The notes below the pieces were generated by a model, which saw nothing but the letters and a program-made list of their open reading frames with translations, searched no databases and was not told where the DNA came from. Positions 1-64,000 of a stretch of 64,000 nucleotides of DNA are shown in pieces (within the stretch, counting starts at the first letter, position 1; every line of letters begins with the position of its first letter). The position numbers and the translations under genes are program-made. Origin of the DNA: Marine Group II euryarchaeote MED-G34 (GTDB lineage Archaea > Thermoplasmatota > Poseidoniia > Poseidoniales > Thalassarchaeaceae); assembly GCA_002457605.1 (NCBI GenBank), contig NTJT01000002.1, forward strand, positions 10,850 through 74,849. The letters are read 5' to 3'.

Positions 1-248
1 GGCCTCGTAATAATCGCGATCTCGTCAAGCACTATGGCAATGTCCTCGACGAACACCGAATCAGGAAAATCTAGTTCCTCGTCAAGGTGTTCGACCCGGC
101 AACCGAGCTCCTCGAGAATCTCTTCGTAGAGGCTGTGCTGGGCTCGCGCATTTTCGACATCAATCTCTTCGCGCTCAAGAAAGGTCAACTCGCAGACCCC
201 GATGGCCGGACTAACTCCTCTGGTGATTGCTACACGCATTCGCTTCAT
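1..248 (-). CDS. Dimethylarginine dimethylaminohydrolase (DDAH)/amidinotransferase-family protein, N-terminal part only (continues off the window start)
   Basis: Reverse-strand ATG at 248..246. Translation MKRMRVAITRGVSPAIGVCELTFLEREEIDVENARAQHSLYEEILEELGCRVEHLDEELDFPDSVFVEDIAIVLDEIAIITR aligns with the conserved DDAH N-terminus, including the FPDSVFVED block. Open-ended, so absent from the ORF track. Confidence 0.7.
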   Translation of the reverse strand, partial: MKRMRVAITRGVSPAIGVCELTFLEREEIDVENARAQHSLYEEILEELGCRVEHLDEELDFPDSVFVEDIAIVLDEIAIITR

Positions 249-296
249 AGGCAGATAGTCTGAGAACATAAAGTAGCGGAACATCTTCCGTCCTGC

Positions 297-1064
297 GTGG
301 AAACCGGATTGCATGGCAAAGTCGTGCTCGTCACCGGCGGTGCTGGTGGCATAGGTCAGGCCATCTGTAGAGCGTTCGCTGCCGAGGGTGCTCGCGTGGT
401 TGTGCATCATCATTCCTCGACTGACGCGGCCGTATCGTTGGCCAAGGAAATCGATGGAATTGCCATCCGTGCGGATTTGCGCGATGACAAGGAAGCACTA
501 TCGATGGTTCGAAGCATTGTCTCTGAATCAGGAGCCCTCGATATTTGCATCGCTAACGCCGGCCACTACCCCACACCGTCCAAGCCACTTTGGGAAATTG
601 ATAGTGAGCGTTGGGCCTCTACCATTGACTCCAATCTTGGGGTGACAGTGAGCACTGCTCGGGCCTTCCTTGGCTACGCCGCAGAAATTGGCCAAGGATC
701 AATCGTTCTGATTGGTTCGACAGCAGGTATCTACGGTGAATCGGGACATGCTGACTACGCTGCTGCGAAGGGCGCCATCACATCAGGTCTGCTGATGTCA
801 CTAAAGAACGACGTCTCGCAGATTGGTGGTGTCCGTGTTAATGCGGTCGCCCCAGGATGGACTGTCACGCCAAAGAAGGTCGAACATGGGGTCGACGAGG
901 AGCTAGTAGAGCGTGCAACTGCGACGATGGCACTGAAGAAACTCGCTACTCCTGAGGATGTGGCTAAAGCGGTAGTCATGCTATCTTCGGACAAGATATC
1001 AGGGCACATCACGGGACAGGTCATCGAGGTCGCAGGCGGAATGGAAGGACGTTTAATTCCTTGA
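297..1064 (+). CDS. Short-chain dehydrogenase/reductase (SDR, FabG-like)
   Basis: 255-aa ORF with Rossmann motif VLVTGGAGGIGQAI, catalytic Y-x3-K (ADYAAAK) and an NAVAPGW block. GTG start at 297; TTG 309 is an alternative. Confidence 0.9.
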   Translation: METGLHGKVVLVTGGAGGIGQAICRAFAAEGARVVVHHHSSTDAAVSLAKEIDGIAIRADLRDDKEALSMVRSIVSESGALDICIANAGHYPTPSKPLWEIDSERWASTIDSNLGVTVSTARAFLGYAAEIGQGSIVLIGSTAGIYGESGHADYAAAKGAITSGLLMSLKNDVSQIGGVRVNAVAPGWTVTPKKVEHGVDEELVERATATMALKKLATPEDVAKAVVMLSSDKISGHITGQVIEVAGGMEGRLIP

Positions 1065-1069
1065 ATTAT

Positions 1070-1954
1070 TCAGGCTACAGACTCAATTCGAGCCACCTCT
1101 CTAGAGGTGACCAGTGCATCCATCCCACTGTCCGACAGTCGCCACTTAGGGCGTCGTGCCTGTGAGGCAGCCTCGACCATCTCACCATTGCGCAGTTCGT
1201 TGAGGTGGTGGCTCAGCAACTGTCTTGAAATCTCTAGCTTCATTCGGATATCGGTGCCTGAGAGGCCTATGTTGCCTGATTCTGACAGTACCTCGAGTAT
1301 GGCGAGACGAGTCCCGGCGATAGGGTTCCTGATTCGTCCAATTTCCTCCCCAGACAGACTGGAAATTGCATAACGGCGCAGTTTACCATCCCTCCACGAA
1401 ATAATCTGACCAGTCGATTCCAGAGTGTGGAGGTGGTAAGCTGTCACCCCGTTGGCGAGTCCGAGAGCATCGCGCAGTGCGGAGAAGTGGATTCCCGCAT
1501 TCGCCTCAAGATATCCGAGTAGACGGCCGCGGGTGAGCATATCTTCTCGATTGCCCTTCATCCTCGCGAGCATAGGAGATATCAGGGCCACTAACACTGT
1601 CACTTTCACAAACTCAAGTACGAACGATCCAAGAATGAGTGATCCTAGGGCACCCGCTCCTCCAACCAGAAGCCTCTGTGGCAGGGTAGAATCTGAATCT
1701 TCTTCTTTCTCTCCCCGTTCAAGGACAGGCTGTGCTTCCTCAGAGTCTTCCTCGGCGTCAGCGGCTGCAAAGCCCTCGGCGTTCACGGTACCGTCGTCAT
1801 CTATGATTTCGTCAAACGGCGTATTCATCATCCAGCCACCTGCGAGCATAGCAGCTACCGCAAGAGCGGCTACGAGACGGACCGTACGGACGCCTTCCAT
1901 CACTCTGCGCAACCCATCTTCACCTATGACTGCCGTGGTGAATTGGTTTGACAT
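1070..1954 (-). CDS. Membrane-anchored protein with two winged-helix (ArsR/MarR-like) DNA-binding domains
   Basis: 294 aa. Two hydrophobic helices (VRLVAALAVAAMLAGGW; LLVGGAGALGSLILGSFVLEFVKVTVLVALI) flank an acidic loop. Two wHTH-like segments follow (GIHFSALRDALGLANGVTAYHLHTLESTGQIISWRDGKLRRY; GLSGTDIRMKLEISRQLLSHHLNELRNGEMVE). Confidence 0.6.
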   Translation of the reverse strand: MSNQFTTAVIGEDGLRRVMEGVRTVRLVAALAVAAMLAGGWMMNTPFDEIIDDDGTVNAEGFAAADAEEDSEEAQPVLERGEKEEDSDSTLPQRLLVGGAGALGSLILGSFVLEFVKVTVLVALISPMLARMKGNREDMLTRGRLLGYLEANAGIHFSALRDALGLANGVTAYHLHTLESTGQIISWRDGKLRRYAISSLSGEEIGRIRNPIAGTRLAILEVLSESGNIGLSGTDIRMKLEISRQLLSHHLNELRNGEMVEAASQARRPKWRLSDSGMDALVTSREVARIESVA

Positions 1955-2002
1955 TACGTAGTGGTGTTGAATAACAGAACTCTCATCACGAGTCGAGGAG
2001 CG

Positions 2003-3034
2003 ATGGCGGAGGAGTCTGATGTTTCCATTGGTGATGACACCGAGCGCGAGGAGGCGATGCTGACCGCGGCCCGCTCAGTAGTGAGGACGTGCATGCAGGT
2101 GCGACCGCACGAGCACGTGCTGGTAGTAACCGATCCGTCTACTTCTGAGGTAGGGCGCTCACTGTATGAGGCCGCCTCGGAGGTTACTGACCGCATCCTC
2201 ATGATGATGATGCCTCGCAGGCACAGACAGGGTAACGAGCCACCGGCCTCAGTCGGTGATCTGATGCGTCGTCAGAATGTCGTACTGCTCGCCACTCGCC
2301 ACTCCTTGACTCACACCCGTGCACGACTGACTGCATCGCGAGAGGGAGCTAGAATCGCTTCGATGCCAGGAATCGACGAGGAAATGATGGCGATGGGTGG
2401 GATGACCGCCGATTACAACGCCCTGCAGAAGGAGATATCGGGGCTGAACCCAATGCTGCGGCGTAGGCGTGATGTCAGAGTGACGACACCGGCGGGTACA
2501 GATGTGACCTTCAGGACCGGGGCCCGCTGGGTGCTCGAAGACAACGGCATATGCAACCGGCCTGGGCAGGTGACCAACCTGCCGGCCGGAAAGGTCTTCG
2601 TTCTGCCTAAGGAGCAGACCCTGAGCGGTAAAATCGTCATCGATGGCTCATGGGAAGGCATCCTGCTAGACGAAACTCTCACTTTCCTAGTCGAGGAAGG
2701 CATGGTGGTCAGCATTTCCGGTGGCGAACTGGCAGAGAGTGTTGAGTCGGTGCTCGACGAGGCTAAGGTCGGCCTGCGCCCGTCTAGGGCCGGGCTGGTC
2801 AAAACTGTGGCTGAGTTCGGTTTCGGGATGAACTCGAGGGCGAGAATGACCGGAAACAGGCTTGAGGATCAAGTGGTGCGCGGCTCCGCTTACTTCGGAA
2901 TTGGTGACAACTCTGCTCTCGGTGGCTCGGCAAGCGTAGGCATTCACATGCGAGGAGTCATGCTGAAACCAACAATCGAACTGAACGACGTCGACCTTGT
3001 GGTCGACGGCAAGATTACCGCCCGCAAGAGGTGA
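2003..3034 (+). CDS. Aminopeptidase, M29 (AmpS/aminopeptidase T-like) family
   Basis: ORF 1961..3034. ATG at 2003 preceded by GAGGAG is the preferred start. Family-like blocks: TPAGTDVTF..., NLPAGKVFVLP and GFGMN...GSAYFGIGDN. Confidence 0.7.
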   Translation: MAEESDVSIGDDTEREEAMLTAARSVVRTCMQVRPHEHVLVVTDPSTSEVGRSLYEAASEVTDRILMMMMPRRHRQGNEPPASVGDLMRRQNVVLLATRHSLTHTRARLTASREGARIASMPGIDEEMMAMGGMTADYNALQKEISGLNPMLRRRRDVRVTTPAGTDVTFRTGARWVLEDNGICNRPGQVTNLPAGKVFVLPKEQTLSGKIVIDGSWEGILLDETLTFLVEEGMVVSISGGELAESVESVLDEAKVGLRPSRAGLVKTVAEFGFGMNSRARMTGNRLEDQVVRGSAYFGIGDNSALGGSASVGIHMRGVMLKPTIELNDVDLVVDGKITARKR

Positions 3035-3038
3035 TGAA

Positions 3039-3647
3039 TTGCGCGCACTACTCTGGTGCAATGGGCAGCAGCCCCCAGAAACAGTTGTCCAAGGCCTACT
3101 CGAGGGCGCTGTTTGCTTCGGGGTTGATGGAGGGGCTGATAGGGCTGCTGAGGCAGGTTATGATGTCGAACAGGTCCTCGGAGATCTCGATTCTATCGAT
3201 TCCGACAGGTGGCGCGGTCGGACCTACGAATTAGTCGACCAATCGAGCAGCGATCTGGCCAAGTCCCTTTCACTACTCATTGAACGCGGTTACGATGAGA
3301 TCGACGTCGTCGGCTCGGATGGAGGCGCCACAAGTCACTTCCTCGGTAGTTGGGCGGCGTTATGCGAGGCGCCCTCTGGGGCAGCCATACGACTCCACCA
3401 CGAAGACTCGGTGACCCATCGGGTACATCCGCAGGAAGGCGAGCGCGAGTTCGCGGTGCGCTCCGGAGGCGAATTCTCAGTGTTTGCACTAACTCCTTGC
3501 CGTAGCGTGCACCTGCACGGCGCCCGGTGGGAGATGCACGGTGCGCCGATGACCCTGTCCACGGAAGGACTCCACAATGTCGCCTCGGGAGAGTCAGTGC
3601 GCATCAAGGCGGACGGAGTCTTAGTAGTGATAGTCCCGCAGAACTAA
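3039..3647 (+). CDS. Thiamine pyrophosphokinase
   Basis: ORF 2997..3647. LLWCNG...GVDGGADRA...VLGDLDSID matches the TPK GDxDS signature. TTG at 3039 lies 5 nt after an AGGTGA Shine-Dalgarno-like site and just past the upstream stop. TTG 2997 is the longest alternative. Confidence 0.75.
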   Translation: MRALLWCNGQQPPETVVQGLLEGAVCFGVDGGADRAAEAGYDVEQVLGDLDSIDSDRWRGRTYELVDQSSSDLAKSLSLLIERGYDEIDVVGSDGGATSHFLGSWAALCEAPSGAAIRLHHEDSVTHRVHPQEGEREFAVRSGGEFSVFALTPCRSVHLHGARWEMHGAPMTLSTEGLHNVASGESVRIKADGVLVVIVPQN

Positions 3648-4721
3648 TCATTCCTCTTCCACAGCGTGTTGCTTGGGATCGCGGGAGAGCAGGAAGGCGA
3701 TTGGACGCGTCCTCGGATCGGACTCTAGAGCAATTTTCATGATTACAGCCAGAGGAACTCCAAGGACCATCCCCATGACTCCCCACGCCCATCCCCAGAA
3801 GGCCACTAGGAGAAGTAGCACGATGGGAGACATGTCAAGCCTTTGTCCGGCCAGTTGTGGCTCGACCACAGCCCCCCATGCCTGCTGGTTGAGGACCAGC
3901 ACCAGAATGAGTATGACAACCCAAGTCGGGCTCAGTACGATGAAGCCGAGGAATATCGGAGGGATTAGTGAAATCAACGCTCCCACATAAGGAATGAAGT
4001 CCATCATGAAGGTGATTGATGCCCACATAAACCAACCAGGGATGTCGAGGTACCAGAGGACAATCCCTGCGATTACAGCCTGGCCGAAGGCTACGGTAGC
4101 TCTGGTAACGACATAGGTGTTGATTCCCTCTCCAGAGGAGCTCGCTACAGCCTGCACCCTCTCGGCATCCTCTGGGTAAGCTGCCTTCAATCGGCGAGGC
4201 AGAGTTTCGGCCTCAAGGATGATGAAGAGCAAGAAGATGAGAACAGTCACTGCGCTGGCGGTAAAACTCGCCAATGAACCAACGAATCCAGTCAGATAGT
4301 CGTTGATGGTATCCAAACTCAAGAGCGCCGTCAGACCGCTGACGTCGAAGGAGTATCCCCAAAGCTCCAGCCCTTCCAACCAGGTCAGCTTGATGTTGAG
4401 CTTATCAGTCAGCCCAGGTATCTCATCAGTGAACGCAGTCAGGTTGGAGTAGAGTAACTGCGATGCCATCCACATCACTAGGAAAAGAATCGCTACGAGG
4501 ACGCCGTATGGCATCAGTGGGTGAGCGTACTTCAGCATTATCGGACGCTCCTCCAACCACTGTGCAGCGGGCCGGATGAGCAGGAAGAGAAGAGTTGCAA
4601 TCACTAGGGGCTGTATCACCGCTTTGAGTTGGATTATCGCTAGCACCGAGACCATCAGGATGATAGCAATATTGGCTACTGTACCTGAAGGTAAATCCCG
4701 CAGGCTCTGAGTCTCTCCCAT
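3648..4721 (-). CDS. AI-2E family (PerM/UPF0118) transporter
   Basis: Multi-TM protein with family blocks MDFIPYVGALISLIPP and VVEPQLAGQRLDMSPIVLLL...GVPLAVIMKI. The longest ORF (to 4916) overlaps the upstream GT4 gene. ATG 4721 (or 4820) is the more likely start. Confidence 0.85.
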   Translation of the reverse strand: MGETQSLRDLPSGTVANIAIILMVSVLAIIQLKAVIQPLVIATLLFLLIRPAAQWLEERPIMLKYAHPLMPYGVLVAILFLVMWMASQLLYSNLTAFTDEIPGLTDKLNIKLTWLEGLELWGYSFDVSGLTALLSLDTINDYLTGFVGSLASFTASAVTVLIFLLFIILEAETLPRRLKAAYPEDAERVQAVASSSGEGINTYVVTRATVAFGQAVIAGIVLWYLDIPGWFMWASITFMMDFIPYVGALISLIPPIFLGFIVLSPTWVVILILVLVLNQQAWGAVVEPQLAGQRLDMSPIVLLLLVAFWGWAWGVMGMVLGVPLAVIMKIALESDPRTRPIAFLLSRDPKQHAVEEE

Positions 4722-4779
4722 GCTCTCCCCTATCCACGCCAGTGCGACCAGCGCATGAATAATTCCCCGGAGGGGATTT

Positions 4780-6000
4780 TCACTCCGCCCTTTCGTATAT
4801 GGCTTCAAAGCACTCCGCATCGTGCTCGAAGGTGAATTTTTCAAGCACCCTGTGTCGACCAGTCTCTCCCTTCTCTTGCAACTTTTCTGGATTGGCCAGC
4901 TCGGCCATGATGGCACCCGCCATGGAGTCCGGATCCCCCATCACGAACAGCCTGCCCACGCTCTCGTCCACCATCTCTGGCAGCGGCCCGTGGTCGACTG
5001 TTACAACGGGAGTACCCGAAGCCATGGCCTCTAGTGGAATAAGGCCCTGGCCCTCGTAGTAAGATGGATAGACCACGAGGTCGGCGGAGCGGAATAGTGC
5101 CGCCAATTCTTCGAAAGGCATCCCAGACTCAATTGTTACCGCGTCAGCCACACCGAGTGCTCGAGCCTGCCTCTGCAAACGTGAGCGTAGATGCCCCCGT
5201 CCGACAATTACTAGACGGGTCTGAGGGTCCGATGAATGGACATTGGCGAAGGCCCGGAGTAGCAGGCCGTAACCCTTCCTTGCCGCGAGACGCCCCACTG
5301 CCAACAGCAGACGTGAGCCACCATACCTAGATCGAATCTCTTCGTGGACCGCAATAGAATCCTCATCATCACGATGTAGTGGCACGAACATGCTGGTATC
5401 AACACCCCAGTGTACCACTTCACAGTCCCAGTCGGACGGTGGCGAGTAGCGCGCCTCAAAGTCGTGCTTAGTAGCCTCGGAGTTGGCCACACACACACTG
5501 GAGCCATGGATTGCAGCCTTCTCATAACCGGCGTAGTGCTTGGCTGTCAAGAGTATCGCGAGGTCATTTGGGTTGGCCCAGACTGCCGCCTCCTTCTGCT
5601 TTGAGGCGGCAACCAAACCATCCCTCTCGCCTAGCCATGAGCCGTGCAGCGAGCAGACCACCGGAGCAATGTTTTCCCGACAACTCTCGAACTGCTTGAC
5701 ATTCCACGATATCATCGGGCAGTGTAGGTGGACGACATCTACTCGGTCGTTAGCGTGCAGGCGCTTCAACGCACGCATCGCACTGCGACCGTAAGAGCGT
5801 GTGAATGCCATTGGGATGGGGGTCCACCCTACACTCAGCACCTCGACACCTTCGACTCTTGGCGCCACACCTCCTCCCGATCGGGTGATAATGGTGATTC
5901 GGTGTCCTCTAGCGGCCAGAGCGGCAGATAGGTGGTACACCGTAGAACCCATCCCGCCCCAGCGAGGCGGATATTCGGCTGACAGCATGGCTATGTGCAT
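4780..6000 (-). CDS. Glycosyltransferase family 4 (GT-B fold)
   Basis: 406 aa. N-terminus MHIAMLSAEYPPRWGGMGSTVYHLS; C-terminal E-x7-E region YPSYYEGQGLIPLEAMASGTPVV. Confidence 0.9.
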   Translation of the reverse strand: MHIAMLSAEYPPRWGGMGSTVYHLSAALAARGHRITIITRSGGGVAPRVEGVEVLSVGWTPIPMAFTRSYGRSAMRALKRLHANDRVDVVHLHCPMISWNVKQFESCRENIAPVVCSLHGSWLGERDGLVAASKQKEAAVWANPNDLAILLTAKHYAGYEKAAIHGSSVCVANSEATKHDFEARYSPPSDWDCEVVHWGVDTSMFVPLHRDDEDSIAVHEEIRSRYGGSRLLLAVGRLAARKGYGLLLRAFANVHSSDPQTRLVIVGRGHLRSRLQRQARALGVADAVTIESGMPFEELAALFRSADLVVYPSYYEGQGLIPLEAMASGTPVVTVDHGPLPEMVDESVGRLFVMGDPDSMAGAIMAELANPEKLQEKGETGRHRVLEKFTFEHDAECFEAIYERAE

Positions 6001-6105
6001 GGTTCCCCCTTATTCGGGGCTCAGCACCCGCATTTCAAGAGCGCGACCTCTGGGCAGCGCTTCGCATTGTTCAAAACGAGGTCTTTGGTCGTCGCCTTCG
6101 ATAGC

Positions 6106-6837
6106 ATGGCCGACTCCCTACCAGTTCACGTCACTGTGGTGATACCAACGCGCAATGAAGAAGCCGCCATCGTGGACACAATTCGCTCCATTCCGAATGA
6201 TGGTTGGTGCGAGAAACTAGACTTCCTCATTATCGACGGCAACTCGACCGACCGCACTAGGGAGCTCGCCGAGGGCGAGGGAGCGACTGTGTACGTCGAA
6301 CCTAGGAAAGGATATGGTAGAGCGTACAAGACAGGATTCTCAATGGCTCCAGGGGATGTCATTGTGACTATGGATGCGGACTGTACATATCCCGGGGAAG
6401 AGGTTCCTGGACTGGTGCAGAAGCTACTCAATGATGATCTGCAGTGGATTACTTGCGACAGGTTGCGGCGGGCTGAGGAAGGAGCGATGCCTGGAATCCA
6501 CGGCTTTGGTAATTGGGTTCTGAGTACAACTGCAAGTCTACTCTACTGGTATGGTGTGCACGATTCACAAAGTGGTATGTGGGTGTTCCACAAGTCGATA
6601 TTTGAGGACGAGCGTGTGCGCCCCAAGCACGATGGTATGCCACTTTCTCAGGAGTTCAAAATCAGGGCACGTCGGTATCTGGGTAAGAAGAATACAGCTG
6701 AGGTTAGTGTCCCTTACCGTCCACGTGTCGGCGAGGCGGAAATCAACACTTGGGGAGATGGTTTGCTCAACCTACGATTCCTCTTCACCCATAGGCTAGG
6801 GCTAACTCGTCAAGTCACGCCCTGGGGCCCAGAGTAA
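6106..6837 (+). CDS. Glycosyltransferase family 2 (dolichyl-phosphate hexose transferase-like)
   Basis: VTVVIPTRNEEAAI, IIDGNSTDRT and VTMDADCTYP (DxD) motifs. ATG 6106 preferred over the longer ORF from 5995, which would overlap the divergent GT4 start. Confidence 0.85.
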   Translation: MADSLPVHVTVVIPTRNEEAAIVDTIRSIPNDGWCEKLDFLIIDGNSTDRTRELAEGEGATVYVEPRKGYGRAYKTGFSMAPGDVIVTMDADCTYPGEEVPGLVQKLLNDDLQWITCDRLRRAEEGAMPGIHGFGNWVLSTTASLLYWYGVHDSQSGMWVFHKSIFEDERVRPKHDGMPLSQEFKIRARRYLGKKNTAEVSVPYRPRVGEAEINTWGDGLLNLRFLFTHRLGLTRQVTPWGPE

Positions 6838-6888
6838 CGAATCTAGGGTACTCAACTTACTGTCTTCGATAAGATGGACCAGTACTAG

Positions 6889-7641
6889 TCAGTACACGCC
6901 AGAGTGCTGCTGCATCCTTCCATACCAACCGGACACGACTTGATGACTCTCGACTATGTCGAACCCATTCAGCCCCTGCATCGATCGAAGTATCCCGAAG
7001 TTAGCATAGTCCGCTCCATTAGGCTCTTTCTTTCCGAAGAAGTCCCCCTCGATCGCCTTGGACATCTCGTCTAGTTGGTACTGGAGATTCTCACGAGGCG
7101 GGAGCTCGAACATCTTCGCTCTGCTCTTGCCAACCATGCGCATGATGAAGGCCCCTAGCCACTTGTTAATCAGGCGGCTGCCAAACGAGAAGTTGTCAAC
7201 CTTGGTCACGTAATCGAGGGCCTGGAGAGAGGTCCTGTACGAGGTGTAGATTACTGCGACGATAGACTTCCCTAGGATCTTGTTGGAAAAGTCCATCCAC
7301 CGGTCCTGATCGGGGTCCTCGCCTATTCTCGGGAACGAGTCCGAGTCATTGGAGTCGATGTAGTGGAGGATGTAGTTCGAGTCATTCACCTGAGTGCCAT
7401 CGACGTCGACGAAGACTGGAACCATGCCCCAGTCAGACCACTTCAGTTGCGTCTTGAAGGTAGGGTCGACCTCGACCTTTGAGTACTCGATATCCCTAGA
7501 TCCTAAGAGCGCCTTGACCTTGAAGCAGAACGGACAGGTCTCGAAGCAATACATCGTTGGGAGGCCGTTAACTACCCTTTCGGGAACCAGAACCTTCTGC
7601 ACCCCCGAAGGCGGTTTCTGTTCAACGGAGACCTCTGTCAC
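6889..7641 (-). CDS. Glutaredoxin/GST N-terminal-domain protein (glutaredoxin 2 / PGES2-like)
   Basis: 250 aa with a thioredoxin-fold CPFC active-site motif (CFETCPFCFKVKALL) followed by a GST-C-like helical region. Confidence 0.65.
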   Translation of the reverse strand: MTEVSVEQKPPSGVQKVLVPERVVNGLPTMYCFETCPFCFKVKALLGSRDIEYSKVEVDPTFKTQLKWSDWGMVPVFVDVDGTQVNDSNYILHYIDSNDSDSFPRIGEDPDQDRWMDFSNKILGKSIVAVIYTSYRTSLQALDYVTKVDNFSFGSRLINKWLGAFIMRMVGKSRAKMFELPPRENLQYQLDEMSKAIEGDFFGKKEPNGADYANFGILRSMQGLNGFDIVESHQVVSGWYGRMQQHSGVY

Positions 7642-7809
7642 GACAATGCACCATAACTAGCACTTGTGAATCCATCGAAGCGGCACTGTCATCTCTTATT
7701 GCCGAACTAGACGTTATTCTTTGATTCATTGGGTTTTCAGTGGGCCTGATGCAGAGGTGACTCAAGGACCCAAGTCGCTTATCATGGATATGCTGATGAT
7801 TACTGCTTG

Positions 7810-8013
7810 ATGGACCGAAACCTGGACCTACAAATCGCCGCCCTGATTTTCATGAGCGGCACGCAAGCCCTAGTCTCCGGTTCCGAGGAAGGAGACGTAG
7901 GAACGACGAACGCCCTTACCCTAGAGGAGGAGGATACCGAGGAAACGATCCCCGCCCCGAGGCCGCGTAACACCTCGTTCCCGCCATTCCGACCCATAGG
8001 GCCGACAGTCTGA
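7810..8013 (+). CDS. Possible small secreted acidic/proline-rich protein (hypothetical)
   Basis: 67 aa from ATG 7810, with a signal-peptide-like N-terminus (LQIAALIFMSGTQALVSG). The stop lies 7 nt before the ATG of the next gene. No recognisable family, so weak. Confidence 0.25.
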   Translation: MDRNLDLQIAALIFMSGTQALVSGSEEGDVGTTNALTLEEEDTEETIPAPRPRNTSFPPFRPIGPTV

Positions 8014-8020
8014 GCAGGAA

Positions 8021-10525
8021 ATGTCCAACCATCTAACCAACCGCTTGATATCCCTCAAGCCGTTGGCCCTCAACATGAACCGAAGTCCACGGACTGCAAT
8101 TCTGGTACTACTAATGATGCTGAGCTCAGGTTGTCTGGGAGCTATAGATGACCTCGATGATATCGATGATGATGTACTCGATCCGATTCTCGACTGGCTT
8201 GAGGGAGAGTACCCTCGGCTGGATCTACCTACTCGTGAGCGCACCTCTCCAACGCTCGACATATACAACGAGTGCGAGATTCTGCTAACGGACCTTCAGG
8301 ACTCAATCTACAACGAGATGCTGGTCGCGCTGGATCAGCAGGCGTACTGGCACTGGGCCGGGCCCGTCTGGCGCGGCGGCTTCATGGAAGATGATGTGAT
8401 GGTGGAGATGGACGGTGCACCCCTAGCTGCCGAAGGTGAATCGGCTGATTTCGGGTCAAACACCGACGACACTAGCCGCGAGGGCGAGTACTCCGAGACC
8501 AACAACCAAGAGGAAGGCGTCGATGAGGCTGACTTCCTGAAGACCGACGGTTACCACATCTACATGCTCAACGGTAACTTGCTGGTGATTATGGGTGTCC
8601 CCGAATTCGGCGAACTCACACTCGAGTCCAACATGAGTGTGCAGGGCTATCCGATGCAGATGATGCTAGATAACGACAGACTTGTCATCGCCTCATCGAT
8701 AAACTACTGGAATCTTCAAGTTGATGACCCGCTCAGGGAACTGATGTCAGAAGAGGTCACTGTTAACTATCCTGGAGAAGAGGAGTACTCCTACACCTAC
8801 ACACGCGTTCAGAATCTAGTGAAGTACACCGTCGTCGACATATCCAACAGGTCCGCTCCAGAGGTCGAGCGCGAGATCTACATTGAGGGCAACTACCACA
8901 CTGCGAGGCTGGTCGACGGCACCATGCGCTCGGTGACTCACCTGTGGACCTACATCGAGGGCATGCGCACATGGGTCTACCTGCCTGATACCTACTGGGA
9001 GGCTGATTCTGACGAGGAGAGGATGGATATCTGGAACCAGAGTATGGAGGAGACAGTTGCCGCCAATCGGGCCATCATTGATGACCTGACTCTAGACGAC
9101 TTCGCTCCGCACATCTACGAGGTTGGAGATGACGGCTTGTTCCAGCACCCGATAAGCTCGGGCGACTGCAGCGAGTACTCGGCTAGCGCTGACAGCGCCG
9201 GCCGAGGATTTTCGACCATCATGACAATCCAGATGCTAAGTGATGACTCTGATTTGGAAGTCGACCATATCACATCCTCGTGGGCACACGTGTACGCATC
9301 TCAGGACGTCATGGTGCTCGCTGAGCCAGCCAACGACTGGTGGTGGTTCTGGCGTAACTTTGGCTGGGATGATGCTACTAACATTCACGTCTTCGACATC
9401 AGCGATCCCTCCGAGACCACTTACGTGGCTTCAGGCAGGGTCGACGGCACCGTGCAGGACCAGTTCTCCCTCTCTGAGCACAACGGCATCATCCGCGTCG
9501 CCACCACCGAGGACGCATGGGGCCGCTGGTGGCTAGAGACCGGAGAATGGACCGGGCCGACAAACAACGTGTTCACCCTCGTAGCCACGGAGTGCATGAT
9601 TCCTGAGGGATGCGAGGAAGACTCCACCGAGCTGGTACAAATCGGCCACGTCGGCGACATTGCCGAAGGGGAGCGCATCTGGAGCGCCCGTTTCGTGGGC
9701 GACCGTGCCTACCTAGTCACCTTCCGCAACATCGACCCACTGTGGGTCATCGACCTGACTGATCCAACCGATCCGGAGATTCTTGGCGAGCTTGAGGTCC
9801 CGGGCGTCTCGACCTACATCCATCCAGTCGATGCTAACACACTGCTGACCATCGGCATCGGACCCGGGCCCGACGGCTTAGGACTCGACTGGTCAGTCAC
9901 ACAAGTCTCCCTGTTCGATGTCAGCGACCCCACCAACCCGGTGCTCGCTGACTCGCTGCCACTGTCCCCGGCCTACGAAGACGATGGCTGTGATGAGTGG
10001 GGCTGTGGTTGGTCGTGGTCGTACTCAGAGGCTACCTACGAACACAAAGCATTCACTTACTGGGCTCCCGAGCAGCTGCTCGCTGTGCCCCTGTCCACTT
10101 ATCGCTACACCTACGATGAGGTCACCATCGACGGGCGCACCTACACCTACTCCGGCTACGAGTTCGTCTCCACTCTCGAGCTCATCGACGTCGATGTCGA
10201 GAGCGGCACACTCAGCACTCACGGAATGGTCGACCACTCCGAGTTCTACAACGAGGACGGCCTGTCGGGCTGGTGGGGAGGTTCGACCAGCATACGCCGT
10301 TCGATTTTCATGGGCGACTACGTCTACGCCTTCTCCACTGCTGGCGCCTCAGTCCACAGCACCGACGATCTCGAACTAATGGTTGAGATAGAGATTCCCG
10401 GGTACGACGAGCCAGAGGTCTACTACTACGACGATGAGGGTGAGGCCACCGACCCAGATGTATCAGAGGGATCCAACGAAGATGATCGAAAGGAAGACGA
10501 AGACTCTGCGACTGTCGAGGGCTAA
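8021..10525 (+). CDS. Secreted beta-propeller-domain protein (COG4880/PF09826-like), probable lipoprotein
   Basis: 834 aa. Signal peptide ending LSSGC. Hallmark blocks TNNQEEGVDEADFLKTDGYHIYMLNG and RFVGDRAYLVTFRNIDPLWVIDLTDPTDPEILGELEVPGVSTYIHP. Acidic C-terminal tail. Confidence 0.8.
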   Translation: MSNHLTNRLISLKPLALNMNRSPRTAILVLLMMLSSGCLGAIDDLDDIDDDVLDPILDWLEGEYPRLDLPTRERTSPTLDIYNECEILLTDLQDSIYNEMLVALDQQAYWHWAGPVWRGGFMEDDVMVEMDGAPLAAEGESADFGSNTDDTSREGEYSETNNQEEGVDEADFLKTDGYHIYMLNGNLLVIMGVPEFGELTLESNMSVQGYPMQMMLDNDRLVIASSINYWNLQVDDPLRELMSEEVTVNYPGEEEYSYTYTRVQNLVKYTVVDISNRSAPEVEREIYIEGNYHTARLVDGTMRSVTHLWTYIEGMRTWVYLPDTYWEADSDEERMDIWNQSMEETVAANRAIIDDLTLDDFAPHIYEVGDDGLFQHPISSGDCSEYSASADSAGRGFSTIMTIQMLSDDSDLEVDHITSSWAHVYASQDVMVLAEPANDWWWFWRNFGWDDATNIHVFDISDPSETTYVASGRVDGTVQDQFSLSEHNGIIRVATTEDAWGRWWLETGEWTGPTNNVFTLVATECMIPEGCEEDSTELVQIGHVGDIAEGERIWSARFVGDRAYLVTFRNIDPLWVIDLTDPTDPEILGELEVPGVSTYIHPVDANTLLTIGIGPGPDGLGLDWSVTQVSLFDVSDPTNPVLADSLPLSPAYEDDGCDEWGCGWSWSYSEATYEHKAFTYWAPEQLLAVPLSTYRYTYDEVTIDGRTYTYSGYEFVSTLELIDVDVESGTLSTHGMVDHSEFYNEDGLSGWWGGSTSIRRSIFMGDYVYAFSTAGASVHSTDDLELMVEIEIPGYDEPEVYYYDDEGEATDPDVSEGSNEDDRKEDEDSATVEG

Positions 10526-11899
10526 TCAAGAGAACTCCAGAGCTCGTCCGGTTGAACCCGGGGCAGCTACAGCGTTTCCACGCAATTCTCCACTCGAATC
10601 GCGCGAGTGCACCACTACTCCGTCGACGATAGTAAGCATCGGCCATCCTGTCAGTGACATCCTGTCGAGTGCCGTCCAACCGACCCGAGTCCATGTGTCG
10701 GTGTCGCGGAACTCCCTGTGAGATTCCATGTCGACGAGGACGAGGTCAGCGTCCATGCCCTCGGCCAGCTTGCCCTTACCGGTCATGCCGTAGACCTGGG
10801 CAGGCCCTTCGCACATCCAGCCGACCACGTCCGGCACGCTGCACCTTCCGGCGGCTGCATGGGTCAACATTAGCGGCAGAGAGGTCTCTACACCGGGCAT
10901 ACCCGAGTGCGCTTGAGGGAATCCTAGCATCTTGTTCTCAAGCGTGTGCGGAGCGTGATCGGTGGCGATGCAGTCGATGGTGCCGTCCTTCAAACGGCGC
11001 CACAGCGTCTCGCGGTCCTCTGCGTACCTGATTGGTGGATTCATCACCAGTCTGGTGTTTCGCTCAGCCACATCACTGTCGTCGAAAGTGAGGTGCTGCG
11101 GACAGACTTCCGTGGTGATTAGGGTGCTTTTGTTGCTGGCCAACCAGTCGGCTTCTAGGGCACTGGTCAGGTGCAGGACATGCAGCCTGTGTTCGTGTGA
11201 CTCCGCCAGCGTGACTGCTCTCTGGGTAGCGATTAGAGCAGTCTCGCTGTCCCTCCACTCGGCGTGGGCGGCGACATCAGTCCTGTGGGCGAATTCGGGT
11301 TTGCGCGCGTTCAACCTATCTTCGTCTTCAGCGTGAACTGCGATGATGCCAGCGGTGCCCGCGAAAATATCCTCAAGGTGCTGCTGCTGGTGCACCAACA
11401 GATCTCCCGTGCTGCTGCCCATGAACACCTTGATGCCACAGATTCCAGTTGTGGGTGATGGAGCGTCGGGAGTGCCTACTGCCTGCTGTAGGTCGGCAAC
11501 GTTGTTTGGAGTGGCACCGATGAAGAAGCCGTGATGAGTCACCGCGTTGCGTGCCGCCGAGTCTAGCTTGGCTTGCATAGCCTCCATGGTAGTAGCAGCA
11601 GGGACATTGTTCGGCATGTCTAGGAAGGCAGTGACTCCACCGGCAGCCGCAGCCCTGCTGCCGCTACCAATGTCTTCCTTATCGGGCTGGCCGGGCTCAC
11701 GGAAATGCACCTGAGGATCGATTGCACCCGGGAGCAGGTGCAACCCCTCACCATCAATCAGGGGCTCGCCATCAAGCGGCTCTAGACCTCCTCCCGGAGC
11801 GACCGAGGCAATCTTCCCAGCAACTACCCGTAGGTCTCCTTGAACGATGTCACCGCCGATGACCATTGCCGAATTTTGAATCAGAAGGCCGCCAACCAC
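10526..11899 (-). CDS. pyrC: Dihydroorotase-type cyclic amidohydrolase
   Basis: 457 aa. Metal-binding DPQVHFREPG motif, GGVTAFLDMPN, AVHAED and ATDHAPH blocks typical of dihydroorotase/allantoinase. Confidence 0.8.
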   Translation of the reverse strand: MVGGLLIQNSAMVIGGDIVQGDLRVVAGKIASVAPGGGLEPLDGEPLIDGEGLHLLPGAIDPQVHFREPGQPDKEDIGSGSRAAAAGGVTAFLDMPNNVPAATTMEAMQAKLDSAARNAVTHHGFFIGATPNNVADLQQAVGTPDAPSPTTGICGIKVFMGSSTGDLLVHQQQHLEDIFAGTAGIIAVHAEDEDRLNARKPEFAHRTDVAAHAEWRDSETALIATQRAVTLAESHEHRLHVLHLTSALEADWLASNKSTLITTEVCPQHLTFDDSDVAERNTRLVMNPPIRYAEDRETLWRRLKDGTIDCIATDHAPHTLENKMLGFPQAHSGMPGVETSLPLMLTHAAAGRCSVPDVVGWMCEGPAQVYGMTGKGKLAEGMDADLVLVDMESHREFRDTDTWTRVGWTALDRMSLTGWPMLTIVDGVVVHSRDSSGELRGNAVAAPGSTGRALEFS

Positions 11900-11984
11900 A
11901 CTCTCACCTGAAGGACTGCGGTGCGAGAAGTCTCATGACTGTTCGCGTGCGCATTCATGCTTTCTTTCCGTCTAAGGTGCTGTT

Positions 11985-11991
11985 CATATAA
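11985..11991 (+). promoter_or_regulatory. Candidate TATA-like element for the tRNA-Met gene
   Basis: CATATAA lies 23-29 nt upstream of the mature tRNA 5' end at 12014, which is the expected archaeal TATA distance. Sequence reading only. Confidence 0.3.
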
Positions 11992-12013
11992 CCAACCGTA
12001 GACCCAAGGACAT

Positions 12014-12091
12014 AGCGGGTTGGAGTAGCCAGGTTATCTCGTCGGGCTCATAACCCGGAGACCGGTAGTTCAAATCTACCACCCGCTACCA
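12014..12091 (+). tRNA. Initiator tRNA-Met (CAU), CCA encoded
   Basis: Hand-folded cloverleaf. Acceptor AGCGGGT/ACCCGCT with A1:U72. Anticodon stem carries three consecutive G:C pairs (GGG/CCC) flanking the loop CTCATAA. T arm GGTAG-TTCAAAT-CTACC. These are archaeal initiator features. Confidence 0.9.
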
Positions 12092-12230
12092 TAGATGAAA
12101 CATAACTGAAAGTGAAATTCGTCGTACTGAGAGCAAACAACGGGGTGAAGCACTTTCAACCGCCAGCAGGGGTCAATCATTTGTTAAAGTACTATCGAAG
12201 CCCGATAGAGGCCATAACAAGGTGAGAGAC

Positions 12231-13232
12231 ATGACCAAGAAGACAGCAAGTGAGAAGGTTGAGGAAGAGAAGATAGTGATTGACGTGGACGAGCCCGAGA
12301 GCACCGTAGAGGACCTCCCGGGGGTCGGACCTGCGACGGCGGAGAAACTGCGTGAGGCAGGCTTCGAAGAATTACTCTCCATAGCGGTGATGAGTCCGAA
12401 TGAGCTGGCTGAGCAGGCCGAACTGGGCGAGGCCGTAGCGGCCAAAATCATCTCCGGCGCAAAGAAGATGGCTAACATAGGCGGATTCGTCAGTGGCACA
12501 GCACTTCTAGACCGCCGCCGACAGGTGCAGAAGCTTACATCGGGAACCTCGTCATTGGATGAGCTACTCGGTGGTGGATTCGAGACCCAGGCTATCGTAG
12601 AGGTTTACGGTGAGTTCGGCAGTGGTAAGACGCAGATCGGACACCAGCTCGCAGTCAATACAATCCTACCTCTAGATCAGGGTGGATTCGACGGCGAGGT
12701 CTTCTATATCGATACTGAGGACACTTTTAGGCCCGAGCGGATAACGCAGATGGCTGAAGCTGTCGGCATAGATCCACAGGATGCCCTTGACAGGATTCAT
12801 GTCGCCCGGGCTTACAACTCAGCCCACCAGATACTCCTAGTGGATGAGATCAAGAGGATGTCAAAGAACATCGATGTCAAGCTAATCATCGTCGACTCGT
12901 TGACCAGTCATTTCCGCGCCGAGTACATCGGGCGCGGCATGCTGGCTCCTAGACAGCAGAAGCTGAATCGCCACATGAAGGAACTCAAACAAGTTGCAGA
13001 CGTCCAGAATGCTCTGGTTCTGGTGACCAACCAAGTCATGTCGAAGCCCGATTCGATGTGGGGAGATCCGACGAGAGCCATTGGAGGGCACATCGTAGCT
13101 CACGCCAGCACATTCCGCTTGTACCTCAGGAAGTCGAAGGGGGGCCGACGCATAGCCCGACTCGTCGACAGTCCTAACTTACCTGAGGGCGAAGCGGTCT
13201 TTACCGTGACATCCGAGGGCCTACGGGATTGA
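12231..13232 (+). CDS. radA: DNA repair and recombination protein RadA
   Basis: N-terminal HhH ([17 protein letters not shown]), Walker [10 protein letters not shown] and Walker B LIIVDS. ATG 12231 lies 6 nt after GGTGA; GTG 12222 is the alternative. Confidence 0.97.
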
Positions 13233-14522
13233 TTCTCGTAGGCTTCTCGGGTCCGAAAGACCAGATGTGCCCCTGAACCACTGCATAAACAGGGCAGTGG
13301 ATAACGCGTACAGCACTGCCATCACAATGAATGGGGTGCGGAAGTCACCCCCGCTCATCAGGACCGCCCCTAGATATCCACCCACTGCGGCCATCGCACT
13401 TCCAAACAAGCGCGATATACCAATGTAAGTGGCCCGTTCTGTTGGGTGCAGCTGACCCATACTGAATGCTTCGAATGCTGGGCCTGACATATTGAACAGG
13501 GTTGTCCTCAAGACCCATGCGAGACCAGCTAAGGAAACCACTGTTTCGGGTGCGGCCAACTCCGGCGCGAAGCCGATGAGGAGAATGAAAGGAATCGCTG
13601 CGAACCTCGTCCACACGATGGTAGCGACCTCTCCTAGTCTCTCTACTACCAGAGGGACAGCGAACGCGCCTATGGCGAGGAAGAATGAACCAGCTGCAAA
13701 GACCATCCCAATTTGGTGCTCGTGAGCGTGCAAATCGTAGTGGAAGAATACGTTTGCGAGCCTGAGAACGAAACCCCCTCCTAGAGATAGCAGAGTCCCT
13801 ATAGCCACGAATCGGTACACCGTTTTCGGAGTCTGGAGAGCCGAGAGCCAGCCGCTACGCTCATCTTGCGCGACTTCCGCTCTCGCTTTGGCCACCTCTT
13901 CTGAGACATGACGCTTGAGCATGATAGCTGGTATCAGAGATAGGAACCACCACGCTATTCCAATGTGGACCGCCCACCTGTAAGCCTCGACAAGAGACAT
14001 TCCCTCTGAGGCGATGAGGTACTGGGGCAGGAACCCCGCGATTAGTGCCCCTAACATCGCTGCGAGAGTGGCCAATCCCTGCTCGACGCTGAATAGGTGG
14101 ATTCTCTCATCTGGCTCGGAATTTTCCGCCATGAACGGTGACTCAGTGACATGGTGCAGCGCGCTGAAACAGGCTGAGATGGCCGAGAACGCTAGAATCG
14201 TATTCGCATTGGTGGACATAATGAGTATCAGTGCACACACGGCCCCTCCTCCATCACCGATGATGAATCCCCATTTGCGGTCTATGCGATCAGCCAACTT
14301 GCCTGCTGGAATTGAGGCCAGCGAACCTGCTATACCCAGAACGGCTATTCTGATGCCGACGAACTTGACATCGAACCCTATGGCCAGCAGGTAGAGGTTG
14401 AACAGGACTTCCCAGGCCCCATGAATAAGGTCCATCCCAATGACGTGCAGCAGGTACAACCGGGCATTACGGCTGAATTGCCTTAGTCGTCCTAAGTAGC
14501 CTACCTCTGACGCACCTTCCAT
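13221..14522 (-). CDS. MFS transporter
   Basis: 433 aa, about 12 predicted TM helices, with the MFS loop motif [10 protein letters not shown] between TM2 and TM3. Confidence 0.8.
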
Positions 14523-14569
14523 CCTTCCACCTCTAAACCGCTAAGCCGTGGGAGGCAATATACTGCCGG

Positions 14570-16276
14570 TCAGGCCCGAATCTCTGCCATCGCCTCGCTC
14601 AACTCGTCAATTAGCGATGCAACATGCTCCTCGTCAAAACCAAGATTGAGTCCAGCAGCTCCAAAAAGTTCCGGGAGCGGCTTGGTGTTGCCCAGTCTCA
14701 TGGCCCGTGCGTAACGGGCGAGACCGTCCTCGGTGTCTCTTCTGTGGTACTGCCACATTTGCAGCGCACCGAGTTGCGCTATTCCGTACTCGATATAGTA
14801 GAAAGGCACTTGGAACAGATGAAGTTGGCCCTGCCAGGAAGTCTCTTTCAACCCTTCAAAACCACTCCAATCAGTCCTCGGACCAAACCTTTGCCTCAAC
14901 TCCATCCAGTGTTCAGATCGCTCTTCATGTGTATGTTCGGGATTGGCGTATACCCAGTGCTGGAAGGCATCTATAGTAGCCATCCACGGTAAGAAGCAGA
15001 CAATTTTCTCAAGATCATCGAGCTTTGCTCTACGAGCTTCCTCGTCACTGTAGAATACACTCCATTGGGGTTGACTCATCAACTCCATAGACATCGAGGC
15101 TACCTCTGCGAACTCAAGAGGAGGGTTACGCTCTCCTATGAGATCTAAGTCGGAACTGTAGCACGAGTGGAACGCGTGCCCAGCCTCGTGCAACATCGTA
15201 GAAAGGTTGTCGTGAGTGCCAGCCGCGTTCATGAAGATGAACGGTATCCGAGTCTTCTCTAGATTGGCCTGATAGCCGCCCGGTGCCTTCCCCTTCCTGC
15301 TCTCAAGGTCGAGTGATTCCTTCTCTCTTAGCATGTCGAACATGCCTCCTAGCTCGGGCGACATGTCATGGAAGACATTCGAGCAGCCTTTGATCAACCC
15401 CTCGACATCCTCGAAGGGCCTCAGTGGCGGCCTTCCGTGGATGTCCACTCCACCACCACTCTTCTCGCTGACGTCCCATGGTCGCAATGTGGTAACCCCG
15501 AGAGCCTCACGCCTACGTTCTTGGATTTCATGCATCATTGGCACGCAAACGCGTTCGATTGAGTCATGAAACTCAAGACAGTCTTCTATAGAATAGTCGT
15601 AGCGATGCTTGGCTTCGAAGATGTAGGAGCGGTAGTCATTGAAACCAGCGTTTACTGCAATCCGATGCCGGATTCGAATCAGTTTGTCGTAAATCTCTGA
15701 CAGCCTCTCCGCGTCACTACTCATCCTTTCCACGACCGCCCTCCAAGCAGCCTCTCTGATACCGCGATCTGTACTCTCGAAGTAAAGGGCCATCTGTGGA
15801 AATGTCTTCTCCTCGCCCTCAAACTCCACGGTCATGGCTCCGGTGATAGTGCTGTGTTCCGTCTCCAGTTTAGCCTCCTCAATCTGTAGAGCGATGTTCT
15901 CCTCTCGAAAGGTCTCGATATCGGTCCGGATACACTTAATCATCAAGTCATAGCGAGGCGGCAAGTCGCTGACTGCGGAGTGACCAGCAAGCCTGCGGTT
16001 GAAGGCGTCGCCGAATTCCGACAACTTGGGCTGGGCATTCTCAATGAAGTCTAGGTAGGCCTGACGCTTGGCCTCGCTTTCGGTGTCGCATGTCATAGCA
16101 ATGCTCAGAAGTGTTCCCGCCTCAGAGATGTGCTCAGCAAGGGTCGAACAGTCTTTGATCAGAGTTTCGAGACAGCCCGAGCAGCTCAACTCGCGATTCA
16201 AGATGTCGTGGGCATAGGGCTCAATGTTCTCCCACTGAGTAGCATCGAAATCCTCAGTGATGAATCCAGAACCCAA
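14570..16276 (-). CDS. M3-family oligoendopeptidase (PepF-like)
   Basis: 568 aa. Zinc motif HEAGHAFH with a downstream EFAEVASM glutamate block. Confidence 0.9.
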   Translation of the reverse strand: MGSGFITEDFDATQWENIEPYAHDILNRELSCSGCLETLIKDCSTLAEHISEAGTLLSIAMTCDTESEAKRQAYLDFIENAQPKLSEFGDAFNRRLAGHSAVSDLPPRYDLMIKCIRTDIETFREENIALQIEEAKLETEHSTITGAMTVEFEGEEKTFPQMALYFESTDRGIREAAWRAVVERMSSDAERLSEIYDKLIRIRHRIAVNAGFNDYRSYIFEAKHRYDYSIEDCLEFHDSIERVCVPMMHEIQERRREALGVTTLRPWDVSEKSGGGVDIHGRPPLRPFEDVEGLIKGCSNVFHDMSPELGGMFDMLREKESLDLESRKGKAPGGYQANLEKTRIPFIFMNAAGTHDNLSTMLHEAGHAFHSCYSSDLDLIGERNPPLEFAEVASMSMELMSQPQWSVFYSDEEARRAKLDDLEKIVCFLPWMATIDAFQHWVYANPEHTHEERSEHWMELRQRFGPRTDWSGFEGLKETSWQGQLHLFQVPFYYIEYGIAQLGALQMWQYHRRDTEDGLARYARAMRLGNTKPLPELFGAAGLNLGFDEEHVASLIDELSEAMAEIRA

Positions 16277-16285
16277 ACTACCACC

Positions 16286-16555
16286 TCACTTGCGAGCCGG
16301 TCTTGGGCCATCTGGCAGAGGTCCTTCTTGGCGGCTCCACTTGGCACACTTCCACTCTTCTGCCGAGTCGATGACCTGCTGCCTGATTTGCTCAAGTTCT
16401 GGATGCTCAGGATTGTTATCCTCAATCCAGCAAGCTGTGCAGTACCTCTTGCTCTCAAAGTCCACGAAGTTGCCCGGAGTACAGTTCACCTTGCAGGTGA
16501 TGCAGTGCCTGAATCCGTGAAATTTCGCCATTTTCCCCAAGGAACCCTCGGGCAT
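16286..16555 (-). CDS. Small zinc-ribbon protein (hypothetical)
   Basis: 89 aa with CxxC...CxxC (CITCKVNC...YCTACW). Packed 9 nt upstream of the peptidase gene on the same strand. Confidence 0.45.
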   Translation of the reverse strand: MPEGSLGKMAKFHGFRHCITCKVNCTPGNFVDFESKRYCTACWIEDNNPEHPELEQIRQQVIDSAEEWKCAKWSRQEGPLPDGPRPARK

Positions 16556-16591
16556 CTCGCCTATGAGTTTGACCCCAGAGGGGTCAATCGT

Positions 16592-17161
16592 CTACATATC
16601 AGCGAGAGCGGTGTGGAGAATGAAAGCATCCTCCCTCCTCGCCTCTTCTATTGAGTGCCCAATCTCGATGACACCCAGTCTCAGTAAGCCGGCTTCGCTT
16701 GGAACAGGTCTGCGGGCGAGCAGCCTCGCCCCAAGGTGCTCTATCAGCCTAGTCGCTTCAATCTCGTCGTCTAGATAACTAGTGCGTGAAATCTTCGTCT
16801 GACCGAACTCCTCTCCGACCACTGTTTCTGGCAAGTGGATTATCCAAGCTGACTGGTCGCCACTGCTGATGCCGGCACGCTCGAAGGCGGAACTGAGTTG
16901 ATGCGTGCCTGAGATGAGCCTTAGGAACTCTGCATCACAGGTCCTTGCCACCATGCGACCGGACTCCTCCAGTCTCCTGAGGGCTGCCCAAGCCGTCCAT
17001 AGTCGAAACTCGCTACAAGCGGCGTCGTAGGCCAGAAGCAGCCATCTCTCACTCGGTCTCCATTCTCTGAACAGCGCAACCACTTCACTCGGCTCAATCA
17101 TCGCTTCTTCGAAGCCGATGCCCCAAGCCGGGAACCATGGTATTGACGAGGATTGGTCCAT
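16592..17161 (-). CDS. cgi121: Cgi121-like KEOPS complex subunit
   Basis: 189 aa. The central block EFLRLISGTHQLSSAFERAGISSGDQSAWIIHL resembles the archaeal Cgi121 signature (ILVRASGQRQIHEAIKIIGAKDG...). Assignment is from memory of the family, not a search. Confidence 0.55.
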   Translation of the reverse strand: MDQSSSIPWFPAWGIGFEEAMIEPSEVVALFREWRPSERWLLLAYDAACSEFRLWTAWAALRRLEESGRMVARTCDAEFLRLISGTHQLSSAFERAGISSGDQSAWIIHLPETVVGEEFGQTKISRTSYLDDEIEATRLIEHLGARLLARRPVPSEAGLLRLGVIEIGHSIEEARREDAFILHTALADM

Positions 17162-17194
17162 GCGCCGTGATGGCCTCCCGTTGAAGAAGGGTCT

Positions 17195-19744
17195 CTATCG
17201 CGAACCCTGCCTAATAGCGCGACCAGCCGTTGCGACCACTCCGTCCACCAGTTGAGGACTCCATCCACGTAGATCAGACAATTTCTGCATGTCTCGTTCG
17301 GTCAGAATGGCCACGTCTGCGGCGTTGGAGACGCCCAGCAGGTCAACCATCTGCCTTGCTCTGGATCTACCGACTCCTCGGAGGGCCACTAGGCCTAGGA
17401 GATCTGACTTGCATCCGTACCGCACCCTGCGGTGAATCTCGTCGACTGCCTTCACTAGGGTGCGATGAGCATCCCTGTCCATCGAAGATAACTCCTCGTC
17501 CTCGACCAGAATCCTTCTAGTCGCGTAGAGTAGCCACTCGGCCAACTCGACGCGTCCTCGCAGGTCCCCTGGCTGTACTCCCCAGTCCTTCTCCACCTGC
17601 TCTACACGAATCTCTTCAGTCCACGATTGGAGTACGAGGACACCTTTCATCCGACGCTCCTCGTCAAGATCAACTGCCTCGGCGAGAAACTCCCTCTCAT
17701 GACCATGAAGAGCGGCTTGAATGGCATCGTAGTCACCCTTCCTCGGCCACAGTGGCAGGAAGTCTGGGGTGCAAGAGACCAGATGCAAGAGGCTCAGAGG
17801 AGAGACCTGTCCGTAATCGTCTTCCCCCGTGAGGATGGCCATGGCCCTGCCTAAACCATCGCGTATGATGCGCCCAGATATTGGATTGAGATACAACTGC
17901 GCGACCCTCTCTCCTAGAGGTGTGGCGTTGTAGACCATCGAAGACGACTCAGGAGGGTCGACCTCGTACGAGTCATGCACACTGGCTTTTCGGAAACCAA
18001 AGATAGGGGGGCCGCGACGAGGCTTCTCACCATGCCCCCTATTCGGCTCAGATGCGACATCTAGTCCTGTCACTTTGGAGGCGGAGCCGACCCACGATGG
18101 AAGATCGTCCTCCCAATCTTCAGGTTGCTCGACAGGAGGCTCTTCGAGGATTCTCGCCCGCACCTCGTCAGATTCTCCGAGTCTGTCAATCATCCCGTTT
18201 GATGCGAGCCAACTGACTACGTCGTCTATTCTAGCAGCCAGGGACTCCGAATCTAACTGGGTTGCGAGGAATGTTTTGGAGAAGAATTTCCCAAGGGCGT
18301 CCCTGTCAGCAGTGCCTCCAGTAGCCACCATAGATAGGACATGAGTGAGTAAAGCAGGATCCTCCTCGGCTCTCAAGGCGTTTGGATTGGCGAGTTTTGA
18401 AGTCACTTCCTCGGGTTCACCGTGTAGGTACAGATCGACCAGATGAGACTCCTCGTCGCGACTCTTGGCAAGTAACCACGCCTCACCGACGTCGTCGTAT
18501 TTTGGTCGGCCTGCCCTGCCCATCATTTGCAAGATTTCGAGTACTGGAAGGGGCATTGTCATACCCGCAGCCGCACTCCACCTCCTGTAGTCCCTGACTA
18601 CTACCGTTCGCGCAGGCAGATTGACTCCCTGCGCGAGCGTCGGTGTGGCAACCACGCAGAATAAATCACCGCTTCTAAACGAGTCTTCGACAATATTGCG
18701 GTGTTTACTGGTCAGTCCTGCGTGATGGAAGGCAACACCACCTCTGAGCGAAGATTCGAGCGAGCCCACCATGGCAGAGGAGTCACCGCTCCCGACGAGT
18801 CTGTCGGCGATATCTTCCCACCTCTCGGATATTCCCTTATCGAAGTCATGGCTGCCCTCAATCAGCATCCGCTGGATGTGTTTGGAGAGCTCACGTGCTT
18901 CCTTCTGGGCAGAAGCGCGCGAGGACACGAAGATGAGGAGTTGTCCACCGTTTTGGATAGTGTCTTGCAGGACTGCCTGCAACGGCCGGGTGGTCTTGCC
19001 CTCTAACTCACGTGTCTCAGGCATTACCTCTTCTCCAGACCCATCTACTCGGTGCACTCTAGCATCCAATCCTGTCAATGTGCCGTAGCGTAGAGTGACG
19101 GGGCGCCAGTCAGATACAATCAGTTCGGAGTCAAGCCACTCTGCCATCTCTGTGGCGTTTCCTACAGTGGCGGAAAGTGCGATAATCTGGGCTTCAGGTT
19201 TCCTGTGTCGGATTCGCGATAGCAAGACCTCAAGAGTTGGGCCACGCCCCGGGTCATGCAGCAGATGAAACTCGTCGCTGACGACGATACCGACTCTGTC
19301 CATCATCTCAGTACGAGTCCGTAGGAGCGAATCCAATTTCTCGCTGGTACACACGAGAATATCTGCCTCCTCTATCATCCCGGTTTCCCCTCCTCTATCG
19401 CCGATGGCGAGCCCGACGCGAAGTCCGACTGCAGAGGCAATTTCCCTTAACTCAGCCACCTTCTCATTGGCCAGAGCCTTCAGCGGCACCACATACAGGG
19501 CGCGAGCACCTTCTAGGTCACTGATCAACCGGTGAACAATGGCCAAATAAGCTACCAGAGACTTGCCGCTGGCAGTCGGGATGGTGAGCATCACGTTACG
19601 ACCTGATAGGGCATGCGGCAAAGCCTCTGCCTGAGGAGGAAACAGCTCCTCAATACCCCATTTCTCGCGCAGCATCGACACGATTCTTTTGTCTAGACCG
19701 AGGCCTTCAAGCCCGCGCGAGGGAGGCCCTGTTGATCGGGTCAC
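17195..19744 (-). CDS. hel308: Hel308/Ski2-like ATP-dependent DNA helicase
   Basis: 849 aa. Q motif/motif I PPQAEAL...PTASGKS, motif II DEFH, SAT, HHAGL and motif VI QMMGRAGRP. C-terminal HhH-like domain. GTG start. Confidence 0.93.
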   Translation of the reverse strand: MTRSTGPPSRGLEGLGLDKRIVSMLREKWGIEELFPPQAEALPHALSGRNVMLTIPTASGKSLVAYLAIVHRLISDLEGARALYVVPLKALANEKVAELREIASAVGLRVGLAIGDRGGETGMIEEADILVCTSEKLDSLLRTRTEMMDRVGIVVSDEFHLLHDPGRGPTLEVLLSRIRHRKPEAQIIALSATVGNATEMAEWLDSELIVSDWRPVTLRYGTLTGLDARVHRVDGSGEEVMPETRELEGKTTRPLQAVLQDTIQNGGQLLIFVSSRASAQKEARELSKHIQRMLIEGSHDFDKGISERWEDIADRLVGSGDSSAMVGSLESSLRGGVAFHHAGLTSKHRNIVEDSFRSGDLFCVVATPTLAQGVNLPARTVVVRDYRRWSAAAGMTMPLPVLEILQMMGRAGRPKYDDVGEAWLLAKSRDEESHLVDLYLHGEPEEVTSKLANPNALRAEEDPALLTHVLSMVATGGTADRDALGKFFSKTFLATQLDSESLAARIDDVVSWLASNGMIDRLGESDEVRARILEEPPVEQPEDWEDDLPSWVGSASKVTGLDVASEPNRGHGEKPRRGPPIFGFRKASVHDSYEVDPPESSSMVYNATPLGERVAQLYLNPISGRIIRDGLGRAMAILTGEDDYGQVSPLSLLHLVSCTPDFLPLWPRKGDYDAIQAALHGHEREFLAEAVDLDEERRMKGVLVLQSWTEEIRVEQVEKDWGVQPGDLRGRVELAEWLLYATRRILVEDEELSSMDRDAHRTLVKAVDEIHRRVRYGCKSDLLGLVALRGVGRSRARQMVDLLGVSNAADVAILTERDMQKLSDLRGWSPQLVDGVVATAGRAIRQGSR

Positions 19745-19791
19745 GACACGTCTTCGATTCGGCCGTTCTAAAGGATGCCGAGTAGTGGGGA

Positions 19792-20265
19792 CTAATTCCA
19801 GCGATGGAAGGCGGGATGGCCCTCCTTTACGGCCACAAAGAGCCCCTCTCCATTGGCACAGACCTCGCCATCTGCTCTCAAGGCCATCCTCACCTTCACT
19901 CGCCCCTCTTCGATTTCTTTGATCTCCGAGCTGACTTGTAGAGCAACCCCGTATGGAGTGGGTCTTCTGAGTTTAATCGAGTAAGACGCGGTTACGGTGC
20001 AGGGCGGCTCGGATTCATTGGATTGGTCCATCAGGGCCATCGCTGCTGTCCAGTTGCCGTGGCAGTCCAGAAGTGTCCCGATTATCCCACCATTTATCAT
20101 GCCTGGAAATGCCTGATGTTCAGCCTTGGGAGAGAATTCCATCTCCAACCCGTGCTCACTACGGAATGAGCGGATTTTCAAGCCGTTCTGATTGGCCGGT
20201 CCACAGCCGAAGCAGATACTTTTCGGGGCATGCTCTTCTTGTACTGATGGTCCCCTGTGCCTCAT
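19792..20265 (-). CDS. PaaI-family hotdog-fold thioesterase
   Basis: 157 aa. N-terminal CFGCGPANQNGLKI followed by an INGGIIGTLLD hotdog core. Confidence 0.8.
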   Translation of the reverse strand: MRHRGPSVQEEHAPKSICFGCGPANQNGLKIRSFRSEHGLEMEFSPKAEHQAFPGMINGGIIGTLLDCHGNWTAAMALMDQSNESEPPCTVTASYSIKLRRPTPYGVALQVSSEIKEIEEGRVKVRMALRADGEVCANGEGLFVAVKEGHPAFHRWN

Positions 20266-20283
20266 ACGACTAGCGAAGGCGCA

Positions 20284-20304
20284 CTAGGAATTGAAAATTC
20301 CTAG
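20284..20304. promoter_or_regulatory. Perfect 9-3-9 palindrome CTAGGAATT-GAA-AATTCCTAG in a divergent promoter region
   Basis: Read directly from the sequence. Lies in the 87-bp spacer between the divergent starts at 20265(-) and 20353(+). Confidence 0.5.
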
Positions 20305-20352
20305 AGTCTGGCTGACGCATGCTCTTAATCGAGAGACCTTTTCCGTGAACCG

Positions 20353-21723
20353 GTGACAGACGCGGATTCGAGTTCACAGGATGATGGACCTGCTGAGGCA
20401 GCGGCTCCGAGACCCAAGCGAAGACGGTCGCAACCGTTGAAGGTCGCCAATCAAATTCCACAGAGTCGACGCAAGGAGATAGAGAAAGCCCTCGAAGATA
20501 CTCAAGGCACTCCGAAGAGGTGGTCGAGGAAGAACGGTCCGAAGTATCACAGATTCCTCAAGAAGAGAATAAGTCCAGGCACCGTGAGACAGATTGAATT
20601 TGATTTACTGGATGTTGATATCGGAGAGTCATGGCCAATTCCCATCACCGTGGTCCATGGTGCTAGGCCCGGACCTGTGGTCACCGTGCTCGGGGCCCTT
20701 CATGGAAACGAGCTCGTTGGACCGCTAGCTCTGACCTATCTATGCGGGCCAAATTTCCTCGGTGAGGACAAGGCAATCGACCCCTCTGTTATGGCCGGAA
20801 CGCTTCGAATAGTCCCCGTGGTCAATTTACCTGGATATCGGCGACAGAGTAGGTACATGGCGGATGGCAGAGATTTGAACAGGAGCTTCCCTGGAAAGCC
20901 CGATAGTAACACCACTTCAAGAGTGGCACACCGGTTGTGGCACGAAATTATCTCAGGCAGCGATCATGTAATCGACCTCCATACTGCTGCTGCTGGCCGA
21001 ACTAACATGCCCCAGATTCGCGCTAACTTGGCAGATCGTCTCAGCAATCGGATTGCTAGGTCGTTCGGCATTGAGACGATACTAGACAATGTTGGCCCGA
21101 AGGGCTCTCTGCGCAGGACTGCCAATGATGATGGAATTGGTGCCATAACCTACGAGGGTGGTGGTTCGAACGAGGCTGACCCTGAATCCGTTCAGGTTGC
21201 TATCTATGGGGTGCTCAATGTACTCCGAAGCCTCAAGGTTCTGCCCGGCTATCCGAGCCGACCAAGATTCAGAATACTAGCTTCCGGGTCGGTATGGATT
21301 CGCTCTGATCAAGGCGGCTTACTCGATGTATTGACTCCCGCAGGCAGTTTTGTCGAGGACGGTGAGACGGTTGCCACGGTGACAGACCCAGAGAGGCCTG
21401 GCGAGAGTTACGACATTCTCTCTCCGACCAGAGGCCTACTGATTTCGACCGCTACCCACCCGTTCGTCAACGCTGGCACACCAATTGGCCATCTTCTTCC
21501 GGTTACTCGCGGCATCAAAACTCTGCGCAAGCGACTGGATCCAGAGGGATGCCTAGTCACCAGCGGCTCAGACGGCGAACCTCCTTGGAGAGAGGATGAG
21601 GACGTCGAGGACATCTCCGTAGCAGGGGAATGGTCCGGCGGCTCACCCGACGCGGAATGGGGTCGCAACGAGGAGGATCCAGCAGACGAAGAAGCTGGTG
21701 AGGCCGATCCAAACTGGGCTTAG
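20353..21723 (+). CDS. Succinylglutamate desuccinylase/aspartoacylase (AstE/AspA, M14-like) family protein
   Basis: 456 aa. Core VHGARPGPVVTVLGALHGNELVG...NLPG...DLNRSFPG...IDLHTA. About 80 aa of basic N-terminal extension and an acidic C-terminal tail. Confidence 0.8.
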   Translation: MTDADSSSQDDGPAEAAAPRPKRRRSQPLKVANQIPQSRRKEIEKALEDTQGTPKRWSRKNGPKYHRFLKKRISPGTVRQIEFDLLDVDIGESWPIPITVVHGARPGPVVTVLGALHGNELVGPLALTYLCGPNFLGEDKAIDPSVMAGTLRIVPVVNLPGYRRQSRYMADGRDLNRSFPGKPDSNTTSRVAHRLWHEIISGSDHVIDLHTAAAGRTNMPQIRANLADRLSNRIARSFGIETILDNVGPKGSLRRTANDDGIGAITYEGGGSNEADPESVQVAIYGVLNVLRSLKVLPGYPSRPRFRILASGSVWIRSDQGGLLDVLTPAGSFVEDGETVATVTDPERPGESYDILSPTRGLLISTATHPFVNAGTPIGHLLPVTRGIKTLRKRLDPEGCLVTSGSDGEPPWREDEDVEDISVAGEWSGGSPDAEWGRNEEDPADEEAGEADPNWA

Positions 21724-24700
21724 TCAGTCCAGTTTAGGGGCTCGAGGGATCTCGTCCTCGTCTTCAAATACCGGTACGGATGGCAGTTCAACAGGAGTAT
21801 TCTGCTGCCCCATGAGCGCATTCAAATCAGGTGCCGAGGGTAGATCGTAGTCCTGAAACTCTGACGAGAGTGCGAACTTATCTGGCTTCAGATTATACGC
21901 ATTGTAAGCGTCTTTGAGTTTGCGCTTGTGTGACAGTCTTCCCACTGCATAGACGCAGCCACCTATCAGGGACAGTAGCACCACGAGGGTCGCAGCGAGT
22001 CCGGTAGGAGAAGTGACGTAGGAGAGTAACTTCTCTGAGAGTGTCTCCGGCGGTATCCATACATCCATGTCTATGTCCCAGATGAAGACAGTAGTCTGAC
22101 CCGAGTCGACTAGGGTAGCAGTAATCTGCTGTGGTCCGCTACCTTGGTCGCACAGGTAGATGGTTAGGGTAGTGTCCCCGGCCTCGCAGTCGATAGACTC
22201 GATGACGACCCCCCTTCCGTCGAAGCTGACATTTTCTGTCAATGTGTAATCACCAAACTGCCATGACAGCGAGACGACGACATTTTCTGGTATTGAACCT
22301 ATGTTGAGAACAAGACTCTCATTGACCGCGTCCCACAAGTGTACTTGTCGGAAGTCAGGGATAGTTGTGACCAAGTTCTTCCTACTCAGTCCATCATCGA
22401 CTGCATCGTTGCAGTCGTCATCTCGGCCGTTCCAAGTCTCGACTCCTGCGGGGTTGATGGTGCCGACAAGGTCATCACAGTCCTCAAAATCGTAGAATCC
22501 ATCCTCGTCGCGATCGAAGTTGAATTGCTTGGGGTCTGAACCACTGACCATCACCTCGTGACCGTCCGACATCCCATCTGCGTCACTGTCCGCCAGTTCT
22601 GGGTTAGTGGTAAAGTTGTGAAACTCGTCAAAGTCAGTTAATCCGTCGTCGTCGCTATCGAGTTCGAAGAAGTCCTCGTCAACGACTTCATCGCAATCGT
22701 TGTCCTTGCCATCAAGGACCTCGGGCTTGAGTGGCGCTCTATCGAAGTCATCATCCTCACAGTCTTGGAACCAGTACCAGCCGTCGGAATCAGCATCATC
22801 GTCGTGGACCAGTGGATCAGCCCCCATCGAAGAGTACTCGTTGTACTCTAGTCCGTCGGGTAGACCGTCGTCGTCAGTGTCTCCATCAAGGTGGTCGGTG
22901 GTGATATTGTGATACTCGTCGTAGTCGGTCAACCCATCATTGTCTGTATCGCGGTCCCAGTAATCCTCGTCGATTAGGAAGTCGCAGTCGTTGTCGAAGT
23001 CATCGAGCAGTTCGACGTGACCTGGGGATCGATCACCATCTTCGTCGTCACAGTCCTCAAACCAGTACCACAAGTCTGAATCTGAGTCGGGGTCATACAC
23101 CAACGGGTCTGAGCCAAGGGCGGCGTAGGTGTTTACCTCTTCACCGTCATCTAATCCATCGTCGTCGGTGTCGGAGTCCATGTAGTCAGTGCCGTGGACG
23201 TGGTACTCGTTCCAGTCCTTGAGTCCGTCGTTATCTCTGTCAGTGAAGTTGTAACCCTCATCGACAAAGCCGTCGCAGTTGTCATCGATATCGTTCAGTA
23301 GCTCCGGCCGGCCTGGATTGACATTTGGGTCTGCATCATTACAGTCATTGAAGTGATAAAATAAATCGGAGTCGGCATCAGGATCATACCAAAGAGGATC
23401 GCTCTGCCAGAAGTTAATTTCAGCACCATCGCTCAGCCCGTCATCATCAGTGTCGGAATCGAGAGGGTCGGTACCAGTGGTAGTTACTTCAGACCAGTCG
23501 CTTAGCCCGTCAAGGTCGGTATCAATAGCCAATGGGTCTGTTCCATGTACCATCACTTCATCGAAGTCACTTAATCCATCATCGTCAGTGTCGGAGTCAT
23601 AGGGGTCAGTACCGTATACCAACGTCTCATTCTCGTCGCTCAGTCCGTCGTCATCGTGGTCGTAGTCTATGTCTACTCCGTGCAATAATAACTCCCATGA
23701 ATTTAGTGTGCCGGTTGCGCCTGGAGATGTGTCACGTACCTTCAGTGTCCAATTTCCCAATGAAGACTCATCCCAGTGTCTTACAGTGCTAAACATCCAG
23801 TTAGAGTAGTGGTTTCCATTGTCGTTGCGTGACTCAGCCAACCAAGACTCAGTTCCGGAAGGGGAGACTAGTACGATATCGAGATCTCCTCTCGTAGTGT
23901 GAGTTATGTCGACCGCCACATCTACACTCTCTAGTGAGTAATCTTCTGGAACCATAGTCGTAAATTCGGTCCAATCAGGTGTATCGTCAGGAATGTCTGT
24001 TGAAGGAGTATAGGGCCCGTAGGTGGAATTCAACTCATCTCCTACGTTAATCCAGTTTTCAGCTACAGAGACGGCGGCGCCGGCATCGACCACTCCGAAA
24101 CCGTACTTATGCGATACGTCATGCCCGGCGCCATTTACGTCCCACGACCAGTCACTGGCATCATTCATACGCGCACTGTTGACTAGAACGTGTTGCACAT
24201 CTCTCCAAGTTAGATTTTCGTTTGCGTCGAGTATCAGCGCAATGACCCCAGCAGCCAACGGGGTGGCGCTAGAAGTGCCGCCGAAGGTATGAGTCACGTT
24301 GCCGCTGCTGTTGTATCCGCCTGTGCCGGAGATATCGGTCGTGGTGATGCCTTCGCCGTCACCATTGGAGTGCGCTGCGACGAGTATGTTCGCCCCCGGC
24401 TCGGCGTAGTAAGATTGGTCACCGTCGTGGTCAATTGCGGTGACGGCGATGGTGAAGCGACTGTTGGCGTAACCGTCGTAGTTTGAGTTATCGTCCGACC
24501 CAAGGCCGTTGCCTGCAGCCCATGTGATTAGGTTACCCAATCCCTCTCGTCCGTTGTAGGCATCACTTTCGAAGGCCGCCAGAGTTAGCGGTCCAGGCGC
24601 CTCGAGAGTCTGACCATCATCAGCAGGGCCCCAAGAATTGGTGTAGATGTCGATATCGTCACTCTCGTAACTCAGCGCATCAGCTTCGGTCGCATCACCA

Positions 24701-25509
24701 GCCCAGCACGCAATCAACGTCGATCCCGCAATGGTCGCGTTGAATGCGACTCCGGTTACGTCCAGTGCGTTGTTTCCGACTGCAGCGGCCACTCCAGCCA
24801 CGGCCGTACCGTGACCGTTCCAGCTGGAAGGACTGGGGTCACCATCATCATCACACCAGTCATACGAGAGTAGCGATGAGTAGTGAGGACTGAGGTCGCT
24901 GTGGGCATGATCGAGCCCGTCATCGACCACACTGATTACTACTCCAGATCCGGTGTAGGTGTCCCAAGTGCTGGTGACGTTGACATCCTCTCCCGATAAG
25001 CCGTTGGTCTGGCCGGTGTTCTCAAGGTGCCACTGCGCTGAGAACTCTGTGTCGTTCGGTGAGAGTCGCGGCTCCTGCTTCTTATCCAGCAGTGGTGAGA
25101 ATGATTCAATTTCGCCCGCTTCAAGAGACTGCTGGAGCAGAACCATCGACTTGAGTGGGTAGTCGAAAATCCAGATGTAAGCTCCCCGGAGAATCGGAGC
25201 CGGTTCGCTCGATTCAGGCGCTGCCTTAGTCAATTGGTGCTTTTCAATGGGAACTCTTGTGACGACAAGCCACTCGTGCACTTCTTCGAGATCATCCTCT
25301 GAGTAGACACTCATGTCCCCGACCCTTTCAAAGGCCAATTGCACGGCCCGTGAGTATGTCGGCAGTATCTCGTCGCCCTCTATTCCAAGGCCTACTGGCT
25401 GCTCCGCACTACCAGTAATTACGCCCCCGAAGGGGGCGAATAAGAGGATGATGAGTACCGCCAGCGCCGTGCGCATGACCGAACTCGAACGCATTCGACA
25501 TTTAGCCAT
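21724..25509 (-). CDS. Kexin/furin-like subtilase (S8B) with P-domain, Ca-binding repeat array and C-terminal TM anchor
   Basis: Catalytic triad contexts VVDDG, NGHGTAVAG and GGTSSATPLAAG. Furin-like blocks NLTWRDVQHVLV, VSHKYGFGVVDAGAAV, and P-domain RGDLDIVLVSPSGT...GNWTLKVRD...LNSWELLLHG. TM LAATLVVLLSLIGGCVYAV. ATG 25509 chosen (MAKCRMRSSSVMRTALAVLIILLF signal); the longer ORF to 25578 overlaps the upstream gene. Confidence 0.92.
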   Translation of the reverse strand: MAKCRMRSSSVMRTALAVLIILLFAPFGGVITGSAEQPVGLGIEGDEILPTYSRAVQLAFERVGDMSVYSEDDLEEVHEWLVVTRVPIEKHQLTKAAPESSEPAPILRGAYIWIFDYPLKSMVLLQQSLEAGEIESFSPLLDKKQEPRLSPNDTEFSAQWHLENTGQTNGLSGEDVNVTSTWDTYTGSGVVISVVDDGLDHAHSDLSPHYSSLLSYDWCDDDGDPSPSSWNGHGTAVAGVAAAVGNNALDVTGVAFNATIAGSTLIACWAGDATEADALSYESDDIDIYTNSWGPADDGQTLEAPGPLTLAAFESDAYNGREGLGNLITWAAGNGLGSDDNSNYDGYANSRFTIAVTAIDHDGDQSYYAEPGANILVAAHSNGDGEGITTTDISGTGGYNSSGNVTHTFGGTSSATPLAAGVIALILDANENLTWRDVQHVLVNSARMNDASDWSWDVNGAGHDVSHKYGFGVVDAGAAVSVAENWINVGDELNSTYGPYTPSTDIPDDTPDWTEFTTMVPEDYSLESVDVAVDITHTTRGDLDIVLVSPSGTESWLAESRNDNGNHYSNWMFSTVRHWDESSLGNWTLKVRDTSPGATGTLNSWELLLHGVDIDYDHDDDGLSDENETLVYGTDPYDSDTDDDGLSDFDEVMVHGTDPLAIDTDLDGLSDWSEVTTTGTDPLDSDTDDDGLSDGAEINFWQSDPLWYDPDADSDLFYHFNDCNDADPNVNPGRPELLNDIDDNCDGFVDEGYNFTDRDNDGLKDWNEYHVHGTDYMDSDTDDDGLDDGEEVNTYAALGSDPLVYDPDSDSDLWYWFEDCDDEDGDRSPGHVELLDDFDNDCDFLIDEDYWDRDTDNDGLTDYDEYHNITTDHLDGDTDDDGLPDGLEYNEYSSMGADPLVHDDDADSDGWYWFQDCEDDDFDRAPLKPEVLDGKDNDCDEVVDEDFFELDSDDDGLTDFDEFHNFTTNPELADSDADGMSDGHEVMVSGSDPKQFNFDRDEDGFYDFEDCDDLVGTINPAGVETWNGRDDDCNDAVDDGLSRKNLVTTIPDFRQVHLWDAVNESLVLNIGSIPENVVVSLSWQFGDYTLTENVSFDGRGVVIESIDCEAGDTTLTIYLCDQGSGPQQITATLVDSGQTTVFIWDIDMDVWIPPETLSEKLLSYVTSPTGLAATLVVLLSLIGGCVYAVGRLSHKRKLKDAYNAYNLKPDKFALSSEFQDYDLPSAPDLNALMGQQNTPVELPSVPVFEDEDEIPRAPKLD
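22390..23670 (-). repeat. Coding repeat array: thrombospondin-type-3-like DxDxDGxxDxxE repeats alternating with four Cys-containing DCxD...P...E...DNDCD motifs
   Basis: Protein aa about 637-1063 of the subtilase. Examples: DSDTDDDGLSDFDEV, DTDLDGLSDWSEV, DRDNDGLKDWNEY. The four Cys motifs are FNDCNDADPNVNPGRPELLNDIDDNCDGFVDEG, FEDCDDEDGDRSPGHVELLDDFDNDCDFLIDED, FQDCEDDDFDRAPLKPEVLDGKDNDCDEVVDED and FEDCDDLVGTINPAGVETWNGRDDDCNDAVDDG. Confidence 0.85.
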
Positions 25510-25540
25510 TCGTCTGTAGCGTGAAGCACCTGCTTCACGA

Positions 25541-26791
25541 CTAAGGGAACCCCGAGATGACTGCATGAACCTCTTCATCAGTCATCATTCTACGCTGTCC
25601 CTTGGCCACCTCAAACAAGTTTGATACCAGTTCGTCAGTCGCTACGTAGCCGTTCTGCTGTAGCCACCAGATTATGTTGGAGCGACCACTCATGTGACCT
25701 ATTCGGATTACCTGCTGCAACCCATAGTCTGCAGCAGGTACCCCAGAGTAAACGCGGTCTGCGAGCCAGTGGTCGCCCTTCTTCATCGCCTTGACCACTG
25801 CGGATGCGTGCACACCTGTCCCGGTCTCGAAGGCATCCTCACCGAATACAGGGTAGTTGCGAGGTAGAGCAACTTCGACGTATTCGTGCGCCTTACGCAT
25901 GTAATTGTTTAGGGCAGTCAGATCATTGCTGATTACACCCATAAGACTGAGATTTACAAGCGTCTGATCGAGAGGGGCGTTTCCGGCCCTCTCGCCCACT
26001 CCGAGGGCAGTGCCGTGGATGACATCGGCCCCAGCCTCATAGGCAGCGAGATTGTTAGCAACTCCAAGTCCACGGTCCTGATGCCCGTGCCAGTTGACCT
26101 CGATGTCACGTCGCTTCACCCCTGCATCGGGTATCACTTCGTCCTGAATGAAAGAGAGCAACTTGTGAACTCCGTTGGGAGTAACGTGCCCGCATGTGTC
26201 GCACACGCAGATTCGATCAGCACCGAGCTCCAGTGCCCTAGTGTATACGGCCTTGATCTCCTCTGGTTTACTGCGCGTGGTGTCCTCGGTGACAAACATC
26301 ACTGGGATGTCGTTGTCAATGGCGAATGATACAGCCTTCTCGGCCGTTGAGATAATCTTCTCCATCGTCCAGTCCTCAGCATACTGGCGAATTGGACTAG
26401 TTCCTAGGAAGGCGCTAGCCTGTATCTGCCGCTCGTGCTTTGCCTGCAGATCTACCAGCGGTTCGATATCACTCACCACCGTGCGAACAGCGCATCCAGG
26501 GCGCAGCGCGTAGTCGTTCTCGCCCATGTGAGTGAGCATTGCGTCGATGTGACCGACGTGGAATGGACCAGCACCAGGAAGCCCGAGATCCGCTTTCTGG
26601 ATTCCGAGAGTTTCCATGAAGTCAATCAGCTCAATCTTCTGTTCGATGGTCGGGTTGCGAGCACTCGGGCTCTGCAGGCCATCACGCAAGGTCTCATCGT
26701 CGAACCACAATTCATGCGGATGGTTCGACTCATTGCGCTCAATCTTGTAATCTATCTTGTTCCAATCGTAAATCAGGTCCTGCTCATCCAT
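25541..26791 (-). CDS. DRE-TIM metallolyase (HMGL-like; 2-isopropylmalate/homocitrate/citramalate synthase family)
   Basis: 416 aa. DETLRDGLQSP substrate/metal motif and WHGHQDRGLGVANNLAAYEAGADVIHGTALGVGERAGNAPL block. No LeuA regulatory domain visible. Confidence 0.8.
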   Translation of the reverse strand: MDEQDLIYDWNKIDYKIERNESNHPHELWFDDETLRDGLQSPSARNPTIEQKIELIDFMETLGIQKADLGLPGAGPFHVGHIDAMLTHMGENDYALRPGCAVRTVVSDIEPLVDLQAKHERQIQASAFLGTSPIRQYAEDWTMEKIISTAEKAVSFAIDNDIPVMFVTEDTTRSKPEEIKAVYTRALELGADRICVCDTCGHVTPNGVHKLLSFIQDEVIPDAGVKRRDIEVNWHGHQDRGLGVANNLAAYEAGADVIHGTALGVGERAGNAPLDQTLVNLSLMGVISNDLTALNNYMRKAHEYVEVALPRNYPVFGEDAFETGTGVHASAVVKAMKKGDHWLADRVYSGVPAADYGLQQVIRIGHMSGRSNIIWWLQQNGYVATDELVSNLFEVAKGQRRMMTDEEVHAVISGFP

Positions 26792-26853
26792 TGCCTCACC
26801 TCGCTTTACGACGCAGCGCGATGGTGCACTCGGTGTTTGAAGCCATCGGGCTC

Positions 26854-27891
26854 TCAGGACTTCGCCCGACGCTCGCTGCGAACCATTGCAGCCACAGATA
26901 GAATAGCACCTATTCCGGCGCCCAGTAGCCCGAAACTGGCTGCGACTAGAACTATGAACATCAGGGCTAGGTAAAGCATGGAGACGAAGAAGGAGCGAGC
27001 GGCCGTCGGTATCCTTCCAGTGGGGTCGCGTTGCTCGCTGAGATCCACTCTCCAGACCGTGCTCGAGTACCAGATACTCAGTCCAATTGTCGTCAAGCCG
27101 AGGACTTGATAGATAGTATCGCTCTCATTTATGCCACCGTAACTCATTGGTGCAGCTGCCGATAAAATCACTAGAAGCACAGCGTATGCTTTCATCTCGC
27201 TAATCGTCCTCTCTGCTCCCTTGACGTTCGGCATCATCGGGATTCCCACATTCCCATACTCTTCGGAACGGTACAGTGCTAGCGCCCAGAAGTGAGGCGG
27301 AGTCCATAGGAAGATTAGCAGAAACATGAACCACGGCATCAGACTGCCTAGATCGAGGATTGACTCCAGCATAGCCCGGGCTGAGTCAGTAGCTACCGTG
27401 AGTTCGCCCTCGGCCGCTGCCCAGCCTATTACGGGCGGAGTCGAACCGGCGATACCGCCGATGACTATGTTCTGCGGGGTCGTACGCTTCAGCCATATAC
27501 TGTAGATGAAGACGTAGAACAAGATACTGAAAGCCGACCAGAATGCTGCCACTGAGTTAGCCAGTATCTCAAACCACACTACTCCGAGAAGTGACAGGCC
27601 GACCCCGAATCCCAGAGCGGCGTTGGCCGAGACCTCACCCGCAGGCACGGGACGACTCTTTGTACGCGTCATCAGCGGATCGATGTCCCTGTCATACCAC
27701 ATGTTGATCGCGTTGGCGCCTCCAGCGCTCAGGTATCCTCCAACGAATACTACCAGCATTGTCCGCACTGTGTTTGCATCTAATCCGCCACCGAGTTGGT
27801 CGTGCACAAGCACGGAGCACAACGCAGTAATCTGCAGAAGCACGACCACCCGTGGCTTTGTCAGGGTGAAGTATGGTCTCAGATTACTCAT
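26854..27891 (-). CDS. ctaB: Protoheme IX farnesyltransferase (heme O synthase)
   Basis: 345 aa UbiA-fold membrane protein. LTKPRVVVLL, NMWYDRDIDPLMTRTKSRPVP and PPHFWALAL motifs. Overlaps ctaA by 8 nt. Confidence 0.93.
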   Translation of the reverse strand: MSNLRPYFTLTKPRVVVLLQITALCSVLVHDQLGGGLDANTVRTMLVVFVGGYLSAGGANAINMWYDRDIDPLMTRTKSRPVPAGEVSANAALGFGVGLSLLGVVWFEILANSVAAFWSAFSILFYVFIYSIWLKRTTPQNIVIGGIAGSTPPVIGWAAAEGELTVATDSARAMLESILDLGSLMPWFMFLLIFLWTPPHFWALALYRSEEYGNVGIPMMPNVKGAERTISEMKAYAVLLVILSAAAPMSYGGINESDTIYQVLGLTTIGLSIWYSSTVWRVDLSEQRDPTGRIPTAARSFFVSMLYLALMFIVLVAASFGLLGAGIGAILSVAAMVRSERRAKS

Positions 27892-28924
27892 CGCCGGCCT
27901 CCGCTACAAGTGCCATCGTCGTCCCCATCCAAGCGGTAGATAGGACGATGAAAGAGAGTGAGGCTACAAGCAGATGGATTAGCGATAGATACTCGGTGTA
28001 ACCGTCGCTGATGTTCCATGACAGGATGTATAAGGCTCCGATGCTGATGTTTACCAGATACAGTACGGTAGACACCCAGAACCACTTACACAACACACTG
28101 TCTGATTCGAATTCCTTCCAGGCCAACCACGATGCCCCCAGTAGACTGACTGCGACTCCAGCTACAATCCATCTGTGGATAATCTGGGACTGCAGCACCC
28201 AGTCGTGAACCGATGAAATCAACTCTCCGTGGCACAATGGCCACGATTCAAACAAACCATTGACCCCGCAAGAGGTATTCGCTCCGTGGGTGGTTGAAAC
28301 GAAAGCGCCTGAGAACAGCGTGAACAGGATTCCTGTAGAAAGCCAGAACAACCAACTCCTCCACTTCTTTGAAGTCGGCCCGAAGTTTGCCCAATCAGGC
28401 AGTTTGCTATGGTCCCTTGATATCGCTAGCCAGAGCCAGATTAGGCTGAGCATGAATGCTAGAGCCGAGCCCAGATGCAGAGCGACACTCCAGTGTTCGT
28501 TGTCCATACTGACTGTCAGCCACCCCACAGCTCCCTGCCATACTATCAGGGCCACAGTAACGCTGGAGGCTAGATAAACCTCGGAACCGAGTCCCTCTTC
28601 ACGCCTGACAATCAGCCAATTGAGGAGAACCAGAGGCCCTAAAACGGCTCCTGCGAGCAGTCGGTGTGCCCACTCTGTAAAGATCTGAAAAGTTGTGTAA
28701 CGATGATCACTCCCCCTTGAGTCAACCTCGTCAGGATGTGCCTCGTACCATGCTCCTTGCTCGGCCTCCGAGACATCAAAGCCAATCGTGCCAAAGCAGG
28801 TCGGCCAGTCTGGACATGATTCTCCTGCATCGTAGATTCGAATCACGCCGCCAAGGGCGATGACAAGGAAGGTGACTATCACCAAAGCCCCAGTCAATCG
28901 CTTGGCCTGAATCTTGTCGAGCAA
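27884..28924 (-). CDS. ctaA: Heme A synthase (CtaA/COX15)
   Basis: 346 aa, multi-TM. N-terminal GGVIRIYDAGESCPDWPTCFG motif and conserved His in TM helices (WAHRLL, HRWIVA). Confidence 0.85.
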   Translation of the reverse strand: MLDKIQAKRLTGALVIVTFLVIALGGVIRIYDAGESCPDWPTCFGTIGFDVSEAEQGAWYEAHPDEVDSRGSDHRYTTFQIFTEWAHRLLAGAVLGPLVLLNWLIVRREEGLGSEVYLASSVTVALIVWQGAVGWLTVSMDNEHWSVALHLGSALAFMLSLIWLWLAISRDHSKLPDWANFGPTSKKWRSWLFWLSTGILFTLFSGAFVSTTHGANTSCGVNGLFESWPLCHGELISSVHDWVLQSQIIHRWIVAGVAVSLLGASWLAWKEFESDSVLCKWFWVSTVLYLVNISIGALYILSWNISDGYTEYLSLIHLLVASLSFIVLSTAWMGTTMALVAEAGDE

Positions 28925-28990
28925 CTAAAATCTCCCCTCTGAGAGAGCCTCGGTGTTCAAACAAATAGACTTGACCGAACCGATGCTAAC

Positions 28991-29245
28991 TCACTCTGCG
29001 TGAGGGTCTACGTCAATCGGTATACGGTGCTGCTCGTACTCCAGCATCGCTATCTTGTTGGGGTCTAGAACTACTCTCCACTGTGCCTCTTCGACACCAT
29101 ACAGCTGAATCAACTCGTCGCTGAAGTGTTGACGTAGTTCGTCCTCGGTTACGAAGAGAGGGGCTCCCATGCTAATCTGAAGCGCTCTCGCACCGATAAT
29201 CCTCGCCTTCTCGAAGCGTGTGTGGGGTCTTGCGGGCTCTACCAT
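28991..29245 (-). CDS. rpoK: DNA-directed RNA polymerase subunit K (Rpo6)
   Basis: 84 aa. [21 protein letters not shown] is the invariant Rpo6/omega core. There is an insertion before the C-terminal IPIDV segment. Confidence 0.9.
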
Positions 29246-29292
29246 CGGCCGGGCGACCAGCGACCCCCAAATAAGGCCTATGACAAACTAGT

Positions 29293-29309
29293 CGCCCCCA
29301 CAGGGGGCG
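29293..29309. terminator. GC-rich hairpin (7-bp stem CGCCCCC/GGGGGCG, 3-nt loop) just downstream of the thiolase stop
   Basis: Read directly. Lies in the 74-nt spacer between the thiolase stop (29320) and the rpoK start (29245). Function not established. Confidence 0.25.
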
Positions 29310-29319
29310 TGTAATCCTC

Positions 29320-30480
29320 TCAATTGCACTCTACCATCATGGCAACGGCGTTGCCCCCGCCGAGGCATATTGTCACGATACCACGGCGCCCCCCGGTGCG
29401 CTCGAGGGCGTTCACCAAAGTCATCAGGCAGCGCGTACCGGTGGCTCCTAGCGGATGACCTATCGCCACCGCTCCTCCATGTGGATTGAAACGGCTCTCT
29501 GAAGCACCAAGAGTCATCTGAATGGCGCATGAGGCCGCTGCGAAGGCTTCGTTGTGCTCTAGGATGTCGATGTCCTCCATGCTCATCCCGGTTTGCTCGA
29601 GGAGTTTGTGAACAGTTGGGATGGGGGCTGACATCACTCGGTGCGACTCGACGCCCGAGGTAGCATAGCCGACAATACGCGCCAGTATGGGCAGACCATG
29701 CTGATTAGCAGCCTCCTCGGATGCAATCAACACTGCCGAGGCTCCGTCCGAGACCTGACTGGAGTTTCCCGCTGTAACCTGTCCACCTTCTGTGAAAACG
29801 GCTGATAGGCCACCCAGGGACTCCATAGTCGAGCCGCTGCGAATACCCTCGTCACGCTCTAGCCCACCGACGGCAAACACCTCTTTGTCCAACCAGCCTT
29901 CTACCCAAGCCTTGTTGGCCAGAGCGTGTGAACGCACGGCAAAAGCATCGGATTGCTCTCGTGTGATACCATTTTCATCAGCAATAGTCTCACCTGTGTT
30001 CCCCATTGACTCCCCTGTGTATGCGTCCTTCAGACCGTCGTGCACAAGCACTGATTCCAGCGAGGCATAGGAGATGTCGTCGCCGCGCCTAGCCCCTCTG
30101 ATGAAGTGAGGGGCGTTGCTCATTGACTCCATCCCTCCAGCCACTACGAGGCTTGAGACGCCAGCGCTGATTTCTGTAGCTGCTATCATAACAGCTTTGA
30201 GACTTGAACCGCAGACTTTGTTGATGGTTGTACAGGGAGTGCTGACTGGCAAGCCTGCATTGACTGCCACCTGTCTAGCAGGAGCTTGTCCGGCACCGGT
30301 TTGTAGGACGTGACCCATGTAGACCTGGTCGATGAGACCACTCGATGGATCGATGCCGACTCGTTGCAACAGCTCCTTCACAGCCAACGTGCCGAGTTCG
30401 GTGGCACTGAAACCGGACAGAGCACCACGGTGCTTGCCCACGGGGGTCCGGGCATAGGCGCAGATGACCGCTTGCGGCAT
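29320..30480 (-). CDS. Acetyl-CoA C-acetyltransferase (thiolase II, bacterial type)
   Basis: MPQAVICAYARTPVGK start, active-site NKVCGSSLKAV, and C-terminal GHPLGATGTR...CLGGGNAVAMMVE. ATG 30480 preferred; the longer ORF to 30573 overlaps the TDO gene. Confidence 0.93.
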   Translation of the reverse strand: MPQAVICAYARTPVGKHRGALSGFSATELGTLAVKELLQRVGIDPSSGLIDQVYMGHVLQTGAGQAPARQVAVNAGLPVSTPCTTINKVCGSSLKAVMIAATEISAGVSSLVVAGGMESMSNAPHFIRGARRGDDISYASLESVLVHDGLKDAYTGESMGNTGETIADENGITREQSDAFAVRSHALANKAWVEGWLDKEVFAVGGLERDEGIRSGSTMESLGGLSAVFTEGGQVTAGNSSQVSDGASAVLIASEEAANQHGLPILARIVGYATSGVESHRVMSAPIPTVHKLLEQTGMSMEDIDILEHNEAFAAASCAIQMTLGASESRFNPHGGAVAIGHPLGATGTRCLMTLVNALERTGGRRGIVTICLGGGNAVAMMVECN

Positions 30481-30538
30481 GACACGCTCGAGAGGCGAGC
30501 AAGCCTTCAATGGTCCGATTGACGAGTCGTGCCGACGA

Positions 30539-31618
30539 TTACGAATCAGCAGTGTAGCCATAGAACTCTGCATTCTTTAGGACAGGTCTCTTCTCTGGCT
30601 TGACTAGTATCGTTCTGACTCCCCACAGGTCTTTGAAAATGCGATACTGCGAGGTCGCATCGAGGTAGTCAACTCCACTGGTTCCTCCTGTGCCTATTCT
30701 CCTCCCCATGATACGCTCAACCATGCGTGCGTGGGAATGCCTCCACTTCACCATCGACTCCTCTAGTTCTACGATTGCGTCAATCAGAGTACGAGGCCAA
30801 GTCAGTAACGGAAGCTCGCGATAGGACTCGATGAACAGCAGACCAGCACGGGCTCGACTGATCTCGCCCTCTGGCATCAGGAAGGAAACCGCCCCATCAT
30901 GGGCGGCAGCCATCCTAGCCACCATCTTGCTCGGGTCACCTGCACCCCAGCCTGCTGACCTCTCGGCGGCCTCTTCACAGACAGCTCTGTGGGCCTCCAG
31001 ATGTGTCTCAATGTATGCTCTAACATTCTCCGCATCGCCCTCGCTACCGTATGAAGAGCCCATGATTGGGGTTCGTTCCACCCAGTTCATCATCGACTCG
31101 TAGAGAGATGGCTGTGACAACGCATCCTCTAGTCGTGCGAGCATAGCCGCACTGCGCTCGTCTCCCTCCGCCATTCTCCTGAAGCTGGAAAGTGGGTCCA
31201 TCCCACCTATTCTGTCTTCGTTATCGAGGCCGAGGAGAATTTCGAACTCGCGCATCTGAAACGACTCGAACCCTGAGGCCGATCCAAGACCGTCGCGGAA
31301 GGCGAGGAAGCCTTGCGGTGTAAGCGTCTCGAGTACAGTCCACTGGTTCGCCATCAACCGGAAGATTTCGGTGGTCCTGCCGAGATGGTCAACAGCTCGA
31401 GGAATGTCATCTTCTGGGACATGGTCACCGCCGAGGATGTTTCGGGCCTCAGACAACTCACGAATCACCTGCTTGAACCAAAGCTCGAAGGTTTGGTGTA
31501 CGATGATGAAGTGCATCTCGTCTGAGTTGATGCTCCGATCATCCCCCTGCAACTCCAGCAATTCATGTAATTGCAGGTAATCGGCATAGCTCCAGTTGCC
31601 CGAGCCTCCCTCTCCCAT
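30539..31618 (-). CDS. kynA: Tryptophan 2,3-dioxygenase
   Basis: 359 aa. YADYLQLHELLELQ and MHFIIVHQTFELWFKQVIRE are TDO hallmarks. Also GTGGTSGVDYL near the C-terminus. Confidence 0.9.
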   Translation of the reverse strand: MGEGGSGNWSYADYLQLHELLELQGDDRSINSDEMHFIIVHQTFELWFKQVIRELSEARNILGGDHVPEDDIPRAVDHLGRTTEIFRLMANQWTVLETLTPQGFLAFRDGLGSASGFESFQMREFEILLGLDNEDRIGGMDPLSSFRRMAEGDERSAAMLARLEDALSQPSLYESMMNWVERTPIMGSSYGSEGDAENVRAYIETHLEAHRAVCEEAAERSAGWGAGDPSKMVARMAAAHDGAVSFLMPEGEISRARAGLLFIESYRELPLLTWPRTLIDAIVELEESMVKWRHSHARMVERIMGRRIGTGGTSGVDYLDATSQYRIFKDLWGVRTILVKPEKRPVLKNAEFYGYTADS

Positions 31619-31697
31619 GCTCCTGCCTGATGGCCGCTGCTTGAAGCATTGTCGCAGAACCCGAATCTTCTAAACGCCCGAACAACGCCGTAATTCC

Positions 31698-32303
31698 ATG
31701 TCTGGAAGATGTGGAGGCCCTAGGTCCACCACCAATCATTCTCTACCTGCAACGGCACTTTTGGTTGAGGACGGCCTCGAACTTCACCAGACGTTGCCTG
31801 AAGAGTCTGAGGAGATTCTCACCGTTGTGGATGCTAATAGGGACCATCTTAGGGAGTGGCTTCCTTGGTTGGACTCCACTAAAACCGTAGAAGACGAGAC
31901 TTCGTTCATCAATGGTGCTCTAGAGGAATATGGCAAGGGAGAAGGAGTGATTTATTCCATCAGGAAGAATGGAGAATTCATTGGATGTATCGGACTAAAT
32001 TGGATAGATTACGATAATAGAGGATGTGGAGTGGGATATTGGTTGTCTAAAGAGCACACTAGACATGGCATAGCCACGCGTAGTTGCGTTCGTCTAATGG
32101 AGCACTGCTTCGACGACCTCGGACTCCATCGCTTTGTCCTCGAAGCAGCCACCGGAAACTTCGCCAGCCGCGCTATCGCTGAGCGATTAGGGATGCGACT
32201 CGAAGGCATCACCAAGGATAGGGAGTGGCTGTATGACCACTATGTCGACTCTGCCCTATACGCTATCACCGCGCCCGAATGGCAGTCTCGAGATCAAGAC
32301 TGA
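31698..32303 (+). CDS. GNAT N-acetyltransferase (RimJ/RimL-like)
   Basis: 201 aa. DHLREWLPW, GCIGLNWIDYDNRGCGVGYWLSKEHTRHGIAT and FASRAIAERLGMRLEG blocks. Confidence 0.85.
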   Translation: MSGRCGGPRSTTNHSLPATALLVEDGLELHQTLPEESEEILTVVDANRDHLREWLPWLDSTKTVEDETSFINGALEEYGKGEGVIYSIRKNGEFIGCIGLNWIDYDNRGCGVGYWLSKEHTRHGIATRSCVRLMEHCFDDLGLHRFVLEAATGNFASRAIAERLGMRLEGITKDREWLYDHYVDSALYAITAPEWQSRDQD

Positions 32304-34444
32304 ATCAAGCCGTGGTCCTCTATTGAGCAGTTACCGGGAGGTAGACAGGACAGTAGATCATCCTGAGTTAGTCCGGTTGCCTTGGAGATACGATTGGCCA
32401 CACTTTCCTTCTTCTCTCTCCCGGGAATCACCTTGCCCCATCTCTCGAAGTTTTCTGAGATTGTCGCAGGAGTGCCTGACACCGGCATCGGGACCCCATT
32501 CACCACTGCCATGCCGATAGCTAACTCCAGAGGTAGGTTGCGGTGCCAGTTGCGCTGCCCTCTTACGACGAAGGAACCCCTAGCTAATGACTCACCAGTT
32601 TCAGTGGTCTTTGAGACCTGGCTCGGCCTAGCATGGAAGGCGGTGGCCGCAGCGCCACCGCTTCCCCAGGCCCTCGACCAGCAGACCGCGACTTGAGCAG
32701 CCTCCAAATGCATCGATTCCGGCAATTCTCTTGCGTCTTCTATGCCTTCAGCCAGATTCTGGACTATCTGCAACGAAGCCACACCTTCTGGGATGGTCTC
32801 TGACGGGTTCTGGTTGGGTGCGAAGCCGTCATTGAGCTTGAGTGAGCACGATGGCGCTCCATGTAGATCGGCGTGGAAATAGAGATCATTGGAAGATAGA
32901 TGCTTTCGAACTACGACATCGTTCCCTTTCGCATCTTTCCCACCGATGAGCAGGTGACCGCCTGAAAGCATCGCCCAGCGATGCTTTTCAAACCAGAAGC
33001 GCTTGCTACGCTGCCTCGACCTAAGTCTGCCCGCAGCAGCGTCCTTGGCAGCACGTTTCTCGGCCTTCTCGTGAGCTTGCTTGGTATTGGCTAGAGCCGT
33101 TTGAGCGCCCTTGGCCTTGCTTTTCTGGGTACTGGCCTCCTCGAAGTAGCGCTGGGCATTCTGGTGCACAGTCTTGGAGACATAGAGGGTGATGCTAGCA
33201 CCGGGGTCTCCTTCCTCGTCTGGCAGATAGGCCACTATGGTCTGTTTCGCTGGGTCTGCGCTGTCTATCCAGGGCACGTCATAGATTCTGTCTCCGACGC
33301 TCTGCCAGCCATCCGAGTCGACAGCGTCGTTGAATTGGGTCAGCAGCGAATCCACGTGTTCCCAATTGCCTTGAATCGCCTTACCCAACTCCTGAGTAAT
33401 CGCAGCGCGTTCGTGGAACCTGTCTATGGCCGCGCTCTGTTGCGCTGCCCGCCGACCCAACTTCGCTTGCTTTTCCCCCGCGTCTTCTCCGGATTCAACT
33501 AAACGCTCCTCTTCCCGACGTATGAAAGCGGCAGCGTCGTGTGAGCCGAATACAGCGTCGTAAGCCAAGGATAGCGATGCGGCCCTCACCATTGTACTGC
33601 CGTCCGTATATGACAGGTCGATTGGGGCAATCTCAGTAATCCCGGATGAGGCAGTGTCTCGGTCGGCCTCATTATCGGCAGCCTCCCATGTCTGTCTGGC
33701 CTCGGAATCAATCATCCACATCATCGCCCCATCTCCTTCTGACAATTCAACTAGCATTGACTGTATGGCTTCCTCCAGAGCGTCACGCTGCTCTGAGTCG
33801 AGCGAGTTTGCACCCATTTTCTCATCAAGTCCAGCAATAGAGCATGCCGTGCTACCGTAGATTCTACCGAAATTTGCTCGGGCAGCTAGGGTACGGATTA
33901 GGTCGTGATTACTGCCATCTAGCAGATTATCAAGCGCTGACCTATCCATATTGCGTGGATCGACAGTCTCAGGAGGAGGAGCGTAGGCAACCCCCTTCTT
34001 CAGCGAGCGACTGGCATACTTGGCATGAGTGAGCGGTTGTATGATGACTCCATTGTCATCGAGCAATATCACGTTGCCATCGCGGAACAACTCGATGACG
34101 AGCTTAAGTCGTCCACCACCATGCTCAAAGGTCAACTCGATGACCCTGTCAAAGCCAAACTGCTCGACTGCTATCAGACGTGAATTGTTGAGATGCTTGC
34201 GCAGAACCATGGCGAACTGAGAAGGCTTCGAAGGCATCGGGCGGTCGCGCTGAGATGTGTAGACACGACGTCCTCTGACGATTACTAGATCAGTCGATGG
34301 CACCCCTTTCCGATTCAGACGCACGACAACCTGCTCATAGTGCGGTTGGTATGCCTTGCGTGCACGAGCTCCTATCAGTTCGGAAAGCTCACGCACGATG
34401 CGTGCGACATCGAAGGATGAGGACTGCTCGCGCATGCTGCTCAA
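32294..34444 (-). CDS. NFACT-family ribosome quality control protein (FbpA/RqcH/NEMF homologue)
   Basis: 716 aa. NFACT-N start (VARIVRELSELIGARARKAYQP...), central coiled coil, and NFACT-R block WFEKHRWAMLSGGHLLIGGKDAKGNDVVVRKHLSSNDLYFHADLHGAPSCSLK. Confidence 0.85.
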   Translation of the reverse strand: MSSMREQSSSFDVARIVRELSELIGARARKAYQPHYEQVVVRLNRKGVPSTDLVIVRGRRVYTSQRDRPMPSKPSQFAMVLRKHLNNSRLIAVEQFGFDRVIELTFEHGGGRLKLVIELFRDGNVILLDDNGVIIQPLTHAKYASRSLKKGVAYAPPPETVDPRNMDRSALDNLLDGSNHDLIRTLAARANFGRIYGSTACSIAGLDEKMGANSLDSEQRDALEEAIQSMLVELSEGDGAMMWMIDSEARQTWEAADNEADRDTASSGITEIAPIDLSYTDGSTMVRAASLSLAYDAVFGSHDAAAFIRREEERLVESGEDAGEKQAKLGRRAAQQSAAIDRFHERAAITQELGKAIQGNWEHVDSLLTQFNDAVDSDGWQSVGDRIYDVPWIDSADPAKQTIVAYLPDEEGDPGASITLYVSKTVHQNAQRYFEEASTQKSKAKGAQTALANTKQAHEKAEKRAAKDAAAGRLRSRQRSKRFWFEKHRWAMLSGGHLLIGGKDAKGNDVVVRKHLSSNDLYFHADLHGAPSCSLKLNDGFAPNQNPSETIPEGVASLQIVQNLAEGIEDARELPESMHLEAAQVAVCWSRAWGSGGAAATAFHARPSQVSKTTETGESLARGSFVVRGQRNWHRNLPLELAIGMAVVNGVPMPVSGTPATISENFERWGKVIPGREKKESVANRISKATGLTQDDLLSCLPPGNCSIEDHGLIQS

Positions 34445-34494
34445 CCCGCCCGGCTCAACTGCCCTTCATCAGGCAATCGCTTGGTCAAATCGGT

Positions 34495-35358
34495 CTAATT
34501 CCCGATAGATGACTGGAATTCTTCTATCTCAACTAGGACTCCAGCATCGTGTGCATATTGGTTACTTGGGACCTCTACCAGTACAGCATCTGGTATTCTT
34601 TCTACTATCCCGAGAACCTTGTCAATGTCGTGTAGGGTATCTGAGGAAGCAGTCATCACAGCGCAAGGAACGCGGATAGCCGATAGGTCATCGGGGAGTC
34701 GGTAGCGGATGTTTGCCCTCGCACTGAGGAGCATCCTCTGCAGGTCCTGTGCGAGCAGAGCCCTGCGATATCTGATTCGCTGACCCTCCTCTTTGGTCCT
34801 ACGGTCTACCAGCCAAACTGTGAATCGCATCAGAGAGGGGTGAACGAACCTAGGGATTGGCATTTTGAGCAGGATTCTTGCCCAGAGAGGGAACTCGAAG
34901 TCCGGATTTGGGGCGAGCAGTATCGAAGAGCGACCGCCAAGCACCCCTCCTTGGTATGCTTCGATTAGCAAAGTCGCCCCTAGGGACGACGAGAACCAGT
35001 CAACCTCATTCGAATCGATACCAAGTTTGTCTAGAACCGCGGCGACATCGTGACCGTGATGCCGCATCTCGAAGTCCTCGCGCCTCACCTTCCTAGTAAT
35101 CCGGGAACTCTTCTTCTCGCGCGTCTCGATGTAGACAATAGGACGGCGAGAAACCCACTCGGTCAGAAGCGGTCGCCAACCCTCGAAGACAGAGCCCCAG
35201 CCAGGGACGACCACAGCAGGATCCAAAGAGGCTGCAGATGAATCAGTAGGAACCCACCGTAGTACCCTTACCGAAATACTCGGAGCGACTTCAACAAAAA
35301 GCTCCTCAGCATTGGCCCCGGGGAGATGAGGCGCACCGCTCCACATTTCTTCCATCAA
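34495..35358 (-). CDS. Alpha/beta-fold hydrolase
   Basis: 287 aa. Nucleophile-elbow-like FSSSLG and overall alpha/beta hydrolase spacing, with late D and H (SSDTLHD, QYAHDAG). Confidence 0.7.
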   Translation of the reverse strand: MMEEMWSGAPHLPGANAEELFVEVAPSISVRVLRWVPTDSSAASLDPAVVVPGWGSVFEGWRPLLTEWVSRRPIVYIETREKKSSRITRKVRREDFEMRHHGHDVAAVLDKLGIDSNEVDWFSSSLGATLLIEAYQGGVLGGRSSILLAPNPDFEFPLWARILLKMPIPRFVHPSLMRFTVWLVDRRTKEEGQRIRYRRALLAQDLQRMLLSARANIRYRLPDDLSAIRVPCAVMTASSDTLHDIDKVLGIVERIPDAVLVEVPSNQYAHDAGVLVEIEEFQSSIGN

Positions 35359-35402
35359 ATTGACCTAGAGAGATAGGTGGATTTCATCCTTGGGTCGAGC
35401 AA

Positions 35403-36818
35403 TCATCTGCCACGACCGCCGCCACCGGACCTACCGCCGCCACCGGAACTGCCGCCACCGGACCTACCGCCGCCACCTGACCTGCGGCCACCAGAGCTCC
35501 TAGTGACTCTGCTAGAACTTCTTCTGTGGCGTCTATGACGGTGGTGATGGCGTCTGCGGTGGAACCATGGTCTCCTGTGCCAAGGCCGATCGTAGTAACC
35601 CGGGTTGTCGTAGTACCTACCACCGCCCAACGAGAAATTCACGCTATTCCCTCCTACATCGAGATAGGCCAGTACAAGGACCACAATCAAGAGGATGAAC
35701 TGAATCACTCCACAGAAAAAGAAAGGAAAGAAAGAATCCCCACTATCAATTCGAACTTCGCTAGGATCCTCAATATTGTAGTGCAGTGTAACAAAACTCC
35801 CTATTGGCATAGTATTATCGACGTAATTCAAGCAGTCGTCTTCCGCACCATCGTAGTCGTCGTAAGTTCTAATCGGAAAATGATCCACCTCGGCGGAGTA
35901 GCTGGTATTGTCAACGGAGTATGAAACGTCTAAGTCGGCCCAACAATCCAGTTCGTACCAGTAGTCACAGTATTCATCTCCCCAATCATCCGTGTAGCAG
36001 TCTTTATGCTCCACCCAGTCGTATCCCGGATATTTCTCAAGGACTTCAGCTTCAGTTTCCGCCCATTCATCCTCCGCTCCCGCAGCAGCTACTCCCATGA
36101 ATGCGGTTGCAATGAGGCCGAGAGCGAGGACAATTGCTGCTACAGTGTAACCAGGATCCTCCAGAAGCCAGTGATCGGAACCTCCGCCGTATACCTTGGT
36201 TCCATCTGACTCCCCATCCGGGTTCAGAATTAGCATCCCATTCTCGTGTTTCCACTCAATGTGCTCGAGAAAACTCATTCCGAGAATACAGTATTCAGAA
36301 TCCCCCGTCCTTAGGGGGTTGATTAGCGCGTCAACGTTTTTTATCGCCATCTGACCAATTGTTATGTCAGGCAAAGTAGTCCTGTATCCCATCCCCGGGC
36401 CAGCTGCTGTCGTGGTCTCGATTGTTTCTCCTCGCCTCAGGTTGAATGTCTTCACCGTATCGATGACACCAAGCTTTTCCGGGACCGAGCAGTAACTCGC
36501 CCCGGTGTCCACCAGGAAATCTAGGTTCCCGATATTTCCAATACTCCCCTTGACGTAGAAGCACCCATTGGCATCGGGCTTCAGTATGAGCCTCTGTCCG
36601 ATGTATTCCACCGGGAAACCATCACCGGATTCTGACTCTTTCATAGTGCTGGGCGCGGGATCCGTAAATTCCGCCATCTTTTCTCGGTGCTCGGCCTCTG
36701 CCAATTCCTCCTCGCGTTGGAGGCGCTTGGCCTCAGCCTCATTCAGTAAATCCTCGACATCTTCCTTGGAGGTGTCAGAATCCTTGTCCCTCTTCCACCA
36801 CCGTTTATCTTCAGCCAT
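35403..36818 (-). CDS. Retropepsin-like aspartic protease domain + two-TM DUF3592-like module + Arg/His/Gly-rich tail
   Basis: 471 aa. FLVDTGASYCSVP (DTGAS) and ILGMSFL retropepsin motifs. TM helices at about aa 224-246 and 363-386 flank an acidic Cys-containing loop. The tail is RRRHHHRHRRHRRSSSRVTRSSGGRRSGGGGRSGGGSSGGGGRSGGGGRGR. Confidence 0.65.
   Translation of the reverse strand: MAEDKRWWKRDKDSDTSKEDVEDLLNEAEAKRLQREEELAEAEHREKMAEFTDPAPSTMKESESGDGFPVEYIGQRLILKPDANGCFYVKGSIGNIGNLDFLVDTGASYCSVPEKLGVIDTVKTFNLRRGETIETTTAAGPGMGYRTTLPDITIGQMAIKNVDALINPLRTGDSEYCILGMSFLEHIEWKHENGMLILNPDGESDGTKVYGGGSDHWLLEDPGYTVAAIVLALGLIATAFMGVAAAGAEDEWAETEAEVLEKYPGYDWVEHKDCYTDDWGDEYCDYWYELDCWADLDVSYSVDNTSYSAEVDHFPIRTYDDYDGAEDDCLNYVDNTMPIGSFVTLHYNIEDPSEVRIDSGDSFFPFFFCGVIQFILLIVVLVLAYLDVGGNSVNFSLGGGRYYDNPGYYDRPWHRRPWFHRRRHHHRHRRHRRSSSRVTRSSGGRRSGGGGRSGGGSSGGGGRSGGGGRGR
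35406..35579 (-). repeat. Low-complexity coding repeat (imperfect 15-18 nt units GCCGCCACCGGA(C/A)CT...) encoding the R/H/G-rich tail
   Basis: Units GCCGCCACCGGACCTACC / GCCGCCACCGGAACT / GCCGCCACCGGACCTACC / GCCGCCACCTGACCTGCG are visible at 35418-35486 on the + strand. Confidence 0.8.
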
Positions 36819-36876
36819 CGCAAGACCTCAGTTTCGTTGTGCGCTACTGCTAGGCGTGTTTCAATCTTGACCCGGA

Positions 36877-38427
36877 TTAGGCCGCAGTGTAGCCGCTACC
36901 ATCGTTTTCGACGTCACCGGTCTTCTGCAACTCCTTCAGATGGGACAGCGCTTGGTCCTGCGCCAGCAGGGGATGCGCCCCCGGGCTGTCCGAGTATGCC
37001 GCGCTGGCGATGCTGAGGATGTCCGAGTTACCCGCTCGTACCGCCTCGAGGACCTTCTGGTGCCTCGCCTTGCGGTGCTCGATGTACTCCGTCAGCACTC
37101 TCTCCGGGTTGGCGACTAGAGGGCCGTGACCAGGGAAGAGCACCTTGGGCTTCAGATCACGTATCCTCTCGAGGCCGGAGATGTAAGCGCCCATGTCACC
37201 CTCGCCTGAGGGAACTAGGATGGTGCCCACCAAGGTGCAGTTGTCTCCTGACACCACTCCGGACTCCCCGACTAGGCAGATCTGGCCAGGGCAGTGTCCA
37301 GGACTCTCTATGACCTCCCAGCGGGCACCTCCACTCGGTCCCTCAAGCACGAACGAGTTACCCTCGCTGAGCACGCGGTCAGTTTCACAGGGGGCAATTG
37401 ACGCTAGGGTCTCCTGACTGGCCCATATCGGGGCTTGGTAGATTTCCGAGATGCGAGCCAAATCCCCCACGTGGTCGGGGTGCCTGTGGGTGAAGATAGT
37501 GGCCGTGATGGAACTCCCGTCATCATGTATCTCCTGCACCTTGAGGGCCAATTCCTCGAGCCCCTCCTCGTCCCTAGATGCGGGATCAACAATGACGCGC
37601 TCTCCTCCCCTCTCTCCCAAGATGAAGCAGTTGGTGTGGGTGGCGGGAGGGAGCGTGTCCGTGGGGATCAGTACGCACTCTACCCCCGGGCCGTACTCGA
37701 AGCGATGCCTGCCGGAGGGCGGGTCAGCTGCCAGAGCGTCGCAAGCGGACTGCAAATCACCCTCATTCTCGATGGCCTCCACTAGGTCGCGCGCCAGTGT
37801 GACGAGGGGTGGAGGCAAACGAATCTCGTTGCTCTCCCAGGAAGCAATCAGGTCAGCGGGCCTCCACCAACGGAACTCGTCGAACTCGGAGCGGCCGGGA
37901 GGAAAGGTCGGAGTGACACCGGGGTTCCCGGTGGGCACGTGGAAGAACAGATTGTGGAATCTCGCTGGCGCCTGAGGAGGAGTAATTCTCTCGGTAATCA
38001 TCTCGCAGTGGAACCCGTCAGTAGTCAGCTCGCCCGACTCCATCGACTCCAGCCAGCCTGACTTGTCACTACAGACCAGTTTCCTGACTTCGGCGCTGAC
38101 CTCATAGAAACCGCCGCTGCCGTCAGGCGCGACACCCAACTCCTCAACTATCTCCCTTAGTAGTGCGAATGTGGAGACCCGATCGGCCCCCCTATCTGAG
38201 AGCCACTCTGGATGAGATTGGGCTGCAGCCTTGTCAACTCTGCTGATTCCGCCTCCCGGGAAGGCCCAGACGTCCGGGAAGGCGGGAAGCTCGGAGACGC
38301 GGTGCCCCAGCAGTATCTCGTGACCGTCGACACACTCTCTGCTGAGGATTACGGAGGCTGACGGATGAGGGGTTGTAATCTCGGATTCAGGCATATCCAT
38401 GCCCTCTGGCAACTCTCCCATATCCAT
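36877..38427 (-). CDS. Nudix-like domain fused to an MBL-fold metallo-hydrolase
   Basis: 516 aa. N-terminal WAFPGGGIS...(insertion)...LLREIVEELGV is a split Nudix box. C-terminal half has FTHRHPDHVGD (HxHxDH), SPGHCPG and FPGHGP metallo-beta-lactamase motifs. Confidence 0.75.
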   Translation of the reverse strand: MDMGELPEGMDMPESEITTPHPSASVILSRECVDGHEILLGHRVSELPAFPDVWAFPGGGISRVDKAAAQSHPEWLSDRGADRVSTFALLREIVEELGVAPDGSGGFYEVSAEVRKLVCSDKSGWLESMESGELTTDGFHCEMITERITPPQAPARFHNLFFHVPTGNPGVTPTFPPGRSEFDEFRWWRPADLIASWESNEIRLPPPLVTLARDLVEAIENEGDLQSACDALAADPPSGRHRFEYGPGVECVLIPTDTLPPATHTNCFILGERGGERVIVDPASRDEEGLEELALKVQEIHDDGSSITATIFTHRHPDHVGDLARISEIYQAPIWASQETLASIAPCETDRVLSEGNSFVLEGPSGGARWEVIESPGHCPGQICLVGESGVVSGDNCTLVGTILVPSGEGDMGAYISGLERIRDLKPKVLFPGHGPLVANPERVLTEYIEHRKARHQKVLEAVRAGNSDILSIASAAYSDSPGAHPLLAQDQALSHLKELQKTGDVENDGSGYTAA

Positions 38428-38495
38428 TCGACGAGGTGTGACGCTTCAACCTCGCTACAATAACGATTGAATACATAATCTAACCTTCGCAGAGC

Positions 38496-39344
38496 ATGGA
38501 CTCGTTTACCATCGCGAACACCAGCACTAGCACAGGTGAGAGATTGCATCAGGCCGAGATGCCAAGGTTCGGCTTGGGTGTCTACTTGATGGGTGAGCCA
38601 GGAGAATGCAAGTCGTCCGTGCTATACGCGCTTGAGCAGGGCTACAGGCTAATCGACACCGCGATGGCATACGGCAACGAGGATGAGGTAGGCCAAGCCA
38701 TCAGAGAGTCAGGAGTCCCCAGGGAGGACATCTTCGTAGTGACGAAGTTACGACAACCTCACGCCAACAGTCATGAAGAGACACTCCAGAGATGCCAGCA
38801 GAGCCTTGAGAACCTCGGTCTAGAATACATGGACCTATATTTGGTCCACGCACCACCTAAGGATCTCAATGCAAGGGCCCCAGTCTGGCAAGGTATGGAG
38901 GAGTGCCTGTCCAAGGGATGGACTCGCTCAATTGGAGTTAGTAACTACGGGGCACATCACCTGGATGCGATGATTTCGTATGCCACGGTGATGCCTTCTG
39001 TCAACCAGATAGAGATCAACCCGTGGCTGCAGCGGCCAGCACTACGAGCAGCTACAGAAGGCATAGGAGCGAAGGTAATGGCCTATTCTCCACTCGCTCG
39101 TGGTCACAAGTTGACAGATCCGGGGATATCCGGGATTGCAGTTTCTCTGGGTTGCACGCCAGCGCAAGCCGCCATCAAGTGGTGCTTTGATGTCGGCGCA
39201 ATCACTATTCCAAAGTCTAGTAAGCCAAACAGAATCTCTGAGAATCTGGATTCTCTGGAGTTCGACCTTTCGGGAACCGAGGAGGAGTTTGCTGCTCTTG
39301 AGGAGTCATATGTTTCGGGATGGGATCCTACTTCGGAGCCGTGA
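38496..39344 (+). CDS. Aldo/keto reductase (2,5-diketo-D-gluconate reductase-like)
   Basis: 282 aa. GYRLIDTAMAYGNE, VTKL, LEYMDLYLVHAP, IGVSNY and NQIEINPWL blocks. Confidence 0.92.
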   Translation: MDSFTIANTSTSTGERLHQAEMPRFGLGVYLMGEPGECKSSVLYALEQGYRLIDTAMAYGNEDEVGQAIRESGVPREDIFVVTKLRQPHANSHEETLQRCQQSLENLGLEYMDLYLVHAPPKDLNARAPVWQGMEECLSKGWTRSIGVSNYGAHHLDAMISYATVMPSVNQIEINPWLQRPALRAATEGIGAKVMAYSPLARGHKLTDPGISGIAVSLGCTPAQAAIKWCFDVGAITIPKSSKPNRISENLDSLEFDLSGTEEEFAALEESYVSGWDPTSEP

Positions 39345-39348
39345 GGCC

Positions 39349-39528
39349 ATGAAGCCCCCAGAGACAATCGAGGAAGAACTCGCGATTATCGCCGAGGCTA
39401 TCGAGGCAGGAATCGATCCATTCCCTCCTGAGAAAGTGCCCAGCAAATGGGTTAAGACCGCATTAGGGTGGTTCATGATAATCATCATGGTGAGTTGGGT
39501 CTCTGACATTCTTTACCGCTCTCTGTGA
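39349..39528 (+). CDS. Possible small membrane protein (hypothetical)
   Basis: 59 aa from ATG 39349, 2 nt after the AKR stop. Acidic N-terminus and one C-terminal TM (ALGWFMIIIMVSWVSDILY). No family recognised. Confidence 0.3.
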   Translation: MKPPETIEEELAIIAEAIEAGIDPFPPEKVPSKWVKTALGWFMIIIMVSWVSDILYRSL

Positions 39529-39536
39529 TGCGGTAA

Positions 39537-39612
39537 TGGTAGTCCCTCCCGGATTCGAACCAGGGTCGTGGGATCCAGAACCCCACATGATGGACCACTA
39601 CACTAAGGGACT
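39537..39612 (-). tRNA. tRNA-Gln (CUG), CCA encoded
   Basis: The reverse complement AGTCCCTTAGTGTAGTGGTCCATCATGTGGGGTTCTGGATCCCACGACCCTGGTTCGAATCCGGGAGGGACTACCA folds as a cloverleaf. Anticodon loop TTCTGGA. A1:U72, typical of archaeal tRNA-Gln. Confidence 0.9.
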
Positions 39613-39670
39613 ATTGGGTGACGGAGTCGGATTCGCTATTTCAACGAATCCGACATCTGAAAGAAGTCAC

Positions 39671-40705
39671 TCAGGCCCCACGGAAGGCCGCGTTGATGCT
39701 TGCAAGCTCGGCCTCGCTGGGGCGCATCTCGGATTCACTCAGGGCTGAAAGTGGAGTCTCGGTAAGTCCGAGCCCCTCGTCGGCGGTCTCCATGCTGTCA
39801 TCGTAGTACAGCAGACCGGTCACGTGTTTATTCTCACCTTCCGCTTTGTGAATCGCTGATAGCGCAGAGACAGCGTCTGACGGGTCATGATTCTCGTCTA
39901 ATGTCTCCAGTCGCAGAGTAGAACCGTCAAACATCTCGATGTCATCATATTCGCCCTCTGGAATGTCGACCTCCTCCAGAGGGGTGAAGTGAGGGATGTA
40001 ATCTAGCATGTGTAGGACCTCGTCATTCTCCTTGACGTAATTGTAGGACTTGTATGATTCATCGTTGTTGGCGAAGGTGACGCACGGTGAGATGATGTCA
40101 ATGACCGCCATTCCTCGGTGACCCATCGCCGCACGAATTAGGGAAGTCAGTTGCTTCTTGCTACCTGAGAATGAACGCGCGACGAAACTGCATCCGAGGT
40201 TGATGGCCATCGCGCACAGGTCAATCGGAGGCTGCACGTTGGTCGTCCCTTTCTTCTTCTTGGATCCCTTCTCTACAGTGGCACTGTATTGCCCTTTGGT
40301 CAGACCGTATACTCCGTTATTCTCAATGATGTAGACCATGTCGAGGTTGCGCCTAATCGCGTGGACGAACTGTCCGATACCGATACTGGCAGTATCTCCG
40401 TCGCCCGAGACAGCGATGAAGGCCAGACTCTTGTTGACCATACTGGCACCGGTCGTGACAGAGGGCATCCTACCGTGTACGGTGTTGAAACCATGACTCT
40501 TACCGAGAAAGTAGGCTGGAGTTTTGGAAGAGCAACCGATTCCACTCATCTTGGCGATGCCCTCGGGAGGAATCCCGTTCTCCCACGCTGCCTGGATGAT
40601 GACATTGGAAATCTGGTCATGGCCGCATCCGGGACACAGTGACGACTTGCCTCCAGTGTATTCCGACTTCTCTAAGTCGATTACGTTGAGTTTTATGTTG
40701 CTCAT
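39671..40705 (-). CDS. korB: 2-oxoacid:ferredoxin oxidoreductase, beta subunit
   Basis: 344 aa. CPGCGH, and the TPP-binding GDGD...IENNGVYGLTKGQ block. Overlaps the alpha subunit gene by 4 nt. Confidence 0.92.
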   Translation of the reverse strand: MSNIKLNVIDLEKSEYTGGKSSLCPGCGHDQISNVIIQAAWENGIPPEGIAKMSGIGCSSKTPAYFLGKSHGFNTVHGRMPSVTTGASMVNKSLAFIAVSGDGDTASIGIGQFVHAIRRNLDMVYIIENNGVYGLTKGQYSATVEKGSKKKKGTTNVQPPIDLCAMAINLGCSFVARSFSGSKKQLTSLIRAAMGHRGMAVIDIISPCVTFANNDESYKSYNYVKENDEVLHMLDYIPHFTPLEEVDIPEGEYDDIEMFDGSTLRLETLDENHDPSDAVSALSAIHKAEGENKHVTGLLYYDDSMETADEGLGLTETPLSALSESEMRPSEAELASINAAFRGA

Positions 40706-42504
40706 ACAGTAACCTCCAACGTTTCAAGAATCTTGTCGGCGTAGACACGTGCGCGAGGAGGGATGCCATCAGTATAGGCCACACTATGAAGGCGAGAGAG
40801 AAGATGTACCGGCAGCTCCTTGCGCAAAATACCGTAGAGTTGCCCATCTCGATTTATCTCGAGGATGATGACTTTGTCATGCCTCTCGATGAAGCCCTCG
40901 ACCTCTGAGTGGTAGGGTAGGGCCCTGACACGGCAGGTACTGACTGACAGACCGGTCGATTCCAGCATGTCATCAATCTCAGTGATGGAGTTCTCCATTG
41001 AGCCGTAGTAGACTATTCCGATTTGCTGCTCTTCCTCTTCTCTGATAATCGGGACAGGAAGCAGGTCACGAGCGCCGTCAATCTTCTTGCGCAAGCGCGT
41101 GATGGTAGCATAGTAGACATCCGGATCCTCTGAGTAGATGCCATCCTCGTCGTGCCCTGTTCCTCGATAGAGAATGGGATCAAGGCCGCTGCCAGGTAGA
41201 GTTCTGTATGGAATACCGTCTCCATCAACGTCTCTGTAGCGACCGTAGTTCACTATTGCTTCGACTTCTTCTTGGGTACGCAGTACCTTGCCTCGATCCA
41301 TCGGAGAATCTGGGTACTGAAATCCCGCTGTGGACCAGTTATTCATTCCGAGATCGAGATCGCTGAAACCGAAAACAATGGTCTGAAACCTCTCAGCGTA
41401 GTCAAAGACTTTCCAGCCGTATTCGAAGCACTCGTCGACGGTACCAGGAATCAACACGATGTGCTGGGTATCTCCATGACTGGCTTCGTAAAGCATCGAC
41501 AGATCACCTTGCTGGGTGCGAGTCGGAAGGCCGGTAGAAGGGCCGACCCTGTTGACATCCCAGATAACACCGGGCACCTCTGCGAAGTAGGCCAGCCCGA
41601 TGAACTCGGACATCAGTGAAATACCCGGGCCACTAGTGCAGGTCATCCCACGGCCGCCCGCCCAACCGGCGCCGATTACCATGCCAGCGGCGGCTAACTC
41701 GTCCTCGGCCTGAATTACGGCGCATGTCGCACCACCATCATCACCTTCTCTGAGTTTTGGCAACCAATCAATGATACTCTCAGCCAGGGATGAAGAGGGA
41801 GTGATTGGATACCATGAGAGCATATTCACTCCGCCAAAAATTGAACCCAGTGCTACAGCCTCATTGCCTTCCACTAGGAATGTATCTGGATTCTTGTCGC
41901 GAGCCTCGACGCAATATGGTATGGGGCCTTCCCAGTTCTCTGCGGCATAGGCGCGACCCTCGCTAATGGCCCTCTGATTCAATTCGATGGCTTTCTCCTT
42001 GCCCTTGAACTGGTTTTTCAGGGACTCGTCGATTGCAGTTGCATCGATTTCCAGCAGATGGGCGAGTGCTCCGACATAGTACATATTGCACATCAAGCGA
42101 GCTAGTTTTGGATTGATTCCCCTAGCCATCTTAGTCATCGGCATACCGTATGAGGGACAGTCATCCCTGTCTACAGGGAGTTTGGCATCCTCGTTGTAAA
42201 TCACGATAGTTCCGGGCTCAATAAGCGCGAGGTCCTTGTGCCACGTGTCCTTGTTCATCAAGACCTGGATGTGCGCCTTGTCACCTGGTGCCTGATAGCC
42301 TCGATCACTCGCGCGGATAATGAACCAAGTTGGAAGTCCTGAGATATTGCTTGGGAAGAGATTCTTCCCACTAACTGGAACGCCCATCTGGAACATCGAA
42401 TTGAGCACAATCAGGTTAGCGGACTGGGAACCTGTCCCATTCGCTGTTGCTATATTGATAGTGAAGTCGTTGCAGATACGCTCCATCGTTTCCTGCTTCT
42501 CCAT
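40702..42504 (-). CDS. korA: 2-oxoacid:ferredoxin oxidoreductase, alpha (fused gamma-alpha) subunit
   Basis: About 600 aa. N-terminal INIATANGTGSQSANL (gamma-like), then GWAGGRGMTCTSGPGISLMSE and VIWDVNRVGPSTGLPTRTQQGD. ATG 42504 preferred; GTG 42522 is the alternative. Confidence 0.92.
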   Translation of the reverse strand: MEKQETMERICNDFTINIATANGTGSQSANLIVLNSMFQMGVPVSGKNLFPSNISGLPTWFIIRASDRGYQAPGDKAHIQVLMNKDTWHKDLALIEPGTIVIYNEDAKLPVDRDDCPSYGMPMTKMARGINPKLARLMCNMYYVGALAHLLEIDATAIDESLKNQFKGKEKAIELNQRAISEGRAYAAENWEGPIPYCVEARDKNPDTFLVEGNEAVALGSIFGGVNMLSWYPITPSSSLAESIIDWLPKLREGDDGGATCAVIQAEDELAAAGMVIGAGWAGGRGMTCTSGPGISLMSEFIGLAYFAEVPGVIWDVNRVGPSTGLPTRTQQGDLSMLYEASHGDTQHIVLIPGTVDECFEYGWKVFDYAERFQTIVFGFSDLDLGMNNWSTAGFQYPDSPMDRGKVLRTQEEVEAIVNYGRYRDVDGDGIPYRTLPGSGLDPILYRGTGHDEDGIYSEDPDVYYATITRLRKKIDGARDLLPVPIIREEEEQQIGIVYYGSMENSITEIDDMLESTGLSVSTCRVRALPYHSEVEGFIERHDKVIILEINRDGQLYGILRKELPVHLLSRLHSVAYTDGIPPRARVYADKILETLEVTV

Positions 42505-42604
42505 GGTTCGGCTCGGCACCACCTAGGGGTTCGCGCAAGATGACCCGGTAATAATCCGGTATTAGCCGTTACCGTTACCAACTCACAGGATTCGGGACGA
42601 TTGC

Positions 42605-43708
42605 GTGTCCGTTGGCATTTTGAATGAGTTCGCTTTCCGCCGCCATATGCCCATCCCCGAGGCGCTACAGATTGCATGGTCCGAGGCCACCGCCCTGACC
42701 GAATCCGGAGAGCCGGAGAAAGCCTTGGAACTGCTGCGATCCGTAGCTTGGGATGCATGTCAGAACGGTGCTCAGAAGGCGAGGACCCTGCGCTTCGCAG
42801 CTGATGCAGGTACGGCCCTCGGAGAACAAGATACTGCCAACCAGAAGCGCCATTGGCAGCGTGCCCACAAGAACTACCGCAAGGCGCTAAACTTCGACCC
42901 TAAGGACAAGGAGACTAGGCGGCGCATGAACAAACTCGCTTCGATGATGGATGAGCAGGCAGTCTCCTTGGGTCTTGGCTTGCAAATCTTCGACGAAGGA
43001 AACCCGACTCCAGTGGGGATGGTTGCATTCTTAGTGGCCTTCATGCTGGTGCTGGTCTCGTTCAAGGTGATTCCAGATTTCTTTGACACACCCGAGGAAA
43101 ACCCTGTGGTCACCCTTGAGATATCGTACATGCCATCTGGAAGCAACGAGAGGGTCACAGCGTTAGTCGAGATTGAACTCTATCCAGAAGATGCACCGCT
43201 TCACGTCGAAAACTTCCTCCTCCTCGCTGAAGAATTTAGGTACGACTTCACAGAGTTCCACAGAATCATCGATGATTTCATGATTCAAGGAGGCGACTTC
43301 GGTTCTGGAGGACATACCGCGAAGTGGTACGGTTACTGCAACGGTGACGAGTTTGACCACTCAGGAAATAGACACAGTTCCGATTCATGTAACCAAGTAG
43401 ACTGGTCTCTTCCAGGGGAGCACACTAACGGCCTCAAGCACATCCCAGGTGCACTAGCTGCGGCCCACGCAGGACTCAACACGGATGGCAGCCAGTTCTA
43501 CATCGTTCCAGGAGATAGCACCCCTTCCTGGCTCGATTGGGAACCTGGAAAGGATTGCGCGGCTCAATCCTGCCATACAGTCTACGGTCAGGTAATCAGC
43601 GGCTTGGACCATGTCACAGCTATCAGTGAGGTCCAGACAAGTGGATCAAGTGGGGGAGACAGTCCTCTGAACGAGGTCCGCTTGATGCATGTCACCGTGA
43701 ATGATTGA
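42605..43708 (+). CDS. Membrane-anchored cyclophilin-type peptidyl-prolyl isomerase with N-terminal TPR-like region
   Basis: 367 aa. TM VGMVAFLVAFMLVLVSF. Cyclophilin core FHRIIDDFMIQGGD...GALAAAHAGLNTDGSQFYIV...VYGQVISGLDHV, with an inserted Cys-containing loop. Confidence 0.88.
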   Translation: MSVGILNEFAFRRHMPIPEALQIAWSEATALTESGEPEKALELLRSVAWDACQNGAQKARTLRFAADAGTALGEQDTANQKRHWQRAHKNYRKALNFDPKDKETRRRMNKLASMMDEQAVSLGLGLQIFDEGNPTPVGMVAFLVAFMLVLVSFKVIPDFFDTPEENPVVTLEISYMPSGSNERVTALVEIELYPEDAPLHVENFLLLAEEFRYDFTEFHRIIDDFMIQGGDFGSGGHTAKWYGYCNGDEFDHSGNRHSSDSCNQVDWSLPGEHTNGLKHIPGALAAAHAGLNTDGSQFYIVPGDSTPSWLDWEPGKDCAAQSCHTVYGQVISGLDHVTAISEVQTSGSSGGDSPLNEVRLMHVTVND

Positions 43709-43741
43709 GCATCTAACGCAATTTAGTAATGGGTCAACTTC

Positions 43742-46468
43742 ATGGAGCCCATCCCTGCCGACATCACCGTAGGTGATGACGTGAGCGAGGCCGATCCCTT
43801 CGATGCGCAATCTCACTTCGATACGAGCGACGGCTCACAAGCCCCCTTCGTCGACATAGGGGCACTGGAGCGTTCGGGAATATGCAATCTAGCCGAGATA
43901 CCCGCTTCGATTCGTATTCTACTAGAGGCAGCTCTTCGCAAGTGTGACGGCTTCCTGATTACCCAAGAAGACGTTCTAAGGATAGCCACATGGTCCCCGG
44001 AGATGACCCCCGCAGAGATTCCCTTCAGCCCCAGCAGAGTTATCCTGCAGGATTTCACAGGGGTGCCTGCAGTCGTCGACATCGCTGCACTGCGTGATGC
44101 TATGGTGGCGATGGGAGGCGACCCAGAGAGAGTAAACCCGCAGGTGCCGGTTGATTTGGTCGTAGATCACTCGGTCCAAGTCGACATTTCCGGTTTGTTC
44201 CCAAACGCGCGCGAGCGCAATCTTGAGATTGAATACGAACGCAATCTCGAACGCTATAAGTTCCTGAAGTGGGGTCAGCAGAGTCTCGACAACTTCCGTG
44301 CTGTCCCTCCCGGCCGGGGCATCGTCCATCAAGTAAATCTGGAGTGGATAGCGAGTGTGGCTCGGGAGGAAGAGGGAATATGGATTCCCGACACTCTAGT
44401 GGGTACGGATTCCCATACCACGATGATCAACGGTCTCGGTGTCTTAGGCTGGGGAGTAGGCGGTATCGAGGCCGAGGCGGTAATGTTGGGCCAACCGATT
44501 TACATGCTGCTGCCGGAGGTAGTCGGATTCGAACTCAAAGGCTCACTCCAGCCAGGTGTAACTGCGACCGACATGACCCTAAGGGTGGTGGAGATGCTGA
44601 GAGAGCACGACTGCGTGGGCAAGTTCGTCGAATTCCATGGCCCTGGTCTTGCTGGGCTCAGCCTCCCCGACCGAGCCACAATCGCCAATATGGCTCCAGA
44701 GTATGGCGCCACATGCGGCTTTTTCCCCGTGGATCAGGCTACTCTCGACTACATGCTACTGTCGGGGCGCGAACCTTCCCATGTCGAGGATGTCAAGCGC
44801 TATTTGTCTGCACAGGGCTTGTTTTACACTGACTCAACACCATCTCCTTTGTTCACCTCCTCTCTATCACTCGATCTTTCGACCGTCGAACCCTCGCTGG
44901 CTGGGCCCAAGAGACCTCAGGATAGGGTGCCGCTGTCCGAGATGAAGTCACACTGGAGGAAGAGCCTGAATGCTCCAATCGGCCATCAGGGTCATGGTAT
45001 CGACCCCTCACAAAACGATGCCAGTGCCGCAATCGCCGGGCGTGATACAGAATTAGGGCACGGTGATGTCGTAATTGCCGCTATCACGAGTTGCACTAAC
45101 ACTAGCAACCCCAGCGTGATGATAGCGGCAGGATTACTCGCCCGAAATGCCCGTGTCAAAGGGTTGTCAATCAAGCCATGGGTAAAACCTAGCCTTGCTC
45201 CTGGTAGCAGGGTTGTAACTGAGTACTATGATGCCGCCGGCTTGACAGAAGATCTTGATGCCCTTGGATTCAGCGTTGTTGGTTACGGCTGCACCACCTG
45301 CATTGGCAACTCAGGACCTCTCGATGAGGAAATAGAGGTCGCCGTAGACGAGGCAAAACTGGTCGTCGGCAGTGTCCTCTCGGGAAACCGAAACTTCGAG
45401 GGTAGGATTCACCAGAAAGTCAAGGCGAACTATCTCGCAAGTCCCCCTCTCGTGGTGGCCTACGCCCTGGCTGGTACTCTCGATATCGATTTCTCGAGCG
45501 ACCCCCTTGGCCACACTAAGTCTGGTGAACCAGTTATGCTCGCGAATATCTGGCCCAGTGACGATGAAATCCGTTCGACCATCGACGAGGTAATCGGACC
45601 TGAAATGTTCAAACTTCGATACGAGGACATCCTCAGAGAGCCACGTTGGGACGCGATTCCCAGTAAGTCTGGATCTCTGTACTCATGGGACGACTCTTCG
45701 ACTTACATCCGCCTTCCTTCCTTCCTCGAGGGAATCCAGCCCGAACCAGCTCCTATAGAGCCGATTCAAGGTGCTAGGGTTCTGGTAAAGGTCGGTGACT
45801 CGGTGACCACCGACCACATCAGTCCGGCCGGCGCGTTTCCTCATCACGGCCCTGCTGGTCGGTACCTGATAGGTAACGGAGTCCAACCCCGTGACTTCAA
45901 CTCGTTCGGAAGCCGTCGAGGCAATCACGAGGTGATGGTGCGTGGTACCTTCGCCAATATCCGGATGCGCAATCAGATAGCGCCCGGCACAGAAGGCGGC
46001 TTCACTACTCACTTTCCAACGGGGGAAGTCACCTCGATATACGAGGCCAGCAACAGATACCGCGAGGACAATACTCCTCTGGTTGTTCTCGCTGGCTCTC
46101 AGTATGGAACCGGCAGTAGCAGAGACTGGGCTGCCAAAGGAACCCTGCTGCTAGGTGTGAGGGCCGTAATAGCTACCTCATTTGAGAGGATCCACCGCTC
46201 CAACTTGGTGGGAATGGGAGTCCTCCCTCTGACCTTCCGTGAGGGCGAAGATGCTGTCAGTCTCGGTCTAGATGGCTCCGAGCTATTCAACATCCCAGCG
46301 AGGGCTGATTTGCAGCCTATGTCGTCGATATCAGTTACAGCCACTAAATCTAACGGTAGCACAGTCGAGTTCGAAGCCGTCGTAAGACTGGACACACCGG
46401 TTGAGGTTGAATACTACAGGAACGGAGGCATTCTGCCGACCGTGCTGAGGAATCTGGCCGAAGCATGA
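43742..46468 (+). CDS. acnA: Aconitate hydratase A
   Basis: 908 aa. [56 protein letters not shown] and [10 protein letters not shown] signature blocks. Confidence 0.97.
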
Positions 46469-46514
46469 AAGCCGTCATCGCAGCCCGGAGACCGAGGAAC
46501 TGATTCTAGGAGCA

Positions 46515-47189
46515 TTGACCATGGAACTAAGGGGAACTGTAAGATTCCGATTCCGCTCCCCTGAGCACGATGTCGATGTGCTGCTCGAGGGCGATGCCGT
46601 ATGGGTCACCAAGGTCCGTGAGGAATTGGATCTCTCGGGAGAAGTTGGCGTAATACAGCCTCTAGCTGCTCGTATGGCCGAGCCCGGCGAGCCCGATCCA
46701 GAATCAGCCATGGGTGAGGGGGCCGAAATATACGAAGAAACACCTCCTCCAGAGGATGCAGTCCTACCAGGCCCTCCACCAGACCCCTCAAGGATTCCCT
46801 CAGTGGTCCGCATCATCGGCAGCCTTGATGTGGACTCTGAAGTCGCTGAACTTGGCGGCGGCGAGAGGAGCGAACCGGATATCATGACCATCATAGAAAT
46901 CCTTGATGAGCTCGCGGACGAGGTGGAGCCGTTGTCTGACAACTTGTCGGGAGAACCACTGACTGAAGCTTGGATTCAACTGCTACTCACCCTCGTGGTC
47001 CGTGAGCACGGTTACACTTCGTTGCCACTGAGCTCGATAGAGCAGGCCGTGGGAGACAGGACGAATCGACAAGGAGTGGATCTAGAAATCTTCCTCGACC
47101 GCCTGTGGATGATGGGAAGGTTGGAGAGGATTCATGGCGGGGCAGAGGTCCAGTATGCACCTAATCCCAGTTGGTTGGAGTTGCGGTAA
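46515..47189 (+). CDS. Hypothetical acidic protein
   Basis: 224 aa. Acidic composition matches the rest of the proteome. The overlapping antisense ORF (46475..46942) is Ser-rich low complexity and judged spurious. No family recognised. Confidence 0.6.
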   Translation: MTMELRGTVRFRFRSPEHDVDVLLEGDAVWVTKVREELDLSGEVGVIQPLAARMAEPGEPDPESAMGEGAEIYEETPPPEDAVLPGPPPDPSRIPSVVRIIGSLDVDSEVAELGGGERSEPDIMTIIEILDELADEVEPLSDNLSGEPLTEAWIQLLLTLVVREHGYTSLPLSSIEQAVGDRTNRQGVDLEIFLDRLWMMGRLERIHGGAEVQYAPNPSWLELR

Positions 47190-47275
47190 TACTTTGTTGA
47201 AACCACCAACTCCTATGGAGTTGCCAAACTCATTTGGGGCGAAGGCATAAGTGATGAGTGAAACTCCGGTTGAGC

Positions 47276-50200
47276 ATGCTGCATACGCTTGAGTCTACCC
47301 GAAATCGAACCAAGGAGGGTCGCAAGGCCGTCTTCATGGTGTTATTGATGCTGACCTCACTGATGGTTTCGTTAGTACCAGCCGTGAGTGCTTCACACAT
47401 CACTCAATACGCGGTGCAACGTGATCCAGCTCACCTCTCAGTGGGCGATCTGAACTGTGACGGCCACAACGACATCCTCTCGGTTAGCGTGATGGGGCAC
47501 TACATCACAGCTCTGTACAATGACGGACAAGGTAACTTCGCAGACAGGCAGGACGTGTTCATCTCGAACAACGCTTCGCAGCGTGCAGGTTTCGTAGATA
47601 CCGCCAACTCCGTCGACGCCGAGATTGCTGATATCGATGGCGATGGTGTGAATGATATCGTCTATTATCAGGAGAACATACGCTTCGTCGGAGAGAGTTT
47701 CGTCAGACCTGGTAACCTGACAACAATGTGGGGAGAATGCACCGAGAGGGTAAATCAGTGGGAAGACACCGAGATTACAGTCTCTAACCCGTATCACCTC
47801 GGGATGGAGGTTGGCGACATCGATGGGGATGACAATGCCGATATTGTTCTGCTGACAAGTGATGCCACAGCCACTAACCAGTACATCCAGATCTACCGTG
47901 GACCAGATCCTTCCCTTTTGACCAACCAGCAGTCAATCCCTGTCCCGCTGACCAACGGCATGTATGTCGAGACTCATTTGGGCCATTGGGGAGAGACCGT
48001 CCAAGGAGGTGGTATCGGAGTGCCTGTGGGCGACTGCGAAGATCTTGACCTCTGGCTCCTCAGGACACCTCCATACAATACTGGCGTGGGGACCTCTGTC
48101 GGGCACTATGACAACATGACCGTACTCGAGTACGACTGCATAACCAGCCAGTACCCAAACCCTCTGGATGCAACCGCTCAAGGAATCCACGAGTTCAAAC
48201 TCGATGCTGAGCACAACTACCCACTATACGGCCTCGACATCGCCGACACTGATGGAGACAACGAGATAGATCTCATCGCGGCAGTTGACGGAATCACTGG
48301 AAACATCTCCTATGCCACTAGGTCAGGCAGTAGTTGGAACACCCAGAACTACGTCTACCTCGGAGACTACCTCGGTGCCTCGATTACCATCGTGGATGTG
48401 AATCAGGACGGCGAGGTTGACTTCTTCGTACCTACTGAGGTAACTCTAACTCGTTTACAGGATTCATCAGCGCAGAACCAGACTTACTTGCTGCTGGAGA
48501 ACCTCCGTGAGATTAACTCCGTCGAGATTATCCTCGCCAATCCCAGTGGCCCAGGATACCTATCCTCTCTTTCATTCGATGTCGGACGTCGACCCACTAT
48601 GGCCATCCCTGGTCAACTCCAAGGGGGCGACAACAGCGCCTACGAGATTATCATTGGCCAGCGCGACTACTCCTACCGGTTCTCAGATGGAGCCATGTGG
48701 CTTGATACTCAAGGCTGGGCCGGGGCAGGCGATTTCCTCTCAGTACTAACTCTGGACAATGAGGACGTAGGTATCACAGGGGTAACTATCGCTCCCGCGT
48801 CATACAATCCTGCTACCGGAGAGGCCGAAATCGGCGAGGGTACTAGGTGGGTTAACGTGACCGTCAAGAACACAGGACTCAATCCTCTGACTGGATCTGT
48901 AGATGTCGACCTTGAGGTCAAGGAGGTCCTTGGTGGGACCGACACCGTGGTTTATTCAAATGACTTTGAGGGTAACGAGGATACCACTAACTGCGCCAAC
49001 TGTGCCTTCGCGAAGCACTCCTACACCGGGATGTACGGGACCGGAGCTTCATCTTGGCACATAGAGACCAACTCCACTGCCTCCACTCAGAACGTCTCAT
49101 GGTACGAAGCTGACAGCAACCCAACTGACTACTACTGGGCGGGTGTGGACTACAATGGCGACAACGAGACCGATTCGGGTTACTACAACAACATGGACGA
49201 GGCACTGATTCTAGAGAACGTTGACCTGACCGGTGCGGATGCTGCGTACATGGATCTCTCAGTGATGTGTACGACTGCGTTCTTTGAACTCTATTTGGCT
49301 GAGCAATACTCGGTCGTAGAGCGATGGTTGTACGAAGACTCGTGTGGAATCGAGGTCTGGACTGACGGCAACGGATGGGAATCTGTCTTCTTCAACGGTG
49401 GCTGGGATAATGAGCGCTACTTCCGTATATTATACCAAGGAGTTGACCCGGAATACAACACCTACAACAACAATTTCTACTATGAAACAGCCACTGGATG
49501 GTTGAACTACACAGAAGGAGGCGGAACCTCCCCCAACCCCGACGAGAGGGAATCTATCGATTTAACGCGATACGCGGGTCAAGTGGTTGACATCCGATTC
49601 CGCTTCCGTAGCGGTCTGATGGGCTCCGTTGGCCCCGCTGGGTCATCACAGGATACCGGCTATGACGGATTCGCCTTTGACAACATCACCATCAGGAAGA
49701 CGGACATAACATTCGGTACCACTGAGACCGTGAGTCAGCAGTTGAACTTCAACAACTTCGCAGCTGGTGCATCAGAAGAAGTAAGCCTCACTGCTGACTT
49801 CATCGACAACAGAACATACTACGTGAAGACCGAACTGACCAACCCCACGGGTTTCACCAACATGGACGAACTCAATGACGATATCAGATTCCAGTTGACA
49901 GTGAACAATTTGTTCGATCCGTGCCTTGCTGAGGAGCACTGGGTCGATTTGGAGAATGGAGTGAGGTACGCTTCAGGCGAGCGTGACATCCGTGTAAAGG
50001 CCCGTAATTGTGGCAACACTCTGACTGACTTCCAGTTAGAGGCATTCATTCAGAACGCCGAACCCGACCTCGTCGCAATCGAGGATTTCTCAGGCATCGA
50101 GCCAATGTGGTCAGATGATGGCAACGAGAATGGTAGCAGACTTGACGACTCTACCGGCTCGAATGACATGCTCCCACAGAATGTCGGTGTATTCAACAGC

Positions 50201-53200
50201 CACGCATATTGGCTGGGTCACCCGAGCGATGGTTATGGCGACAACTGGAATGAAACCGTGACATTGGACCCAATCCCCGTCGCGGCAACAGGGGCCGACT
50301 TCACCTACCTGACCTTCGACTACTACGCTGAGGGTGACTATCTCAAGGACAACAACGGCAACATCCTAGCTATTAGGGATGCAGCCAACTTAGAGATTAC
50401 TTGGACCAAGCAGGGAGAGGTCTTCGAGGGAGTTGTCTATGGAACTTGGACCGACCTTAATGAGAATGGCATCCAGAATACAAATCCAGAGGATCCTAAC
50501 TTCCACCGCTGCGAGGATTTCGATCTCAACGGCTACGATGAGGTCGAGTATTTCGGTGACCATTCAGACAACATCAACTCAGTGGTCTGGTTTGACTCCG
50601 AGAACATCCTCAAGTCAGTTACCGTTGACTTGACACATATTGTCATCCTGAACCGCACCAGTGCCGATACCGGAGATTGGCGCGACGAGTGCACATCTCT
50701 TTCTGGCTCCGATGTCTCCCTGACCTGGAGGTTCCAGTCGAATGACGATGGAGTTAACGGCAACGCCGGACTGTCCGGCTTCGGTGTTGACAACATCCGT
50801 GTAGAGGAGTTCACCTTCGAGGATGATGGGACCTACACAGTCGACGTGACTGGGCTTGATGCCTCTGAGCATCAGATAGTCAACATGGCTACACACGACT
50901 TCCAGAGTGGCATATACAAGATTGACGTGACCACTATCTTCGACAACACCGATCCGATGACTGCATGGTACAACGAGACTGAGGTTAACACCGCCAACAA
51001 CTACTCGTCGATTATCTTCAGCATCGCTAGTGCGGACATTACCTTGCTTCAGCCTGACGTGTTGGAGTGCGTGGCCGACATAACTTACGAATGCGTCTAC
51101 CCAATCGATGATGCATCGGCCCACAGTTTCGCTGTGCCGCTTCTTAATGGGGTCATCGCGGGCGAGTACCAGGTTACAATGAAGGTCGTTGATTTGGAAA
51201 CGGGACAGACCGTTTACGAAGAATCAAGCGACAACGGGCCGTTCGACCTTGCTCCTCATGAGAGGGGTCAGGCCAACTGGACAAATCCATACAATTCGTG
51301 GTATGACACACACACCTACAACATCAGTTTCTACGCTGACTTGTTCCAAGAGAACGGGACCCTCGAGTCCTCAGGTAACGACCGCTACTTTGAGATTCAG
51401 TTCTATGACAACATCGATGTCGCAATCCTGTCCAACCCTACAGACCAGAACCGTCTGCAGAGCGTCAAGAAGGATCTAGAGGCGATGGGTAAGACGTACA
51501 CTCAGCTGCGCATGGAAAACTGGGATACCTATGGGACACCTGACTGGGTTGAGCACTTCAACAAGGTGCTGCTGCCATGGCAGACCGATTACAATGTCTA
51601 CTACGGCGAGTACTATGAGGCACTGGCTGAGACCCGCGAAAGTGACGGACTCAGCCTAACTGAGACTCTCGAGGATTACATGAGTGGGGGAGGTACGGTG
51701 CAGATGCACCTCGGTCCTTACCGCAACGAGTACCAGCCGAACAGACTACCGTTTGGCATGGACATCGCGATGAGGAACCAGGTCAACTTCACCGTTGACA
51801 ACAGAGTCCACTATAGCAATCTGACCATTGTGGATCAGTACCATCCGATACTCAGCAACGTCGACCCGATTGCGTTCAGTGGAATCAATGGCGGATCGCA
51901 CGTCGCTCTGGCCGGACTCGATGCAGCACAAGTGCAATCCACTCAAATTCCGCAGGTATGCGGCGGTCGCATCAGTGATCCTACAGGGACCTTCCACACT
52001 TTGATGCGTGACACTGAATATGAAACCCAGTCTCTTTTATCACTATGTAATCGAGGTGCTGGAGGCCTGATAGTCACCACAATAGATGTCGAGAACCCGA
52101 GCGTGTCTGAGGAGTTTGGAGGATCAAGTATACCACTGCTCTCTAACATGCTGGCGTACCACATGACCCCCTATCCGAATGACTTCGGTATCGTTGAGGA
52201 AAGCTTTGATCTTACTATCAACGGAGTCGCGCCTTCGATAGACTCCGTCACAGGAGCCTACGCGACCATGTACATCAAGAGCAATTCTGATCTTGATTTC
52301 AGTTACGTTACGTCAGTTGAGGGAGTAGTAGCGGACTGGACACTAGAGTCTGGAAACAACGATTCAGTGACAGGATGGGATGGCTTGGTGATAGATGCCG
52401 ACGAGTATAGCCACACTCAGCAGATTAGCCCAAGCATCCCAACTCTCGGCTCCTTCTGCGTTGGCGACTCCTCTTCGACAACAGGTTGCCGAATCGGTGC
52501 CGAGTGGCTGCTCACTCTGTACCTGCATGACGAAGCCGGACACACTCGTATGACCTATGTTCGACTGGTCACAGATGATACTCTGGCCGACGAGTTCAGG
52601 CCGTTGGCAAGCGCAATCATGGTCGAAGACACCACTACCGATGAGTACATCAGCCTTGACGGCACCAAGACCGTCGCTGGCGTGGAATGGCCAATCTACA
52701 GAGCCAGACTGTCCGACACAGGCGACCTCAGCGTCTCGTTTGACGCCAGCGAGAGCTACGATCCCGATGCCCCTGAGGGCGAGAAAGGCATCGAGCTTTA
52801 CGAGTGGAAGGTCTTCTTCGATTATCCATGGGACAGTTCCGAGCCAACACTAGAGGGACACGTCTTCCAAATTCCAGCGGCCGCCGGAGGAGATGATTGG
52901 TCCTATGTATTCAGGAACCTGACTGCTAGTCCGGATGGAAATCTCGAGAACGAAATCCGAATCGAACTGATAGTCTACGATAAGGCAGGTAAGCAGAGTG
53001 AGAAGCACAGGATGTACTTCGTAGTCGTTGGAGAAGACTTCGGAGATGATGAGCCGATAGTGCAGTTCACCAACCCGGGCCCCAACGAGAACCAGAACGC
53101 TGACCTGGTGACAATTACTGGTACCTTGATTTCAGGCGCTGAGAATAGTGACGTCATCATCGAAGTCGCTCTGACTGAGGCTGTACTGGATTACACTCCA

Positions 53201-53698
53201 ACTCAGAAAATCACCCAGAAATCAATTGGTAAGTACAACGTCACGGAACTGCTCTCTGATAATCAACAGTTCACGATGACATTGGACATATCTGATCTCT
53301 ATCAAGAAACAGGCGTTGCTGCCACTATCTACGTGAAGATCAAAGAGGGCGACGGTGAGAGACACACCCTCTACCAGCAGATTGGAATCACACTAGTTCC
53401 TCATATTGAGGAGGTCGTGACCACCGATGAAAACGACGGTATGGACATGCTATTGATTGGTGGCATCGGGGTATTCGTCCTACTGCTCGTAGTAGTAGTC
53501 ACGATGATGATGCGCGGACGAGGCAAGGACTCTGATGAGGACACAGTCGAGCAGTTCGGAGGTGTTGAGGAGATGGATCCAGTAGAGGCTTATGTCCAGC
53601 AGATGGTTGCCTCAGGGTATGACGAACAGACTGCCCGGAAGTACGCTCAAGATTACTATGCCCAGTACTATGAACAGCAACGCAAGGGTGGAAGCTGA
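47276..53698 (+). CDS. Giant cell-surface protein: signal peptide, FG-GAP/VCBS-like repeats, long acidic ectodomain, C-terminal TM anchor and short cytoplasmic tail
   Basis: About 2140 aa from ATG 47276 (GTG 47258 alternative). Signal KAVFMVLLMLTSLMVSLVPAVSA. Repeats VGDLNCDGHNDIL, ADIDGDGVNDIVY, GDIDGDDNADIVLL, IADTDGDNEIDLIAA and VDVNQDGEVDFFVP lie at about 47440-48430. TM LLIGGIGVFVLLLVVVVTMMM at about 53441-53512. Confidence 0.85.
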   Translation: MLHTLESTRNRTKEGRKAVFMVLLMLTSLMVSLVPAVSASHITQYAVQRDPAHLSVGDLNCDGHNDILSVSVMGHYITALYNDGQGNFADRQDVFISNNASQRAGFVDTANSVDAEIADIDGDGVNDIVYYQENIRFVGESFVRPGNLTTMWGECTERVNQWEDTEITVSNPYHLGMEVGDIDGDDNADIVLLTSDATATNQYIQIYRGPDPSLLTNQQSIPVPLTNGMYVETHLGHWGETVQGGGIGVPVGDCEDLDLWLLRTPPYNTGVGTSVGHYDNMTVLEYDCITSQYPNPLDATAQGIHEFKLDAEHNYPLYGLDIADTDGDNEIDLIAAVDGITGNISYATRSGSSWNTQNYVYLGDYLGASITIVDVNQDGEVDFFVPTEVTLTRLQDSSAQNQTYLLLENLREINSVEIILANPSGPGYLSSLSFDVGRRPTMAIPGQLQGGDNSAYEIIIGQRDYSYRFSDGAMWLDTQGWAGAGDFLSVLTLDNEDVGITGVTIAPASYNPATGEAEIGEGTRWVNVTVKNTGLNPLTGSVDVDLEVKEVLGGTDTVVYSNDFEGNEDTTNCANCAFAKHSYTGMYGTGASSWHIETNSTASTQNVSWYEADSNPTDYYWAGVDYNGDNETDSGYYNNMDEALILENVDLTGADAAYMDLSVMCTTAFFELYLAEQYSVVERWLYEDSCGIEVWTDGNGWESVFFNGGWDNERYFRILYQGVDPEYNTYNNNFYYETATGWLNYTEGGGTSPNPDERESIDLTRYAGQVVDIRFRFRSGLMGSVGPAGSSQDTGYDGFAFDNITIRKTDITFGTTETVSQQLNFNNFAAGASEEVSLTADFIDNRTYYVKTELTNPTGFTNMDELNDDIRFQLTVNNLFDPCLAEEHWVDLENGVRYASGERDIRVKARNCGNTLTDFQLEAFIQNAEPDLVAIEDFSGIEPMWSDDGNENGSRLDDSTGSNDMLPQNVGVFNSHAYWLGHPSDGYGDNWNETVTLDPIPVAATGADFTYLTFDYYAEGDYLKDNNGNILAIRDAANLEITWTKQGEVFEGVVYGTWTDLNENGIQNTNPEDPNFHRCEDFDLNGYDEVEYFGDHSDNINSVVWFDSENILKSVTVDLTHIVILNRTSADTGDWRDECTSLSGSDVSLTWRFQSNDDGVNGNAGLSGFGVDNIRVEEFTFEDDGTYTVDVTGLDASEHQIVNMATHDFQSGIYKIDVTTIFDNTDPMTAWYNETEVNTANNYSSIIFSIASADITLLQPDVLECVADITYECVYPIDDASAHSFAVPLLNGVIAGEYQVTMKVVDLETGQTVYEESSDNGPFDLAPHERGQANWTNPYNSWYDTHTYNISFYADLFQENGTLESSGNDRYFEIQFYDNIDVAILSNPTDQNRLQSVKKDLEAMGKTYTQLRMENWDTYGTPDWVEHFNKVLLPWQTDYNVYYGEYYEALAETRESDGLSLTETLEDYMSGGGTVQMHLGPYRNEYQPNRLPFGMDIAMRNQVNFTVDNRVHYSNLTIVDQYHPILSNVDPIAFSGINGGSHVALAGLDAAQVQSTQIPQVCGGRISDPTGTFHTLMRDTEYETQSLLSLCNRGAGGLIVTTIDVENPSVSEEFGGSSIPLLSNMLAYHMTPYPNDFGIVEESFDLTINGVAPSIDSVTGAYATMYIKSNSDLDFSYVTSVEGVVADWTLESGNNDSVTGWDGLVIDADEYSHTQQISPSIPTLGSFCVGDSSSTTGCRIGAEWLLTLYLHDEAGHTRMTYVRLVTDDTLADEFRPLASAIMVEDTTTDEYISLDGTKTVAGVEWPIYRARLSDTGDLSVSFDASESYDPDAPEGEKGIELYEWKVFFDYPWDSSEPTLEGHVFQIPAAAGGDDWSYVFRNLTASPDGNLENEIRIELIVYDKAGKQSEKHRMYFVVVGEDFGDDEPIVQFTNPGPNENQNADLVTITGTLISGAENSDVIIEVALTEAVLDYTPTQKITQKSIGKYNVTELLSDNQQFTMTLDISDLYQETGVAATIYVKIKEGDGERHTLYQQIGITLVPHIEEVVTTDENDGMDMLLIGGIGVFVLLLVVVVTMMMRGRGKDSDEDTVEQFGGVEEMDPVEAYVQQMVASGYDEQTARKYAQDYYAQYYEQQRKGGS

Positions 53699-53742
53699 CG
53701 CTAGCCGCCAAGTGACTGCTCTAGACGCACCTTGAAGACGAG

Positions 53743-55026
53743 GTGGTGACAGCGCTGGATGTGGACACATCCGGACCACATACTGTAGCCGACATTTCTC
53801 TCGCCGATGTTGGCGAGGCCAGAATCTCGTGGGCCCGGAGCAGGATGCCGGCGTTGGCAGCCTTGCGAGCCGCTACAGAGAGCGAAAAACCACTCGCTGG
53901 TCAACGCATCGCCGGTTGTCTACACGTCACTAAGGAGACTGCAGTCCTAATTGAGACACTGAGGGCGGCTGGGGCCGAGGTTTCGTGGTCCGGCTGCAAT
54001 CCGCTCTCGACTCAGGATGACGTGGCGGCATGGCTGGCAAGGGAAGGCTACAGCATCCACGCTTGGTACGGCCAGGGGACCGAGGATTTCTACCGGTGTA
54101 TCGACCGAACCCTCGACTTTGGCCCGACACTGACTCTCGATGACGGCGCCGATCTAATCTATCGGGTTCACAGTAGCTTTTCTGAGTTAGCAGAAGGCAT
54201 CATCGGAGGCACCGAGGAGACGACCACAGGAGTTCACCGCCTACGGGCGATGGCCGATGCGGGGGAGTTACTGTATCCGGTTATCGCAGTGAATGATGCG
54301 GCTACCAAGTGGGACTTCGACAACGTGCATGGCACCGGTCAATCGACTCTGGATGGCATCATCAGAGCCACCAGCGTTCTCTTGGCCGGCAAGGATTTCG
54401 TTGTCGCAGGCTACGGCCACTGCGGCAAGGGACTAGCCATGCGTGCTAGAGGGATGGGCGCAAACGTCATCGTGACCGAAGTAGATCCATTGCCAGCTTT
54501 GAGTGCGGTAATGGATGGTTTCAGAGTAATGAAGATGGATGACGCCTCTTCTCTAGGGGATATTTTCTGCACTGCCACCGGGATGAAGGACGTGATTGTA
54601 GGTAGGCATTTCGAGTCAATGAAAGACGGCGCCATAGTCTGCAATACCGGGCACTATGACTGCGAGATTAGCATACCCGATCTCGAGGATAGGTCCACTG
54701 GCTACCGCACAATCAGGGAGAATAATGAAGCCTTCCAAATGGAGAATGGTCGTACAATACATCTCCTAGCGAGGGGCCGTTTGGTGAACCTCGCCGCCGC
54801 CGAAGGTCATCCCAGCGAGGTGATGGACATGTCGTTCGCCAATCAGTTCCTAGCATTGTGTCGTCTAGCCTCTGAGGGCAGTGACTATGACAACAAAGTC
54901 TACGACATCAGTCCTGAGCAAGATACCGAGTTGGCCGCACTAAAACTCAAGACAGCAGGAATCAGCATCGACGAGTTGACGCCCGAGCAGACTGCCTACC
55001 TCGACGACTTCAGCGCTGGGACCTAG
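53743..55026 (+). CDS. ahcY: Adenosylhomocysteinase
   Basis: 427 aa. CLHVTKETAVLIETL, SCNPLSTQDDVAA, EETTTGV, NAD-binding GYGHCGKG and GHYDCEI blocks. Confidence 0.96.
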   Translation: MVTALDVDTSGPHTVADISLADVGEARISWARSRMPALAALRAATESEKPLAGQRIAGCLHVTKETAVLIETLRAAGAEVSWSGCNPLSTQDDVAAWLAREGYSIHAWYGQGTEDFYRCIDRTLDFGPTLTLDDGADLIYRVHSSFSELAEGIIGGTEETTTGVHRLRAMADAGELLYPVIAVNDAATKWDFDNVHGTGQSTLDGIIRATSVLLAGKDFVVAGYGHCGKGLAMRARGMGANVIVTEVDPLPALSAVMDGFRVMKMDDASSLGDIFCTATGMKDVIVGRHFESMKDGAIVCNTGHYDCEISIPDLEDRSTGYRTIRENNEAFQMENGRTIHLLARGRLVNLAAAEGHPSEVMDMSFANQFLALCRLASEGSDYDNKVYDISPEQDTELAALKLKTAGISIDELTPEQTAYLDDFSAGT

Positions 55027-56081
55027 TCCTCCAATGCCTCTAACTCATCTGCTTCGATTTTCTCTTGAGTCTCGGTAAACCAATCCTCCTCGATAATCGA
55101 GAATTCGGGAATGTCAGGATTCCACCTTATCGGCAGTTTGTCTCCAGACTGCACTACTAGTTCGAGTCTCTCGCCCAGAGCTGGCATCCTCTGTCCAATC
55201 ATGGCGGCGTACAACTTGCTGTATCTGATGGTTTCCGGTATGCAGATCCTCCCGCTACTGGTCTCGAAATCTATCGCACGGTCGAGGTCTAGGGCATGCC
55301 GATTCAGTTTGTGTAGTAATCCTGAGGTGACACGTGATATCGCCATGAAACAAATCAATATGAAGATGAATACCATGAGAAATCCCCATGTTGAATCTCC
55401 GACGAGCGTCATCGAAATAGTCCCGAGTAGGAATACTATGGGCGCGATGAAGGTAATCAGGAAGAAAGTGGGAGAGATTGGCTTGCGTTTCTTCATCCTC
55501 TCGATAACCGCCCAGCGTGGATGTTTGGGGTTCTGAGGTCTGAAGATTTCATCCTCTTCCATTTTAGCGGCTCTGGATACCATCCGGCTCACTGATTCCA
55601 TACGAGCAAGTTGGTTGCTGCTGGTGGCTTCCATGCCCTCATCGAAAAGATCTTCAAGAAGTTCAGCACACTCCTCATAGTGCCCCATTCTGACTAGAAT
55701 AGCTATCTGTTCGATTAACGGAGCGACTTCGTAAGGAGCGATTTCACGCCTGTCCTGCCACCACCTGAGACCATCTTCTAGCATCCCTAGGTGGTCAACT
55801 AGGAGGACTCCTCCAAGTCTCCAAGCCTCAAAGTTCTCTGGGTCTATCTGCACGACTTTACGCAGTGCCGTCATCGCCTTCGCTGACTGCTCGAGGTCAG
55901 GTTGCACCTGTTTACCTCTGGACTCAGTAGGTAGTGACCAGCGGGCCACTCCCATCCACCCGTCGACGTGAGTAGGATCGATGGCCACAGTTTTTCTGGC
56001 TGCCTCGAGGGAACTGACTCTGTCGCCTGACTGCTCTGCCTCTACCGCATCGAGCCATGTCATCTCGGCGCTCTTGGCCAT
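55023..56081 (-). CDS. TPR-like repeat protein with two TM helices (hypothetical)
   Basis: ATG 56081 preferred; the longest ORF, to 56135, overlaps the upstream stop by 4 nt. N-terminal TPR-like helices (AIDPTHVDGWMGVARW, VQIDPENFEAWRLGGVLL). TM pair FFLITFIAPIVFLLGTISMTLV / FLMVFIFILICFMAI. Confidence 0.65.
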   Translation of the reverse strand: MAKSAEMTWLDAVEAEQSGDRVSSLEAARKTVAIDPTHVDGWMGVARWSLPTESRGKQVQPDLEQSAKAMTALRKVVQIDPENFEAWRLGGVLLVDHLGMLEDGLRWWQDRREIAPYEVAPLIEQIAILVRMGHYEECAELLEDLFDEGMEATSSNQLARMESVSRMVSRAAKMEEDEIFRPQNPKHPRWAVIERMKKRKPISPTFFLITFIAPIVFLLGTISMTLVGDSTWGFLMVFIFILICFMAISRVTSGLLHKLNRHALDLDRAIDFETSSGRICIPETIRYSKLYAAMIGQRMPALGERLELVVQSGDKLPIRWNPDIPEFSIIEEDWFTETQEKIEADELEALED

Positions 56082-56131
56082 GACCCTTGCTGGGGCGCGT
56101 GATGCATGAAGGCTGGGGTGTGGATTGACAA

Positions 56132-57052
56132 TCAACGGCCTCTGCCCTTGTGTCTGCTACTTGGACGGCCCCCGCCCTTCCAGTTGTCTCTGGGATTCGG
56201 CCTACGTCGCCTCCCCTGTGTCTTCCTCGATCCTTTACCTTCGACCGGCTTCCGAGTGTCACAGCGGTTGCACATAGTCCTCGAGGCGTAATTGTGATTT
56301 TTGCACTTAGGGCAATTCCAGTCTCCTGGCTTCATATTTGAGTTATTGAAGCCGCCTGAGTTATTTGATCGATATCCGCGAGAATTTCCACCTCTTCCAC
56401 CACCACCTCTCGGTTTTGGCTCTTCACAACCGGTGCGATTGCAAACTTTCTTGTTTGAGAAATTATGATTTTTGCACTTCGGGCAGCTCCAGTCTCCTGG
56501 CTTCATATTTGAGTTATTGAAGCCGCCTGAGTTATTTGATCGATATCCGCGAGAATTCCCACCTCTTCCACCACCACCTCTCGGTTTTGGCTCTTCACAA
56601 CCATTGCGATTGCAAACTTTCTTGTTTGCATAATTGTGATTTTTGCACTTCGGGCAGCTCCAGTCTCCTGGCTTCATACTTGAGCCCCTGTCTCCTCCGA
56701 ACTTGCGGTCCCGGCCCCTTTGATCGTTACCTTGTCTACTGCCTGGACGACTATCGCGCCCCCTTCTGAATTTACTTTCGCCCGTACGACTATTGTGTCG
56801 ACTTCGGTTGGCCCTCCCGCTAGGAGCAATCTCAACTGGCGACCCTATTGCGCTAGATCCCTCTACACCTTCGTTCAGAGGATGTACGTGAACCAGAGGT
56901 TCGTTGGATGGGCCTAACACAGTTTCCACTCTTCCAAGCGTCTTCCCTCCGACGACTCGAATACCGGCTCCCAACCTAGGTGCGCGCCCATCAAAGGAGA
57001 CCAAGAGCCCACCTTCGTGCGACTCTCTGGACACTCTGCCGGAGAAGCTCAT
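56132..57052 (-). CDS. Gar1-like beta-barrel protein fused to RGG-rich linkers and three RanBP2-type zinc fingers
   Basis: 306 aa. Residues 1-78 (SGRVSRESHEGGLLVSFDGRAPRLGAGIRVVGGKTLGRVETVLGPSNEPLVHVHP...IGSPVEI) follow the archaeal Gar1 pattern. The ZnFs are GDWSCPKCKNHNYANKKVCNRNGC (aa 129-152), GDWSCPKCKNHNFSNKKVCNRTGC (186-209) and GDWNCPKCKNHNYASRTMCNRC (243-264). The third is canonical W-x-C-x2-C-x3-N-x6-C-x2-C. Linkers are PRGGGGRGGNSRGYRSNNSGGFNNSN. Basic RG-rich C-terminus. Confidence 0.7.
   Translation of the reverse strand: MSFSGRVSRESHEGGLLVSFDGRAPRLGAGIRVVGGKTLGRVETVLGPSNEPLVHVHPLNEGVEGSSAIGSPVEIAPSGRANRSRHNSRTGESKFRRGRDSRPGSRQGNDQRGRDRKFGGDRGSSMKPGDWSCPKCKNHNYANKKVCNRNGCEEPKPRGGGGRGGNSRGYRSNNSGGFNNSNMKPGDWSCPKCKNHNFSNKKVCNRTGCEEPKPRGGGGRGGNSRGYRSNNSGGFNNSNMKPGDWNCPKCKNHNYASRTMCNRCDTRKPVEGKGSRKTQGRRRRPNPRDNWKGGGRPSSRHKGRGR
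56295..56687 (-). repeat. 171-bp (57-codon) near-identical tandem repeat, two full units plus a partial third, inside the Gar1-ZnF gene
   Basis: Units 56295-56465 and 56466-56636 differ at about ten positions by eye, with long identical runs. The third copy starts at 56637 and diverges after about 50 nt. Each unit encodes one ZnF plus one RGG linker. Confidence 0.9.
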
Positions 57053-57055
57053 GGC

Positions 57056-59089
57056 TCAGCCGCGGCGCCTACCATACATGAGGGCTGCGACTGCCGCCAT
57101 GGTCACAATAGGGAGGCCTACTGCAGGTAGCAGACCACCTTCATCCTCTTCTTCGGAAGGAGTCAGGGGTTCTGGCTCAGGCTCATCGAAGAGATGCGAG
57201 TTGTTCACTATCTGAAAGACTTCTGAGCACTTACCTGAGGTATCACACCCTTCGATTGTGATGCCGTGCTCCCCTTCGCTCCACAGTTCGAAGTTGATAT
57301 TCGGAGTGGACCACGTATTCCCGGTGGAGCTCACTGAACCTGTCTGCGAACCATCTATGGACATTGAGAATACCACAGATTCTCCGTCCGGATCACTGTA
57401 CTGTCCTTGCATTGACCACTGCGACCCATCCCACTCAGTATTCATTATCGTTAACACGGGTGGTGCAGACTCCTTGCTCAAACCGATATCATACACGTGC
57501 TCGAGAGAATATACCTCGGCGGTGTCAACGACGCTGACCCAGACCCCCACTGGGCCGGGCAGTGAGTTGGATGAAGAAAGATCTACTGTGACTTCTCCGG
57601 TGAATGTAATCGTGGAAGTGGGTGAAGACTGCCCGTCCTGAATCAGCCCAATCTCGATTTCTAAATCGGGCCAGTCTGAAGTTGGGCTGATTGTAATCGG
57701 ATGAGGGTCGCTCAGAGTCTGCGTGGATGTCGAAAGAGAGAACGGCACGCCTAGGTTCCATGTCCTACTGCCTGTGCTTTGTCCTGCTGAGTCGACAGCC
57801 TCGCAACTCACTTCTGCAGTATTGCCGCGAGGAATCTCAGCCCACCACGATCGGTCGCCGCCCTCCGACAGCTGTAGGGAAGGTGCTCCGGTGCAGCGGA
57901 CATCCAACTTAGAGACACTCTCCTCGTCAGAGAACCATTGTGAGACATCTTCCCAATACGCCCAGACGTGCTGCCCTCCGTTAGGAGATGGGAACCACGC
58001 GCCCTCTGGAGGCGCAACATCGGTCCACTCAGGGGGGTCATCGACAGGAACAGGGGCTGTAGTAAAGTCCGCGAATAGGTCTTCGCCAAGTGGCCAATCG
58101 ACGCGAGGGGAGTCGGGACTGAGGCTGTATGTCAGACTGCCGTCAGCATTCTCGGTGATTGAGTACGTTGAGGAACCGTCGCCTATACAACTGCCTCGAA
58201 GTGGCGCCTGACCCCCTGCGGTTTCCTCATCCAGTCCGACATCTCTGCCTTCACATTCATCCCACAAGTCGAGACGCAGGTCTTGGGTAACCGGGAATGT
58301 AAAATCGAGCTTCGCACCAGACATATTAGAGGCATTGAGCACCAGTGTGAAGTTGCTGCTGTCAAAGAACCCATGGATGTCCGCCGTCGCATTCAGCCAT
58401 AGTTTGATGCGACATTCATCCATGCCCTGGGAAGCCGCGATATCAGTGTCACAGTCGCGGTTTTCATCGGGAATCACCGGAACCTCCTCACAGTCGTTGC
58501 CAAAGGCAGAGGTACATTCACGAATTTGAGAGTGCCTAATTGGAACAATATTGAACTCCTGGATATCTACCCCATCCTCTTCCCAAGAGGTGTTCTTCCA
58601 GTCCACTCCGCCCCCACCTCTGTGAGATGGACCGTCCCGGATGCCTATTCTGGTTAGTGTGTGTTCTATGCACTCACTCGCAAGTGCGCGAAAGAACTCC
58701 CTCTCATCGGTTGAGATCCAACTGTCACCGCCATCGTTTGGATCAACTTCAGCCATGAATTCGTCCATCGATACGCGAAGGTCGTCCGCCAGCGTTTCGT
58801 TGACCCAAGCAACTGCTCGAACATCTGCCGACCCCCAGTCCTCATTCACTACGATATCGAAGGTCGCGTGAGTGTACTCAAACAGGTTCTCAAAGGTGAT
58901 TGAGCCGCATTGATCCTCAAGTGAACCCCCTCCTCCTAGTTGATCCATGCGTACAGGTTCATCTTCTAAGTGATCGAAATCCCCTCTTCCTTGGTCTGGG
59001 GGCGCCAGCATTGAGAGAATCATTAGGAAAGTGAGTACGCTGGCTATGGCACCCCTGTCCATACACTGGCAAGCGAAAGCGCGCATCAT
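57056..59089 (-). CDS. Secreted acidic surface protein with an extreme C-terminal hydrophobic anchor and basic end
   Basis: 677 aa. Signal-like AIASVLTFLMILSMLAPP. Acidic Cys-containing ectodomain. Ends ...EEEDEGGLLPAVGLPIVTMAAVAALMYGRRRG. The stop lies 3 nt before the next gene's start. Confidence 0.75.
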   Translation of the reverse strand: MMRAFACQCMDRGAIASVLTFLMILSMLAPPDQGRGDFDHLEDEPVRMDQLGGGGSLEDQCGSITFENLFEYTHATFDIVVNEDWGSADVRAVAWVNETLADDLRVSMDEFMAEVDPNDGGDSWISTDEREFFRALASECIEHTLTRIGIRDGPSHRGGGGVDWKNTSWEEDGVDIQEFNIVPIRHSQIRECTSAFGNDCEEVPVIPDENRDCDTDIAASQGMDECRIKLWLNATADIHGFFDSSNFTLVLNASNMSGAKLDFTFPVTQDLRLDLWDECEGRDVGLDEETAGGQAPLRGSCIGDGSSTYSITENADGSLTYSLSPDSPRVDWPLGEDLFADFTTAPVPVDDPPEWTDVAPPEGAWFPSPNGGQHVWAYWEDVSQWFSDEESVSKLDVRCTGAPSLQLSEGGDRSWWAEIPRGNTAEVSCEAVDSAGQSTGSRTWNLGVPFSLSTSTQTLSDPHPITISPTSDWPDLEIEIGLIQDGQSSPTSTITFTGEVTVDLSSSNSLPGPVGVWVSVVDTAEVYSLEHVYDIGLSKESAPPVLTIMNTEWDGSQWSMQGQYSDPDGESVVFSMSIDGSQTGSVSSTGNTWSTPNINFELWSEGEHGITIEGCDTSGKCSEVFQIVNNSHLFDEPEPEPLTPSEEEDEGGLLPAVGLPIVTMAAVAALMYGRRRG

Positions 59090-59114
59090 GATTCTATCGC
59101 CGGCCTGTAAGTTG

Positions 59115-59134
59115 AGTTTAGGGCAACCTAAACT
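59115..59134. promoter_or_regulatory. Palindrome 1: AGTTTAGG-GCAA-CCTAAACT (8-bp perfect arms)
   Basis: Read directly. Lies 26-45 bp upstream of the divergent start at 59089 and 43-62 bp upstream of ATG 59177. On the + strand the loop GCAA is a GNRA tetraloop. Confidence 0.55.
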
Positions 59135-59159
59135 TGATAACCATATTCTATTTCGTAAT

Positions 59160-59177
59160 TTTTAGGGTGACCTAAAA
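59160..59177. promoter_or_regulatory. Palindrome 2: TTTTAGG-GTGA-CCTAAAA (7-bp perfect arms), covering the Shine-Dalgarno-like GGTGA and the A of the ATG
   Basis: Read directly. Shares the TTTAGG/CCTAAA core with palindrome 1. The centres are 44 bp apart. The + strand loop GUGA is a GNRA tetraloop. GGTGA at 59166-59170 lies 6 nt before ATG 59177. Confidence 0.55.
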
Positions 59178-60157
59178 TGAATGCGAACAAGACCATTGCA
59201 AGCCTGATAATTGGATTATTGATTTGTACAACACTTACTGGATGTCTGAGTGGAGATGATGACGATGTCATTAGAATTGCATTCAAGACTCAGGATGACT
59301 ATGATGACCCAGACACCAACCCACAGAGACTGGCCGATTTCATCTCCCAGCAGACTGGGATGGATGTCGAAATCTATCCAATAGCTAGCGATGTCGCAGC
59401 AATTGAGGCCCTCAGGTTCGGACACGCCGACATCGCTATTCTGGATGGAGGTGCTGCTTGGATGGCTTGGCAACAGCACGGCTTCGATGCCATACTGGCT
59501 GATCAGAAGTCAGACGGCTCAACTTACTACTTAGCATCGGCATGGGTGCTTGAAGACAGTGACATCCAGTCTTTGGATGATTTAGAGGGGATGGACTCCT
59601 GCCACACTGGCTGGCTCAAGTCCGCCGGTATGCTCATGCCGATGGGTTACATGATTGGCCAAGGTATGGTTGAGGTCTCTGGTGACGAAGAGGATATCAA
59701 CAGTCTCCGAACGACTATTGAGAATCACTTTGGCAATGCATCAATCCCATCTAGCGGCGATCCGTATTATGGATACAGCGGAGCGTTCCGTTGTATGACT
59801 GAGGGCATGGGGGATGTGGCCTTTGCCAAGACAACATCCTTCGAGGATCACTGCGAGGGGAATGATTGGTGCCTCGACCGCTCTGATTACAGGATGTTGC
59901 AGCCGGCATTTGGCAAGGTTCCAAGCCATCCGATAATGGTCAATCGTGAGATGATTGACGATGAGAAGGCCGATGCAATCACAAACGCATTTCTAGCACT
60001 CAATTCCGATTTGGAGGGTCACTATATCCTTGAATCTGTATTGAACACCCCTGGAATATCACAAGTGAATACCGAGGAGCACCTAGGCTCCTATAGCGAA
60101 GCAATCAGCAGTATACCCGGTATTGCAGCATACTTCGAGGGCAAGTACGCAAACTAG
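59177..60157 (+). CDS. Transferrin-like (single-lobe) substrate-binding lipoprotein of an ABC transporter, predicted Fe(III)-binding
   Basis: 326 aa. Lipobox LTGC (Cys23). Blocks aligning to the human transferrin N-lobe: ADIAILDGG (Asp90 ~ Asp63), STYYLASAWV (Tyr117 ~ Tyr95), SCHTGWLKSAG (Thr144/Lys148/Ala150-Gly151 ~ Thr120/Arg124/Ala126-Gly127), YYGYSGAFRCMTEGMGDVAFAK (Tyr200 ~ Tyr188) and KVPSHPIMV (His251 ~ His249). Confidence 0.85.
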   Translation: MNANKTIASLIIGLLICTTLTGCLSGDDDDVIRIAFKTQDDYDDPDTNPQRLADFISQQTGMDVEIYPIASDVAAIEALRFGHADIAILDGGAAWMAWQQHGFDAILADQKSDGSTYYLASAWVLEDSDIQSLDDLEGMDSCHTGWLKSAGMLMPMGYMIGQGMVEVSGDEEDINSLRTTIENHFGNASIPSSGDPYYGYSGAFRCMTEGMGDVAFAKTTSFEDHCEGNDWCLDRSDYRMLQPAFGKVPSHPIMVNREMIDDEKADAITNAFLALNSDLEGHYILESVLNTPGISQVNTEEHLGSYSEAISSIPGIAAYFEGKYAN

Positions 60158-60168
60158 CAGGGTCCGCG

Positions 60169-60900
60169 ATGAACTCAGAACCAATTCTCTCGATTCAATC
60201 CGCTGAAATTGGATTTGAGGATTCAAGACCGCTCCTCGAGGACTGTAATCTAGAAATTGGGCCGGGAGAAATAGTAGGATTAATCGGTCGCTCAGGCATT
60301 GGTAAGACCACGCTGATTCGAACAATTGCAGGGCTAATCCGGCCATTATCTGGAGACGTGCTTTTCGCTGGAGCAAATATCTCACACTCGGCAAGAGGAA
60401 CCATAGGGTTGATTCCGCAACGACTGGGTCTGATTCAGCATCAAACGGTTGGATACAATGTTTTGATGGGCGCCCTACCGAATTCAACTGGGCTCCAATC
60501 AATTCTTTCTCTCCCTTCGGCTGAAATGCGTGACTCGACCAGAAAAGCAATCGCTGCCGTGGGCCTAGAAGACAAGACTCTGACCTCGGTAAACCTTCTC
60601 TCGGGTGGTCAGCAACGCAGGGTGGCTATCGCCAGATCTATGGTGCAGAATCCACAACTTCTCTTGGCAGACGAATGTCTCGGCGAGTTGGATGCCGACA
60701 CCGCTCGCGATATCATCGGTCTGTTGAAGGCCCTTGTAGAGGACCATAGCACATCAATCCTAATTGTCGATCACAATCCAGTACGCGCCCGCACATTCTG
60801 TGACAGGGTTTTGCAATTGCGTGGTCGCACAATCATCCCACTGAGTGAGGAAGAACAGGATGAGGCGACAGGACTTCCGCAGTATAGGGGGGATGAATGA
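60169..60900 (+). CDS. ABC transporter ATP-binding protein (PhnC-like)
   Basis: 243 aa. Walker A GRSGIGKTT, signature LSGGQQRRVAIAR, Walker B LLLADE. Confidence 0.92.
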   Translation: MNSEPILSIQSAEIGFEDSRPLLEDCNLEIGPGEIVGLIGRSGIGKTTLIRTIAGLIRPLSGDVLFAGANISHSARGTIGLIPQRLGLIQHQTVGYNVLMGALPNSTGLQSILSLPSAEMRDSTRKAIAAVGLEDKTLTSVNLLSGGQQRRVAIARSMVQNPQLLLADECLGELDADTARDIIGLLKALVEDHSTSILIVDHNPVRARTFCDRVLQLRGRTIIPLSEEEQDEATGLPQYRGDE

Positions 60901-61814
60901 TGGGAGAGATTCAGCGTTTATCCCAGTTCGTGCTTAGAAGGCCCATCCTGCGCACAGCCATAGTATTGGGCATAATGGCAGTTCTTGCTGTACTCCATCT
61001 GGAGATTACTCTATCTCGTTTAGGAGATGCAGCATCAAATCTGGTGATAATAGCAGGGGAAGCTTGGCCTCCTGACTTCTCAGTACTGACCGATAGAGCA
61101 GCATGGGCATATCCTCCGTGCGAGATGCAAACTGACTGGATGTGTAGCCCCGCTGTTCTAGGAATGACCCAGACTCTGGAGATAGCATTCCTAGCCACAA
61201 TATTCGGAATGGCGATGTCGCTACCCTTAGCTGCAGCCGCAGCCACCAATCTCTCACCACCGTTATTGGCCCAGATTGTCAGACAGGTCCTCGCAGCACT
61301 TCGGGTACTACCTTCTCTAATCTGGGCTCTTATTTTCGTAATCTTGGTCGGTATTGGACCTCTGGCCGGAGTACTGGCAATGACAATGTACACAGTGGGG
61401 TATCTTGGTAAATTGCAATATGAGGCACTCGAAGGAGTTAGCAGGGAGCCGCTTGAGGTGGCCCGAGCAATGGGATTACCACGGTGGCAGATTGCGCGCT
61501 TCTTTGCGATTCCTGAGGCGGCCAACTCGTTAATCAGTCAGATGCTTTTCATGTTTGAGTATAATGTGAGGCACGGCTCAGTAGTTGGCCTTGTAGGGGC
61601 GGGAGGAATAGGTTGGTACATGCAGTATTACCTGGAGCCTTTCAAACTCTACGATAGAGTACTCGCTCTGGTTATTGTAATGTATCTAGTAGTCATAATC
61701 ATTGATCAGATATCTCTGCGAGTACGCAGTCAGTTCATCGAAGATGACGAGCATATTCAGAGGCCTAAGTGGCGAGGAACAATAGTTCCTTGGGCAGAGT
61801 CCTCAGATGATTAG
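60897..61814 (+). CDS. ABC transporter permease (PhnE-like)
   Basis: 305 aa, multi-TM. EAA-like loop EVARAMGLPRWQIARFFAIPEAANSLISQMLFMFEYNVRHGSVVGLVGAGGIGW resembles PhnE-type permeases. 4-nt overlap with the ATPase gene. Confidence 0.88.
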   Translation: MMGEIQRLSQFVLRRPILRTAIVLGIMAVLAVLHLEITLSRLGDAASNLVIIAGEAWPPDFSVLTDRAAWAYPPCEMQTDWMCSPAVLGMTQTLEIAFLATIFGMAMSLPLAAAAATNLSPPLLAQIVRQVLAALRVLPSLIWALIFVILVGIGPLAGVLAMTMYTVGYLGKLQYEALEGVSREPLEVARAMGLPRWQIARFFAIPEAANSLISQMLFMFEYNVRHGSVVGLVGAGGIGWYMQYYLEPFKLYDRVLALVIVMYLVVIIIDQISLRVRSQFIEDDEHIQRPKWRGTIVPWAESSDD

Positions 61815-62038
61815 ACGGTGTCGTCAGCCACTATTCTGATGGCTCCATCATCGTACGAGATGTGGATGTTATCTCGAACCTTCAGAGTCAGTGCAGCCAA
61901 GGCCTCATACACCTCTTTCTCTGAGACTCCGAAGGCGTCCGATGCTCTCTTTGTTGACCATGGAACCTCGATGAAGTCGGAGGACGAAATCCACTTGAGC
62001 AGCCGCAATTCGAACTCTGTAAGGTCCTCGAATGACAT
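61811..62038 (-). CDS. Small hypothetical protein, possible HTH
   Basis: 75 aa from ATG 62038 (MSFEDLTEFELRLLKWIS...ASDAFGVSEKEVYEALAAL...). Its stop overlaps the convergent permease stop by 4 nt. No family recognised. Confidence 0.4.
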   Translation of the reverse strand: MSFEDLTEFELRLLKWISSSDFIEVPWSTKRASDAFGVSEKEVYEALAALTLKVRDNIHISYDDGAIRIVADDTV

Positions 62039-62086
62039 CTTCTTCGACCTCCGAGAGTGCAACCGGGCAATCAATCCTTGCCGAAC

Positions 62087-63094
62087 TCATCCCTCATAGG
62101 AGTCGACCATTTGACGAATGGCCTCTTTGACCTCTAGTTCGCCATCCAGCAACCCTCCTAGTGCAGTTAGGAATGGAATATCTACCCCGAGTCTATGGGC
62201 TCGATTGTTGAACATCCGGCATGCACGCACGCCTTCAGCAACCATATGCATCTCTCCTTGCGATTCTTCTAGGGAAAGTCCGGAACCAAGCTTCTCTCCC
62301 AGCGTCCGGTTTCTACTCCGAGGACTCGTCGCGGTTACGTACAGGTCGCCTATTCCTGCGGGACCGAAAGCAGTCCCGGACTCTGCTCCCATCGCGTCTA
62401 GCAGCATGATGCCCTCGTTGAAACCCGAAAGCACCAGAGCAGCCTTGAGATTGTCTCCACCATCGGCATGCAGTCCGTCGACCAACCCACAAGCGAGTGC
62501 GACCGTATTCTTGTACGCGCCCCAGAGCTCAGCACCCATTGGATCGTCAGCGGCCTTGAGCAGCAGATTTCTGGTGGATAGCCGCTCTGCGATACGGTCG
62601 GCGACACTGCGGTCGTGACAGGCCACCAGAGCTGTCGTCATCACACCTCGAGCGACCTCGGGAGCGATTGTGGGGCCGGTCATTACGATTACCGGATTGG
62701 ACTTACCAGCCTCCTCAAGCCTTCTCTCTATGGCATCGGATATCATGCCCGAACCGCCTTCATCTGAGGGGGCAAGGCCCTTGGCCAGATCAAGCAGGAC
62801 GTGAGAGGGTCTGAGATGGGGAATCAGATCGTCAACCACAGAGAGAATGACTCCACTAGGTAGGGCGAGCACAAGGATCTCACAATCAGAGGTGATATCG
62901 GATATCTGCATTGTCACTTGCATCTTAGGGAGTTCATATCCGGGCAAGTACTTGTGATTCACACCATCAGTCATCATCGACTCATAGACCTCATCCTCGA
63001 TGGTCCACCCGAGGACATTGTGCCCATCCTCGCACCAGACATATCCTAGGGCGGTACCCCAGTTGCCCAGTCCGAGTATGCCTATCCGTGCCAT
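62087..63094 (-). CDS. gpsA: NAD(P)H-dependent sn-glycerol-3-phosphate dehydrogenase
   Basis: 335 aa. N-terminal IGILGLGNWGTALG dinucleotide fold. LAKG, GPTIAPEVA, YKNTVALACGLVDGL and NRTLGEKLG blocks typical of bacterial GpsA. Confidence 0.92.
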   Translation of the reverse strand: MARIGILGLGNWGTALGYVWCEDGHNVLGWTIEDEVYESMMTDGVNHKYLPGYELPKMQVTMQISDITSDCEILVLALPSGVILSVVDDLIPHLRPSHVLLDLAKGLAPSDEGGSGMISDAIERRLEEAGKSNPVIVMTGPTIAPEVARGVMTTALVACHDRSVADRIAERLSTRNLLLKAADDPMGAELWGAYKNTVALACGLVDGLHADGGDNLKAALVLSGFNEGIMLLDAMGAESGTAFGPAGIGDLYVTATSPRSRNRTLGEKLGSGLSLEESQGEMHMVAEGVRACRMFNNRAHRLGVDIPFLTALGGLLDGELEVKEAIRQMVDSYEG

Positions 63095-63195
63095 ATTCGT
63101 CGAACTTCGGGCCCGACATACCCGTTATGACCCTATGGGGAAGCAGATAACGGAGGCGTTGCCTTATTGACGGAAATACTCCCGTACCAGTACGA

Positions 63196-63280
63196 GCAGG
63201 GGTACCCGAGTGGTCAAAGGGGCTGGGTTTAGGTCCCAGTGCGTAGTGCTTCGCAGGTTCAAATCCTGTCCCCTGCACCA
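63196..63280 (+). tRNA. tRNA-Leu (UAG), long variable arm, CCA encoded
   Basis: GCAGGGG acceptor paired with CCCCTGC. Anticodon stem-loop CTGGG-TTTAGGT-CCCAG. Variable arm TGCGTAGTGCTTCGCA. T arm GGTTCAAATCC. Confidence 0.92.
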
Positions 63281-63356
63281 CTATCTGGTCCAGCAGCGCC
63301 CATCGAATTCATGTTCGCCATTCTGAAATACGGGATGTCATTCGTCAGTAATCCAA

Positions 63357-63441
63357 GCAGGGGTTCCCGAGCGGTCAAAGGGGCAGCGTTCAGGTCGCTG
63401 TGCGTAGTGCTTCGCAGGTTCGAATCCTGTCCCCTGCACCA
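63357..63441 (+). tRNA. tRNA-Leu (CAG), long variable arm, CCA encoded
   Basis: Same acceptor stem and variable arm as the upstream tRNA-Leu. Anticodon stem-loop CAGCG-TTCAGGT-CGCTG. Confidence 0.92.
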
Positions 63442-63527
63442 TCTTCTCCTCACGGCGGCAGAACACTTTCCCGGAGTCGCCCCCTCCGTCGCCCGTGGAG
63501 GGGCAGAGTACCCAGCAGACGCAGGAC

Positions 63528-64000
63528 ATGTCGCAGCTCAAACTGGCTTCCATCATCATTGCTGGAATCGTGGTTATGGCTGGACTGGGCGGTGCGATAT
63601 TCTTCCTAGGAGTCAGAGGCTTAATCGACGCCGCTGAGGAGGAGTTCCAGAACGAATTGTCCGAAGGCCCCCCGCCCAGCCTCCCCCAAGCGACGTGGGT
63701 CGTCGACGACATCGAGACGCTCGCGGACTTCGGCTACCGCAAGATCGACACCGTAGCTCACGCCAACGCCGGCGACTTCATCCAATTCAGGCTCGAGGAC
63801 CTCGACTACGAGGTCGAGATCCAGAATTTCACAACGGAGCTGTGTGAGGACTGCCGCAACTACGTCGCGACCATGGAGGGCGAGAATCCAGACTCTTGGA
63901 TAGTCGTTGGCGGCCATTACGATGCGATCTGCTACAGCCAGCAAGTCATCATCGGCATAGAGTACCCCGGATGCACCTCTGAGGGGGCGTACGACGATGC
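63528..64000 (+). CDS. M28-family metallopeptidase, N-terminal part (runs off the window end), membrane-anchored
   Basis: Open frame from ATG 63528 with no stop to 64000, so not in the ORF track. MSQLKLASIIIAGIVVMAGLGGAIFFLGV TM, then ...SWIVVGGHYDA... and ...GAYDD at the window end, resembling M28 metal-ligand blocks. Confidence 0.6.
   Translation, partial: MSQLKLASIIIAGIVVMAGLGGAIFFLGVRGLIDAAEEEFQNELSEGPPPSLPQATWVVDDIETLADFGYRKIDTVAHANAGDFIQFRLEDLDYEVEIQNFTTELCEDCRNYVATMEGENPDSWIVVGGHYDAICYSQQVIIGIEYPGCTSEGAYDD

What the first reader, a model, noticed from the sequence alone, without database searches (positions are those of the whole stretch)
56132..57052. Gar1-like barrel fused to RGG boxes and three RanBP2-type zinc fingers: a eukaryote-style RNA-binding architecture in an archaeon
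Seen in sequence: the first ~78 aa follow the archaeal Gar1 pattern (G+V...G.L+V....P.+G..V.......LG+V..V.GP...P.+.V.P......+G..V). After an R/S/G-rich spacer come three zinc fingers separated by RGG-type linkers (PRGGGGRGGNSRGYRSNNSGGFNNSN). The third finger fits the RanBP2 consensus W-x-C-x2-C-x3-N-x6-C-x2-C exactly. The first two have C-x4-C as the last pair. The protein ends in a basic RG tail. Established knowledge: archaeal Gar1 proteins are normally short bare barrels. Glycine/arginine-rich flanks are a eukaryotic Gar1 trait. The RGG plus RanBP2-ZnF combination is characteristic of eukaryotic RNA-binding proteins such as FUS/EWS/TAF15 and ZRANB2. Inference: this could be an H/ACA RNP subunit, or a Gar1-barrel paralogue, that gained additional ssRNA-binding modules. 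I do not know of a described archaeal example.
Basis: partly seen in the sequence, partly recalled or inferred. Interest (0 to 1): 0.8.

Follow-up and report, generated by a model that had tools for sequence, protein, structure and literature searches.

The report
Archaeal Gar1 with RNA-finger tail
A marine archaeon's version of Gar1, a small subunit of the RNA-guided pseudouridine machinery, carries a disordered arginine/glycine-rich tail with three zinc fingers of the kind eukaryotic RNA-binding proteins use, and the same gene is found across its whole order (Poseidoniales), contradicting the textbook view that archaeal Gar1 is always a bare barrel.

Summary
ORF 56132-57052 (minus strand, 306 aa) encodes an N-terminal Gar1-type barrel. 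After it come three RanBP2-type zinc fingers separated by disordered R/G/S/N-rich linkers, then a basic tail.

The fingers pass Pfam easily (E=4e-20). The barrel fails Pfam's and NCBIfam's curated Gar1 cut-offs as a single sequence. Three other lines show it is Gar1:
- A confident model (pLDDT 89) superposes best on archaeal Gar1 from Cbf5-Nop10-Gar1 crystals (TM 0.77-0.85).
- A family profile reaches bona fide Gar1, including Methanothermobacter MTH_886, in an exhaustive library search.
- A profile-profile comparison gives 98.75% probability.

It is not an assembly chimera. 108 species genomes of Poseidoniales (Marine Group II) carry the gene, one locus each in the 80 fetched, always in the same three-gene block. 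Long-read MAGs show 2-3 fingers.

The barrel and a basic tail are constant. Finger number varies from 0 to 4, driven by a 171-nt tandem repeat.

All zinc ligands and most ZRANB2/FUS-type RNA-contact residues are conserved under purifying selection.

Most likely this is the order's Gar1 orthologue with an added RNA-tethering tail. I could not test Cbf5 binding or the absence of a second Gar1. I found no published description. It is a new variant of a known kind.

The parts
56132..57052 (-). Complete CDS (306 aa plus stop codon) of the Gar1-barrel / RanBP2-finger protein
   Evidence: ORF list. Orthologues of 87-92% identity have the same length. The MSFSG start is conserved across the family.
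56819..57052 (-). Residues 1-78: six-stranded Gar1-type beta-barrel
   Evidence: AF2 pLDDT 89.4. Foldseek top hits are 2ey4_D/C and 2hvy_B, archaeal Gar1, TM 0.77-0.85, rmsd 2.0 A, and the top 15 are all Gar1 or Naf1. hhalign against canonical Gar1 gives 98.75%, E=1.5e-16. dN/dS 0.15.
56681..56818 (-). Residues 79-124: disordered R/S/G/D-rich spacer
   Evidence: pLDDT <50 in the full-length model. Length and sequence vary among orthologues.
56579..56680 (-). Residues 125-158: RanBP2-type finger 1, a C-x2-C...C-x4-C variant with ligands C133, C136, C147 and C152
   Evidence: One of three Pfam PF00641 stretches. The cysteines are invariant in 19 orthologues. pLDDT ~81. dN/dS 0.09.
56510..56578 (-). 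Residues 159-181: RGG-containing linker 1 (GGGGRGGNSRGYRSNNSGGFNNS)
   Evidence: Sequence. pLDDT <50. Part of the 171-nt repeat.
56408..56509 (-). Residues 182-215: RanBP2-type finger 2, a C-x4-C variant with ligands C190, C193, C204 and C209
   Evidence: dN/dS 0.03.
56339..56407 (-). Residues 216-238: RGG-containing linker 2, identical in protein sequence to linker 1
56240..56338 (-). Residues 239-271: RanBP2-type finger 3, canonical C-x2-C...C-x2-C with ligands C247, C250, C261 and C264. It keeps D4, N14, Y17, R20 and N24 of the ZRANB2-type RNA-contact set.
   Evidence: Best Pfam stretch, residues 241-269. PDB sequence hits to ZNF265/ZRANB2, FUS and Nup153. Contact positions taken from PMC6384913. 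dN/dS 0.11.
56135..56239 (-). Residues 272-306: basic disordered tail with a conserved R-x-R-x-P...R motif (R281, R283, P285, R288)
   Evidence: Invariant columns in alignment A4. pLDDT <50. dN/dS 0.05. A basic tail is present in all 74 complete orthologues.
56290..56684 (.). 171-nt tandem DNA repeat (2.3 copies, 94% identity) that encodes the finger-plus-linker unit. It is the substrate for changes in finger number.
   Evidence: TRF. Finger counts of 1-4 occur among proteins 87-92% identical to the window's and 0-4 among species.
57056..59089 (-). Upstream operon partner: a 677-aa acidic protein with an N-terminal hydrophobic segment and a C-terminal TM segment followed by RRRG. It has no known domain, and its stop codon lies 3 nt before the Gar1 start.
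   Evidence: No Pfam, PDB or NCBIfam match. Syntenic in all loci long enough to show it, down to ~40-45% identity.
55023..56135 (-). Downstream operon partner: a TPR-containing membrane protein of about 330-370 aa (the true start is probably downstream of the listed TTG)
   Evidence: Pfam TPR_14. PDB TPR hits. Syntenic in all loci.

Best explanation
This gene is the Gar1 orthologue of Poseidoniales (Marine Group II archaea); the window comes from a Candidatus Thalassarchaeum-like MGIIb genome.

Inferred from established Gar1 biology: the N-terminal barrel docks on the catalytic domain of the pseudouridine synthase Cbf5. There it controls the thumb loop, and so substrate placement and product release, in the H/ACA RNP and in guide-independent Cbf5-Nop10-Gar1 activity.

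Shown by sequence, model and comparison: a lineage-specific C-terminal appendage is attached to the barrel. It is a polycationic, disordered R/G/S-rich chain carrying 0-4 independently folded RanBP2-type zinc fingers, three in this genome.

Inferred function of the appendage: it acts as a flexible, multivalent tether for single-stranded RNA. It would raise the local concentration of rRNA or tRNA substrate, or hold the RNP on nascent rRNA. This is analogous to the GAR/RGG domains of eukaryotic Gar1.

The fingers carry the ZRANB2/FUS-type RNA-contact signature, so they may prefer GGU/GGN-like motifs. Fingers 1 and 2 have Lys instead of Arg at position 20 and are probably less specific.

Unequal recombination in the 171-nt repeat changes finger number, which would tune avidity between lineages.
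For: Barrel is Gar1:
- AF2 pLDDT is 89.4.
- The Foldseek top 15 are all Gar1 or Naf1. Archaeal Gar1 from Cbf5 complexes is best, at TM 0.77-0.85 and rmsd 2.0 A.
- Four of the six best PDB sequence hits to the family profile are Gar1.
- Weak Pfam and NCBIfam hits go only to Gar1 models.
- An exhaustive profile search reaches P0231 (Pfam Gar1 33.5 bits, above the cut-off) at E=1.6e-5 and P0241, the Methanothermobacter MTH_886 Gar1, at E=8.4e-4.
- hhalign gives 98.75%, E=1.5e-16, over 73 columns, and every residue invariant in the canonical set aligns to a conserved family position.
- A canonical-Gar1 HMM hits only this ORF in the window, at 49 bits.

Orthologue-like behaviour:
- 108 GTDB species genomes carry the gene, with one locus per assembly among the 80 kept.
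- The gene block is the same in all of them and in the two most divergent branches.
- The barrel has dN/dS 0.15.

Functional tail:
- All 12 cysteines are invariant at 49-92% identity.
- Finger dN/dS is 0.03-0.11.
- The fingers are modelled as folded beads (pLDDT 76-83) on disordered linkers.
- Across 146 distinct fingers, D4, N14, N16, F/Y17, R/K20 and N24 are 94-100% conserved. D4, N14, position 17, R19, R20 and N24 are the positions PMC6384913 marks as important in ZRANB2 ZF2.

Precedent:
- The RGG domains of eukaryotic Gar1 modulate RNP conformation and substrate turnover (PMC8096250).
Against: - As a single sequence the barrel fails the curated Gar1 cut-offs: Pfam 14.1 against 29.3 bits, NCBIfam 18 against 139.
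- The five canonical sequences used for hhalign were picked because the family profile had already found them, which inflates that score.
- I could not show that these genomes have Cbf5, Nop10 and L7Ae, or that they lack a second, bare Gar1.
- None of those genes, and no tfb gene, lies in the 64-kb window.
- The gene is tightly packed between two membrane or surface proteins. That context is not typical for gar1 and gives no support.
- A third of species have no fingers, so the fingers cannot be essential to the core function.
- Finger 3 has Ser at position 19, and fingers 1-2 have Asn or Ser at 19 and Lys at 20. PMC6384913 reports a K19/S20 finger that did not bind RNA. RNA binding by each finger is therefore inference.
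Confidence: 0.68

Rival explanations
1. It is a Gar1-fold paralogue that works without Cbf5. On this reading it is a stand-alone RNA-binding or RNA-chaperone protein, possibly linked to its two conserved membrane or surface operon partners (for example acting on their mRNAs). A separate canonical Gar1 elsewhere in the genome would serve the H/ACA RNP.
For: - The barrel is divergent enough to miss the Pfam and NCBIfam Gar1 cut-offs.
- It has its own signature, SHEGGLL...EIAP.
- The three-gene block with an orphan 677-aa surface protein and a TPR membrane protein is conserved across the order, with a 3-nt intergenic gap.
- Eukaryotes do have a Gar1-fold paralogue, Naf1, which appears among the fold matches.
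Against: - Archaeal Gar1 outranks Naf1 and every other barrel in the fold search.
- All residues invariant in the canonical Gar1 set align to conserved family positions.
- The exhaustive profile search produced no second, intermediate Poseidoniales-like bare Gar1 class.
- The gene behaves as a single-copy housekeeping gene across 108 species.
- Archaeal operons often mix unrelated functions.
Confidence: 0.2
2. It is a Gar1 orthologue, but the fingers mediate protein-protein or DNA contacts rather than RNA binding, as the Ran-, ubiquitin- or exportin-binding RanBP2/NZF fingers do. Alternatively the whole tail mainly drives self-association or condensate formation.
For: - The RanBP2 finger family includes members that bind proteins (PMC6384913; PMC6509490).
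- The best PDB sequence hit is the Nup358/RanBP2 finger cluster.
- Fingers 1-2 deviate at positions 19 and 20, and the paper reports a K19/S20 finger that failed to bind RNA.
- R/G-rich disordered regions are linked to phase separation (PMC8096250).
Against: - The Nup358 hit is boosted by the presence of several fingers.
- The family consensus D-W...N-x-N-F-[AS]-[FKR]-R..C-N-R-C matches the RNA-binding subclass. That includes the aromatic at position 17 that PMC6384913 used to define putative RNA binders, and F19, which mimics W19 of FUS and EWS.
- Archaea have no Ran or nuclear transport system (general knowledge).
Confidence: 0.08
3. It is an artefact: an assembly chimera joining a gar1 gene to eukaryotic finger sequence, or a repeat array mis-assembled from short reads.
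For: A 171-nt repeat at 94% identity is the kind of sequence short-read assemblers collapse or expand. Proteins 87-92% identical to the window's show 1, 2, 3 or 4 fingers.
Against: - The same fusion occurs in more than 240 protein clusters and 108 species genomes from independent projects.
- It also occurs in long-read MAGs: L036 on a 1.6-Mb contig and L018 with 3 fingers, L044 and L074 with 2.
- The reading frame is intact, with purifying selection in every segment.
- Only the exact copy number in this particular window stays uncertain.
Confidence: 0.02

Closest known systems
Archaeal Gar1 (H/ACA sRNP subunit; for example M. jannaschii in PDB 2EY4, P. furiosus in 2HVY, Methanothermobacter MTH_886)
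   Same: - The barrel has the same size and fold (TM 0.77-0.85).
- The conserved Gly, Pro and Val positions are shared.
- The barrel starts at the very N-terminus.
- It is a single-copy gene.
   Different: - Canonical proteins are 75-95 aa and bare, or have at most a short basic end. This protein adds ~230 residues of disordered R/G-rich chain with three zinc fingers.
- The barrel is divergent (22-29% identity), has its own SHEGGLL and EIAP motifs, and falls below the curated HMM cut-offs.
- Reviews state that archaeal Gar1 lacks GAR regions (PMC7991803).
Eukaryotic Gar1 (yeast Gar1p, human GAR1)
   Same: A Gar1 barrel joined to disordered glycine/arginine-rich regions thought to give accessory RNA binding (PMC8096250). 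The fold match has TM ~0.74. Some relatives, such as P0139, carry long RGG-repeat, eukaryote-like GAR tails with no finger.
   Different: - Eukaryotic Gar1 has GAR domains on both sides of the barrel and no zinc fingers.
- Here there is no N-terminal extension, the window protein has only four RGG triplets, and the tail carries RanBP2 fingers.
- The two appendages probably arose independently (inference).
ZRANB2 / FUS-EWS-TAF15 / RBM5-RBM10 class of ssRNA-binding RanBP2-type zinc fingers
   Same: - Pfam PF00641 match, with direct sequence hits to ZNF265/ZRANB2 (E=1.3e-4) and FUS (E=1.3e-3) finger structures.
- D4, N14, the aromatic at 17, R20 and N24 are conserved. F19 in the family consensus parallels W19 of FUS and EWS.
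- The fingers are embedded in RGG-type disorder, as in FET proteins.
   Different: - There is no RRM, no SYGQ-rich or SR domain, and the host is not a eukaryote.
- The fingers form a tandem array attached to a Gar1 barrel.
- Fingers 1-2 have a C-x4-C final pair and K20.
- RNA binding and any GGU preference are untested.
Naf1 (eukaryotic H/ACA assembly factor with a Gar1-like domain)
   Same: It has a Gar1-fold barrel with long flanking disordered regions and appears among the fold matches (2v3m, TM ~0.64).
   Different: It ranks lower than every Gar1 match. Naf1 is not known in archaea and has no fingers. Nothing here suggests a placeholder role.
ArnA of Sulfolobus (an archaeal protein with an N-terminal RanBP2-type zinc-finger motif)
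   Same: It shows that RanBP2-type fingers are not unprecedented in archaea (PMC6509490).
   Different: It has a single finger fused to an FHA domain and belongs to a signalling and motility context in a different phylum. It has no RNA-modification link and no tandem array.

Membership tests
Gar1 (PF04410; H/ACA RNP subunit) | Six-stranded Gar1 beta-barrel fold | tested here: met
   AF2 model pLDDT 89.4. The best Foldseek matches are archaeal Gar1 chains 2ey4_D/C and 2hvy_B, at TM 0.77-0.85 and rmsd 2.0 A over 76-77 columns. The top 15 matches are all Gar1 or Naf1.
Gar1 (PF04410; H/ACA RNP subunit) | Single-sequence score above the curated family cut-offs | tested here: not met
   Pfam Gar1 scores 14.1 bits, E=0.041, against a cut-off of 29.3. 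NCBIfam PRK13149 models score 12-18 bits against cut-offs of 103-139. This is an operational threshold, not a biological property. Only Gar1 models appear among the weak hits to this region.
Gar1 (PF04410; H/ACA RNP subunit) | Statistically significant sequence relationship to bona fide Gar1 proteins | tested here: met
   - The family profile finds P0231 at E=1.6e-5 and Methanothermobacter Gar1 (P0241) at E=8.4e-4 among 1.84 billion representatives. Both pass Pfam's Gar1 cut-off, and P0241 is named Gar1 by its sources.
- hhalign gives 98.75%, E=1.5e-16. Caveat: the canonical set was chosen from the family profile's own hits.
- The canonical HMM scores the window ORF at 49 bits.
Gar1 (PF04410; H/ACA RNP subunit) | Binds the catalytic domain and thumb loop of Cbf5 | not testable with these tools
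   No complex prediction was possible, and no Cbf5 sequence from these genomes was in reach. It would need AF-multimer or pull-down with the cognate Cbf5-Nop10.
Gar1 (PF04410; H/ACA RNP subunit) | It is the only Gar1-like gene of a genome that also encodes Cbf5, Nop10 and L7Ae | not testable with these tools
   - Only 20 kb or less per genome could be fetched.
- Within reach, there is one locus per assembly in 80 species genomes.
- The 64-kb window has no second Gar1-like ORF and no partner genes.
RanBP2-type zinc finger (PF00641) | Score above the curated cut-off, with each finger matched | tested here: met
   71.2 bits against a cut-off of 27, E=4e-20, in three stretches.
RanBP2-type zinc finger (PF00641) | Consensus W-x-C-x2-4-C-x3-N-x6-C-x2-C with four conserved Cys ligands | tested here: met
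   - Finger 3 matches exactly. Fingers 1-2 match except for a C-x4-C last pair.
- That variant is a 2-residue insertion specific to the window's clade, since distant orthologues have C-x2-C at the same fingers.
- All 12 cysteines and the D-W pair are invariant in 19 orthologues.
- The fingers are modelled as folded units with pLDDT 76-83.
- Zinc binding itself was not testable.
ssRNA-binding subclass of RanBP2 fingers (ZRANB2, FUS, EWS, RBM5/10) | RNA-contact set D4, N14, aromatic 17, R19, R20 and N24 (numbering of PMC6384913) | tested here: inconclusive
   - Finger 3 has D, N, Y, S, R, N (5 of 6).
- Fingers 1-2 have D, N, Y or F, N or S, K, N (4 of 6, with a conservative R20K change).
- Family-wide, D4 is 99-100%, N14 96-100%, F/Y17 100%, R20 100% in C-x2-C fingers and K20 98% in C-x4-C fingers, and N24 94-100%.
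- The paper notes that a K19/S20 finger did not bind RNA, while a K19/R20 finger (RBM5) does.
- Binding has not been measured.
FET proteins (FUS/EWS/TAF15) | SYGQ-rich low-complexity domain, an RRM, RGG boxes and a single RanBP2 finger | tested here: not met
   Pfam finds no RRM or other FET domain. Only the RGG-plus-finger modules resemble FET proteins. This protein is not a member.
GAR/RGG domain as in eukaryotic Gar1 | Extended, disordered glycine/arginine-rich repeats flanking the barrel | tested here: inconclusive
   - The disordered tail (pLDDT <50) is about 30% R+G in the close relatives L005 and L007, with four RGG triplets in the window.
- Relatives reach 50% R+G or carry long RGG-repeat runs.
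- The tail is C-terminal only.
- Arginine methylation and function were not testable.

The most novel reading that the evidence does not exclude
One of the ocean's most abundant archaeal orders has equipped its H/ACA pseudouridylation machinery with a eukaryote-like appendage. It arose either independently or by acquiring a finger from a eukaryote. The appendage is a multivalent RG-rich disordered chain with FUS/ZRANB2-type fingers. It would recognise G-rich ssRNA motifs and concentrate the RNP on nascent rRNA, perhaps forming a nucleolus-like condensate. On this reading, GAR-type tails on Gar1 are a convergent answer to a shared problem rather than a eukaryotic invention, and finger copy number is an evolvable control of RNA avidity.
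Probability: 0.2. Interest if true: 0.8.

Novelty: new variant of a known kind. Interest (0 to 1): 0.6.

Why it matters
Reviews of H/ACA RNPs treat GAR/RGG extensions of Gar1 as eukaryote-specific and describe archaeal Gar1 as a minimal barrel (PMC7991803, PMC8096250). This gene shows that an entire, globally abundant archaeal order breaks that rule.

Why that is useful:
- **A natural experiment.** The appendage combines the two module types (RG-rich disorder and RanBP2 fingers) that mark eukaryotic RNA-binding proteins such as FUS. Orthologues carry 0, 1, 2, 3 or 4 fingers on the same barrel, so the contribution of such tails to an RNA-guided modification enzyme can be compared directly.
- **A small, tractable system.** Archaeal Cbf5-Nop10-L7Ae-Gar1 complexes are routinely reconstituted. 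That makes it possible to test whether accessory RNA tethering changes substrate capture and product release.
- **Annotation.** It explains why Gar1 goes unannotated in Poseidoniales MAGs. NCBI calls the protein 'hypothetical' or 'zinc finger protein', because the barrel scores below the curated HMM cut-offs.

Tried and rejected
- **Single-sequence HMM searches for Gar1** (Pfam, NCBIfam, PDB phmmer). Only sub-threshold hits, so I moved to a family profile, structure prediction and profile-profile comparison.
- **Genome scan with the broad alignment A3.** I repeated it with A1, so the scan mainly sampled Thalassarchaeaceae (MGIIb). The divergent branches were reached through two look-ups instead.
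- **Large search with the intermediate P0222-type barrel**, meant to bridge to canonical Gar1 and obtain organism names. No candidate shared enough words.
- **Last large protein search.** I ran no further search on canonical Gar1. Only the best 120 hits are listed, so it could not show the absence of a second Gar1 in Poseidoniales.
- **H/ACA partner genes, a tfb neighbour or a second Gar1 in the window.** None found. Rfam at gathering thresholds found only four tRNAs.
- **Function of the two conserved operon partners.** The 677-aa ORF has no Pfam, PDB or NCBIfam match. The 370-aa ORF shows only generic TPR similarity.
- **Gar1 residues that contact Cbf5.** I looked in PMC4551948 so that I could check their conservation, but the paper mutates only Cbf5 thumb-loop residues.
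- **Prior descriptions in the literature.** Gar1+RanBP2+archaea, Gar1+Poseidoniales, Gar1+Marine Group II and Gar1+Zn-ribbon+fused all returned nothing relevant.
- **Rejected readings.** Assembly chimera (too many independent and long-read assemblies). FET-family membership (no RRM or SYGQ domain). Recent foreign origin judged from composition (finger GC 0.44-0.49 against a window mean of 0.54 is a small difference, explained by Lys/Asn-rich codons).
Full report
**1. The observation**

The ORF is at 56132-57052 on the minus strand. It is 306 aa long and starts with ATG. The translation contains three fingers:
- WSCPKCKNHNYANKKVCNRNGC, starting at residue 131.
- WSCPKCKNHNFSNKKVCNRTGC, starting at residue 188.
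- WNCPKCKNHNYASRTMCNRC, starting at residue 245.

The two linkers are identical (GGGGRGGNSRGYRSNNSGGFNNS), and the C-terminus is basic and RG-rich.

The finger pattern is not a chance match. Pfam Zn_ribbon_RanBP scores 71.2 bits against a cut-off of 27, E=4e-20, in three stretches. In 1.36 Mb of related DNA read in six frames, the pattern occurs only in this gene.

**2. Is the N-terminus Gar1?**

As a single sequence it is not convincing:
- Pfam Gar1 gives E=0.041 and 14.1 bits, against a cut-off of 29.3.
- The best NCBIfam Gar1 model gives E=0.0022, far below its cut-off.

- **Structure.** An alignment of 18 family barrels (A1) gave an AlphaFold model with pLDDT 89.4. Its best matches in the PDB are the archaeal Gar1 chains of the Cbf5-Nop10-Gar1 and H/ACA RNP crystals (2ey4_D/C, 2hvy_B), at TM 0.77-0.85 and rmsd 2.0 A. 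Next come yeast, human and insect Gar1, then Naf1. The top 15 are all Gar1-fold proteins.
- **Exhaustive search.** An HMMER search of 1.84 billion representative proteins with A1 found 123 proteins. Most are family members. It also reached short bare proteins at E=1.6e-5 to 8e-4.
  - Two of these pass Pfam's Gar1 cut-off, and two more fall just short of it.
  - One is the Methanothermobacter MTH_886 protein, which its sources name Gar1.
- **Profile-profile.** hhalign of A1 against these canonical sequences gives 98.75% probability, E=1.5e-16, over 73 of 82 columns. Every invariant canonical position aligns to a conserved family position. The canonical set was selected by the family profile itself, which flatters this number. 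The fold search and the Pfam checks do not share that bias.
- **Within the window.** A canonical-Gar1 HMM hits only this ORF.

I conclude that the barrel is a divergent but genuine Gar1 domain.

**3. Distribution and orthology**

- The full-length search gave 247 homologues. Nearly all have the same MSF-G-V...SHEGGLL barrel followed by 1-4 fingers.
- Named members come from 'Candidatus Poseidoniales', 'Euryarchaeota' or 'Methanobacteriota' MAGs.
- JGI auto-labels several 'Zn-ribbon protein/rRNA processing protein Gar1'. NCBI calls them hypothetical or 'zinc finger protein'.
- A scan of one genome per GTDB species found 108 genomes with a relative. The 80 fetched loci come from 80 different assemblies, one locus each.
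- These are all Thalassarchaeaceae or Poseidoniales, apart from two bins labelled as bacteria. The window's nearest relative is a Candidatus Thalassarchaeum MAG, at 96% barrel identity.

In every locus long enough to show it, the gene sits between homologues of the window's 677-aa upstream ORF and its 370-aa downstream ORF. The upstream homologue is only 40-50% identical in the most distant loci.

The same block surrounds the two most divergent branches I could look up:
- P0265 has three or more fingers.
- P0253 has a degenerate zinc ribbon.

So this is one orthologous, single-copy locus across the order, not a sporadic fusion and not a chimera.

**4. Anatomy and evolution of the tail**

The full-length model is beads on a string:
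- a confident barrel (residues 1-78);
- three small folded units at about 125-158, 182-215 and 239-271, with pLDDT 76-83;
- linkers and a final tail with pLDDT below 50.

In 19 orthologues of 49-92% identity, all 12 ligand cysteines, the D-W pairs and the N-x-N motifs are invariant. A short C-terminal motif (R281, R283, P285, R288) is invariant too.

Distant orthologues have C-x2-C where the window has C-x4-C. The variant is therefore a 2-residue insertion specific to this clade.

Every segment is under purifying selection against a 90%-identical orthologue. dN/dS is 0.15 for the barrel, 0.03-0.11 for the fingers and 0.05 for the tail. The substitution counts are small.

Among 74 complete species-level orthologues the finger number is 0 in 25, 1 in 4, 2 in 32, 3 in 12 and 4 in 1. 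All of them keep a basic R/G/K/S-rich tail.

Short-read assemblers can mis-count such repeats. Long-read MAGs nonetheless show 3 fingers (L036 on a 1.6-Mb contig, and L018) and 2 fingers (L044, L074), so the arrays are real.

The two linkers of one protein share substitutions that differ between species (compare the window with P0005). That points to concerted evolution of the repeat.

On a neighbour-joining tree of the barrel, fingers occur on all deep branches. Finger-less forms cluster mostly in one MGIIb clade. This suggests an old acquisition with later losses and copy-number changes. An 80-residue tree is weak evidence, so this is inference.

Other family members have long RGG-repeat tails without fingers, for example P0139.

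**5. What the fingers probably do**

Across 146 distinct fingers of the family, these residues were not imposed by my search pattern:

| Position | Residue | Conservation |
|---|---|---|
| 4 | D | 99-100% |
| 14 | N | 96-100% |
| 16 | N | 99-100% |
| 17 | F or Y | 100% |
| 20 | R in C-x2-C fingers | 100% |
| 20 | K in C-x4-C fingers | 98% |
| 24 | N | 94-100% |

F is the commonest residue at position 19.

PMC6384913 describes the ZRANB2-ZF2:GGU structure in the same numbering:
- W17 stacks between bases.
- R19 and R20 hydrogen-bond the two guanines.
- N14 and N24 read the uridine.
- D4 is important and widely conserved.
- FUS and EWS have W at position 19 without loss of specificity.
- Characterised RNA-binding fingers prefer GGU/GGN.

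Direct sequence hits of finger 3 to the ZNF265/ZRANB2 and FUS finger structures agree with this.

The family consensus therefore belongs to the ssRNA-binding subclass. In the window:
- Finger 3 keeps five of the six contact residues (S at 19).
- Fingers 1-2 keep four, with a conservative R20K change.

The same paper reports that a K19/S20 finger did not bind RNA. RNA binding by fingers 1-2, and any GGU preference, remain inference.

**6. Mechanism proposed**

- **Shown here:** a Gar1 barrel; a disordered polycationic tail; conserved zinc ribbons with an RNA-binder signature; order-wide single-copy conservation.
- **From established knowledge:**
  - Gar1 binds Cbf5 and not the guide RNA.
  - It switches the thumb loop between open and closed states.
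  - It controls product release and turnover.
  - It stimulates both guide-dependent and guide-independent activity (PMC8096250; abstracts of PMC4551948, PMC3443816 and PMC6138745).
- **Inferred:** in Poseidoniales the barrel plays this role. The tail gives the RNP extra, multivalent affinity for single-stranded substrate RNA, or keeps it on nascent rRNA.
- **Analogy:** this resembles what is proposed for the RGG domains of eukaryotic Gar1. Deleting them changes RNP dynamics and turnover, and they may contact substrate (PMC8096250).

Because finger-less orthologues exist, the fingers would add avidity or specificity rather than an essential function.

**7. What remains open**

I could not show that these genomes encode Cbf5, Nop10 and L7Ae, or that they lack a second bare Gar1. 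Only 20 kb or less per genome was in reach, and the window holds none of these genes.

The tight, conserved packing needs an explanation. Only 3 nt separate the upstream stop codon from this start codon. The neighbours are an orphan acidic surface-anchored protein and a TPR membrane protein.

That packing is the main support for the rival reading of a Cbf5-independent paralogue. I give that reading about 0.2.

**8. Comparison with what is known, and novelty**

- Reviews state that archaeal Gar1 lacks the GAR regions and is much smaller than the eukaryotic protein (PMC7991803; PMC8096250).
- A RanBP2-type finger has been noted in one archaeal protein, ArnA (PMC6509490), so the finger alone is not new to archaea.
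- I found no paper that describes a Gar1-finger fusion or discusses Gar1 in Marine Group II.
- Automatic annotation at JGI has picked up both parts.

I therefore class it as a new variant of a known kind. It is a genuine Gar1 with an undescribed, lineage-wide, eukaryote-like RNA-binding appendage.

I rate interest at 0.6. It contradicts a textbook generalisation and offers a natural series of 0-4 fingers for experiments. However, the core function is expected, and the key functional claims are still inference.

Noticed in passing
window 55023-59089 (minus strand); loci L001-L087: The Gar1 gene is the middle gene of a three-gene block conserved across Poseidoniales. Upstream is an orphan, very acidic ~660-690-aa protein with an N-terminal hydrophobic segment and a C-terminal TM segment followed by RRRG; it has no Pfam, PDB or NCBIfam match. 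Downstream is a ~330-370-aa TPR membrane protein. Only 3 nt separate the upstream stop codon from the Gar1 start. Why a Gar1 gene is locked to these two genes is unexplained.
   Followed up: partly
window 56290-56684: A 171-nt tandem repeat at 94% identity encodes the finger-plus-linker unit. Proteins 87-92% identical to the window's have 1, 2, 3 or 4 fingers, and the two linkers within one genome share substitutions, which indicates concerted evolution. The copy number in short-read assemblies, possibly including this window, may be unreliable.
   Followed up: partly
L047 (PBUF01000091.1) and L076 (PARX01000028.1): Two GTDB species-representative MAGs titled 'Gammaproteobacteria bacterium' and 'Rhodobacteraceae bacterium' carry this archaeal three-gene block at 67-70% barrel identity. 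The contigs are most likely Poseidoniales contamination in bacterial bins.
   Followed up: no
L086/L087 10001-10648 (protein P0253) and P0153/P0155: One divergent branch of the family has a single shortened zinc ribbon (TWVC-x2-C-x3-N-x5-C-x2-C). It lacks the aromatic at position 17 and is not recognised by Pfam as RanBP2. It is possibly a degenerate finger.
   Followed up: no
P0139, and P0130-P0132; L019-L035 and others: Some orthologues have no finger. They carry either a long RGG-repeat tail, eukaryote-like (P0139, GGYGDRRGGGGGYRGGGDRR repeats), or a K/R/S-rich basic tail of ~70-85 aa. The constant feature of the family is therefore the barrel plus a polycationic disordered tail.
   Followed up: partly
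window 47258-53698 (+): A giant 2146-aa ORF whose only Pfam hit is an FG-GAP repeat. A ~2155-2181-aa counterpart lies close to the Gar1 block in divergent relatives (L085, L086, L087), so it is part of the conserved neighbourhood.
   Followed up: no
window 21724-25578 (-): A 1284-aa secreted-type subtilase with a proprotein-convertase P-domain, MopE-like metal-binding motifs and TSP3 repeats. A large S8 peptidase with RCC1/WD40 repeats sits in the equivalent neighbourhood of distant relatives (L001).
   Followed up: no
window 35403-36818 (-): A 471-aa ORF with a retroviral-type (gag-polyprotein-like) aspartyl protease domain, which is unusual in an archaeal chromosome.
   Followed up: no
window 63196-63277 and 63357-63438 (+): Two long-arm (82-nt) tRNA genes lie 80 nt apart at the end of the window. 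Two further tRNAs are at 12014-12088 and 39540-39612. No other Rfam family reaches its gathering score in the window.
   Followed up: no
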